Assembly (NCBI RefSeq): GCF_031769215.1
Contig: NW_026781961.1
Location: 1,798,001 to 1,862,000 of the forward strand
DNA: 64,000 nt
Source: Ylistrum balloti
Lineage: Eukaryota
Direction of reading: 5' to 3'
Shown: piece after piece, positions 1 to 64,000 of the stretch
Layout of the letters: every line of letters begins with the position of its first letter
Position numbering within the stretch: position 1 is the stretch's first letter
The notes under the pieces: generated by a model
Seen by the model: the letters and a program-made list of their open reading frames with translations, nothing else
Told to the model about the DNA's origin: nothing
The model's database searches: none
Position numbers and translations under genes: made by a program

Positions 1-371
1 ATATCCTAACAAAGTTTACACAGCTCTTCATGGCCAAATGTTATCTATGAATGACATTTTATCACTGTTTTCATTCCATAAATATCTGTTCTATTCGATA
101 AGATAGACCTTTTTATTCATATCATGTCGCTATCTACATTTCATCATTTCCGAGTGAAATGATGATTTCTTCTTTAATTCTTAAATTAATTGTCTGAATT
201 TCGAGTAAAATAAATTTGAATTTCCTTAAATTGAAACTGTATTCATAATCTGAGAATTACTCTCGATTTTCGTGGGGAATTTGAAAGTTTTCATTGATTT
301 CATGGGTAATTTTAAACCACAAATTTAAATGTCCACAAAACGTTAGAATAAGTATATAATTGAGGTGTTCC

Positions 372-418
372 GTTGGGGGTGGGGTTGGGGGGGGGGGGGG
401 GGGGGGGGGAGGGGGGGC
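372..418 (+). repeat. Poly-G tract (G-quadruplex-prone)
   Basis: About 45 nt that are almost all G. Confidence 0.8.
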
Positions 419-3400
419 AGGACACATTATACAGATAGCCTTAATAATTACCAGGTAATGTAACTGGCTTAATTGCTGGATAAATGTTTTCTGTCCCGTA
501 TATATGTACTGTATATATGTGTATATTGTCCTGAATTGATCTCTACATACCTTTCTCATTATCATAGCTACTTTTTATCCAAAGGTAGCAGCTGTTTTAG
601 ACACAATGAACATAACATACAGTTTTATCTGTTTTCTTATATTTTGAATTCTTCCATCACTTGACATAAACCAGTTTTTACTCATTTTTAAGTTAGCATT
701 TTGAATTCTCAAAAAAAAAAAAAAAATGAAAACAATGCATGGCTGTGACCTAGATTTTAAAATGTTTCATTCATTGATGAAGAACCAATAACAAAGTATT
801 GCTAAGTTATGTTAGGTGTGAAAGGTTACTGTGTCATATGTGTTAATCATGTCTGAAATCAAATTACTTCCTTAATTTAACTTAAACTGATTTAATTAAA
901 ATCAAAATATCTTAATCTTTGTTGACACATTCATTTTAAATAACACGAAGATGAATGTTAAGCAGCGTAATCTGAATGAATTATGTAAATATGAATTTAC
1001 AATAAGAACAATTACCAGTACATGTTTGGTTTTAGAAGGACACTTCCAATGCAATAGAGCGCTGTGTAACATAACTGATATAAGCAGTCAAATTTCACAC
1101 AAAGTGAATCAATTTTACTCGTTGAAACGGTAAAGAACGGGACTTTATCTAAATGTCCAAAGAAATATTGTAATGGTTATTTCTGAAAGGAAACTACAAT
1201 AAAAAAAATCTAAATGGATATTTTGAAAATGAAATTAAAACGGAAAGTAATTGGCCTCTTTGTAAGTTTCGTGAAACAAATCACTTTTGCTTCATTTTTC
1301 AGAAAAACTATGAAAAAACCGAACCATAGAAAATCCTGAATGTCCATCTGAGTGAGTACAGATGAGACACCCAGTACATTTCCTTCCTGGTAAAACAGAT
1401 AAATGATACCTATCAGTTATCATCAAATAAATGAAATTGACCCTTGACCTTGTTATATTGGAGACTATAAACAAAATCTATGGTATAGAAACTTGACTCC
1501 ACAGCACTTAATAGTCACTAGCTTATACTATACAGTCATCAGAGATCCCAGTAAACACGTTTCAGTCCTTGGTGACTATTTAATCACGAATTTGACTTTG
1601 TTAGTTATTAGAAAACCGTTTTTTACACTGATTTCTTTTGGCCCCTTTTTGTCATCAATAGCAAACTCTCTATCAATAAAGAAATAAACGACTAAAATTT
1701 GTTACATGTTTCAATAGAAGGAAGTGAAAGCTTTTTGGCTTGAGTTCCCCTTCCTTCACTCTAAACCAGACAAATTATGTCTGGATTGTTTGCCTGATGT
1801 ACAGACTCAGGCCAGAGAAAGGTTATAATTGCATAACCCAGTGACACACATTCAGTACAGGTAATAAGTCTAAAACACCACAGCATTCCTTTTTGATTTT
1901 GACTGAAGACGTGTTATATACAAACCTGCCCATCAAATCATCAATTTTTCCTGTACTTGTCTTAGGATTTGTGCAGTATTGTATTTATAACATATTTGAA
2001 GTAACCAAGTTTTATTGTGTCTACAGAATATTGTACCTGTATTCACAATTTTTTTAAAAATATTTCTGTACATTGTTTAATTGAAATGTACACACAAAGT
2101 ATTACTAATGTAATTTTCAGAATCTTGAAAATAGTGTATTGTCAATATTACTATAGAGGTGTGGATTGAAAATGTATGATATGATGAATGGATTTATCTC
2201 AGTTTATGGCTGGCATATGAACTTCAATCTTTATTAAATATCATTTTGATTTAATTTAGATTTACAATTCATCTAAGATAATGCATTGTATATGGTAATT
2301 GATTTACTGATTGTCCAGCACTATTGCACATGAGTATGCTGTATATGAAATGTTTACTTTCCGATATTTCTTGTGACACAAGGAATAAAATAATATGAAT
2401 CTGCATGTTGTGTGGTTCATTAATGATCTGTCACCTGATTGAAAAATCATTTGGCCGACATAACGCCTCATGTCTTTTCTAAATTTGAAAATTTGAAAAA
2501 TGAGTTGTAGAACTTCTTTCTACCATAACCTTTTAATATAAAATTATATATATTGTGTACAGCATTTTTTCGCCCCTCATTGACACTTTCGTTAAGAATA
2601 CATCGTAGGTTGTCTGATTGGCTCATCAATATGCAAATAAGATCACCATGTCTCAGAAAAGTACATTAACCTTTGAACTTTAATGATCCAAAAATAGGAA
2701 CAAATTCTGAACATCAAAATTAGATTTTCACTCGTATTAGTAAATTGTGACTGAAATACATTCAATGCCAATCATTGTCAAGTAATATCATGACCATACT
2801 AAACATTTATGTGTGATGTTTCCATGACTACAGCTGTCACTTTCATTGACAAAATGGCCGACATTTTTCCAAAAGAACTTTTCTTCAAAAATGTTTCTTA
2901 TGATTTAACACTGCAAGTGTTACCATCTTATTATATAAAGTGAAACTGAACCATCTTGGGCAAGTCATCAAACCAATGTCAGGTATTTTATCTTATGATT
3001 TTGATAATAAAAAAATGCCATTTGCAAATATTCAAGTATAAGAAACATTTAATTCAAAATTTAAGGTAAACATTGAGAACTTTATCTATTTACGACAGTC
3101 CATATTGTCAAATCCTTATCTACATGAAATTTAAATGATGTCTGTATCAGATTTCCGTCGGTCACTATCACTAACAATTTTAACATTGAATTTGCATCAC
3201 AATATGAAAACAAGCAGGATCTATTAGAAAATTTAGATCTATTATCCAAACTCAAAATGTATTTTTAAGGGATTGTCTGTAATAATTACCATATATATCC
3301 TAGCTGTAATTATAAGCCCACAGGGCTAAGATATTATATATATTTATTTATAATGACTTAATACACACACAAGGAAATAATTGAATCCAACCTGCATGTA

Positions 3401-4589
3401 CATAATGCTGATTATGACAGTGCACTGCGTGACTTCATCTGAAATCTTATCTACTTTCTATAAATATATCAGGAACTTTTCATTTGATATTTTACTACAT
3501 TACATATCAGATACACATGTGAAAATTATAGCTCTGTACAGGTAAATCTTATTGTTTTGTATGGTAAACAACTTTCATCTCATAAACTCAATGAATTAGC
3601 ATCGTATTACTGTCAAAAGGTGACAGAAAAAAAACACTAGATGTAGATATAGAAATGCAGTTCGACTGATCACTTAACTGTTTAGAATATTAAACTATGA
3701 TTGACCCTTTCACCATTACACTCCTAGATCTAAATATATCCTTATTTATAATAATATACAGATATTGACACTTAATTCTCCACACATATAACTGCTGGAA
3801 ACAGTTATAAACTAAATTATATTTTAAGTCAAGTGTGTCATAGGACCACATTCATATCCCATGATTCATGTAGTTGTAGCTGATGAAAGCTTATAAGGAA
3901 AATTTCTATATATCTACTAAGCTACAAGACCATGTCTGCTAATAAGCCCACCCACGTCTATGACTGTTCAGTAACAATACTATTTCAGTCCTTACAACCT
4001 TTGATTCGAATTGTATGATACAAATTATATGTAAATTTATAGGATTACAATGGCAAAAAGATAATAATTATGTCATTCATGAAAATAGATGGTTACGTTA
4101 CATGTTAATACTTTAACACTTTATGTGAGCCATTTTTGTTGTCATGTTGAAAATATTCACCACAATTAGTGCATTACATTTCAAACTATGGTTGTAATTG
4201 ACAGACAGAAGTGGAAAAAGATCTGATATTGTGAAGCATAAAAACTTGACGTAAACTCACTGACTTTCCATACACAAAATTTAAACTATAACAGTGAAAC
4301 CTGTAGATGTAAATGACATCAGATTTCTACATCCTAATTTACCCAAATTTTAGATTTCTGAATCCTAACTTACCCAAGTCCTTGATTTCCCAAACAGAGT
4401 TGATTCCATTCCGTTTCTTTTACTTAATGTGAACAATTTATGTGTAGTATTGCAAGTGTGATGCAAATTATTATAGATAATCCTCAAAACATGTTTAATA
4501 CGTAGATGACGTCCGTGTAAGCTGAGGGGGCACTGATGAATGTGAATATTATCAGCCAGAATATTACATCTTTATCTACACTGGTCTGT

Positions 4590-5180
4590 TAGTAACAGGT
4601 GGTGTACCAGGTATTGTAATCAGATGTACCAGGTATGTAACAGGTGTAGCAGGTAATATAACAGGTGTAACAGGTAGTATAACAGGTAATATAACAGGTG
4701 TAACAGGTAATATAACAGGTGTAACAGGTAGTATAACAGGTGTAACAGGTAGTATAACAGGTGTAACAGGTAATATAACAGGTGTAACAGGTAGTATAAC
4801 AGGTGTAACAGGTAATATAACAGGTGTAACAGGTATTATAACAGGTGTAACAGGTATTATAACAGGTGTAACAGGTATTATAACAGGTGTAACAGGTATT
4901 ATAACAGGTGTAACAGGTAATATAACACGTGTAACAGGTAGTATAACAGGTGTAACAGGTAATATAACAGGTGTAACAGGTAGTATAACAGGTGTAACAG
5001 GTAATATAACAGGTAGTATAACAGGTGTAACAGGTAATATAACAGATGTAACAGGTAATATAACAGGTGTAACAGGTAGTATAACAGGTATTATAACAGA
5101 TGTAACAGGTATTATAACAGGTGTAACAGGTAGTATAACAGGTGTACCAGGTAATATAACAGGTATAACAGGTATAATTA
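4590..5180. repeat. Minisatellite, 21-bp unit ataacaggtgtaacaggt(agt/aat/att) built from 9/12-bp subunits
   Basis: Direct inspection; decayed continuation to about 5570. Confidence 0.95.
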
Positions 5181-5589
5181 TAGGTATTTTAATATCAATC
5201 ACAACAACATCAGAGTAGGTACTTTAATCTATTTAGCTGATTTGGTCTTGATGAGACCCAGAGAAGGTGATACCAGTAGGCGGTACTAAATAAATATTTC
5301 TGCCACGATTTTTCCAACTGCTCAATCACCCTGCATACCCCAGAGTATCCAGCTAACTTACCAATATGAACAGTGTTGGCTCAAATGCCTAAATTCTTCT
5401 AGGTATTTTAACATGTTTAAAGGTGTTACAACAGGTGAACTTGTGTTTTAACAGGTGTTACAACAGGTGTACAGATTTTTAACAGGTGTTATAACAAGTC
5501 TACTAGTCTTATAACAAGTGATCAGTGTTATAACAGGTGTACATGTTTTACAACAGGAGTACAGGTGTTGTATCACTGCACATGGGAAA

Positions 5590-5872
5590 ATAATAACACC
5601 GTACATGATGGAATAATAACACTGTACATGGAATTATAACATTGTACATGGTGGAATAATAACACCGTACATGGTGGAATAATAACAATGTACATGGTGG
5701 AATAATAACTCTGTACATGGTGGTGGAATAATAACACCGTACATGGTGGAATAATAACACTGTACATGGTGGAATATTTACATAACACCGTACATGGTGG
5801 AATAATAACACCGTACATGGTGGAATAATAACACCGTACATGGTGGAATAATAACACTGTACATAGTGGAAT
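5590..5872. repeat. Minisatellite, 23-bp unit ggaataataacaccgtacatggt, about 12 copies
   Basis: Direct inspection. Confidence 0.93.
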
Positions 5873-7636
5873 AAATAAATCATTCCTATTAATTCCTAAT
5901 TAGTTTATAAATTAAGTGTCACTTTTCTTCCGAACATTTTTTATCTTATATTTAGTCAATAACATGAATTGTACATTTTGATATAACAGATCACTGATTT
6001 CTAACTAAAGATATGCATAAAAGGCTTAATTAAAAAGGAAAGTTGAAAATTCAAAATGTATATTCCAAAAGTAAACAAGTAATAGATAAAGAATTTAGTC
6101 GGAAGACAGAATGAACTAGAGAAGGGACAAAAAAGGAAGTGCGGTAATATCATACACTGGAAAAGATTGTGGAGTGACTTCAGTATTACAATAATAAAGA
6201 GCAGAAATTTAATTTAATTACCTTTAACAGTAGTGACAAGCAGCTTTCCATATGCATGTGTAATATTTTTGTAAGAAAATTCTGCATCCTAGATAAACAT
6301 AAAATCCCTCTGTCGCTGTGTTCACGGTTGTATTAAATGTATCCGAACACGTACAGACTTCTTTATCCACAGCAGTAATAGGTAGATACTGGTTGTAGCT
6401 AGTTTCTGTCACATTTAAACACAAATAATTGTACAACAGAAATCTAATCCTTAAACACTATGGTCTCTTCCTGACAGCTGTAAAATCCAGGTCTCTCTGT
6501 GTTTTTAGAACACAATGTTGATACCCTGTGTTATAACAGAGATGTTTCTGTATTTTGTTTTAAATGTCCTTGCTCCTGTAGTGTTAGACCTAAACACTGA
6601 ATCTCATTGTACGTTTTAAGAGTAAATTTTCTCCTTCGTCAAAATCACAAACGTTCTTTGTACATATTATCAGTACAACTGACTTACTGTATAACACACA
6701 CACACACACACGTCCTAGAGTGTGTTAATGACTATAATATATGATGTGTATAATTGCCGTTCTGTGTCCTATACATCCTTACGTGACACTCAGGCATGTC
6801 AACATAGAGGCCCCCCAATCCCATATATACTCTGTCTCAGTCGTCTGAATCACCGGACAATCGTGGGGTTAAGTCTCATCCGTCATTCACTATTCGGATA
6901 TCCTTTGTGAAAAGTTTCTCCTTTCACTGTTGACGTTTGTAATTTTTTTACTTATTTACAGGTAAATAAGTTACAACTAGGATTGGCGATTATATCACGG
7001 GTGTGTGTGTATTTTACAGGTGAACCTTAAGGGTATTTTTAAATCTGAGGTGACTGCACCAGAAGTAAAGTTACCTTGTCGATCAGGTACACCATATCTA
7101 TTTTATATCATTGGCAGACATTAATGATATACAACACCTGTGGCTATGTCATACCCATACCAGTGAAGTAAACACACCCATCAACATATTAAATAAACAA
7201 GGCAAAACATTACTTTTTGTACTCATAGATTCTGTCTAATTTGAAGATTAACACAATCTGCATGTCACGATAATAACAAAATTTTAGTTGATGATTTTTT
7301 TCGTGAGAAACATGCATATGATGATGATCGTGTATGTGATATTTTTAAATGACGTGAACGTGTTTGTACCCGAGAAAGGTGACTATTGAACACACCTACA
7401 GAACTGTTATTACTGTTAATCATAGACATATCAATTTCACAATCACAATCAAAACAATATTTGTTTATGCCTATTTACTCCCACCCAAAAATTCCATGTT
7501 CTTTTTAACTTCATAAGTTTACATTTTATCATTTAAATTCATAAACTAATAAAACTACATTTTAGTCCGGTTTAAGAACATGAAATTTCCATTCCACAAA
7601 CAGTGGTACTGTAAATATCTGGAAATAAGCTTATAC

Positions 7637-7702
7637 CTTGTGATAAGTCCATTCATATTGCTATCAAAAGTAGTTTTCAGAATCGCTAATTCACTAACTG
7701 TC
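7637..7702 (-). CDS. Candidate internal exon (TVSELAILKTTFDSNMNGLITR)
   Basis: ttattacAG acceptor and AG|GTATAA donor, 66 nt open, phase 2/2; linkage to gene A not established. Confidence 0.3.
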
Positions 7703-8555
7703 CTGTAATAAGCCAATCCCTTCACTCTGCAGGGTTAGAATTTGTGCCCTGGATTCCCTGAACCTTCTGGACTTAATGTTCTACAGGATAACAATGGTAC
7801 CTATTACATTATCAAACCATTATGTTTGTCTTCTAATGATCATGCAAATAGCTACAAGGTTTAATTGTAAAGACTGAGTTCTGTTGGGATCATGTTCCAC
7901 AATTATATTAAGACTTTATAAGTGATGGGGTTTACGTTTAATTAAAGTACAGTCTGACAGGAAAGGAAACATCTAATGATGAAGAGCTAACTTCACATTT
8001 ACCTCACAAGTACTTAACGGACTCTTGTTTTATTTTTAAACAATTCATTTTTTGTTATCATGGGCGAATATAAAACTATTAATTTCCCGGGGAGATTTAT
8101 TTTCAATGATTTCATGCGTAATTCCTGATCCAGGAATAATGATATGTCCACAGACTGTCAATCTGGGTATTGATAAAGTAGATTTATAGAGCTAAATATA
8201 ACGAAGATAACAAGTATCCACGAAATAGATATTTAAAAAAAAAAATAAATAAATAAAAAGAGAGCCCAACAAAATTATGCAATATACTGTTAACCTACAT
8301 TTATTAGTAGTAATCTTATTTCAGCTTTTTTTTTTGCTTTTTTTTGAGCAGGACAAAATGGTCTGGTAAAGAACCTGTACATTAAGCACAGCATAATCAT
8401 ACAACAGTTTCTTTAAAACACCCTTTTCAACAAATTTGGGAAAGGGTATTTTTATCTCATTTAGGGAAAAACTGATCATTTGGAAAGGAAATTTTAAGGC
8501 CGGAACAATCTTGGGAATTAAACCATATTATGAAATAAATCCTATTGGGAGTGAG

Positions 8556-8835
8556 CACAGGCACTCGAGGCCAGGATATTATTTTTTAAACGTTGATTTT
8601 TGTTTTAGCACTCATGACTGACGTTATTTAAACGAAATATCAGCAGAATTCAAGTTTATGTGCCGGTTGACAAATCCGAGGTCCACGGTCATTAAAAATA
8701 CACCGTGGACCTCGGATTTGTCAACCGGCACATAAACTTGAATTCTGCTGATATTTCGTTTAAATAACGTCAGTCATGAGTGCTAAAACAAAAATCAACG
8801 TTTAAAAAATAATATCCTGGCCTCGAGTGCCTGTG
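8556..8835. mobile_element. Foldback MITE: perfect 134-bp inverted arms, 12-nt spacer, 8-bp TSD
   Basis: 8556-8689 is the exact reverse complement of 8702-8835; GGAGTGAG flanks both sides (8548-8555 and 8836-8843). Confidence 0.9.
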
Positions 8836-9789
8836 GGAGTGAGGCCCATATTTGGTCCTACCACTAGTAACAGCCTCATCTGTCTCAATGGTCCTTGAGC
8901 CCTCAGCAAAAGCTCTCCTTTATGTAGTTAAAGATATATTACAACAATAATGGTAGATATGTGTCCAAATTTTAAAAATGTGCTAATTCACCAAAAAATG
9001 ATAATGCATTGAAATTATATTAAGCCAAATTCAGCATGTCATTTACAGTATGCAATAACATCATTTTCTACAGGTGACAAAGAATATGTGACTGCATACC
9101 CTGCCAATAACCTGAATGATGAATTTGTACAGTCTGCTAAACCATTATAATGGGCATGATTATACTGATAAAATACCATCAATTTAAGCAATCCTTTAAC
9201 AAGTTATACTTCTGGAACTGTTTCTTGGATATGAATTATCTCCCCTTGACTGTAAAAAAAAGCCTTGACATTCATATTTTCTGAATGACAGAGGTATGAC
9301 TGTTTATATTTACTGAGCAGTACAAACAAAATATGACCATATAAATAACACAAACATATATAATGCTGCTTGGTAAATGATAAAACAACACTTTCAATTA
9401 TGCCAAAAACTGATTTCTAGTTCCCTTCAAAATGAACAGGTTTTTTATCACATTACTAGGATGTGTCATGTCAACTGGGTCCAAATTAATGGATTTATCT
9501 AGATTGATAACATTACATCGTTGTAATTAAGTCTTTACAATACGGATACTACAACTGTATAAATTTGTCAAGATCTCCTGAGCTAACCTTGATTCAGAGA
9601 TCAATATCATTAAACAATTATCAGCTGTATTCAGGAGTGCAACTGACCTAAATAATTAGTTCAGTTAAGACAGCAACTACACAATGGTACAAATGCATTT
9701 GATATTACAATAAAGGAGATCAATTATTAAGAAATATTCTGATTTAATATAAATATAAACTTTATTTATCTTACAACAATTGCAAAACA

Positions 9790-9907
9790 GGGAAAACCTA
9801 CGTGGTCGGACAGGTGACCCCTTACCTTTTCACATCCGTTCCGGGAATCAAACCCCGGTCGGCTAGGTGAAAGGCGAGTGTATTACCACTGCGCCACCCG
9901 ACCACCC
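9790..9907 (-). mobile_element. tRNA-derived SINE (Glu-like TTC loop)
   Basis: A-box TGGCGCAGTGG and B-box GGTTTGATTCC, no acceptor stem; decayed relative at about 46215-46352. Confidence 0.75.
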
Positions 9908-10524
9908 TGATTTCTTATTTCTACGGCTGTCATACACAGAACATGTGCAATATTGGTTTTGTTCTGACAGAACTAATGATGCTCTACTGGTGTAAAATTT
10001 TCTTTAAATGTTTTGATTAATACAAATCTTGTTCTATCTGATTGCATGAGACATAAATTCAAGTTTAACAACATTTAAGTCCTGTTTTGATACATATCTA
10101 GTTCAAGAGAAGAAACAACAAGTTTATTTTCATAACAACAGCCATCTTGAAAGAAGCATCAGAAATTTTTCTCAAATTTAATGAATTTTATATAAGACTG
10201 TGATCCATTTTTACAGCCTTGTCACCATAAACCTTTCTGTTTCTCTTAAGCAGAAGCAGATAGGAAGCAGAAGTTCTTGAAAGGATTTAATCCTCATAAA
10301 AAATAATTAAAAAGAAAAAAAAAAATGAAATATTGTTTTACTTAGGGTTAGGGTAACACACAAATTTCAGGAATATAAAATTCCCATTGAGCTTTATCTT
10401 CAGAAGTCACCAGATTTAATTTCTCCAAGGATTAGAAAAAAAACATTTTTTCAACTTGGGCAGTTGAATAATTCTGTTTACTGACAGTTTCACTGTACAT
10501 CATCCAATCAAATAATAAACAGCC

Positions 10525-10590
10525 TGGCAGGTAAATAGCCCATCTATTAAGTAGTGAGGTCCTTGGTTCGAATCCCAGCAGAAGCAATCA
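10525..10590 (+). mobile_element. Decayed tRNA-derived SINE head
   Basis: GGTTCGAATCCC B-box with a degraded A-box region. Confidence 0.45.
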
Positions 10591-12881
10591 AAGTAATGGA
10601 GACCCATGTTACAAAAAAACAAATATATAGTATTTCATTGTCTTGCATCAAGCAGATTGTGACTTTATGAAAGAATCTTTGTTATAAAATTAAGCTGAAG
10701 TACTCAATATTTCTTCTGAGTTCATCATGAGCACAACAATTAAATTTAAAATAAACAACAGGAAAGACAATTTAGATAAAAACATCTTGTGTATTAATAT
10801 TCCTAACAGAAATATCTCCAGGCAGCTCCAGTTATGATCACAAAAGTGATATATCGGTCATCCTATTTATAGATATAAACAAGAAAAGAAGAGTTCTGAT
10901 TGATTCAAAACAACAATGCATCATATAATGATGTCACCGTCACCATATCACGTCAGCCATGAAAGAATAGCCTAAGGAGAGAGTAGATACACTACCCAGC
11001 CGTGATACTAACGTCGTTCACAGGGATATCAATCATAGAAAATAATGTCTTCTAATCAACAATCAGGCTTTTATCTTAATAGTGAGACAAAAGCTTTTAT
11101 GTTAACACAGTCCACTATCAAGAAATTAACATCAAGCAGCATGTTGTGTTTCATGTATATGTGTGTATCTAAGACATGAAAAAAAGACATTTATCTGTAA
11201 CCTCAAACCAAGAATTTAAATGAAATGTAAATACAGGTTCTATTTTTGGTACACAATAACAAAAAGTGAAAATTTACCATCTGACTGGAATATATAACAA
11301 AGGACAAAGGGGGTATACATCTTTACATAATGTGAACATAAACATTAATACTACTGGTCCCAATGCCAAAACTCACATAAAAAAACAAACTATTACATAA
11401 TTAAAGGCCCATAACTCCTTATGATGACGATCGTATGATCCAATTTCAGAACGTTCTGAATATTGTAAAAGGTTACATTAACATGTCTATACATGGACAA
11501 AGCTAGTACAGCACATTACTATTGTTACTGCAACTCTACACCAACATCCACAAAAACTCTCATATGTTAAATTTGGCAGGTAATGTATGGTTAATTACAT
11601 AAGGAACATGTTCCAAACAGATGATCAGGTTACAGGTGAGACAGGCAAAAGACACTGATTTTGATGGCTGAGATTTTTTCATTTCGTAATATTTATTTTC
11701 TATACATTATACAACATCATCATGGTTTCAAAACAAGCTGTAATTCTGCTTCAGGGCAAATTATGGGTCACATCAAAGAACATATGTGTTGTATATTAAA
11801 GGGAATGATATTTGGGAAGTACAAAACGGCGCAGCACATAGGACCAGGCAAGGGTAGCTTGCATAGTAGGAGTAGGATTTTAAAGAATTTGCTCTGTTTC
11901 CCCATTGGTCCCTGCCCCTCCCATCCCAGGGGGCCAAGACCTTCTGTTTATACAAAATTGATTCTCCTAAATCTAGCAATGCTTCCGACCAAATTAGATC
12001 AAAATCCAATGATTCCTAGAGGAGAAGTAGGATTTTAAAATTTCCTGTTTCAGGCACCTATTCCTCAGCCGTTTGGAGATTGAGACAAATCATTTGTAAG
12101 AAATTTGTTCCCTCTTTCTCCAAGGATACTTCTGACTAAATCTGGTCAAAATCCTCAAAGTCTTCTATAAATACATGTAGAAGGAAGTTTTAGGAGAAAA
12201 GGTTCGTACGGAGGATGGACACTTCGTGCAGTAAGGCATAACTTCACCACTTTGCATAGAGCTGAGGCACTTAAACTACAGATAACTCCTGGTCAAGAAC
12301 ATACATTTAACAATTATGCAGCATATGTACTGAACAATTTTCCAATGTCCATCTCTGTGATTTACCTGTACTGTTACATTAACAGATTAACTGTTATTCC
12401 TGGGGTCGCTGACCACAGCAAAAGGATGGTGACAAACAAGGCTATCATATGTCACTTTTCTAGTATTTATTTGCACAATTAGCAAACATGAGTACCACCG
12501 ACCTAGGAGATGTCATAAACACTTGTTTGGACAAATTTTATATATTTCTGTGAAAGTTTTACATATTGTGTCTGTAAATGATTATAATTTCATTTGAATG
12601 CTTAAAATTGTTTACACTTTTTTTTATAATTTTATAAAGCAAGTAAAATGATCATTGTGTACTGATAGAATCAACATACCTTTGACAGGTACCAGAAATA
12701 TAGAATCTACCTGATTCTGAAGTGAATATTATCTGTATCTCAGAACTATTGGGACTTCAGTTACCTGGGATTGATCTTTATAATCACTCTTCATTTTGTG
12801 ACTTCGTAAACACATCTGTCTCTTTACAAATTTCAATAATATGACCGATAGTTTCTAAACAGCTTATCAACCAATGCATAC

Positions 12882-12945
12882 CAATATGTACTTCTAATAT
12901 CAAAACCGTATTCTTGTCTGTTATGTTGGCATTTTCTAGCAGACC
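12882..12945 (-). CDS. Candidate next exon of gene A (GLLENANITDKNTVLILEVHI-G)
   Basis: ctctacttactgttAG acceptor, phase 0 matches the previous donor; G|GTATGC donor. The frame also stays open to a TGA at about 12785 if the exon is terminal. Confidence 0.4.
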
Positions 12946-14809
12946 CTAACAGTAAGTAGAGAATGAATGATAGTGTCTTCAGTGATAACAAACATATTTC
13001 ACAAGTGTGTCTTTCCCGAGAGCACAGCACCAGTGAAAGATACAAAAAATATTAAACACACAAATGAAATATTTTTGTTATTACTGATGACACTAATAAA
13101 TATTCTATTTATTACATTTTCATTAGCAAAAATAGCCAAATTACTGGCATATTTAGGGCAGAGATAAAAGGTCGAAGCTGATTAAGCTTTTCCTGGACAC
13201 TACTCGTTCATCATAACTTCACAGTACATGTCAATGTAATTTTTTCATATTCACTGTTAATAATGTCACTAACAGACAAAATCTGCTGAGAGAGTTTAAC
13301 CTGTGACAAGTTACTACACAGCTGAAAATATGGCGGCAACCTTAAGCTGTCGCTGTTGATGATAATGAATACTCTTGAAAGGCTAGCACTGCTTTTAAGA
13401 CGTTCGGTTGGGGTTTCGGTTTAATTTCTAATAAGGTAATACCAGGTATGTGTTGCCATGTTTGCTGTCTTCCATGAAAATGAAAGTTTACCATGGAATT
13501 AAAGATTATGTTACTAGTAAACAATCTCTTAAGGTTTCTGGTTTTGTGTTTCTTGTACCGGGCTTTATGATTCGTCAATTTTCTAAATTGATTTGTGTTC
13601 TCTCTTTTCATTGGTGTAAGTCTATGAAAGTGCTAGAGAAAAATAACAAGTTATTTTTCAATAGTGAAAAATAACACTTTTATAAATGAGATATTTCTCT
13701 ATACTTCCCAAACAAGAATGTAATAAAATTGTTTTCTAGAAAGTAAACATGTAAAACCATTTCTATCTATAAAGAAATTTTATCAGCACAATGTCATATT
13801 TTTCCAAGAGAGTTATAACAGCATATTTCATTATATTCCATATCCTGTGTAAATTTGGAAGAAAAGTACATTCATTCCATAATGGTTTGCTTTATACAGA
13901 TGTATCAACATAACTTATAAGCTATTTGTAAAATTTTAAACTGTTAAAGTAAAAGATGTAGAATATGTGAAACATATGCATAAATTTTGGTATTTGTGAA
14001 ACAACCATCGTCACATTTTGTACTTTAGTATCAGACCAGCAGTTCATACTAAATTCAATTGAGTTTGTTTATCCAAATGACAAATTTCAACACTTACACT
14101 TGCAAATTTTTTTACGAGAAATGCTTTTGTCACTTTGATCGCATCTGTACCAATCAACATGTGCGCATGCTGATATCTTTCCACTCATGCGTTACATTAC
14201 ACCTGCCAAGTAAAGCGCGGCAACCGATCACTACACGCTGCACCATCAACAAGACAGCAAAACTATTTACTATTCTGTTGGTTGCTTTATCCTCTGCATA
14301 ACATGATATGCAAAACTGTATTTGTCTATCAACATCATCATAGTTACTGTTAGTGATTTCTTAAAAAAATTTACTTTTCACAACTCCATTCTTTCAGCTT
14401 TTCACCTCTGTATTTACACATATCACAAAAATTGATCTAAACAGTTTAAATTATCAAAAGAAAATCCGTTAAAGGTTTTTAAAAAATGGAATTAAACAGG
14501 TGTTTTGACTGTTCCATGACTACATATGTATTAATGGCTGACTTTCAAGAATCAGTGTACCATGTGTAGTGATATTACATGCAATTCCATCAGCCTCATT
14601 ATTGCCACAAAATATGCATACAAATCACAGCAACTGTAGCATCATATTAGTGGAAAAAAATATATGATAAAAGCTCATGTCATATGTTCTTTCTAATGTA
14701 CACAGAATGGCAAAAGAATTTTTAAAGAAAGAGTCAATATAGTATACTGAAGTGTTGTCACAGGTTTTCGAGTTTGTCTAGATACGGAGGTGATTATGGT
14801 TGTCTTCTA

Positions 14810-15160
14810 AAACCCAGACCTGGGATCTTGGCACCTAATGTTTGATCTTTATTTGTTCTTTAAAAAATGTATCTTTTCCCTTCTTTTTACTTCTTTTCTC
14901 TATTTTCGCTCTTAGTAATACAAAATTTGAACACTCCTTTGCAGAAATAGCAATGATAATATTTAACTGCCAAATTAAAGATGGTCACCTTTCAATAATT
15001 TTTTTCTCTGATCAGTCCCAAAATCAAACCTTCACAACTAGGGACCAAGAGGAACATGCATATGAAATCTGAGTGAGATCCATCCACTATTTCTCACGAA
15101 ATAGCAATATCAAAAATTGTTTAAGGATGGCCAAACAGACTGATGATGGTGAGCTAAAAA
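14810..15160 (+). mobile_element. Internally deleted copy of the 54400-55115 element
   Basis: Shared tgtttgatcttta...ttgaacactcctttgcagaaatagc and gatgatggtg(a/g)gct end. Confidence 0.7.
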
Positions 15161-15759
15161 GTACCAGCTGAGGTCTTAGTGCATGGTATTCATGTTATCA
15201 ACATCAGTGATATTTCAGTAATAGAGATAATTATACTTGGACTATCTTAAAGTAAACAAAATTTCTTATAACATTTTCTTTCTTGGGTAACTTTCAAATC
15301 ACAACAAGTTTGTGATCATAAACACATTTTCTACCACAACAGGAAGAATCTAATTCATTATTACAACTGTTGCTTAGACAAAACATTTAAACAATGTTTG
15401 GATTAAAATATAAACATGTTTTGATTGGCTAACACACCAAGCTTTGACCCGAGGACTAGCTGTTTTAAATAACGCAGTCCAAAGTCATATGTAGATTATT
15501 CATACATCATCAAGGACAATGCTTATGAACAGACAATGAACACTGTTACTATTTATATACAATTCTGTTTGTAGGTCTGATATGTGGTGACACATTTAAC
15601 ACAAATATCAACAACGCTGACAAACAATGAAAACGTCTATATATGAGTGAACTTTGAATGAATGGATGGCAGTAGTTAAGCGAGTCTTTTAGTAAATTTG
15701 GAAAAATTAAATAAAGAAATATTTTAAACAGCAGCCATCTGCTGTGCAACCTAAATCTA

Positions 15760-16150
15760 TTATACTATATCATATCTTATACTATATAAACTTTGTTAAC
15801 CATCATCATCACCTGTATATATTATACTATATAAACTTTGTTAACCATCATCATCGCCTCTATATATTGTACTATATAAACTTTGTTTACCATCATCACC
15901 TCTATATATTATACTATATAAACTTTGTTAACCATCATCATCACCTTTATATATTATACTATATAAACTTTGTTGACCATCATCATCACCTTTATATATT
16001 ATACTATATAAACTTTGTTGACCATCATCATCACCTCTATATATTATACTATATAAACTTTGTTAACCATCATCATCACCTCTATATATTATACTATATA
16101 AACGTTGTAAACCATCATCGTCGCCTCTATATATTATACTATATAAACTT
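15760..16150. repeat. Minisatellite, 42-45-bp unit, about 9 copies
   Basis: tatactatataaactttgttaaccatcatcatcacctcta repeated. Confidence 0.93.
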
Positions 16151-16604
16151 TGTTCATCATCCTCACAACAGCTACTTTTTGCAAATTTGCAAAAGAAAAT
16201 GGCATGTTTACACTATACAACTTTTGCTATACCTTGTATGCAGTCAATTAAAAGTTGAAATTTTGGACAGAACAAAATACACTATTAACAAAAAAATTGT
16301 GGTTTTTAAACGTAACTTTCCATTGGAATAGAAGTTCTTTATAACATAACCAGAAGAAAATTTTATTGTGACATTCTGAAGGCAACACGGTCACGTTTAT
16401 CAGACAAATGACCAGTGTTGAGCGTACCACAACACATTGTTACCATCTGTGTATGTTGTAGTCTGTAATCTGTTTACCATCTCATCACACTATTTTGGAC
16501 CTTAGAATACAAAGGATTATGTTACAGCTAAAAAAGTTGGTTAATGCCTTACCACCTTGTAAATAACGTACGTAAGTGCTAGTAAGCTCTGCATTTGTCA
16601 TTGC

Positions 16605-16638
16605 CTGATGAAGGTGACTGTGTAGTCACCGAAACGTC
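16605..16638 (+). ncRNA. Minimal type I hammerhead ribozyme core of Penelope-like element type (stem I degenerate)
   Basis: CTGATGA-A-GGTGACT-GTGT-AGTCACC-GAAA-CGTC: intact CUGAUGA and GAAA boxes, perfect 7-bp stem II, palindromic ACGU in place of stem III, GUC cleavage triplet. Confidence 0.7.
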
Positions 16639-16689
16639 ACACTCTAATCTTCTACTGGTTGTGTTACAAGAACTTCTATTCTATTTACA

Positions 16690-17202
16690 TTAACAAAATG
16701 AAGGAAATGTTCCAGAACTTACCAATGCTAGAAGGTGTGTTAGGGCGGTGTAGGTGAGATTCTGCCCTTCAGATGTTGAATGTTTATTGTTCATACCATA
16801 TGCAACCGCTGCCGCATTGCATTTTTTACATAAGGGCTTGTGTTCCACAATATGCTGGTGATTTTTCTGAGCATAGACTGTTGTCCTGTTGACCTCACTT
16901 TCACACAAACCACACATCTTATATCCTCTCCACTTTGGAAAGCGCCCAAATGTGAAGCCCTCCTTAATATGATCTCCAGTTGTCTTATGCAGGTTACAGC
17001 GATATTGCTTGTCAATGTTCATCTCTTTCGAGATACTGACGTTCAATTCAGGAAAATTTACACCTCTTGTGGATACTCGTTTTTTAAACTGTTGCTTCCT
17101 TACTTTTGGGACCATTGTTTTTACCATAGGGGACTCATGTTGAGCCTCAATCCCTCGCTCATCTGAGGGATGGTAACTTTGCTTACCAAGACAACCTCCC
17201 AT
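16690..17202 (-). CDS. Uncharacterised 170-aa protein, probable N-myristoylated/palmitoylated with C-x2-C-x24-C-x2-C motif
   Basis: Open frame from a strong-Kozak ACCATGG (MGGCLGKQSY...PSFC*). Acceptor ttttctAG at 17268. AATAAA (minus) at 16362-16367. Confidence 0.72.
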   Translation of the reverse strand: MGGCLGKQSYHPSDERGIEAQHESPMVKTMVPKVRKQQFKKRVSTRGVNFPELNVSISKEMNIDKQYRCNLHKTTGDHIKEGFTFGRFPKWRGYKMCGLCESEVNRTTVYAQKNHQHIVEHKPLCKKCNAAAVAYGMNNKHSTSEGQNLTYTALTHLLALVSSGTFPSFC

Positions 17203-18046
17203 GGTCACCACATTCACAGCAGTCAAACAACAGCTTATATTCAAGTCCAAGGATCACCAATAACTCACTAGAAAATATCCATATTATTCTGAACTCAAAT
17301 TCAAATTTTCAAAAATTTAAAGAAACAAAACATCATAATCTCACCTAGCTACAGTGCTGAGTGTTGTGTCCATCCACAGACGGTTTTACACAGATATTGC
17401 TGGTGGATTAATACAAACTTTGAGATATCAGAAATCTATGTGTACCACATGCACTGATTAAGACATATCCCACATATCACTGTACAACCCAGACCATTAA
17501 AATGTTGCCAAAAATAAAAATTGTCACAAATAGATAGTGTTGATACAGAAACCCATTTATAAACCAATATCCTGGTCAGGCTCTGTTTGTCAGTGAATAA
17601 TACCTGTTATTCTTCCTCACTAAGTCAAAATTCAGGACAGTTTAGAAATTGGATTCAAACTGAGCAATCATACGCCATTGTGTTGTAGATCATCTGTGAA
17701 CGTAATACCTTGGTAAAAACAGATGATTATTGTGTCCGTAGCAAATTAACACAGCTACCCCAGATTAAGTAAAATCCCAGACATCAGTATCCATCAGCCT
17801 TCCTATCTGTTGATTCCGGGGATGACTCTGTCGCTTAATTAGGCGGGTAGCATGTACACATCTACCTGTACCTGATAAATACCTGGTTCATTACAGGTAA
17901 GTCCTACAGGTAAGGTAGCTCACTTGGTGACCCAAAAAGCCAAAGAAAACGACGGAAATTGAAAACCAGCTAGGAAACTCAGAAGTGAGAGCAGGATTAA
18001 TAAATATTTGTACAGACATCAAACGCGACTGGTGAGTTTACAGCTT

Positions 18047-18060
18047 GTTACCATGGAAAC
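18047..18060. promoter_or_regulatory. RFX X-box
   Basis: GTTACCATGGAAAC matches the GTYNCC-AT-RGNAAC consensus and lies just upstream of a candidate minus-strand first exon ending at a GTGAGC donor (17923). Confidence 0.6.
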
Positions 18061-18314
18061 AGATTAATGACAGTGGAGATACTCATTATTGGTGTACATG
18101 ATAGATACCGTTGAATAACACTTATAAATAGCACAGCAATGAAGTATTCTCAATAATTCCATATGTATCAACGTGTAGGAATCATATGGTGTTATTTTTT
18201 TGCCTTGATCAATGATAAGTATAATACATCATTAACATCAAGGACTCAAACTGAATAGGAGGTACCTCTCAACTCAAGGTAAGCTAAACACATGTAATTA
18301 GGAAGGATGTTTGG

Positions 18315-18850
18315 AAACAGGAAAGGGCATTGGTCAAAGTAAGGGAAGGGCAAGAAAGGGTGGGGCTGTAATAGGAAGCAGGGCAGTAAAGGGCAAGGCA
18401 GTGTGGGGCAAAGCAGAGAGGGCATTGGTCAAGGTAAGGGCAGGGCAGGAAAGGGAAGGGCATTGGTCATGGTAAGGGCAAGGCAATGTGGGGCAAAGCA
18501 GAGAGGGCATTGGTCAAGGTAAGGACAGGAAAGGGAAGGGCATTGATCATGGTAAGGGCAAGGTAGTGTGGAGAAAAGCAGAGAGGGCATTGGTCAAGGT
18601 AAGGGCAAGGCAGTGTGGGGCAAAGCAGAGAGGGCATTGGTCAAGGTAAGGGCAGAGTGGGACAGGAAAGGGCATCGGTCATGGTAAGGGCAAGGCTGGG
18701 AAGAAAAGAGCAAGGCATGGAAGGTCATGGGAGGTAAGGAAATGGCAGGCTGGGGCTGTAATGGGAGAAGGGAAGGGCACGGCAGTGTGGGGCAAGACAG
18801 GAAAGGGCATTGGTCAAGGTAACGGCAGGGCAAGCCAAGGTGGGGCTGAC
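18315..18850. repeat. Purine-rich minisatellite, about 48-bp unit
   Basis: gggcattggtcaaggtaagggcaaggcagtgtggggcaaagcagaga repeated with variants. Confidence 0.9.
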
Positions 18851-19684
18851 ATAAGGAATCAATAAATAAGATACTAAATGTGATGTTTGCTTATTGAAAG
18901 TGTATATATGAAGAAAAAATCAAGCAAAGCTAGCTTACATTTTTCTGTCAAGCTACTTAAAGTTACCTGGTATATCATTCATGTATCACTGATTTGAAGG
19001 TAAAGTATATACATGTATATAATTTTTGCATATTATCAGGAATGAATCTAAAGGACAGGCATGAAAGTGTAGCTTCTTAATAATCATTTTAATTAGTTAT
19101 TAACATCTAGTTAAAACAACATAATTTAATTATAAGTTAAAACATATGATGCTTGCCTGCATGGAAAGCTTTGTCGTTTACCATGAACATAAATGCCAAA
19201 GCATTAGATACTTCATTGCTCAATCTACTTTCGGAAAAACTCAGAAATGTTTCACGTATGTGTAAAAGTAACATATAATGTACACATGTACATATGCTTG
19301 AAATGTTGTGATTGGAGTCAATTCAATTTTCACAATAATCAATAAATGAATACACATGTATATATTGATTCAATGGTCCATTAATGAAGTAGTTTTAGAG
19401 TTTAAATGTGAAATAATTTGAGTTGTATTACCCCTATTTGGTTTTGCCATGAATAATCTCAGACGATAAAAACATAGGGACAATGTAGATTTCTATATAA
19501 GTTATCATTCCGTTCAATATCTACTCTGAAAAAAGTGTCAAAGTCTTTCCTTGCAATCATATTTTTTCAACCCATGATCAGACGATTTGTGGTGACATAT
19601 TTTTCATTTCATGATAAAATTTAAATAAGAAGAAGTGAGACTGTAATGATATATTGTATGATAATTGTTTCCTTATTAAAGCTC

Positions 19685-19890
19685 AGCAAAATGCATCAAG
19701 AAAATACCCACATGGCAACATAATCATAATGCAAACACATATTCCATAAAACCAGGGCAACATATGAACAAAAGAAACATTTATGCAGTGATTCCTGAAA
19801 AAGCACAAGGAAAATAAGACCAGGTGTTCTGAAAGAGTAAGTGTCTTCTGCTTCATCGCCGACACCCGACACGTAAACCTTGTTCAATCC
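19685..19890 (+). mobile_element. Dispersed repeat with an inverted relative at about 62570-62630
   Basis: accaggtgttctgaaagagtaagtgtcttctgcttcatcg is similar to the reverse complement of 62573-62625. Confidence 0.5.
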
Positions 19891-20254
19891 AAGTAAGTAA
19901 TGTCACGTTCTCAAATGACAACAAGGTATATAACAACCGAACCAACAGGCAAACAAATTATGAGCATCAAATTTGTCCAGCTTCATGTCTTACAAAGAAA
20001 TAGAATATTTCTCAATGAGATCACTATAATGACCATTACCGGGGTACTAACAAATCCTTGGGATGCAGAATTCTGAATGATTGTCTTGTGGTCAATTTTT
20101 CGTTGGTTCAAATTCATGACAAATTGAAGCAAGAAAAAACATAAAATGAGGGTAGGTAATCTAAAAAATGAAAAATGGTATAATATAGCTACCTAGGTAA
20201 GAGACAGCTTTATTAGATTTATTATAGCAGGCTTTATTGCTGTTTATTTAACCC

Positions 20255-20575
20255 CTCCTATTATGAAATTATTCAACCTCTTCTTTTATGAAATTATTTT
20301 TACCAGTCCTTTTATGAAATTATTTTTAACCAACGTTTTATGAAATTGTTTTATCCGTCCTATTTTGAAATGATTTTTAACCCTTTTTTATGAAATTATT
20401 TCATCCCTCCTTTTATGGAAGTTATTTAACCCCTCCTTTTATGAAATTCTTTTCCCTTCCTTTATAAAATTATTTCACCCCCTCCCCCCATTTTATGACA
20501 TTATCTTACCCCTCCTTTTATGAAATTATTTTGACCCTCCTTATATGAAATTATTTTACCTCTCCTTTTTATGAA
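20255..20575. repeat. Degenerate minisatellite, about 27-bp unit ccctccttttatgaaattattt
   Basis: Direct inspection. Confidence 0.85.
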
Positions 20576-21744
20576 ACTCAGCTTATTTCGACCAAGACTC
20601 TGAACATTATGATATTGTACATCAATCGTATTTAGGCCAAATTGTGAAAGAGCAGTGAAAAGCATACTTGTACCAAACATCTCTTTTAATCATTAAGCCT
20701 AAATATTTGATATGAATTTCTATTGATTTATCAACAGGTATGAGCAAGTGAAGAAACCAGTTTCCTGAGTAAGACAATATCTCATACACGAAATCCTTTT
20801 TTCTTTTGGTATTAAAGAAATCATGCTATTACCAACATAAAGTTTTCTCATCATTTATAAAAACACTTTCAGACAAGAAAGATGAAAAAAATTGTTCTAA
20901 GATCCCTGAAATTTCTTTCTGTATGCAGTTAAACATCTTATAGACAGCAGCAAAACATCCCCTGACAGAAAAATACACACTACCAAATCCAAACAGTATC
21001 CAAGTTTAAACTCTCACCCAATACACCTTAGTAAACTTCTTGTTGCTTACAAATAGACAAATTTACAAATACCGTATGAAGTTTATCTAAATTGAACCCA
21101 AGGATACCTTTTATGAATTTAATGTTTTTTCTAGCATTTATACAAATTGTAATCTAGATCAACACTATATATGTCAAAGCAAGGTATCAGCTGAAAGGTC
21201 CTGGCCTCAACATCAATCACAGAAATTATAGCCATGATAACAGACAAAACTAGTAAGAATACTTTTAGCCGTGAAATTAAAAATTTGAAGTATGTAATTC
21301 AAAATGTTGTTTACTTAAAGCTGAAATATATTTTATCTGATGACCCTAATAGATCTGTGCTAAAAATAGCACTATACAATCATTTGCTTGTAAGTGGTGA
21401 GAAGTTTCAGTGAAGGGTGTTTAATCTTTAGGGTATTTTTTGTATAGTGTTGGTAGTTGACACCTTAAATGATATAAATTCTATAAATCATATACAGGTA
21501 CTTATCTATGTAAGTAAACCTTATCTAGTCAATACTGCAGAGCCTGTGTGAACTGTGTCATCATTCTTTCAGATTTATTGTAACCCATTGATATACATGT
21601 CTGGATTAATATCATGATAAAAATCAATGATCACATGATCACCTAATAAACATGGAGGTCTATAAATAGCTTTTGTATGTACTTTTATCATAATCAATAT
21701 CTGAACTATGATGAAGAGTCTGTGAGATTTACCAACATCAATAA

Positions 21745-22620
21745 TAAGAGGCCCAATGGGCCTGCATTGTACACAAGGTATTAAATATATTTCACAAATA
21801 CACAAGTCATTTACATTTAACTTATGTCTACCAGTGTATCATTGAAACAAGCATGCTTACACTTCAAGGTGAAGCCTAAACACAAGCTAGATGGATCTTG
21901 TATAACTTCAGTCATTACAAATTATGAGCAGGTACTCTGAAGCCATTTGAGCAATTCTATAATTTGACTACTGTGACATTGAATAGGGGTCAAGGTCACT
22001 TCTTTTCATACATTCTGACTTATTCATCTTGGAAACATACTAAGCATATATCATGGTTCTGAAGAAGTTGTTTTAATTCTTTTGACTTTCAATGTTGCTC
22101 AGTCATTTCTTTTCGGGCATGTCATCAGGCTTCATCTCAGCAAACCTAACAGTCATATATCAAGATTTTGGGCCTTTTGATCAATCAGAATAAATTGCTT
22201 TAAAGTTTTGACATTTTTGACCCTTGTTACCTTGAATATGTAACAACGTCATTCTTTTTTGCTGTTTATCTGGCCTCATCTAAAACAGTTTCTATCCAAA
22301 TATCATGATTCCATGGTTTTAACATATTAGACCCCTTTGACCTTGAATATTGGTCAAGGTGATTTCTTTTTCAAATATTTTGTTGGGCTTCATTTCCAAA
22401 ATTGAATGCAGCCAAGAATCATGATTCTGGGCTTTCGATAATTGAGAAGTCGTGTGAGCGTTTTAGCAAATTTTATCCCTGTGAACATAGGTTTAAGTAA
22501 TTTCTTTTCACAAACTTTGTAAGATTATTATTGAAAATAAGACATTTAAAGTGAAAAGCTGATGCCTTACAGATGCCTGACATATGGCCAACACATCACA
22601 AATCTTACATGTATATTAAA
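21745..22620 (+). mobile_element. Interspersed repeat of the aacaagaggccc / tgaccttga type (several related fragments in the window)
   Basis: Starts aagaggcccaatgggc, as do 33985 and 35406; internal ccct(t)tgaccttga subrepeats; boundaries approximate. Confidence 0.5.
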
Positions 22621-22672
22621 ATTCACTCTTTCATCATTTAAATCAAACAGGTGAGAGAGAGATCTGGCTTAC

Positions 22673-22792
22673 CTGTACAGAAGAGATTATTCCATTTGGG
22701 ACCTTCCCTGATGGAGGGAATCCTTCTGCTTTTCCGTTGAACATTCTCAGTGTAGCTTGTATTTAACATCCATCGGCTTCATACTCATTTTC
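22673..22792 (-). CDS. Exon with probable start codon of an unidentified gene A (CDS 22744->22673, MFNGKAEGFPPSGKVPNGIISSVQ)
   Basis: Poly-T tract plus tttcAG acceptor; CAG|GTAAGC donor, phase 0; candidate upstream UTR exons at 23435-23516 and 27143-about 27210. Confidence 0.55.
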
Positions 22793-25179
22793 CTGAAATT
22801 TAAAAAAAAAAAAAAAAAAACATAAAAAAAATTCAGTTTGTTAAGCACTCCATATAATGAGTGCAAGAACAAAATGCATCATCTTTTATAACTAATCAGC
22901 TTTACTACTTATAACTCTCCCACATCAAATCACAGGAAGATTGATGAATTAAAGAGAAAATTATCCTTTCTATCATCTCTTACCATGCTACGTGTTTGAT
23001 AGCCAGAAAACCTAAGATAAAAATCAGTAGCAAATTCCAGTAACATTAACAGGTTACAAAGTACAAACCATTAAAATCCCATCACAAACACATATCACAT
23101 AAACACTCATAACATCATACAAAAAGTTCTAACATATATTTAGTGTATGGAAGTTTTTAGGTGCAAACAAGCTTTTTACTTATTACCCTTGTCTGTCCAA
23201 TGCCGCTGCAGCTGCAGAATCATAAATATTTAATTACCAAATAAGGAAAATCAAGCAATTAATCAATTACCTGTACTAATCATTTGTTGGATATAGATTA
23301 TTGTTGGTTAGATTGCTGGCCAAGGGTTTATCATCCTGTGAACAGCCAGGGCTATTTTAAGATGGCCAGCCGAGACTTCTTAGACCTGGTGAGTACACTT
23401 CACTTAGTAACATATAAGAGGTTCATCACATTACCATCCAGAACAATACGAGGAAATTTGGTGCTTTGCCCAAGAACACAATCTCAACAACACAGACTGA
23501 GCTGTCCCTTATCTTCCTAAGAAACACACAGAGGAGGAAGCATCATACCACGCAACTCTGATATTCTCATCAGATTGTGCATGACAATGTTCTACTAATT
23601 GAGCTGTTTCTGCTCTCAATATAGCACATGAAATATATGTATAATAGTTAGAGATTAAAAACAATTAGTGCAGCAGAAGATTTGCCAACAGATTTTTTAA
23701 CAGTGGGAATAATTTAAGTCCGTCTATCATCTCATTTCATTATAACAAGTTATCACAGCTGTTTTATTACCAAACTTCTAATTATACAATTTATTATAGT
23801 AAGTAAAATCTATATTTATCAAATAATAATGCAGGGTTGGAAGAGGGGAGGAATTTATTGCAGAATAATTAAATTGAATTGGTTTGTATGCTTTTCTACC
23901 AAAAATTGATATTTTGCCAGAAATTGGATTGTTGTTCTTAATTTTCTGTATGTTTGTATCTGTGCTTTACATGAATTTATTCAATTTTCCAGTACAGTTT
24001 AATTTAAAGTTGATTTAGATTTTCCACTTTTTTGAAATTACAGAAATTCCAGACAAGTAAACAGAAGTTTAAAATAAGTTTAAATATACACTCATATATC
24101 AACAGTAAATAAAAGCTGAAGTCATCATGGTTCAATAAACACCAGTTCAGGTAAATTTATTTACAATTAAATATTGTAAATCTAACCTACAGTAATGGTA
24201 TTTAATTTCACATACCTGTAACCTCTTGTGTATAATGTGGATACACCTCTGCCTGACAAACATTTCTAGGTAGATGATCTTAACCTTAGCATCACTGTAA
24301 TGACCTGGTACCAGGACTGACTGATAGACCCAGTGTATGGTAGAGAATCAGTACAGTATACAATGATGATAATTATACAACTGTCTCTGAAGAATTCACA
24401 AAAGACAAACACTGATATTTCATTTTTAGGGGCAGGGGAGGGGTGGGGCTGTTTTTATCTATCCTGCATTAAGCACTTATTTGGTAATAAGTCTACCAAA
24501 ATATATTTAACAGTTATGTAGAAAAGCAAAATAAACATCATCTTAGCAAAATATTGTTCTAATATGACCTAGATTTATTCTCCAAGTATTATTCTCCTTC
24601 ATCTTGGTTTTTAAGTTCCAGTACCAGTCTTATACCTGGACATGTAAACAGCTGTATATTTTTGTTCATGTTTATCTATTTTGAACTTGACAAGTCACAA
24701 TCAGTTTTAATAATATTAGAATTATTTATCAAGTTAAATAGAAGAAAACACTGTTACACAGTCACAAATTTATTATCATTTTACTAACTGAACATGACAT
24801 GGAAAAGAAGATTAAACATTCCTGACCTTCCTTTTTTGTAATATAATGTAGCTACTTAGCTATCTCTTCTCTGTACCATGAAATGATTAATACTAAGTAA
24901 ATATTTCTTATCTGTTAATAACCAGTTTCATATTACATTTTATAAATTGTATATTACATTTTTTTTCTAATAAAGTGATATTGGTAGATGGAAAAATCTT
25001 ATTTTTACTGAGAAAATTTTTTGACCAAATGACAGATAGCCAAAATCATTAATCAATGAAGTTTGCTTATAAACTGTTCCTTGTCACCTTCATGTGTTTG
25101 AACATGTTCTGATGTAGAAGTTGAGAGTACAGGTTGCCTTACTAGTCTTGGCTTGTGGGAATTTCACTTTAGTCAAAAG

Positions 25180-25345
25180 TTCAGAGTGTCCTGCTGGAGA
25201 CAGAGGGGTTGCTAGTTACAACCCCACTGATGGCAGTGGGTTTTACATTACTTCTTCTCATTACAGATTTTGCACTGTGACCAGGATTTGAACCGGAGCC
25301 TCCAGCGTGATAACTGAGTGGCTCCACCAACTGAACCAATAAAGC
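25180..25345 (-). mobile_element. tRNA-derived SINE
   Basis: Minus strand TTGGTTCAGTTGG (A-box) and GGTTCAAATCC (B-box), followed by a non-tRNA body. Confidence 0.6.
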
Positions 25346-27142
25346 ATGCTCTGTCAGCTGAGTGATAATACTGACACGATATACAAGCTGCACTGAAACT
25401 TTTTTAACCATTATATGTTATTTTAGCAAAGTAATTTCATAAAGTAATTTAGTTTGAAATACAAATGTATAGCTAGAAATGTGCATGTACACTGTTCCTA
25501 GGTTGTGATAAGGTAGGCGATCAGATGTTGGTTTACACGTGGTCAGCATTCAGATAGGGCCATGTGAATTGTGTGTAGTCGGTGTGGCAGTGCTCATCTG
25601 TCTGCTGGTGCCTTATGTAACTTATGTGACACTTGTCTGTACCATCATATCTAATATCTAGCTAAATATGGTCTACCCATCTGACCTCTTTCTGTTATTA
25701 AGTATGAGAGAAAGCTCTATAATTGTCACTCCTCATCCAAACCCTGTATGTATACACTTATTAAACTACACTGATACAAGGAAACTAGATAGAACTTTAT
25801 TACTACAAACACAAACCACCACAGAAGTGTTTCCAATTATATTTTACACAAGTCTTTTATTTGATATTTCATCAATTGCTTGGAATTGTATTCATTCATA
25901 CTTTTTTTCAACTTTGACCTCTGATAAGTGTTGCACAGTTTACTTGAATCTAAATTATTAAAGGAACATCAAGGTACAAACATTGCTTTTTTGTTTTGAT
26001 TGTATGTGTCTTACAGTTATGTTTAAAGTGCCAGGGTAGTAGGCTGGGTAGTGAAAGTAGGAGGCTGGCCTGCCGTGTACGTGTAGTCGTGTACGGAACA
26101 TTATTACGGAACTGGATTGGTGTAGGCAGCCAAATGATCAAAGTCAAATTGGCCGGCGACCGGCTCTTATGGAAAACCCTGAGTACTATCCCGATATTCA
26201 AAGTCCACCTATTTGGGTTGGGGAAATCTCTCTCAAATGTAGCACTGATAATGTTACATAACAGTTTTGAAAACAAGGCAGTTAATTTTTTAAACACCAT
26301 TACATGATGTTTTCAGATATGACAGTGACAATAGTAACACAGTAAGTAAAATCCTGTTTTTCAGCACCACATTTTTTATGGGTGTAGCATGTATTAATTG
26401 ATAACTCCAACTCAATGCAAATTACAAAATCAGTGATATCAATCACCAATATTGTTTCGAACGATTCAGGCAGAAAATTAAATCCATTTTTGTTTACTGG
26501 CACAATGCTTTGTACGCATGAATTATCATAAATGACGCCAAAATTGACCTATCCAGACTGTTGATCAAGATATAAGGATTTCCCTTTTATAATTACTACT
26601 TAACGTCTTTATGTGCATATTTCAGATAAAACCAGTTGTTATTCTTCATAAGATGATACACTAGATATTTAAATGCAATAATAAAAAAAAACGTGAAAGA
26701 AGTCGTTTTACTGTAAGGAGGCTTTAAGTATGATTATGGTTATCTACATGTATTTCTCCTTCTGGGATTCTTCCTTGGGACTAGTCTATATCGGAAGTTT
26801 GACAATGTTCCTCGTCGAAAGAGGAATATTGTGAAACGTCCGATAAAGATGAGTCCCAAGGAGGAGTCCGAGAAGGGATTAAGCTATTTCTTTCATAGAA
26901 AATCATAATTTCATTTCCATACCACAACAAATGTAATTAAACGACATATGCCCGGAGTAACATGATGTATAGATAACCCCTTAATTTCCGTTAATCTCGC
27001 GTAAAGGTGTTTAAGCCGTGGTCGGACCGTAAAAAGATCACGATCATTATGTTCAATTGCTTCGACACGAACAAAAGTGATTAGATTACAATCAAAAACT
27101 GAAAAAAAGTAAAATGTAATGACAAAAATTCATATTACAAAC

Positions 27143-27260
27143 CTCGCAAATCTGCAGATACCGCTGTGAGTGTGCCGCACGAGGCGTTTCCACCACTTAT
27201 CTTCGACCGGAAAAACAACAAGGGCTTCTAATTGCTAAGCCAGAGCCGGGACCGGAGCAA
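27143..27260 (-). promoter_or_regulatory. Putative promoter and non-coding first exon of gene A
   Basis: Local CpG/GC rise, CCGGAA motif and AG|GTTTGT donor at 27142. Confidence 0.4.
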
Positions 27261-27808
27261 ATGATCGTGAATGACCCATGACATTGAAGTAAATAAAGAT
27301 GGCTTCAATTGTGTGAAACGTTCATTTACAATCAGTTATGTCTGCGTTGACTGATTGCACTCAGGTACCAGCCTCGTCTGTCTATACACTCACAATTATT
27401 CAAAATACCAACTATCGACTTACACAAACACAAGTTGTATAAGAGACATACTAAGATCAGAAGATAGTTACTAAAAAATCTGAAATATTTATAAAAAACA
27501 TCTTTAAAACGTCTCAGTTTTACGTAGTGAACGTGTGAACTTTAATAGACAACCATTTCAAATATAGTACAGTATCCAGTGGCTTACTTTCATAACTTAG
27601 TTCACAGAAATGAATAATATAAATATATGGTTTCTCGTTGGTATTTGGACAGTAACGATAAATCAGATAGACAACAAACTTTAAAAGCTTCATAAAATGT
27701 TGGGAATTAAACCAAAAACGCCTTTCTAATGTTTTGTGTATGACAGACGAAGATCACCGTTATCGTTAATTATTGAGTAGTTCTACCTCCGGTGGTAACT
27801 GTCACTAT

Positions 27809-28862
27809 GTTACCACTGGAGGTAGGGCAACTCAATGATCACATAACGACAGTCACCACTGGAGGTAGGGCAACTCAATGATCACATAACGACAGTCACC
27901 ACTGGAGGTAGGACTACTCAATGTTCACATAACGACAGTTACCACTGGAGGTAGGACTACTCAATGTTCACATAACGACAGTTACCACTGGAGGTAGGAC
28001 TACTCAATGTTCACATAACGACAGTTACCACTGGAGGTAGGGCTACTCAATGTTCACATAACGACAGTTACCACTGGAGGTAGGACTACTCAATGTTCAC
28101 ATAACGACAGTCACCACTGGAGGTAGGACTACTCAATGTTCACATAACGACAGTCACCACTGGAGGTAGGACTACTCAATGTTCACATAACGACAGTCAC
28201 CACTGGAGGTAGGACTACTCAATGTTCACATAACGACAGTCACCACTGGAGGTAGGACTACTCAATGTTCACATAACGACAGTTACCACTGGAGGTAGGA
28301 CTACTCAATGTTCACATAACGACAGTTACCACAGGAGGTAGGACTACTCAATGTTCACATAACGAGTCACCACCGGAGGTAAGACTACTCAATGTTCACA
28401 TAACGACATAACGACAAGTCACATACCAGTTACAGGAGGTAGGACTACTCAATGTTCACATAACGACAGTTACCACAGGAGGTAGGACTACTCAATGTTC
28501 ACATAACGACAGTCACCACAGGAGGTAGGACTACTCAATGTTCACATAACGACAGTCACCACTGGAGGTAGGACTACTCAATGTTCACATAACGACAGTC
28601 ACCACAGGAGGTAGGACTACTCAATGTTCACATAACGACAGTCACCACAGGAGGTAGGACTACTCAATGTTCACATAACGACAGTCACCACAGGAGGTAG
28701 GACTACTCAATGTTCACATAACGACAGTCACCACAGGAGGTAGGACTACTCAATGTTCACATAACGACAGTTACCACAGGAGGTAGGGCTACTCAATGTT
28801 CACATAACGACAGTCACCACAGGAGGTAGGACTACTCAATGTTCACATAACGACAGTTTCCA
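27809..28862. repeat. Tandem array, 43-bp unit, about 24 copies
   Basis: accac(t/a)ggaggtaggactactcaatgttcacataacgacagt(t/c); period checked at 27901/27944. Confidence 0.97.
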
Positions 28863-31040
28863 CTTGAGTCGCATGTACCAGGTAGTCTTTGATGTTATAT
28901 TTGATGATTTCTTTCTTTAAATCTATGTGTAGAAATGTGTTACAACTATGGTAAACACTGCTGTTGGGCTTTAACTCCCACAAGTTTCTCCAAAACCTGC
29001 ATGTAACATATAAATTCATACCAATAGTTGCACAGTTCAGAATGTACTTGACATTGTACTGAAATTATCTGATATATGAATATTGCGCAATTTTTAATTA
29101 TAGGGCTAATGAACCTCCCCATCTAGATTTTGACATTTCTTTCTTTGGATTTTCCTCAGTCGCTTCCGAGACTTCAAAATTTAAGCCCAGAGTCCTCAAA
29201 GGAAGAAGCAGCTGTAAGATGGAGTTTAATTCAGTTTTTGACTCTTTTGTATCAAACTCTACATTTGTATTAAAAGGTGATTTTCACTTGTGTATCTTTT
29301 ATACAATCTCAGGAGTGAACGGACAACAAAACACCAGGCTGTTTACATTGTTTTTATTTCATCATAGATGCAGTATTCCATACTGCCAGCACAGCTAAAT
29401 GAGACATTGGCATTGTATAAAATACGAGAAAAGTTGTCTACTTCAAATAGAAATAGAATCGGTCTCTAAATTTGTATCTAGGTCTTAACTTTTAAGAGAT
29501 GAATTAAAGTAAACATCATTCTATGTCATTTGAAATATTTTACTTTGTTTAAATTTGTAACCGTTAACTAACTGGGTGTTCTACTGACAGAAAATATCTA
29601 ATCCCAAATACATGACCTTCACAAATGATTGTGGAGATGTTGATAATACATGTAAACAATATCCATAACCTTTGACCTTTGCATAGTAAAAAATCTCATA
29701 AATAAAGTTACAGAATTATGAAATGAATTTGATTGACCTCAAAACCTTTAACACAGATTCTAAACTAGCACTAATAGTACTGCTTTCAACTTAAGGCACC
29801 AAAAACGAATAAGTGGTTTCTAAAGGCTACAAAGGATGGAATTATCATATCACAAGTCTTAATATTCAGGCATTGATTGTGTGCAGGATGGGGGTGGGGG
29901 TTGGGGTGTTGGGGGAGGGGGGGGTCATTCTTATCTCTATAATTAGCTACAATACTTTATTCTTATTCTATGACTCTGGTAAACTTCAAAGTAGGTGCAT
30001 TATAAGTTCATGCTTAGATGTCTGGATGAGCAAAGTCTGTGATTTGTTTGAAACCTACATTTTGTCCAAATTACCAGGGCTTTTCCATTTGTTTCCAGAT
30101 AATCAAATAATCAAGACTTCCTTGTAACAATAGGAAACTGGTTTAATTAAGGAACATACTTGAGTCAAACGAATCTTATTTTTAACGTCAACATAGTTTT
30201 TAGTATCTGGGTTACTACAAATATTTTAGGAAATAAGATCAGCTAAATTTTCTTTCAAGTTAAATTTGCTGTTTATTACAAATCTAAGTAGTTAAAAGAT
30301 TTTCTGTAATTGATCAATGTGGCCCAAAGCAAAGTCCCCACTCCCATGCATCAATATATCATTGTTAGATGAATTTGCAGAAATTGTGAAAGGTGAAATT
30401 TTACCCCTTAACTTTGATTGATGACCTTCTAGATAAAGAGTGAAGAACATGTTACTATGGAACAAGTATGAACCAAAATGTGTTACGAGATTCTCAATAT
30501 ATGGGAATGAATCTCAACCGGGATACAACAGGACAGTCAGGCATGGATAACACTACATCACTCCACCCCATATAATAGTCGGGGTTAACAACAGACCAGA
30601 ATTGAAAGATTTTGTTGCAATGATTTTACAAGTGAACTGAATTTGTTACAAGTAGACAGTTGTAATACAAAGTATTTTTTTTAATTAAAACTTGATTTTA
30701 GAATCAATTAAAATAAAAAGGGGGAATACATCTTTGAAATGAATTAAGATAATTATTAATGTTTAATTGATCAATCAAACAAAAGAGATAATTTCTAAAG
30801 GTAGAGTGTTGTACATACAAAGAACACATTGTTTGGTAATAAACAAATCAAAAAAGATAATGAGAAAAATATGAAACCATAAATCTTATGTTTCTTGGTA
30901 TACTTTAATAGGAAAATATGTATGTTTTGATTAATTTAATATAAAATTGAACATGAAAAGTTCATTAAAAAAATAATGGGAGATATTTGGACGGTTTCAT
31001 TAAAATGTAAACATTAACTTTATAGAATGAAGATATATTG

Positions 31041-31560
31041 GGACGGATGTATAAACATAGCATTCTCTATGGACAGATTGGGACCGATTTATAAACATAA
31101 CATTCACTATGGACAGATTGGGACCGATTTATAAACATAACATTCACTATGGACAGATTGGGACCGATTTATAAACATAACATTCACTATGGACAGATTG
31201 GGACCGATTTATAAACATAACATTCACTATGGACAGATTGGGACCGATTTATAAACATAACATTCACTATGGACAGATTGGGACCGATTTATAAACATAA
31301 CATTCACTATGGACAGATTGGGACCGATTTATAAACATAACATTCACTATGGACAGATTGGGACCGATTTATAAACATAACATTCACTATGGACAGATTG
31401 GGACCGATTTATAAACATAACATTCAAAACAGACAGATTGGGATCGATTTATAAACATAACATTCACTATGGACAGATTGGGACCGATTTATAAACATAA
31501 CATTCTCTACAGACAGATTGGTACAAATTTATAAACACCAACTTTTACAATGGACAGATT
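31041..31560. repeat. Tandem array, 40-bp unit, about 13 copies
   Basis: ggaccgatttataaacataacattcactatggacagattg; the central copies are identical. Confidence 0.97.
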
Positions 31561-33110
31561 GGTATAGGATTTCAAAAAACCAACAATATCTCTACAGATA
31601 TATTGAGATAAATGATATTTCACCCCCCAATGAACTGATAACAAAGACATATCAATAATGAATGAATATTCCAAGCATTGAATAATGAAATCCTCTCAAT
31701 ATTTCTAAATTTCATAACCGACATGTAAAATGAAAAAAAATGTCACAAAAAACAGCCATCATACTTAAGTTTTTGTAAAAGATTAACTTCCATTATTTAG
31801 TGTTTGGTATAAATTAAACATCAAATTGCAGTAAGATACATCATATCATATATTAAATAGACATCCACAAAGCCAGCTCTGTTTTTCGGAAGGTTGATAG
31901 TTTCAGAATAAACAATTCCAGAAAAAAAAAAATAAAGGTAGTAGGGAGTTACTTTACCAATAGTTTTGTGACGGGAATAAAACTGTAAAAAACAGATGCC
32001 TTGAAAATACTGCAAAATCTTAACCTTTGAAACACATTGTCTTGGTTGAGGGAGGTTTTTATAAATAAGCATTGAAAGTCAAAAAGTTGTTGGGACACAG
32101 ATTTGATAAATAGAATCTATCTGTTCTGTGAATATCTTAACTTGACTGTAAGAGTTTGGCTGGTCAGTAGGGAGATTATCTGGTGTTGGGTAGTCACACC
32201 CTTACACAAAGGTTAAGATATCTCTGTCCACGGAACAAAACCATTCTTAATTATCTTATTCATATATCAAAAACGGAAAAAAAAACCCAACATACCGAAA
32301 GTCGTTGTGAAACCCATTTATCGCGCCATCATCAATGTCCAATGGAATGTGCGTCAAAAATATTGACATTATCAATATGTGACATGGTTATGCGTAATGA
32401 AGTAATGACGCTATCCCATTGTAAGTAGCATCATGACCTGTGCCAGCTGTCACATCCCTAGCAAGAACAGGATAATCCAGTGAGGTATGTGAAGAATAAC
32501 ATTCAAAGTAAACTAACATAAATCTGCCGAGGAGTCATGGAATATAAATCTGCGATTTTTGTAAATGAGATGATATGAACTGTTCCTACCTCATAATAAC
32601 AGAAAGTAAAAACACAATGTATAACACTAGTCATTCAGGAGCCAAGAAATCTCTTCATCATAAAGTCCTTACTTAATACAATTACATTCAAAATAACAAA
32701 TATTTCATGTGAATGTAACAAAAATATCACAGATTGTTGTGTTAATATTAAATCATAATTTAAAATTACATTTGACAAGCAGTTATTTTTCATATATATT
32801 GATATATCGTTTCAATCTACTTCCTTGGAAAATTGTTTAAGGAAATTACTAAAACATGAATCAAATGCTGTTTTTCAAAAGTTACAACAGAATACAACCT
32901 TGATATTGTTAAACCGTTCCTTTTGTTAAGAGAAGTTTCAGATCTTTAGAAAATTATTGTAACACCACAACGGTATGTTCAACATGGTTAGTAACAGGTT
33001 TTCCGTTTTTCGTAACGCTTGCTATTGCTAGGAATTGTCTCAGCGACAAACATCAGTACTCTTGTGTACAACTGTAATATATAAAGAATCATTAGTATGG
33101 TAGTAATCTA

Positions 33111-33254
33111 CTACGTTTGTAGTAGATTTTTTACAGTCGAACTTGTGTCTACACTAGAACTTCTCCGTGATAACACTTTACTGCCGTAGGGTACGTCTGA
33201 GTCTTTTATCTCTGTAGCTCTCTTGTACAACTTAGCCGCAGTCTCAAAGTCCTT
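33111..33254 (-). CDS. NPHP3: NPHP3 terminal coding exon 29
   Basis: [18 protein letters not shown]...KNLLQT*; TAG at 33111-33113. Confidence 0.94.
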   Translation of the reverse strand, partial: KDFETAAKLYKRATEIKDSDVPYGSKVLSRRSSSVDTSSTVKNLLQT

Positions 33255-36200
33255 CTGTAAGTACACATCAGAAAACTGAATAAGATATCTGATAGTATAA
33301 TTTACTAACATCACTCATGTACAATTCTTTTTACAGTAAATTTAAGTAAAAGATAGTCTGATTGGACATACAAGTTTATCTCATAAACCAATCATTTGTA
33401 TTCTTACATTTACACATACAGTTAAATACAAACATCGAAATATCTTGTACCATATTTAAATTTTTTTTTTACAAAAGTCAATATTTGATTATTCAATCCA
33501 GTGATATATTTCTTTCTCAAGTACACAATTATTAAAATATCATTTATAAATAAGTACATCACTATTTTGAAATGTAAATCCTTACTATTTTTACAGAAGT
33601 TTTGCACAGTTTAACTTCCGATCATTACTCCTGAATGAAGGATATTTTCTTAACTTTACATACATTGAATGCATCAAAATTTGGACAGTTGATAAGTAGG
33701 AATACTAATTAAACATGCCTGTTCATATTTCATGACTGCGAGGTTGCGTAACGTCTCAGCAACGCGGGGATTATGAGCACCAAGACTTTCCTCATATATC
33801 TTCAAAGCTCTTTCGTACATAGGCTCGGCTTCAGCATACTTGTTCTGAAAAAACATTTTCTTTTTCTATCAGTAAATTAACAAATCACCAGAACAAAAAA
33901 CCAATCCAAGCAACAGAAAATATATTATTCATAGTGTACGTCATTTCAACAGCCAAGCTTTGAGAATAATAGAATATATAAAAACAAGAGGCCCAATGGG
34001 TCTGAATTTACTATTGTTCACTTGTCCAGCAGTTTATGAAGAGAAGACTTAGGGACGCTTTGGCATGAACCAGTTGAAACAGTACAGGTGGTTTGGATTC
34101 CATGATACAGGAACATACATGTACCAGATGTTGAAACTGATATATGTAAAGCTCAAAATGCAAAGTTTCGGAATTTCCTGTCAAGCATTAAACGACGAAC
34201 TAAAAATGAAATACAGTCCATTTTAACTTATACTTAATAGCATAATGCTTCCAGAAATATGTTTCTGTGCTGTCCCTGTCTTATGCTGAAATCCTCAAAT
34301 CTAGTGATTTTCAACAAGTTAGTTTTGGACTGGTACAACTGGACCCTCAATCTGCACTTTCGTCCCTATCTGAACCTGGCATTTTTCATGTAGGTTCAAC
34401 CTATGCAAATGTTTCAAACTCTTATGCTAAAGTTTGTTCATACAACCAAATTATACTATATCTTTCTAATATGCATCTCTGAGCCTCTTGGTTACATAGG
34501 ATAAATTGTTTAAAGATTTCAACACATTTGAACCCTGTGACCTTGGTTGAAATTTCTTTTTTATTTTAAGAAGTAATAGATCTTCACCTCAGTATGCTAC
34601 AGGCAAACTATCATGACCCTAGGCTTTAAAGTTAGAAGTTGTAGCTACCCTTACCTTATATACTTTGTCAAAATGTGTGAAAACCTACCTGTAAGGATTA
34701 ATGACCCTGACTTACCTGTTGAGAATAAAGTACAGCTAGGTTGACGAGTGCTGTGGCAACAGATGGGTGATATGCACCGAACGACTTCTCGCGTATCTCT
34801 ATGGCTTGTTTGTACAATGGCTCGGCCTGCTCATATTTACCCTACACCAATACAAAAACAAATGATTGATTATCAGGTTTTAATGCTATTCAAATACTGC
34901 CTTATCAAACAAGCTTTTGAATATTTGTTGATATCCCTAGTTTTTTGCAATAGATACTAGTAATTTATGTCACAATGAGGTCAAAATCTTTAAAATAATT
35001 ATTAAGAAATTTCTACTATAACAGGTCTGTATTTTATTACAGCTGACCCTTCATAATCCAAACACCTTTTCCCCAGCCAAAATTGTCCCGATTACAATTT
35101 TCTGGCCTGTCAAGCTTTGTCAACTGGATAATATAGCAGAGTGATCTCCCTTGATTACATGACAATAAAGTCGTCAGTATGATGGTGTAGGTTGTATTCT
35201 GAATGTCTATATAGTATTTACTGTCAATAAAGGTATATACAAATGTCTTTCATTGTCTACATTACTTTCAATTTCATAAATAATTATCATGAAATAATTA
35301 TGATTTTGATATAGATAATTTTCAAAGTTGAAAAGTTGTTTTCTTCATTTAAGTATCACAATTCAATATATTGTTTTATTGATATCAACAGCGATGTTTT
35401 GCTCAACAAGAGGCCTAGCAGCCTTGACACTCAACTGAGATACGCAATATTGAATATACAGGTTAAAGGGTAACTTTCATGAAAAAGAAATTATGACATT
35501 GAATATAGTATGCTAGTGTCAATATATGCATACCATCAAAACTGTCACCCTATACTAATAATTCATACAAAGCTATTTCCAGTGAGAAATAAACAACATT
35601 ATGCTCAAATTTTTTTCTAGGAAAATTACAGTAGTCAACTTCCTTCCGAGGAAGAAATGTTGAGCCCCATTTTGTTAAGTTGCCACCAATGCTTTACAAT
35701 TTCAGTTCTTACCATCACCGATGAGTCCTTAAAGAACAAAGTATCTGTCTAATTAATGCAGTTAAATTATTTAACTCTAAATTAAAGGTGCTATTCACTT
35801 GTGTGCCTTTTGTACAATCTCCGACAATTGAGCAAAATACAAAGTCAATGAAATCCCTTTCTGTATAAGCTTTGGGAAATGTTTTTCAAACGAAATGTAA
35901 ATACTCCCAGACAATACTTAATTTCCAGGAATTTGTGTTTCCTTTCCTCACCTGTTTCCTGTATAGTGTTGCCAGATGCTTCACAATGGTCGCCACACTG
36001 TCATGGTTAATGCTTAAATACTGCAACACAAGAAAATAGATTTATCTATTAACAAAATTATAATTCTAAATGATGTATGGTTTTGATAAAGCCATATTAT
36101 TCAGACTTTCAGATTGCTGTGTTATTGCACCAAAATAAAACAAGAAAATACCAACATGTCAACATAATTGTAATCCAACACTGAATAAAAGAAAATCCAA

Positions 36201-39200
36201 AACTTCACAAAATAATTACCATAAGACTGTTTTAAATTAGTATATGAAAATAGTGACATTACATATTTTTATAGGCCCTGTACTGCCTGTTTGTACAGTG
36301 AAGCATTGTCATCACACTTTTACATGTATTCTGTATACACAGCAAAACACTAAATGTATAAATTCTGACAACCAGTGTATAATGGGTATATACTTTGCTG
36401 CGGATCTGTAGCGCCCGTTCATATAATGGAGCAGCTTTATCTAACTGTTTACGGTCGTTGTAGAGAGCAGCCAAGTTGTTGAGACTCTGTGCTACATCTA
36501 AATGGTCTGGACCCAATGTCACCTCCCGCATCTCTAAGGAACGCTTGAAGAATGACTCAGCAGTTCTGAAGATAAAAATCAGAGGTTGTTTCTACATTTC
36601 TATACATGGATTCACAATTTGCTAATTTTGTTGTACAGTTTATACAAAAATTAAACAAGTAAGTGGATACCAATTCTATACATCTGATTCGTACCATACT
36701 TCAAAAGCAACTTTTCCGCTTATAGCTTAAATCAAAATAATTCACTATTTATCTCAACATCCAACCACTTCAACTCACCACTAATTCTAAGTATACTTTT
36801 ACCTAAAGGAAGACTGAGTTTCCAAACACATCAGACTTTAATACTTTAATTGATGGAAAATAAGACTAGTGTATCTTATAAATAAGTTCTAGAGTTTACA
36901 AATATGAATATGTTAACAGAAGGATGAAATTATACCTTAAGTTACAACTGAATTCAGACCTTGATTTATGGTTTAAACTAGAGATGTCAGTTCGATAGAA
37001 ATTCTTATTCGAATATTTGTCTGTTTCAGGATTTGAATAATCGTTTTCATATTAATTCCATACAGTATGTTACACAACTTTCAGAAGGCAGTCATTACAC
37101 ATTACTGTACTGGTAATATTTAAACAAAACAGACTGAAATGGTGCCTACAGTGGTGTAATGTCTCAATTTCTTTATTATGATGAAAGAAACATAACTAAG
37201 TTTAACTGAAAAGGGCAGTAGAATAAATGAAATAAATTTCTAGGTCTATTTATCTGGTTTAAGGACTTGGTTTTGATTATACGAAATTAAACGAAATGAA
37301 GTCATGGGAAAGACACACATATATCCTCTCATACATCATAACTAAGAAAACATTGTTATTTTGTTTGAACTTTAAACAGTCAAGTTAGATCAAGAAATAT
37401 ATTCAACAGCACTTACCTGATGGTCTTATTTAATTAGGTATTTAGAAAACATAGTATTTGATTTATGGAAACATAGACCATCACGTGAAAACACACATTT
37501 CTAGAATAAATACTTCTATCGCAATAAAGGAAGTCAACGATCAGCACCGGATATAATTTCTCTAATGACTTGCTATTAAGTATAAGTGTTATACACTCAC
37601 TCGAGGTTATTTTGTAGGTAGTACAATACTCCCAGTTCATTTAAGGTACGTGCCAGGTCTGGGGAGTCGGGACCTATTGCTAACTCCTCCAACTGAAGAG
37701 CTCGCCTCTGTACTACTGACTTCATCTGTCCCTGCAAAGATATAATTTACAAAAACTGATGCTGGTAGAATGTCAATTAACAATAAACACGATAATGATG
37801 TGAAATATACAACATTATGACCTCTTCTTATCGAAACAACTCTCTTAATCCTAAATATAAATCTTTTCCTAAAGAAAAAAATATCTCTGGAAAGACACTA
37901 TTTGTTCTCGTTAGTCAAAACAAAATCCTTTTAACTGATGTAGTACACTACTTACGGAATGTGAGCGAGGAGTTTTAGCTTTCTTCCTGATTGACATAGC
38001 TCTTTTCTTCAGCGGCTCTGCTAAATCATGCCTAGGAGTAAATTTTCAAAAATTAAATAGACATCTAAATAATATAAATCTAGTATTTTCAAATGACATT
38101 TAAAAATATTTCAAACAATTCAAATTAAGTAATGATTCCTTTATTTCTATGAATTCCTTTGTAGTAATGTCTAAATATATCATATACATGACGTATAAGG
38201 ATTGTAAACTATATAAGCCTTTGGGTTCTTCAGAACTTGATCAAGCAGTAGCAAGCCACAGCAGCTAGCAAGCTTCTTGTCCATTTTTCTCCATTATCTT
38301 AAGATAAGATATCACCAAACCTCAGCATAGAACTTACAGCAATAATGATATCCGATAGTATAAACTGATACAGAATTTTCCCTAGTACAAATGTATATTG
38401 GCCATCCTAGAATCAGAGAGATCTTACTTGTCTTGTTTCTGGTACAACACAGCCAGAGCATCCAGTTCTTTAGCTACCAGGTGATGATCACCACCATAGG
38501 CGTTCTCGTACATGGTCAGGGCCTGTTTGTAAAAGTCCTCGGCAGTGGAGAACTTCCCCCACTGGGCATGCAGCCCTGCCAACTGGTGCTGAGATCGTGC
38601 AACGATTGGGTGGTCGGGATCTAGGGCAATCTCACGCACCTCTAATGCCCTCTGGAGGGCAGGTACTGCCTAGAAGTCAGCAAATGTATAAATTAATTTA
38701 TTAATTATCATTGCCATTTCATTTTCAAATTTTTCAAATTCATTTGTTGTTTAAAATTATACGAAATACTCCTTTAAGTTTCAAGTTTTCATAAATTATG
38801 TACTTAAGGACAATTGAACTGAATTGACCTTGTGTAAATACAAACGTACATACAAACCTCGCTGAAGTAAATTTTCAGAGGCATGAAAGGAACAACGACA
38901 AATTTAACCCTAAATTTTTGGTGTGAAAGATTTGTTTAGAATTGTCTTTTCTAACTGATACATGTATGTAGCATGTTAACAATAATTAGAAGAAAATTCT
39001 GACTTTACCTGACTAAGGAGGCCGAGATCTTTAAGAAATCTTCCTTGGGATTCGTACATGTCCGCTATCCTGGGTAAAGTTACCAGACCATTGTGTTGAC
39101 CTACAGCTGTAAAGAATCATATGTCATTCATTTGGTAATGGCTGTCACCAATACATACCAGTCCATCATCAACACATATAGTAAATAATGCTTCTTCAGG

Positions 39201-42200
39201 TAATCTTTTACTAGAGAATGAGAAATCATGCTATAGCTCTATAATAAGTTTTTTCTGAGGTAATCAGTTGCTTATATGATGCCAGACTATCACTTTCTTG
39301 AATAATTGCACTTTCAAGGTATCTATTTTTCTCAATTTTATTCCTTGAAAATAACATATGTAACAGAAGCAATTTTATGAGGACTACTACAATTAACAGC
39401 CTTAATTAATGAATTTTTTCATAGAATATTTCAAGTAAGTTTTCAATATATCTAATTTTTCAATATCTATAAATTTTTAATTCAGAATACCTCACACTTG
39501 AAACATAACTTGGAAGTATTGACAAAGTAAATGAATTTATTAATAAATACTAACAAAGCAGCATCATATAAGCAACTGATTACCTCAGAAACTTATTACA
39601 GAACTGATTTTAATTCCTACATTTACACAAAATGAATTAAAGATTCAAACATCAGTTTGCTTAAACATCAATGTTCACTGTAACTAATAACCAAATGGCC
39701 ATTAGTAAATTCCTTGTAGTAATACAACATAACCTATACAAGTAGTATTTCTTCAGTCATTGATAATTATAGAAGGTAAATGAATGTTAAATTAGACACC
39801 ACTGAAATTTTAACAGAGCTGCCCTTTCACTTACTAGCCTCCATTCTGCGCGTGGCCTGGAAATATGCTTGAGCCATACTGTTCTTGTCTGCAGCAATAT
39901 ACTGCCAGTAACTAATTAACTCAGCACACCGCCCTCTGTAATAAATAATAGTTACAGACAAATTCTCAAGTGAAACCTGTCAATGTATGCCATCCAACTG
40001 AGATGAATTTAAATTTCTTATTAAGGGCTACTTCAAAGGCCAGAAATTAAGAAATTCTTGATAACAAGAGAAAATGCTGAAAGTCATGGTATTTACACTG
40101 CAATAAGACAAAAGATCCATTACAATATTATTATTACAGAGAACCCCTTAATGTCACATCTGTTAATGTCACTTTCCAGTTAATATCACATTTTTTTTAA
40201 ACAGAGTTTTTCCTTACATATTCTATGTAATCCTGATACTGATAATGTCACTTATTTTCATGTGGACAACACTTAATATCACTTCATTTTGCCGACTATC
40301 ACATAAAAAACAGGTTAATCACAGATAAGTGAGGACAGGATCAATGGATTCATGTCTGTATTATTACATTCTTAACAGTTAACACATAAAAGGTCATTAC
40401 GGCCATCAACCATTGAGGTCCATTACATAACCTCTGATTCAATGTACAAATGTGGGCTATATCCCCATTACAGAATAATGGTCTATCATATGTTGACATC
40501 TCTAGTCAAAATGCTGTGATAGATGATTGGGTTTGTTACTATATACATGATCAATGCAAAATAAAGACACTACCCTATATGTGGTACTACTTGTGTTAAA
40601 TCACTTTTCATAGAAGCCACCATTTGTTAAAAGAAAAGTTCTGCTATCATGCATTTTCATTTTTGACTGAAATAGTCGTAAGCCTTTTCTCTAGAAGTAC
40701 ATTTTTTTGGAAAGTGATTGTAATGGACTTCTGGATGAGTTCTTCTAAAGCACATCCCTCATAAGATATTAATGTTTCCTTTGCTACATAGAGACAGAGA
40801 TAAAACAATAAAATTTATATACCTGGTAAAGATAATATAATGAATTGGCTGGCTTGATGACAAAGGAATAGATAATTACATGTACCAGTAGGTTACTTAA
40901 TACTCTACTTACTTAAGATAAATCTACTGGAATAGACAGGTAAAGTATTCCCTAACTGGCCTTAAATCGTTGGGACAGATACAGGTAAAGCATATCTTGC
41001 TTACCTGGTATAAAATTGTTGGAATAGACACGGGTAGTATACCTCACTTACCTGGCATAAAATCGTTGGAACAGACACAAATTCAATATACACTTTTCTA
41101 AACTGTCTTTGTCACCCTTCTGTCTAATTAGCCAGGGAAGTTCATCAGACACCCGACATGTCAACTTTCCTGGACTGAAACACATAAGACACATGGGAAT
41201 TTATTTACATGTATGATAAATTAAGTGGTTTGAAACACACCAGACACATAATGAATCAAATGGGTTGAAACATATCACTGATATGCATCGAGTGGGTTGA
41301 AACACAACTGTATATTTATGGTGAAGTAAGTAGGTACCTGGTCATTATTGATATTGTAAAACACAAATTTGTTTAAAAAGAAAGAAATCACACTGATAAC
41401 TGAATTTATCCTGCAGAAGGAAAGCAGAGACAATATGCTCCCATGAAAATTTTTCAAACATAAAAAGAAGAAAACATGCAACTTTTGCTTTCTTGACTTT
41501 TTGCGATATTGAACGTATTGCTTAATTCGTGAAAATTATATAAATGCAAAAAATTTCTGATATATGGTATTGTAGCAGAAGTGATACATGTACTGACATG
41601 TTACAGGTGAGTTGTTCGCGAGACAATTTAAAAGCAAAAATTTATCATCAAAATCAGACAATGATTGACATGACTGGAGGGCAGTTTAATCAGATAACGT
41701 ACCTTTGGAATTGTGTGAAGTATTGCACTAGGTCTTGTCGTAGTTGAGGGACTAGCTTCACTTCCTCCTTACCAAAACAATATTCCTGTACAGCTTTCTC
41801 TACCTAGCAGTGAAATTCAGAAAATAATGAAAATCATTATATATTGAAAAAAACACAAGTGAAAAAAACTTGGAAGTTGCCCCCAATAAAATGTTCAATT
41901 ACTTTTATTGTTTGACTTATTTCTATAAACAGTAACAGCAATTTTTAACTTGAACACTGAAACATAAACATAGATTTAGAGATATTTCATGTATGAACTT
42001 TACATATGTGTTGATCAGTATACCTAAAGAGTGCCAACACCAACAAAGTTGATGATTTTCTATATAAACATGTAGTTATATTGTGACCTTAACCCTTGAC
42101 TCCAAAGAAATGCAGTGAGTAGAGCACTGAAACAATTTAAGATTTATTATCATGCAACATTCTGTAAATTATGTGTATTTGATCATAAAGGTACATGCAT

Positions 42201-45200
42201 GAACAATTTAGCTGTATTAGGTACAGGCATATATTAGATAGATGTCAGATGACTGAACAAGTAAATTACCTGTTCATGAGCAAAGGACAATAAGCCACCC
42301 TGGTACTTAAGAACTAGTAAATCCACCAGAACTTCTGTAAACAATGCTAAGAAATTCCATGTTAAAGCTTGGATGAGATCCAGGAGTTCCATCTCTGTCA
42401 ATCCACTTCGACTCACATATATATATCGCAGGATCTGTCAACAAAGCCATGTTTGTCATTAACCTTGTGTATACTACAGTAGCCCAGTTACATGTAATTT
42501 CCCTCAGTTACCTGTAATTTCCCACAGCTGCCGGCTATTTCCCTCAGATACCTGTTATTTCCCACAGTTGCCTGTTATTTCCCTCAGATACATGTAATTT
42601 CCCACAGCTGCCTGCTATTTCCCTCAGATACATGTAATTTCCCACAGCTACCTGTAATTTCCCACAACTGCCTGCTATTCCCCTCAGATACCTGAAATAT
42701 CTCACAGCTGCCTGCTATTCCCCTCAGATACCTGAAATTCCCACAACTGCCTGCTATTTCCCTCAGATACATGTAATTTCCCACAACTACCTGTTATTCC
42801 CCTCAGATACCTGAAATTTCCCACAACTGCCTGCTATTCCCCTCGGATACCTGAAATTTCCCACAACTGCCTGCCATTTCCCTCAGATACATGTTATTTC
42901 CCACAACTACCTGAAATTTCCCACAACTGCCTGCTATTTCCCTCAGATACATGTAATTTCCCACAACTACCTGTAATTTCCCACAAGCTATCAGATACCT
43001 GCAATATTCACAGCTCCTATTTCAGATACCTGCTATTTCCCACAACTACCTGCTATTTCCCTCATATACCTGTAATATCTCGCAGCTACCTGCTATTTCC
43101 TTCAGCTACTTGCTACATCCTTCAGCTACCTGAGGCTACCTATGCATTAACACTAAAAGCAATGCTCACCGTCTTCAGGAAACCACGTGTGTCATGTGAC
43201 TCGAGTGATAATCTCACAAGGTCAAGGACCTTGCTGTACAGACTCACACAGTCAGGACACGTCAACATCACATCCAGGTGGCGACCCACTTTACCCTCAT
43301 GTTTAGCATAACTGAAAAGAAGAAATATTTTAGTACAAGATGGTGGAGGAACATACAGACCTATATATATGGTGAGCTAAGAACAAGATGGACTAAATTA
43401 TATAAAGGAAGGGAACCTTGTACCATAATATAAATGAGATATAAGTGACAATAAAAAGACACAGAACTTTGTGGCAGGCAGTGGCCATGATTCATGAAAA
43501 GGAAAATAACTAAGGGCACTTTCACAAAAGCAGCTGAAATAGTTGGACAGGTTGAACCTGCAAGAAAAAAGCTTAGTACAGATTGGGACTCAGACTGGAC
43601 TGCAGAATATTTAGCATGTGTATTTTGAGTGGTCCAGCTGTACCTGTCCGAAACTAATTTGCTGAATATCATAAGTTTTCAGAATTTCATCAAAAAAGTA
43701 GGGTACATGCACTCATATTTCTGGGAGCATTGTGGTATAAAGTATGAGTGAAATGGATGGTATCTTAACTTTAGTTAATTGATTTATGCTTGACAGGACA
43801 TTCCGAAACTTTTCTTACTTGATAGATATCAGGACCAACATCCGGTACAAGTGCATTTGCATAGAGTGGAATAATTCCAGACCACCTGAACCATTTTAAC
43901 ATGGTTTCACAAATGCAGCCTAATTCAGTAAGACAAATGAAGCTAACACATTAATGTTTAACTTGCTAGCACCAATATTATGAAAAATAAATACAAATTA
44001 TCTGTACCTTGTTCTGGTAATTAGTGGGTTCCCCATGAGTATGGCAAGGAGAACCAACAGAATGTGTATGGTGAACCCTTAATACATGACTGCTGCCAAA
44101 TTTCAACCAAGCATTGTCCTTACTGAACACAAGATTGGTGAGGACAGTGAGTAATGCCATTCACAACACAATGACTTACCTGGCTATATGACGAGCTAGT
44201 ACCATGACATAGAGAGGACAACATGTGGCTGCTGTACGACAGTGAGTAAGGATCAGTGTCTCCTCATCTTGGCTTATCTGTGTATCCTGTATAGCAAGCT
44301 CTGCATGGATTAGCTCCTTCACATTCTTGTTACTCAGTGGCTCCACCTGTAGGGTTGGCCAAGATCTAAGGGGAGACAAAGAATTGAAAAATAAGTTTTG
44401 TGAGAAATCCCATATCTCAGGACAAATTTCAAGTATAAATGAAAATGAATGAAAGACTAAAACTCTGTACGATTGATCTATACCGAGAATCTCAATTACA
44501 TTTTTGCCAGAGAAATATCACTTACTGTTATCTACCAAAGGGTTATAACTCTGTAAATACATAGCCAATAGACTCAATGTAATTAAGTTCCATAAAGCTT
44601 ATCAATCCATGAGATTTTTGCATTAGATAAAGTAAAAGGCATGTGATATTGTTGGAGATAGGCCCAGGTCAATGTAATACACTGACTGACAGACAGATTA
44701 GCTAGTCTATACTCCTATACAGTAACAATGATGGACGGGAATCTAGAACGAAAACAGGAAATATCTTTTAAACATTTAATCATAATTGTTATCCAATTTG
44801 TTCTATTATTAACAAAAATTAAAAATATCAATATCTGTAATATATGTTACAAGATAAATTTTGACGGAATCAAACTAGATATAAGTTATTTATAACTGAG
44901 ACAACAATTATATAGACAGCTTCCTGGTTCTTTACCTCCATGCCTGAGGACAAGTCTCATCCGTGACAGACACAATCACTCTTGTATCTACAGGTAAGGG
45001 ATCTAGTAACCACTTTAGATGTACCTCAGCTTGCTATAGAGAGACAAAGCACAACAGCAATGTTCATCTGGCAATAAAGATAAGTTCACATCTAAATATT
45101 AATTCACAGCTGTAATGTTTTTAAACAGTTTCATGTAGTTAATTTGCCTGAGGCTAAATCCAGTTAAGTAGCCAATCAAACAGATGGTTAACACTTTCAT

Positions 45201-48200
45201 TTATTTAGAAATAACAGAACATATTTGACCTTTGACCTATGTAGGTACAAGAACCTTGACCCTTGGCCTATGCTGACCCTAAATCCAGGCACTAGATTGA
45301 TGCTGTATTGTGACTGGTGAATCAACTTCTGAAGAGCATAGATAACCCAGATATGTCACTTTCTTTATAAACACTGTTAGAAACATGACCATAAAAATCA
45401 TATTTTGTTTGAAGATAAAGGAAACCACATAGTCACTGGTTGTATTTCCTCATACATGTAAATCATGCTGGCAATGAATTCTACCTGAAATCTGTCAATG
45501 GAGTCCATAACCAGTATCACTCCGCCCACTGTTTTGGCTGAAACCTTCTCCAACCAACGTGGAAACTCCTCCACAAGACGCCCAGGGTCACAGGTCAAGG
45601 CTGGTGGTGAATTTACTTGTTGCATCAACTGTCAAAAGACACAGACATTCAACTTGTTTGAATGAAATATATCCCACACCTGGACTTCTGATGCTACTAT
45701 GTGTAATTTGCAACATGTGGAACACTTCTAATACTACTATGTGTAATTTGTAATATTTTTGAACACTTCTAATGCTTCTAAGTGTAATTTGTAATATTTC
45801 AGAATAATTTCTTCAGATTGATATTATTAGATATTCCCACCTATATTATGACTATTTAAACTAGAAAATGTCTGTAAGACATGAATGCATGAAGTCTTTC
45901 CATACTTGATACTTGTATGAAGTTTCATGAAAATTGCCTTCCGAATGAAGTTGTTAGGTGGTATATACTGATTTGGGACGCGACGGGACGGGACGGACAG
46001 ACATGGGCAACGCTATATGCCCCCGGCCATAAATGGCGGGGGCATAAAAATATATACTCAGCTAACTGAGAGTCAATTATTGTCTTTCAGAGGCTCTATT
46101 ATTTTTCCTTTTAAACTTTATTAATTTTACAACAATAGCGAAACAAGTTTTTCCAACTTATATAAATCACTCTTGTTGGCGTGGATAGAAGTGCACAAGG
46201 GGTTTTACTGTAGGACAAAACCGAGTATGTTGGGAAAACCAAGATGGTCTGGTAGGTGACCCTAATTACCTTTTCACATCCGTTCTAAGAGTTAATCCCA
46301 TGATATGTAGGTAAGAGGCGTATGTATTACAACTATGACATCCAATCATCCTATATTCATTCCTTATGATAAATATCACAATATATCATACCTGGTTAAT
46401 TTTTAACATCTTTAACTATAACTAATTATCTGACATAAATTAACATGAATGAAGTTATATCTAACTTACATCATCATTTAATCTTCAAATCTAATGCCAA
46501 TGACTGTGATATCACTTACTTGTGCAGTCAGTCTTCGTATCATATTGACCGCATCAGCACTGACCGATGAGTTACTACCTACGAAGTGATACAGAACGAG
46601 ACTGCTTGGCACTTTCTCCTGCTGTAACTGTATCCTGTCAGAAAAAAACATTATATGATCAATTACACAATGGCTACCTTCAGAATAAACAAAATTTAAT
46701 GTAGAACAAATTTTTTCTTGTCAGTGTCTAATTTTTGTTATTTTCTTTTCTGCAAGGTGAATATTGTTAATATCAAACAGCTAAATATTTGTACAGGTTG
46801 TTACAATTGTTTTTATCCTGTTGTTTCCATTTTTCATGGTTACTAAAAGTTTAAACCAGTAAGTTTTACAGAAAGTTATGGAGAGTTTCAGTTCTCCTTA
46901 AAATATGTCATTTTCAAGGTACTTTTTTGGATATCATTCAGTCTTCAAAAATTGTGAAAAACAGAACATCCTGATAATATTTCAGATTTCCAACTGGAAA
47001 CAAGATTCATGCAGCAAAGAGGACAGTTTTTTAGTTTCAAGGATGACCAAGAAAAGCTTGCAGTCAAAAAGTCGTACCACTTGGCGAGGAGCAGTGAACG
47101 TCCTGTTCCAGCTGATCCAGTCATCAACAATGGAGGTAGGGGCCCGGCAGAGAGGACATGACCATTCAGTCTCTCATAGTGCTACAAAAACACAACTCAA
47201 ATCATCTAACTTCATCATAGTTAAATGAAATATAAAGATAGGTCATTCAAAAATTGACAACGCAATCTAAGTGAGTGACTAGTGCTTTTTAAGAAGTAAA
47301 ATTACAATTCAGTGTATTTTAGGGAAATACTTCTTGAGAGTATAGCAATAGATAAGTAGCTAAGCTAATACAAATTTCAATGATGCCTTGAATAAGTGTT
47401 AAATCCTAATATTACTGATTTTGACCCATAACTACCGTTTGATACTATTATTCTAAATTAACTGTTGGTCTGTAGTGGGAGTCTGACTACAAACTTACTT
47501 TTTCAAAGCCGAGCTCACAACTTGAGCGTTTGGCAAAATTGATGGCTTCCATTTGCTCCAGGTCACCATGGATATCGAATATAGACCCCCCACAGAGTTG
47601 TTCCGGACCCTCCCCCTCCACAAGTCCGCTGTCCTCATCCTCCTGTTTCTCCAGCTTATTACCTACACCTAGTTCCTAAAATAATCAAAAGAAACATTAG
47701 TATTTTTTCACCTGACATCCTTTTCTATAAATGGACACAGTATACAGGAAAGCATTCACTCTGGGATTTTTTTGCTATCACATAAAAGAGTAAGTTCCAA
47801 TTTTGAAAATTAACCATGAAGATCAGTGCTAGATCTGTGGACTAAGGAATCTATTTGTCAAGTTTTGGAAAAGATTTTATAGTCTTGCAATAATTTCATG
47901 CAATACTGACCACCAAAAGTAAAATATGGCGAATGGCCTAAAAATAGATCAATATCTTCATTGACAATGTACAAATATAGAAATTTAATGTGCATCATAA
48001 TTTCAGCATTCAAACTTTTCATGAAACAAACTCTTATTACCAAACTGACAGAAAAAATGTTTTCTTTCCATGAGTAGAAATCTTGTGATTTTTACAATCT
48101 TTGAAAGGATTCAAACGTTCTTTCAGGACACAGCTCCATTTAAAGATTATGCTGATACTTACTCCCTTCAGAATTTTTTCCAGTTCAGCACTAGCCTGTT

Positions 48201-51200
48201 CTACTCCCCTACTGGGTACAGTGTATCCGTCTACGACCTTGGCACATCCCATTTCCCTGACTTTGACCTTCAGGTCCTTGGCCTCACCTTGACTTGACCT
48301 ACTTCTGTGTTTAACGAAATTCACAGAGAAAACAATATATAAATTGTTTTTTTCTTATTTTATTTTTTTTTTAATATTTATTGACCGCTTAAAGACATCA
48401 ATTTCCTATGTTAAGGATTAGATCATATGAGATTTATATAATATTATTGGAACTTATCATGTGTCTTACTGTTTTGTTAAATTACTATATAGAATTACTT
48501 TACTTACTGTAACATCATTGATTAATACATAAATATCAATAGATAGAGAACTACGCTAAGATGTCTTTAGAAACAATATATAATATCATAGAATTATATG
48601 CCTAATATTTGTCCTGCGATAAAAAGATATTAAAAATGTTCCCATTTATTGCACACAAAAAAAATGATGGAACCTGTCAAAAAATTGTAATTTTTGTTTG
48701 CAGGATCGCATAAGATTTGTAAACTTTTAGATGAAAACTGAAGTTAAATCTGGCATGAATAAATAATTTTAATTTACGCATAATAAAACAAAAATCACTT
48801 CAATGGAATCTAAATCAATGGTTATACATGCATATCAATGATACAGTACACTTATTTATATCATACCCTTTTGGTTCTCTGAAGCAGAAGACAGACGACC
48901 GCCATGTTGGATTGTCGAAGAATCCATGTTTGTATTCTGTAGCTGTAAACCTGAGAGATGAAGATCATTGATCATTATTAGTGCATCTGACAAAATCATT
49001 GATCATGGTCATATATAAGACGGAAATTGCTGATCATATTTCATGTATTAGACAAAAAACATTTCATTATTCTTAGTTCATCTGACAAAATCATTTTATC
49101 ATTCTTGGTTCATCAGACAAAATCATTTTATTATCCTTTATTCATCGAACAAAATCCTTGATTATCGGACTGTATTTGTCTAAAAATTAACTTTAACAAG
49201 TCTTAGATATAAAAGCTATGAAATACAGTTTTAGCGTATAACACAATTCAAGTTCTAACAATTTTCACAACATCGCAGAACTTTCACAGCAATTTTCTAC
49301 TTTGTCAAAAAATGTATTAAACAATTACAGCGTAAAAGATGAAAATTTACAAACACAACTGTTTTCAGGCAATAGCACTGAGCGTTTAAGAATTTCATTT
49401 AAAACGCCAGAAGCTGAAGAACATTTACATTTAAAATTCAGTCTGAATGAATGACAAAAGAAAATCAAAAACAGCTTGGATGTTATCTATCTAGCAACAA
49501 CTCATACCTGGTAAAAAGTTGATATACATTTTCAGAAGAAATACCAACAAATACTCGATCACTGCTATGTATTAAGTCAGGAAGGATGTGTGTTGGCTCC
49601 TTGGACTTATTGCAAGAAAAGTACAATAATTATATTAATATTGAAATGAAATTTCACCAAGGAAAAGTAAAACGGCTTCATCAAGTCACAGTGGAGTAGC
49701 AATCTGAGAACATCCTTTCCTGTTGTAGCTCCATAAGTATGACATGAGGAAATTGTCCTCAGAATTAGAGAGGTAACTAAATGCGTTACCTGTCTGTGGC
49801 ATCTCCTAGGAAGGCTAAAAAGATGGAAGACTTGGCAATCTGTTTCTGTCTCGTACTGATCTGGAGGTCAACCTAAAACAGTTTAATGATTAAGACACTT
49901 TGAAATGTATACTACAGCTTGTATTGGAGATAGTTGTGTCCCACGTCATATTCATGTCCAATGTCATACTCATGTCGAATGTCAAATTTGTGTCTAATAT
50001 CATACTCCTGTCCAATGTCGTAACTGCGTCCAATGTCAAACTGCATTTATTTAACATTAGTTCAATAAAATTTCATGTAACACAGGCCTTTTGGAGAGTA
50101 ATGTATAAAATCAGAGACAAGTTCCATGAATTTAGCATGATAATGACATGAGGCCAACAGGGATGATTGATTTAAGTTGAAAAAGCTTCTTTAACAATTG
50201 TTTTAAAATCCATAAAATTTCACTTATTATTAAATTTCTTCTAACATAATTAGAAGATGACTCTATCACATCTTGAAATTTGTGGCAGTATGTGATTGTA
50301 CAGTCAGAAATTAAATTTTACTGGTAATATGTAGCAGATCTAGAGACTGTGAAATGAACACTGTCACTTATCAATCAAATATGTTGTTACACTTTAAAAA
50401 TAAATTTTGGGATAATCTACCTGTGGGATATACCATACATCAAGGCATTATCTAATTTCTGTGAATTTAGTGACCCTTTCAAAATCTTAATAAAATTGAA
50501 ATTTAAAAATTAGCATGTTTTTTTTCTTTTCATTGCAAACAAATGAGTAATACATCTGTAGAGTTGATGTACCTATATGCACCTGAACATTTTCTAGTCA
50601 TGAATACTTCTATTGTAAACAAATACTAGTTGGTATGTAAATCTAATGATCTAGTACAACTGGTCAGTTAGATCTCCAGTTAATGACAGAACCTAGGTAT
50701 ACTGCTGTATGTATAGGATAAGTAAATTCAGAAATAAAGTCTTCAAACAAGGCTTTTAAAATTTCTGAGACGAGGAAATCAAAGAAAACGAAATATGAAA
50801 AATTTGCAAAGAGTACATTTGGGTAATTTTCACAAAAATTGCATAGCCTAAAAATATCATGACATACAATATCAAATGATTTAATGCTAGTTTGTTTTCC
50901 CCTTCTTGAAAACTCACAAACTGGATGGTAATGTTAAGACAATATACATTCCAGTAAAAGGTATTCTTACCTGGGTTGATGGTGGGTTGTTCTCGTCAAA
51001 CACTAGATGAACTAAAGCCAGGCTTCGACCTTCAGCTTCACAGATACTAGACAGTTTTGGCATGTATTCCTGAAAAAAAAACCAAGTCAAGCTCACATTA
51101 TTTCTATCATAAAGAAGTTTTAAATGTAATATCAAATGTGTTGTAATAAAACAGGACAAGACAAAAGGAATCTTTCTAAGACATCTTTCACCTGATTGAG

Positions 51201-54200
51201 TTTTAATATCTCTGATTACTAGTATTATAGGGAATTTTTCTTCATGTATAAATCACAATGTTCAATATCCTATTGTTGAGTATTTCCACCAATGAGTAGG
51301 AGCCCGTTGAGCTGACAAAGGACTGGGTACAAGCCTCACTAGACAGATATATGTTATATCAATCACTCACCTTGTTGAGTATTTCCACTTCAGCATGCGA
51401 GTCCCGTGGAGCAGATATATAGACTCTAAGAACGTGACTAAGGGAATGTTCTGGGATAACTGGCACCATCTGGGTCAGATTGGCCAATACTGAGCTCCAG
51501 TCCTCTTTAAACAGTAAGCAAGTATGTTAAGTTAAAAGAGAATAGGTCAAGGTCACATAAAATTGTATTTATCACACACAATATTTAATAGCCTCATTTA
51601 AGACGGTTTGATGGATAAAGTTGAGTAAATATAACAAATCACAAAATTTTATCTAGAGATACACAGAATTGTAAATTTCATATATGTAAGCTTAACCATA
51701 CTGCATGAAAATTTATCTATTCATTTTGTTTTTCTTTGCAGAAAGATCAAGGTTGTGTGAGGTTGCTGTCATTGATTGTTGGGATTATCTGGTATGCAAA
51801 ACTGACAGAGCAAGTAATCAATAATTTTCTATGAGCAAATAATGATAAATACAACTATTTGTGTATTATAACAATTAATTTTACAAACTATCAGAGCTGA
51901 CATCACCCAAAATCAGGACAAAGTGTATAAACATCACCTAACAAGACCTGGAAATTACTAATCAGTAAAGAGATTACTAGTCAGTAAAGAGATTACTAAG
52001 TGGTAAAGACAGTGGTCTGTGTGGAACACTCTGTTCTACATCATGTTGGATATTGCAACAAAGAAGCCATATGCACATGTCTACTTGTGTAATGGCAGAA
52101 GTTAGCTTTGACACATTAGTATGCAGAGTGTGAACTGAAACTTTATTATGACTCAAGATTTATTATTTATTTAAATCTGTCTCACTTGGTTGTCTCATTG
52201 CGACCGTATGCCTATATAACACTGTTTTGAAAGATGGTAGCAATATTTGAACCATACAACTCTCGCTAGAAGTCATGGGTAAATTGTTGGAGTTTTAGAG
52301 CCAGTTAGAAAGCTAGGATTGGTAGTAACACCTACTTCTAAGGGCTGTGTCAATAGGTGAAGCTATAACTGTGTTGCATTTAGCCTAAAAGCTAGCTGAT
52401 TTTATTTACATTTTATTTGGAATCCATTTTCTTACAAGTATAATCTTTTGATAAACTTATAATAAATGAAAGTTTTATCTCTTTTTAAGTCATGGCTTAC
52501 TAGACAAACATTTCTTTTGACTCACACTATATAAATCTATATTCTGGGAATTTCTACCTTTTGCTACAGTTTTCACAAGTTTCTTTTATCTTGTCAGTAT
52601 ACAAGTCAGAGCTTGTTGGGAGACAGGGAATCTGCCTTTTATCATTTAAATATAATTTTTTTCCTACCTCTATTGACATTTGTAAAGGGTCCATCTGTGT
52701 CCATCATACTGTGGGCAAACTCTGGTCCTTTGATGGTAGGCTGATGGAGCTGTATTGTACTGCCTAAAGATGGTTCACTTTCTAAAGCTGTCCACCAGTC
52801 TCCAGGGTTACCTAGTACACACAAAATAATGATGATGTACACACAATGTGGTGACACTGTGTACATTGATGTACACAGAAATTGTGACACTGTGTACATT
52901 GAGAATGTAAAATCAAAACACATATCAGGATCATTTAAACATGAAAGATAAAAAAAATTTGCAAAATCTTATTTACAACCCTAACAAAATTGAATTCAAT
53001 TGTTATTTATATATGGTAGGTCCTCCAAATGTGACCCTACAGGAAAAATATGATTAAATATCTGTCCTAAAAGTCACGGATGATTTTACTACGTAAATAT
53101 ATACGTATCTTGTGAAAAGAGTATCTTTTTGACTTTTTTTATATTTTAATAATCGAAGAGGTTTTCAAATAGCGATTTCCCCCGAAATATGGAGGGGCAA
53201 AGCATTAGGTCATACAGAAATATCAAACATAAAGGACAAACCTTATTTGATGTTCTTGGATTCAAAAGTATCATATCGTTCTTACAGGTTGAAAAAATGG
53301 ACATTTTCAGTTTCCTAGTACACAGGTTTTCCTATGTAATTAATCTTACCCATTCCAGGTTCTATGAAGTCACTATTGGAGGCTGTATCAGCATCATCAG
53401 AGTAGCCATGAGTCAGCTTAGAAAGTTTGTTTTCTAGCTCTCTTTTGGCACGTAATAAATTCTGGATTTCATATTCTTGGTTTTCTCTGAAAATCTGAAA
53501 AATATACAAAACATTTAGTGTTACTTATATTAAAAAATAAATTGTTCACAATGATTTCATGAGATTTGGAAGAATAACAAAGGTCAAGGACGCTTACATT
53601 GGTGATATGTATTATGCATATTTCATATTCACAATCCCATACAGTGCTTTCATCTCCGAGTTTTGTAAATATCCTTACAGTAGTTCTAGAGAAGTAGCAT
53701 TATCAAGATTTATTTACATATGAATGGATTAAAATGAATCTGTGCAAACAGTAATTTAAAAAGTCACATATTTTATGACTCACTTTGAATTGTCGTTGTA
53801 CTTTGTCTCTGTCCTGTTCAAATGCCCCAGATCTAGCCAGAGCCTGCTGTTCTGCATCTAAAGCCCCATCCCTCTCTGTTCGTAAATTGGCACATGTTTT
53901 CTGCAGCACCAGGAGTTCAGCTCGAAGCCTTTTATTTTCTATTGTAAGCCTTTGTTCTTTTCTCTGCATATTTGCAATATCATTTTCTTTGTTCAATCTG
54001 AAGTAAGACGTATATACACTATATAACTGTAAATTTTACTATAATCAAAATACATGTCATGTTTTTCCTTCATGTACAATTGCGTTGTAACAAAGACAAA
54101 TTCAAACATTGAAAAAATTCCTTATAATGTCTGACATTTTACTGTTACAAGGTGAACAACAACACTTTTTCTTCCTTTTCAACAACTCTTCATTAGGGAA

Positions 54201-55470
54201 GAAAATATCCATTTGCTTACATTACCAGCAGTAAGTTGTTGGCAGTTTATGGGCTCGTAATACACAACTGACTTTTGTAATGGTAAACATAAGTGTATAT
54301 CAGCCATGCATTCATATGTAAGGACACCTTGAAGGCTCTTCAGCTGTACTAAATATACATGACTACAGCTTCACTGTATTTATCTTGCAATCAGCTCAGG
54401 GGCCAACACTATACAAGAGATCCCAGAGGGATCTTGGCGTCCAACATTGTTTGATCTTTATTTGCTCTTTGAAATTTGGATCTTTTCCCTTCTTTTCTTT
54501 CCTCATCTCTGTTTTTGCTCTTAAGGATAAGACATTTGAACATTCCTTTGCAGAAATAGCGATGATAATCTTTACCAGCCAAATCCAAACTGGCTGTCTG
54601 GAAGAAATTTTTCTTCTTCTGATCAGTTCCAACATCAAGTGAACACAGGGAGAGGCCAAAGGGAACATACCTATGAAATTTGGGAGATATCAATTCAGTA
54701 CCACTTAAGAAATAGCAATAACAATCTTTACCAGTCAAAATCTCAGATGCCCGTCTGTTGGCCATTTTGTTTTTCTGATCAGTCCTAAAATCAAATTGGC
54801 ACAACTTGGGACCAAGGGGTACCAACATCTGAAAGATGCATCAAATCCTTCTCAAGAAATAGCAATAACAAACTTTCAAAGTCAAAATACATGATGACTG
54901 CCTGTCAGCCATTTTGTTTTCTTTTATCACACCCAAAATCAAATGGACACAACAAGGAGACCAAGGTAAACCTATATGCAATTTGAGAAAGATACATACA
55001 GTACTTCTAAAGAAATAACGATAACAAAAATTGTTTACAGACAGGCGGGTGAATGGACCACAGATGCAGAGCGATTTGAATAGCCCACCATCTGATGATG
55101 GTGGGCTGAAAAAACAGTGAGATGACTAAGCATTTGATGGTAGTTCTATTGATGAAACTAGAGCAACTGTGTGCAGCCTTATTACAGAGTAATAGCTATT
55201 TCAATGTTTTGTTAAAAACATTTTATACCTGTACATCTCAAAATCTTTTCGTATCTTTTCTGCCTCTGGATTTTCCAAATCTATAGACAAAGCTGAGCGG
55301 AGACTCCCTCCCTTTGGTTTCTTGCTAGCTCCACTTCGCAGCCCAAGTTTCCCCCGAGGTTTCATCTCAATAGGAATTCTCTTGATGACTCCATGGCTGC
55401 TACCATCCAAATCTGTCCCAAGGATATCGTCATCTTCATTATTCCTCAGGAAGGAGCCTCCAGTACCCAT
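33111..55470 (-). CDS. NPHP3: Nephrocystin-3: N-myristoylation site, N-terminal coiled coil, P-loop/NACHT-like region, C-terminal TPR array; 29 coding exons, 1306 aa
   Basis: Manually spliced exons: 55229-55470, 53784-53997, 53350-53494, 52668-52811, 51371-51504, 50971-51069, 49790-49872, 48867-48950, 48163-48298, 47499-47675, 47078-47181, 46520-46634, 45485-45628, 44936-45033, 44180-44365, 43170-43311, 42270-42434, 41703-41803, 41052-41174, 39835-39935, 39009-39106, 38428-38669, 37956-38031, 37601-37731, 36394-36565, 35952-36020, 34716-34841, 33719-33844, 33111-33254. The total is 3921 nt, in frame with no internal stop. Peptides such as [49 protein letters not shown] and RRALQLEEL match my recollection of vertebrate NPHP3. 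Confidence 0.96.
33719..33844 (-). CDS. NPHP3: NPHP3 coding exon 28 (TPR), followed by a GC donor
   Basis: [15 protein letters not shown]...LAVMKYEQ; donor CAG|GCATGT. Confidence 0.92.
34716..34841 (-). CDS. NPHP3: NPHP3 coding exon 27 (TPR)
   Basis: [22 protein letters not shown]...LAVLYSQQ. Confidence 0.96.
35952..36020 (-). CDS. NPHP3: NPHP3 coding exon 26 (TPR)
   Basis: [23 protein letters not shown]. Confidence 0.92.
36394..36565 (-). CDS. NPHP3: NPHP3 coding exon 25 (TPR)
   Basis: [21 protein letters not shown]...ALQIRSK. Confidence 0.96.
37601..37731 (-). CDS. NPHP3: NPHP3 coding exon 24 (TPR)
   Basis: [44 protein letters not shown]. Confidence 0.96.
37956..38031 (-). CDS. NPHP3: NPHP3 coding exon 23
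   Basis: [25 protein letters not shown]. Confidence 0.9.
38428..38669 (-). CDS. NPHP3: NPHP3 coding exon 22 (TPR)
   Basis: [21 protein letters not shown]...LYQKQDK. Confidence 0.96.
39009..39106 (-). CDS. NPHP3: NPHP3 coding exon 21
   Basis: ...[18 protein letters not shown]. Confidence 0.94.
39835..39935 (-). CDS. NPHP3: NPHP3 coding exon 20
   Basis: [25 protein letters not shown]... Confidence 0.94.
41052..41174 (-). CDS. NPHP3: NPHP3 coding exon 19
   Basis: [18 protein letters not shown]...FQRFYAR. Confidence 0.93.
41703..41803 (-). CDS. NPHP3: NPHP3 coding exon 18
   Basis: [11 protein letters not shown]...LVQYFTQFQ. Confidence 0.9.
42270..42434 (-). CDS. NPHP3: NPHP3 coding exon 17
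   Basis: [20 protein letters not shown]...FAHEQ. Confidence 0.93.
42485..43140. repeat. Minisatellite with about 20-bp subunit filling NPHP3 intron 16
   Basis: atttccc(a/t)cag(c/a)tacctg variants. Confidence 0.92.
43170..43311 (-). CDS. NPHP3: NPHP3 coding exon 16
   Basis: [29 protein letters not shown]...FLKT. Confidence 0.9.
44180..44365 (-). CDS. NPHP3: NPHP3 coding exon 15
   Basis: [11 protein letters not shown]...[13 protein letters not shown]... Confidence 0.95.
44936..45033 (-). CDS. NPHP3: NPHP3 coding exon 14
   Basis: [23 protein letters not shown]...QAWR. Confidence 0.95.
45485..45628 (-). CDS. NPHP3: NPHP3 coding exon 13
   Basis: [28 protein letters not shown]...DSIDRFQ. Confidence 0.95.
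45857..46030 (+). mobile_element. HINE-like element: GGAC microsatellite plus 3' palindrome
   Basis: gggacgggacggacagac followed by the tatgcccccg-gccataaatggc-gggggcata hairpin. Confidence 0.65.
46215..46352 (-). mobile_element. Decayed copy of the 9790-9907 SINE
   Basis: Shared gtgacc...accttttcacatccgtt segment and a degraded tRNA head. Confidence 0.65.
46520..46634 (-). CDS. NPHP3: NPHP3 coding exon 12
   Basis: [19 protein letters not shown]...IRRLTAQ. Confidence 0.93.
47078..47181 (-). CDS. NPHP3: NPHP3 coding exon 11 (P-loop)
   Basis: [35 protein letters not shown]. Confidence 0.95.
47499..47675 (-). CDS. NPHP3: NPHP3 coding exon 10
   Basis: ELGVGNK...[12 protein letters not shown]...ELGFEK; phase 0/0. 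Confidence 0.92.
48163..48298 (-). CDS. NPHP3: NPHP3 coding exon 9
   Basis: [13 protein letters not shown]...LEKILKG; GTAAGT donor. Confidence 0.85.
48867..48950 (-). CDS. NPHP3: NPHP3 coding exon 8
   Basis: [27 protein letters not shown]; phase 2/2. Confidence 0.85.
49790..49872 (-). CDS. NPHP3: NPHP3 coding exon 7
   Basis: [27 protein letters not shown]; phase 0/2. Confidence 0.85.
50971..51069 (-). CDS. NPHP3: NPHP3 coding exon 6
   Basis: [14 protein letters not shown]...PPSTQ; phase 0/0. Confidence 0.88.
51371..51504 (-). CDS. NPHP3: NPHP3 coding exon 5
   Basis: [12 protein letters not shown]...EVEILNK; AAG acceptor (uncommon), GTGAGT donor. Confidence 0.85.
52668..52811 (-). CDS. NPHP3: NPHP3 coding exon 4
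   Basis: [18 protein letters not shown]...FTNVNR; phase 1/1. Confidence 0.9.
53350..53494 (-). CDS. NPHP3: NPHP3 coding exon 3
   Basis: [24 protein letters not shown]...EPGM; GTAAGA donor. Confidence 0.93.
53784..53997 (-). CDS. NPHP3: NPHP3 coding exon 2 (coiled coil)
   Basis: [17 protein letters not shown]...DKVQRQFK; CAG acceptor, GTGAGT donor. Confidence 0.95.
54400..55115 (+). mobile_element. HINE/MITE-like non-autonomous element in NPHP3 intron 1, with internal repeats and 3' palindrome
   Basis: Internally repeated gaaatagcaataac / ccattttgtttt blocks; 3' hairpin agcccaccatc...gatggtgggct; a shorter copy sits at about 14810-15160. Confidence 0.7.
55229..55470 (-). CDS. NPHP3: NPHP3 coding exon 1
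   Basis: MGTGGSFL...RKDFEMYR; AG|GTATAA donor, phase 2; acceptor 15 nt upstream of the ATG (55486). Confidence 0.92.
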
Positions 55471-56830
55471 GATGAATGGTTATTACTGTACAACAAATCT
55501 CCGTTTGTCTGGCGGTGAAGTTTATGGCATGTTTCTCAGATCAAGGGTAGTCTCAAAATACATTCTGCACAAAGATAAAAGGAAACTTCATATATTTTTT
55601 CCCACATGGCCATTACTCTACTAGTCTTTCCAATGTGTTTACAAGTTGATAATTCATGTATCAAATAAACAAACTTTTGTTATTCAAATTACCTGGTATA
55701 CAATATATAATTTGCATAAATTCCTATCAAAATTTCACACAAGTGTCATAAGTAAAACTATAGTTTTATAATCATTCATCAATTCTACAATAGAGATTCA
55801 GCTCAGGTTTCAATCTTAAATCAGATAATGGGCTGCAGCTTATGCATGCTCGTTCAAGTCCTACTGAGTCAGTAGGAGGCTGCTCGTATCTTATCACACA
55901 AACATTCTCATTGTTTTCATTCACAGTCATAGTAACCAGGGATGTACAATTGAAAAGACAGTACACTGCCAATAGCTAAGAACAGATAAATTTGAGTTCA
56001 CAACCCTTGTTGTGTCTGTGCACCATATTTCTTCAAAACTACATCTTATCATTCTTATCTTTTCAAAATGAATAGTACAGAAAAGCTGTTCTTTTCTTTC
56101 CTGAGCTTCATTTCTCACTGGCCAACGAAATGGCTTGGTTAAGACTGGTCAATGCTAACTAAATATAATGAGTCTAGAAGAGAATGAAACACGGGTACAT
56201 TTGTATATAATTCTGAAGAGAGGGATCTTCTGTGACCTTAAAGCTCCATTAACATATACAAAAGCTACCATCAGATAAGCATTCAATGGACTTTGTTTTC
56301 ACTGCCTGAACTATACATCCCTGTTGTACCAATGATGAAACAAACATACAAAATTTACATACTACTTACTGTCTAATCAAAGTGTAAACACTATCACAAA
56401 AATTAAGCCTTTATAACACAGTCTCCTAAACAGATCGACTATATTACATAACTGTTGTTTCGAATTTCAAAAGTAACCTACTAACTATTGATCATGACCA
56501 TAATACAACATTTTGAGTGTAAGTTAACCAAAAATTGGAAAACTTTCTGTTCATCTGTTTGGACTCGTGAACAGAATATACTTAGTACCCCAGGAGGGGA
56601 TTCTTGAAATTCAAATCATTCACATTTTAAAAGCTGCAAATCAGGAATTATGCAATTCTACCAATAATGCTGAAATGCTATTTCATACATATTTGTGTCG
56701 AATATGCCCCGAATAGTGATTCGGCCCGATACAATTCGGACTTGTTTCCAAAAAGCAAATTTTAGATTAAGAATGTTATAGACAACAAAAGCACAATCAG
56801 CTGTTTTTTGTGGTTAAAACGGATACTTAC

Positions 56831-57020
56831 GTACGATATTTTGGTTTTAAATTGTTCTACATTTCTGGAAGACATAAGATCACGACTTTACATTCAATAA
56901 ACAGACATGTTCATCATACAGTGAATGTTTGTTATTTGACGGAAGTGTATATGAATGAAGGGACGTAACTCTAACCGGAAGTCAAAATATAAACGGACTA
57001 CGGATCAAATTTACGGAAGA
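56831..57020 (-). promoter_or_regulatory. Putative NPHP3 promoter and non-coding first exon
   Basis: Strong GTAAGT donor at 56830 (minus). ETS-like CGGAAG(T) motifs at about 56940, 56975-56982 and about 57013. Coding exon 1 has an acceptor upstream of its ATG, so a 5' UTR exon is likely. Confidence 0.5.
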
Positions 57021-59647
57021 GTAAACCGAAAACTCTGTCCCAACATGCACATATGACGTAAGACTATCCCGAATGCAAATGTATATATAGACAGGGGTTA
57101 CATATATTCACATATAAACGATGGGAACATTGAAGGTTGTTAAAAAGGCGGAGGAGGGTAGGGCAACGTGTAGACTTCATTTCATTCTATTCCACCCACG
57201 TGTATCCTCGACACTCAAGGGTTAAAAAAAACTCACTTTCGCTCTCTGTAGATCTATCAAAATTGATAGTAACCCTCTGAAGTATTGAAGCTGGCCTACA
57301 CGTGTCAACAAAGGATATATACACACATAAACATATACAGTAAGATATAGAGAAGCCAAAAGGACTGGTTGATGGTCATGAAATATGATTTTTTTTTTCT
57401 TTCTTTTTTTCCCAATAGACACATGCACATTCATTATACTAAAACTGACGTTTTTCGTTTTACCTTGTGCAAATTTACACATGACGTTGAATCTTCTTCT
57501 CCTTGTCTAGTAACTCCATTCCGTTGATATTGACGATTACATGGACGAGGGGCGGGAGGGTTGCACGTGCGTAGTGAGACATGCGAGGGATTAAACGAGT
57601 GCATTGATTTATTTTTGTTAAATTCGTGAAGAGGTATAAGATAAAAAGGGAAGATGTGTGCCCCGCAAGTGTTTCTGTGTGAGAGCTTCAAAGGTTACGT
57701 AGAGAATGTATGTCTTGAATCCCTCGCGTGTTGTCGTTTGTACTGCTGCTAATTGCAGACAAGGACGTATAATAAATATATATCTGTGTTATACGACCCT
57801 AATCATTTCTGACGGTGTACCCTCATGTACTACTTTCTGAGTGCATAAGGTTTTGATGAATTTATCTGGCGAATCTAGGACTGGGAAGTTTGGCCATGTG
57901 ACGTGTGAGAATTAACTATTATTACTGAATATCTTGCATAGTATGAAGCGGGATGGAGTTTTTTTCTCTTGTTGAAAATCATTATCAGTATACTAGCTGC
58001 CTTATTCGTTGAGGGATTTTCATGTAACTTCATAAACATATCAAACATCAAAATACAGAATATGTATCTTTGGGAAGGTTCAGTGTGGTTGGGTCCAGGT
58101 CATTGTTGTTATTTTTAGAAAATCCTTCCTTTAGGGTTTCTCATCAAATTTCACACATTAAAAAAGTACCATATTATCGGGTTCGAGTTTCAGAAGTGTT
58201 GGACTATGGTTACTGTTGCTAATTTTCAGAAAAGATATCAATCATTACTATCAGTATACGTCCCTGTTTCTATGTAATGGCTTGTGTGGGCCAGTAGGGG
58301 GCATGTATTGCTTCAGCCGTGAATACTCAATATGCTTCTGAAGTGTATATTTCGTCCTCAATACAAGTTTCATTACATTTAAGGCACAACCATTAAGACT
58401 GGAAAACATTTTGATTATGACCAGCCTCTGTCATGAGTTTATGTGCTCAAATAAGGATGTTGCTGATGTGTCTATTTGAATGAGAATTGTATATGCAAGA
58501 CTCCTAGTTAGGTTTGGATCACTAGTTACACATTTACTTGTTTGCAGTGGTACGGTAATAAAATATCGGATCTATTTCGAATTTGAATCCATGCATAAAT
58601 GTCAATGTCCAAAATCACAAAAACGAACCGCCATCGATGATTATTATAAACATAATATTGTTACAATTAAATATAACATTTTTGTATACGAGTGTATCTT
58701 GTCAGTTGTTTCGAAGGACGCGCCAGTAAAACCCAAACTGAGAACCCCTGTGGTTAACTACAGCCATCTCTTTCATGGATTAATTTCTCATAGTCCGACT
58801 CTCTGTCCTATATGATTTCACACATTACTACAGTCAATATACAAAGAAATCATCTGATTTGGTCAGGGGCGTATGATTAAGACACCCATGGATTTGGTTA
58901 ACACAAAGAAGCTCCAAGAATACTACTGTGGCAATACTTCTGTCCAATACCAATACATCGCACAGAACATCTCGAATCTTTGGACTCATACCTTTTATTT
59001 CTCATTAAGATAGCAGCCAATAAGTCCTTTCTTCTATGTAATCCATTTGCTTGGTTGTCGCAACACCATGTTCTTTATTTTCAAGCAACAAGTCCGTGAT
59101 TTTTTTTGCAAGTCCAATATAATGATATACAATGTACTAAATGGATACTATCTAGCCAACATCATAAAATCTACTTTCAACCAAGTCTTTCAGTGACAGT
59201 TTGCTATTTTCAGTCACGAACGTATCTGTTGCGTGTTGTTTTTTGGAGTTGACAAAAATAACATTAAGTTGTCCTCTTTTGAAAATTATGTATTTTCTTT
59301 GTTATTTGTTAAAAAACAAGAATAAGAAGGCAGCAATCATCAATATTTTATTAGGATATAGCGATCGTGGTTTGTGTACATGATCAAAATGATTATCAAC
59401 CGTTCACATCTGACCAGATGACCACATCATCTGGTCGGTCATCTGGTCAGTTATTTAACAAACACATTCTTAAAAATTCACAAAGCACACACAAGATTAC
59501 TTGGCAATATATGTACTTGATCAAGCTATCAAACCACCCGTTGCATTATGGGTAAAGTAAATAGAAATTACATGGGCAGTATTGGTAAAGTCGTTAGACG
59601 ATTTAAACATTTTAGTCTGATTGTAGCTATCACCATTGCCATGAAAG

Positions 59648-60220
59648 TTACACAGAGCTGGTCCATCCGAGAGTGGATCGGAACCATTCATAGCCATGTC
59701 CGGACACATCCGGGGTTTTTTCAACTGGTTGTTGGTTACCTATGTCTACGCCACCATATATCGCCGACACGTCGGACACTTCCATGGTTTCCTGCACACT
59801 TTTCTCTGAACTTGCTAGTATGGAACCTTTGACATGTTCATAAAACGGACCGTGTGCTCCTGACATCTGCATCGAAATTAATGCAGCTGGGGATTTCGAT
59901 TCGTTGGGTAGCTGGCCTGGCAGCTCGATCGTAGCCCTTAGATGGCTGGTAGATGGCGCCAGGGTGCTGGAAAATACCGTAGACATGAGTCGCAGTGGCC
60001 TAGATTCCACTAATGTGTCGATTACCACCTCGTCGTTTAATTGAACGTCAGTCGAATGGGTGCCAGTCCAAACGGGCTCCACGAATAATGTTGGGTCAAT
60101 CTCGTAAATAATGGGCCCTTTGCTTGGCCTGAAAAAGTAGTAACATCCCAACAAACATCTTCCCAACAGTGGAGCTGGGCACCCTTCTGTACCATCCAGA
60201 CTGGCCACATCTCCAAGGTC
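59648..60220 (-). CDS. Terminal coding exon (190 aa) of an unidentified gene, Ser/Thr/Pro-rich tail
   Basis: Acceptor ttattcttattcgcAG, then 190 open codons DLGDVASLDGTEG...GWTSSV*. Visibly higher GC than the flanks; AATAAA (minus) at about 59347. Confidence 0.7.
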   Translation of the reverse strand, partial: DLGDVASLDGTEGCPAPLLGRCLLGCYYFFRPSKGPIIYEIDPTLFVEPVWTGTHSTDVQLNDEVVIDTLVESRPLRLMSTVFSSTLAPSTSHLRATIELPGQLPNESKSPAALISMQMSGAHGPFYEHVKGSILASSEKSVQETMEVSDVSAIYGGVDIGNQQPVEKTPDVSGHGYEWFRSTLGWTSSV

Positions 60221-60598
60221 CTGCGAATAAGAATAATTGAAGGATTTTTTATGCCTGAAAGCACGTTAATCTATGTAATCTCTTTTACTCAACTGTACGA
60301 AATGCTTAATTAATTCCACTTGATACGACACAACATTAAACTGTTTCTTTTTTATAAATGGAATCCCTTCAAAATTATGTAGTTATGCCTTATTGTGAAA
60401 ACCTGCAGGAAACAGTTCTGTCAAAAATGAAATGTAGGTCTTTGCGAAGCACGATTGAAAAATACAAATACATTTATTGATGTCGTTTCATATTACGCTA
60501 TGTCATTCAATGTTGGGAGTCATCAACAAGCAAATTTACAACACAAACATTTCTTTTTGGTATTTTATGTAGATTATTCAGGTATGATTGTAACATAC

Positions 60599-60688
60599 CT
60601 TTGGATCTATAGAAGAGGGATCTACTACAATGTGGCGTCGCTGAGTCATGACTTGAATGCAATATAACCAGATCGTACAACCAAAAAT
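60599..60688 (-). CDS. Penultimate exon of the same unidentified gene (end of a probable TM helix)
   Basis: ctattttcAG acceptor and AAG|GTATGT donor; 90 nt, phase 0/0, IFGCTIWLYCIQVMTQRRHIVVDPSSIDPK; joins in frame to 60220. Confidence 0.65.
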
Positions 60689-63600
60689 CTGAAAATAGAG
60701 AAACATCATTTAATTGCAGGACTATTTCCCCCAACTGACGATACTCTAAATTCGCACGTTTTAGTGGAGTTCAAATTTCGTGGTTTTCAAGAAATAATCG
60801 TTGATGTTTTATTTTGTAGGTAAACAGTAGCTCCGTATTCCACAAGGGTTATCAACGAAATCAACCGAACTTAAAAACCTCCACAAAAACATGATTAGGC
60901 AGTAATATGCTTTCTCTCTCACCCAGATTTGGGAGATAATTTACAGTAATTTACATAAACCACTCTGAATGAGAAAAATGAATACAGCTCACCAGTTTGT
61001 CCACCGCGTTGCTTGGGGAAATCACCGTGATACAACTAATATGACGTCAGCTAATTGTGACGTCATAATATATTAACAACAATTGGAATTATGGTTATTA
61101 TGATGCGCACGTCACTACTCGAACTATTCGTCAACCCATCGGGAACCCGTTTTATCAAGCATACTTTTCCATCCGGGCAAACAAGACAGATTGATATAAT
61201 TGTTTCGTAATGCAAACCATGGTTAATTGCACATACTGTACGGCTCCTGAGGTGTGATAAAGAGATTATTCAAGCTTTCAATCATTTGTATTGATGGGGA
61301 ATAATGGACATTTTCTTTAAATTCCCGAAAATCGACAAAAATAATAGCGAATCTCTCAACACGGAGAACAGTTTTCCAAACACCGTATGTGGGATATTTG
61401 TGGTGATGCATGTTTTGAAAATAGTTGATACAGGAAATACCAAACACAGCAAGAATTGACGCTTATTTTTCTCCCTCCAATCTTCTTCTTATCTCTAAGA
61501 TAGGAGAGTTCAACATACAAAGCAAAAATATAATTTCCAGTTATCTCCCTTGATACAGTCACATCGTAGCATTCCGTCCTTCGCCTAAACTGAAAGTCGT
61601 GTTGTGGGCAGCCAGATAAGTGTTACTAAGTAATAGTGGGTGGGAGTTATCTTGAATAACAATAACTTCAGATTTGTGTTTCCCACGAGGAGTTTTCCCA
61701 ATGACAACCCTAGTTTTACCAGGAACATGTATCTCCCGGTTAAAACGAATTTCAGCACTAACCCGGGCCTTTCAGTAAACTGGAATGGAATCGTACAAAT
61801 TATATAACAAACAATTTGTCTGACACCCTGAACAACCAGAGCAGCAGCATTTAAATCACCATATTTGACAGATATATACAAAAAATCTGAGTTAATGCAT
61901 GTATCTGGTTTTGTTGCGCGTATAGACTAGAAATCTGTGTTTTTAGTCAGAATCTGATGTGTGCAAGCGATGTCTAGCACCGTCGCCTTGTGATATACTA
62001 TCACCTTGCCGAACATTTTGCTCTCACGTGGACATTTGCACAGGTCTCTTCTAAAAAAAGACAATGGTGGAGTTGGCTTTTACGATCATCCTACTATCTG
62101 TTTGCAGTTCAGTCACTGGAAATGGTAACACCGGCAAGTTTTACTATACCGTAGGTGAAGTCGTCATAACTTATTTGAATTTGAATGCTTAGGAGAAAGG
62201 TTAGATGATCCTTCGGAACTGATATTTTCAAAATTGATAAATTACTTTTTTTTCTTTTGAAGACCTGTGTTATATCTTTGAAGATATCTATCATCTTCCC
62301 TCTGTTTCTTCTGTAGCCCAGAGTTGTTAATTTGAGCCGCCCAAGTCTAACTGGCTATAATAGATCTGACTTTTGTATGAAGTACACCTCTAGTAAAGTG
62401 TATTTTCCACCATTTAATCTACAATAAACAGCCATAGATTTGAGAGAAATGTATTTGTGCAATTTACATATATAGGGTCGATAATTCCTATATCTCTTTG
62501 TCTTTTATTAACAACATGCTTTCAAAATTTCCCCCAATATCACAAATTCCGTGACCAAGGTTTACATGATATGGCGTGTGTTGTCGATGAAGCAGAAGAC
62601 GTTAAGTCTTCCGGAACATCCGGCCTATGTTGCTCAGAAGTAAGAGTAAACTAGTGGTTTTTATAAAGCTGAAACTGCTACCATTGATTACACAAGAGCG
62701 TTAAAGCTAAAATAAACTCTAAGATTATATCTAACCTGTCTAAACAAAATGTGTTTCCTGTTTCGTTTAATTCATGTTTAGAAATTTGTACCTCTAACCA
62801 GTCTTTGAAAAGCCGGGTCCTGACCTTATTCTCACCGTAAGTTTTCAAGTGTCGACGTGTAAAATTTTCATTTGTTTTTATATTTTGTTTGATTAATTTT
62901 GAATTTGTTATATAATTCTGTCGACCTGTCCAATTTTTTTTTCACGGGTGATTGAGATGCCGTAAAACAACAACAAAGCCATATATTATGTTTTATTAAA
63001 TAAATCGACAATCATAACAAATAATAAACTAAAGGTGAGATAGATACAATGTAGTTCGTTGGTCAAAGAAACCCATTTATCAACTAACTGGCACAAATAG
63101 TTACATAGTAGAATCAGGATCTTTTGTAATCTTGTTTTCTAAACATCTAGGTGTTTTTAATATCAAAGAATGCAACATAAACAAGTACATATATATATAG
63201 AAAAATAATGACAATATTTACATTTACATCATCACAATTTCCTGATCAAACAACTTTAAACCTCTTTCAACATGAATATATTTTCAATATTTATTCTGTC
63301 ACGTGGGATTTACATACGCTTCAGGCCTCTTTCAAGGATACTTCAATAACCTAACGAGAAAATTATCTGTATTCCATGTTCGTTTCAGTGATTCAGATTT
63401 CCAAGATACCTAGCTGGTTGATTCAGTGAAAACATAGCTTTAAAGAGCTAATGTTACATTGATAAGAAACATTATTCTGAATAAAAATTGAATTAATTAT
63501 TTCGCTCTATGCAATATGCAAACTGCAGTCATGCGTAACATATATATGCATATTTAGAATAACTGAAAATCCTACCTCGTCTCTGAATGGCGAAAACCTG

Positions 63601-64000
63601 TTCTCTGATGATTAGTTAAAAATGTATGAAACCCACGGTTGACAGTAAGTATAGTATTATCCAATATAATTTAAAATTAACTCCAACGTAAAATCATAAA
63701 ATTTTGTGTTTTGATATATTTTGTAACCAAGAGTTGTATCTCATTTTTGCCAGAAGTGGGAGGAATAATATGACGTAATGTAGATTTTGTCCTGTGGACT
63801 ACATTTTGTGACGGCGAAGTTGACGTCGTGATTCGGTTTATAGTGTCAATAATTTCAACGTGTTTCTTTTACATAAATTAAAACCGGAAATTAAAGACTT
63901 GTAAGACATGATTGCTGACTTGGTTTGGACCCAAATGTTAAGGTTTTTGTCTGTTTCGTAAGAAATAATGATAAGCACATCGACCTCCTTTTATGAAAAC

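What the first reader, a model, noticed from the sequence alone, without database searches (positions are those of the whole stretch)
16690..18060. Nested, X-box-driven gene for a small lipidated Cys-motif protein, a candidate new ciliary protein near NPHP3
Seen: a 170-codon ORF in one exon with a strong Kozak start, MGGCLGK N-terminus, a polybasic stretch (KVRKQQFKKRVSTR) and C-G-L-C-x24-C-K-K-C. It has an acceptor at 17268, candidate UTR exons (17345-17435 and 17924-about 18040), a poly(A) signal at 16362 and a perfect GTTACCATGGAAAC upstream. Known: Gly2 with a nearby Cys signals myristoylation plus palmitoylation; X-boxes bound by RFX factors mark ciliary genes; NPHP3 and cystin are myristoylated UNC119 cargoes sent to cilia. 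Inference: this is an uncharacterised membrane-anchored, possibly zinc-binding ciliary or sperm protein, sitting inside an intron of gene A. I do not recognise the family.
Basis: partly seen in the sequence, partly recalled or inferred. Interest (0 to 1): 0.72.

Follow-up and report, generated by a model that had tools for sequence, protein, structure and literature searches.

The report
First coding exon of scallop IP3 3-kinase
The "new small ciliary gene" is the first protein-coding exon of the scallop's inositol-trisphosphate 3-kinase gene; it encodes a bivalve-wide N-terminal piece with a fatty-acid anchoring signal and four conserved cysteines, and an RFX-type X-box recurs upstream of it.

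Summary
The sequence features are real: ATG at 17202 (minus strand), MGGCLGK start, basic stretch, CGLC-x24-CKKC and an X-box at 18047-18060. The gene model is wrong. The conserved coding sequence ends at 16723, at a phase-0 splice donor (GT 16722-16721) found at the same codon in every relative. The last 10 codons, the stop at 16690 and the AATAAA at 16362 are intronic.

Profile searches put the exon at the N-terminus of annotated bivalve "inositol-trisphosphate 3-kinase homolog" proteins (Crassostrea virginica XP_022324279, Saccostrea echinata, Mya arenaria). An oyster mRNA contig shows it spliced to the IPK catalytic exons. In the window those exons lie beyond coordinate 1, so the intron is at least 16.7 kb. 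No host "gene A" was found. NPHP3 lies upstream on the same strand, but was not seen next to the gene within the flanks examined in an ark clam or two oysters.

- **Conserved across bivalves:** Gly2 with Cys3/4 (an SH4-like Myr/Palm motif), a basic cluster and the four Cys; dN/dS is 0.09-0.15 among oysters.
- **X-box:** consensus matches recur upstream in several relatives, so RFX control is plausible. A ciliary role is untested.
- **Limits:** Both AlphaFold models were poor.

This is a lineage-specific variant of a known enzyme, of modest interest.

The parts
18047..18060 (.). X-box-like palindrome (GTTTCCATGGTAAC on the minus strand), 845-858 nt upstream of the ATG; candidate RFX site at the promoter
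   Evidence: perfect match to GTHNYYATRRNAAC; chance about 0.02 in this 2-kb upstream region. Perfect matches also lie upstream in L006, L008 and C. virginica L015, and a 13/14 match in T. granosa.
17924..18040 (-). Candidate non-coding first exon (donor GT at 17923-17922); start unknown; contains an upstream ATG
   Evidence: Sequence only. Oyster mRNA L017 shows that at least one non-coding exon precedes the ATG exon. Not tested in the scallop.
17345..17435 (-). Candidate second non-coding exon (AG at 17437-17436, donor TAG|GTGAGA at 17344)
   Evidence: Sequence only. Unverified.
16723..17267 (-). First coding exon of the IP3 3-kinase homolog: acceptor AG 17269-17268, ATG 17202, 160 codons, phase-0 donor GT 16722-16721
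   Evidence: Similarity to L001 runs exactly 17207-16718. The donor is conserved in 5 loci and used in oyster mRNA. hhalign against IP3K N-termini gives probability 99.8%, E 2.8e-29.
17185..17202 (-). MGGCLG: N-myristoylation (Gly2) plus palmitoylation (Cys4) motif; relatives read MGC(V/F/L/C)x(S/T/A)
   Evidence: M1 and G2 are invariant and C3 nearly so. Every complete family member whose N-terminus was recovered, and the window ORF, fit the PROSITE myristoylation pattern.
17065..17106 (-). Basic cluster KVRKQQFKKRVSTR (residues 33-46)
   Evidence: Relatives carry basic clusters at the matching place.
16819..16941 (-). Conserved core FPKWRGYKMCGLC ... CKKC (F88-C128): two CxxC pairs, putative zinc knuckle pair
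   Evidence: F88, P89, Y94, C97, C100, C125 and C128 are invariant in 13 sequences; the loop varies from 16 to 38 residues. No Pfam or PDB family matches. The fold was not resolved.
16723..16749 (-). Conserved hydrophobic end of the exon (TALTHLLAL; family consensus TAFANLLAL), which continues as TALDL... in exon 2 of relatives
1..16722 (-). Intron after the first coding exon, running off the window (at least 16.7 kb). It includes the read-through tail and stop (16722-16690), AATAAA (16367-16362) and a 45-bp satellite (15772-16165)
   Evidence: tblastn of oyster IP3K P0018 finds only exon 1 in the window. The matching intron is 20 kb in T. granosa. Tails after the donor differ by frameshifts among near-identical relatives.

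Best explanation
Window 17267-16723 (minus strand) is the first coding exon of the scallop ortholog of the bivalve 'inositol-trisphosphate 3-kinase homolog' (IP3K/ITPK, IPK superfamily). Its 160 codons encode a lineage-specific N-terminal targeting module. The module has four parts: an SH4-like Met-Gly-Cys motif (myristate on Gly2, palmitate on Cys3/4), a basic cluster, a conserved FPKW(K/R)GYKMCxxC...CxxC four-cysteine core (probably a small zinc-binding knuckle pair), and a hydrophobic TAFANLLAL segment. A phase-0 donor at 16722 splices the exon, across an intron of at least 16.7 kb, to catalytic exons that lie beyond the start of the window. Inferred mechanism: dual acylation plus the basic patch tether the kinase to the inner face of the plasma (possibly ciliary) membrane. 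There it converts Ins(1,4,5)P3 to Ins(1,3,4,5)P4 and shortens local IP3/Ca2+ signals. Vertebrate ITPKA and ITPKB use an F-actin-binding N-terminus for placement instead. An X-box about 850 nt upstream, next to a likely non-coding first exon, suggests RFX-driven transcription. Shown: homology, exon boundary, purifying selection, the oyster mRNA join, and motif recurrence. Inferred: lipidation, zinc binding, membrane placement, RFX control and any ciliary role.
For: The HMMER search of 1.84 billion representatives finds only a small family, all starting MGC. The profile search plus cluster look-up place it in XP_022324279, C. virginica inositol-trisphosphate 3-kinase homolog. A search with the oyster N-terminal region adds full-length IPK-domain proteins from Saccostrea echinata and Mya arenaria. 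hhalign of the unnamed group (including the window) against IP3K N-termini matches end to end, probability 99.8%, E 2.8e-29. BLASTP of the window against P0018 gives E 3e-12. G|GTA.G sits at the same codon in five loci. DNA similarity stops exactly there in two independent species pairs. Oyster mRNA contig L017 joins ...LLAL to TALDL... and on to the IPK exons. In T. granosa, exons 2-9 lie 20-30 kb downstream of the exon. dN/dS is 0.09-0.15 among oysters; for window against L001, pN is 0.28 and pS 0.82. The acylation pattern is met in all complete members. X-box recurrence.
Against: The scallop catalytic exons are not in the window, so the join is inferred from orthologs. No full-length scallop protein with this exon appeared in the searches. 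AlphaFold gave no confident fold for the module (pLDDT 44.6 and 33), so zinc binding is only a pattern. X-box positions vary widely (-191 to -4460), no transcription start is mapped, two loci lack a good match, and the S. echinata match lies in a tandem repeat.
Confidence: 0.88

Rival explanations
1. One reading: a stand-alone nested gene that makes a 170-aa lipidated Cys-motif protein, ending at the stop at 16690 and polyadenylated after AATAAA at 16362. This could also exist as a minor intron-retention isoform of the kinase gene.
For: The ORF stays open 10 codons past the donor to a stop, and an AATAAA lies 330 nt downstream. ORF callers, and the T. granosa annotation, produce similar short products.
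Against: The tail after LLAL is not conserved. It differs by frameshifts among near-identical cluster members. The donor consensus is kept in all loci. RefSeq models and an oyster mRNA splice here to IPK exons. AATAAA is common in DNA of 33% G+C.
Confidence: 0.06
2. The X-box at 18047-18060 is a chance palindrome, and the gene is not RFX-regulated or ciliary. The N-terminal module simply places a broadly expressed IP3 3-kinase at membranes.
For: The window-wide count is not significant (7 of 100 shuffles). Distances to the ATG vary from 191 to 4460 nt. L001 and L004 have no good match. The S. echinata match sits in a satellite. No paper in the held library links IP3K to RFX or the X-box.
Against: Perfect consensus matches lie within 2 kb upstream in 3 of 6 loci, each with chance about 0.013-0.02. 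The L006 and L008 sites keep the X-box plus an adjoining CAGGTG while the flanks no longer align. There is a 13/14 palindrome in T. granosa and a perfect match in C. virginica.
Confidence: 0.45
3. The ORF derives from a mobile element or an HNH/endonuclease VII-type nuclease remnant.
For: There is a weak Pfam Endonuclease_7 hit (E 0.05). There is a weak hit to a CxxC-repeat plus HNH protein, P0006 (E 5.6e-5). Another first-stage note proposes a Penelope-type hammerhead at 16595-16645.
Against: The Pfam hit is below threshold (14 against 23.6 bits) and seen in only 1 of 13 members. The exon is single-copy in the window and orthologous across bivalves inside a cellular kinase gene. No look-alike was found elsewhere in this genome's notes. 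Rfam finds no hammerhead in 14000-21000 at E up to 1.
Confidence: 0.01

Closest known systems
Bivalve 'inositol-trisphosphate 3-kinase homolog' (C. virginica XP_022324279, 453 aa; Saccostrea echinata, 447 aa; Mya arenaria IP3KH-like, 465 aa)
   Same: The N-terminal exon matches end to end: MGC start, basic cluster, FP.W.GYKMCxxC...CxxC core...LLAL end, and the same phase-0 donor.
   Different: Only 21-25% identical to the window exon overall. The window has Gly3-Cys4 instead of Cys3. The scallop catalytic exons are not in the window.
Vertebrate ITPKA, ITPKB and ITPKC (IP3 3-kinases, Pfam IPK PF03770)
   Same: In the bivalve orthologs, the same catalytic family sits behind a variable N-terminal region that sets location. 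PMC11000326 describes N-terminal actin-binding and calmodulin-binding regions in animal IP3Ks.
   Different: No detectable sequence similarity in the N-terminus. The vertebrate enzymes use F-actin binding, not an acylation motif with four Cys. No paper in the held library describes a lipidated IP3K.
SH4-type dual-acylation motifs (Src-family kinases such as Fyn and Lck; G-alpha i/o)
   Same: Met-Gly-Cys start with a small residue at position 6, followed by basic residues. The family consensus MGCVQS closely resembles the Fyn N-terminus (from my own knowledge, not tested here).
   Different: This is a convergent short motif, not homology. Lipid attachment is unproven here.
X-box/RFX-regulated ciliary genes and myristoylated UNC119 cargoes (NPHP3, cystin)
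   Same: An X-box consensus lies upstream, and the protein has a myristoylation motif. NPHP3, with its MGTGGS start, lies about 15 kb upstream on the same strand.
   Different: No expression, localisation or UNC119 data exist. NPHP3 was not found beside the gene in the other bivalve loci within the flanks examined. RFX factors also drive non-ciliary genes.

Membership tests
Inositol-trisphosphate 3-kinase (IP3K/ITPK; IPK domain PF03770) | IPK catalytic domain encoded by the same gene | not testable with these tools
   tblastn of oyster P0018 finds only exon 1 in the window. The catalytic exons must lie beyond coordinate 1. The orthologs have PF03770.
Inositol-trisphosphate 3-kinase (IP3K/ITPK; IPK domain PF03770) | Exon homologous end to end to the first coding exon of annotated bivalve IP3K homologs | tested here: met
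   hhalign probability 99.8%, E 2.8e-29, columns 1-157 against 1-147. BLASTP E 3e-12. Profile search E 1e-19 to 5e-57.
Inositol-trisphosphate 3-kinase (IP3K/ITPK; IPK domain PF03770) | Same phase-0 splice donor after ...LA(L/M), joined to the TALDL...WIQLAGHPG exon | tested here: met
   The donor consensus is present in the window and four other loci. The join is seen in oyster mRNA L017 and in the genome. Use of the donor in the scallop itself is untested.
SH4-like dual acylation (N-myristoyl Gly2 plus S-palmitoyl Cys) | Met-Gly start fitting G-{EDRKHPFYW}-x(2)-[STAGCN]-{P}, with Cys at position 3 or 4 | tested here: met
   All complete family members and the window ORF fit. M1 and G2 are invariant and C3 nearly so.
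SH4-like dual acylation (N-myristoyl Gly2 plus S-palmitoyl Cys) | Lipids actually attached, and membrane localisation dependent on Gly2 and Cys | not testable with these tools
   Needs metabolic labelling and mutant localisation.
RFX/X-box-regulated (ciliary) genes | X-box consensus close to the transcription start | tested here: inconclusive
RFX/X-box-regulated (ciliary) genes | X-box kept in orthologous promoters | tested here: inconclusive
   Perfect matches in the window, L006, L008 (within 2 kb, chance about 0.02 each) and C. virginica at -4460. A 13/14 match in T. granosa. None in L001 or L004.
RFX/X-box-regulated (ciliary) genes | Expression in ciliated cells or localisation to cilia | not testable with these tools
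   No expression data were reachable.
Endonuclease VII / HNH-type zinc module (PF02945) | Score above the Pfam gathering threshold and present across the family | tested here: not met
   14 bits against a 23.6 cut-off, in 1 of 13 members only.
Zinc ribbon or zinc knuckle domain | Four invariant Cys as two CxxC pairs, folding into a metal site | tested here: inconclusive
   The four Cys are invariant. AlphaFold pLDDT was 44.6. No PDB sequence match below E 0.3.

The most novel reading that the evidence does not exclude
Bivalves have given their IP3 3-kinase a conserved, dually acylated, zinc-binding N-terminal module, and they transcribe it from an RFX/X-box promoter. The enzyme would then be a membrane-anchored terminator of IP3/Ca2+ signals in ciliated cells (gill, larval velum, sperm), linking inositol-phosphate metabolism to control of ciliary beating.
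Probability: 0.15. Interest if true: 0.6.

Novelty: new variant of a known kind. Interest (0 to 1): 0.33.

Why it matters
It removes a false "new gene": the ORF is the N-terminal exon of a known enzyme, and that exon is already part of oyster RefSeq models. What remains new is modest but real. Across bivalves (scallop, oysters, ark clam, soft-shell clam) the IP3 3-kinase carries an undescribed N-terminal module with a Fyn-like acylation motif and four invariant cysteines, under purifying selection. Vertebrates use an actin-binding region at that position. A lipid-anchored IP3 3-kinase would show a different way of placing IP3 removal next to its site of production. The recurrent X-box gives a testable link to ciliated-cell expression. 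The work also flags an annotation error: in Tegillarca granosa the gene is split into KUTeg_001941 and a separate IPK gene.

Tried and rejected
- There is no scallop RNA evidence for the acceptor at 17268, the UTR exons or use of the donor.
- **Family and structure-sequence searches:** Pfam, NCBIfam and PDB sequence searches of the ORF and of the family profile gave nothing significant. I rejected the Endonuclease_7 and DUF1677 hits as sub-threshold.
- **Structure prediction:** AlphaFold on the 8-sequence N-terminal alignment gave pLDDT 44.6. On full-length oyster IP3K with 4 sequences it gave pLDDT 33. Neither was usable, so I ran no fold search.
- **RNA families:** Rfam on 14000-21000 gave only a chance sRNA hit and no hammerhead.
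- **Promoter scan:** the bacterial promoter/terminator scan is irrelevant for an animal genome.
- **Oyster 5' UTR:** aligning the first 118 nt of oyster mRNA L017 to the oyster genomes, to place the start next to the X-box, scored no better than a reversed control. Upstream regions of the two oyster genomes share only repeats.
- **Host 'gene A':** T. granosa fragments against the window and Pfam on ten large flanking ORFs gave nothing. I did not submit a full six-frame Pfam scan of 146 fragments, to avoid a very long typed call.
- **Run accessions:** a paper search for the accessions of the unnamed relatives found nothing, so the species of P0001-P0004 and P0017 remain unknown.

Full report
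**Observation.** On the minus strand an ORF runs from ATG 17202 to a stop at 16690 (170 codons).
- The start context is ACCATGG and the product begins MGGCLGK.
- It has the basic stretch KVRKQQFKKRVSTR (residues 33-46) and CGLC-x24-CKKC (C97-C128).
- It is the longest ATG ORF in the 64-kb window. A 170-codon ORF arises in only 3 of 100 block shuffles.

**It is a real coding sequence, but not a complete gene.**
- A word-indexed search found one relative, P0001 (179 aa, 50% identity). An exhaustive HMMER search of 1.84 billion representatives added four more small ORF products (P0002-P0005), all starting MGC.
- Against P0001's contig, non-synonymous difference (pN) is 0.28 while synonymous sites are saturated (pS 0.82).
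- DNA similarity to that contig runs from 17207 to 16718 only. That is from 5 nt before the ATG to the bases G|GTAAG after codon 160.
- An independent species pair, L006 and L008, shows the same sharp limits.
- All five loci read G|GTA(A/G/T)G(T/G) at this codon, although the "amino acids" encoded there differ (S, R, G, S, C).
- Among near-identical cluster members the tails beyond this point differ by frameshifts while the body barely changes.
- This is the signature of a phase-0 splice donor at 16722-16721. The last ten codons, the stop and the poly(A) signal are intron.

**What the exon belongs to.**
- A profile of the exon (alignment A3) recovered further clusters. A cluster look-up showed that one of them contains XP_022324279, "inositol-trisphosphate 3-kinase homolog" of Crassostrea virginica (P0018, 453 aa).
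- In that protein ...FANLLAL is followed by TALDLSAPASDALVKNRKNAWIQLAGHPG and an IPK domain (PF03770, E 8e-35).
- A search with the oyster N-terminal region, allowing full-length candidates, found the same architecture in Saccostrea echinata, in an oyster transcript-derived protein (P0039) and in Mya arenaria.
- hhalign of the unnamed group including the window (A6) against the IP3K N-termini (A7) aligns end to end with probability 99.8% and E 2.8e-29. BLASTP of the window exon against P0018 gives E 3e-12.
- Contig L017 is a spliced oyster mRNA. It joins the exon to eight IPK exons of the C. virginica and S. echinata genomes, at exactly the conserved donor. It also shows a non-coding exon spliced in about 54 nt before the ATG.
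- In Tegillarca granosa the exon (annotated alone as KUTeg_001941) lies 20 kb upstream of the TALDL exon, and seven more IPK exons follow. That annotation splits one gene in two.

**In the window.**
- tblastn with the oyster protein finds only exon 1 (16962-16717, E 4e-9). The highly conserved second exon is absent.
- The intron therefore spans all of 16722-1 and continues off the window, so it is at least 16.7 kb.
- I did not build a joined exon model of the scallop gene.
- Earlier notes of this scan call the genome a scallop. I did not verify the species.

**Context.**
- NPHP3 is on the same strand upstream. Its N-terminal exon starts at 55470 (MGTGGSF...), and TPR exons run down to about 33200.
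- No NPHP3-like sequence lies within 10 kb upstream or 35 kb downstream of the exon in T. granosa. No gene is called within 10 kb upstream in either oyster genome.
- Synteny with NPHP3 was therefore not seen in those flanks. I found no evidence for a host "gene A".

**The module.** Thirteen sequences were aligned.
- Invariant residues are M1, G2, F88, P89, Y94, C97, C100, C125, C128, L158 and A159. C3, W91, G93, T152 and L160 are nearly invariant.
- Every complete member fits the PROSITE N-myristoylation pattern and has Cys at position 3 or 4. The consensus MGCVQS resembles Src-family SH4 motifs (my own knowledge).
- A basic cluster follows at an equivalent position in all members.
- The loop between the two CxxC pairs varies from 16 to 38 residues, as in small zinc knuckles or ribbons.
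- No Pfam, NCBIfam or PDB family matches, and AlphaFold gave no confident fold.
- dN/dS for the exon is 0.09-0.15 among oysters.

**The X-box.**
- Window-wide, the C. elegans-type consensus is not significantly enriched (3 hits at 2 sites against 0.8 expected; 7 of 100 shuffles do as well).
- In the 2 kb upstream of the ATG, a perfect match has a chance of about 0.02 per locus. Perfect matches occur in three of six loci: the window at -858, L006 at -1383 and L008 at -658.
- The L006 and L008 sites share an adjoining CAGGTG while their flanks no longer align. This looks like one conserved element, not two independent ones.
- T. granosa has a 13/14 palindrome at -191, and C. virginica has a perfect match at -4460.
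- L001 and L004 have no good match. The S. echinata match lies in a satellite.
- RFX control is therefore plausible but unproven. RFX factors also drive non-ciliary programmes.

**Literature.**
- The held library has no paper on a lipidated IP3 3-kinase or on RFX/X-box control of one.
- A 2024 survey of IP3K evolution sampled no molluscs. It describes N-terminal calmodulin-binding and actin-binding regions in animal enzymes (PMC11000326).

**Verdict.**
- The features noted are real and conserved. The interpretation as a new, nested, stand-alone ciliary gene is not supported.
- It is the first coding exon of the scallop IP3 3-kinase homolog (confidence about 0.88).
- The residual novelty is a bivalve-wide, apparently undescribed acylation-plus-four-Cys targeting module, and a possible RFX link.

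**Limits.**

Noticed in passing
L003 (Tegillarca granosa CM056597.1) 10001-41925: The GenBank annotation splits one IP3 3-kinase gene into KUTeg_001941 (186 aa, with a doubtful 14-residue upstream exon and intron read-through at the end) and a separate 321-aa IPK gene. The TALDL exon at 31511-31597 and the exon at 33524-33673 fall between the two coding parts.
   Followed up: partly
window 55201-55470 (-) down to about 33200 (-): NPHP3 lies on the minus strand. Its N-terminal exon starts MGTGGSF (its own myristoylation-type start). A coiled-coil exon is at 53703-53996, and TPR exons (Pfam TPR_NPHP3) run from 38639 to about 33200. No X-box with one mismatch or fewer lies in 55000-58500.
   Followed up: partly
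window 15772-16165: A 45-bp tandem repeat (8.8 copies, 92% match) lies inside the IP3K intron. It creates the 195-codon plus-strand 'ORF' rich in His runs, which is not a gene.
   Followed up: no
window 18389-18723: A G-rich minisatellite (47/80/127-bp periods) lies 330 nt upstream of the X-box. It generates many short overlapping ORFs on both strands.
   Followed up: no
window 20244-20576: A 25/51-bp tandem repeat of about 13 copies (TTATTTTACCCCTCCTTTTATGAAA).
   Followed up: no
window 16595-16645: Another first-stage note proposes a Penelope-type minimal hammerhead here, antisense to the supposed 3' UTR. The stretch is intronic on my reading. Rfam at E up to 1 found no hammerhead family in 14000-21000.
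   Followed up: partly
window 4576-5202 (-) and 5548-5883 (-): Long ORFs made of short peptide repeats (PVTPVILPVT...; CTVLLFHHVRCYY...). These are tandem DNA repeats inside the intron and give no sign of a gene.
   Followed up: no
window 2818-2831: The second match to the X-box consensus in the window (GTAGTCATGGAAAC, minus strand), deep in the IP3K intron.
   Followed up: no
L016 (Saccostrea echinata) 7000-8800: A tandem array upstream of the oyster IP3K gene. Its units carry X-box-like AT-rich near-palindromes and match a repeat far upstream in C. virginica (L015 283-427).
   Followed up: no
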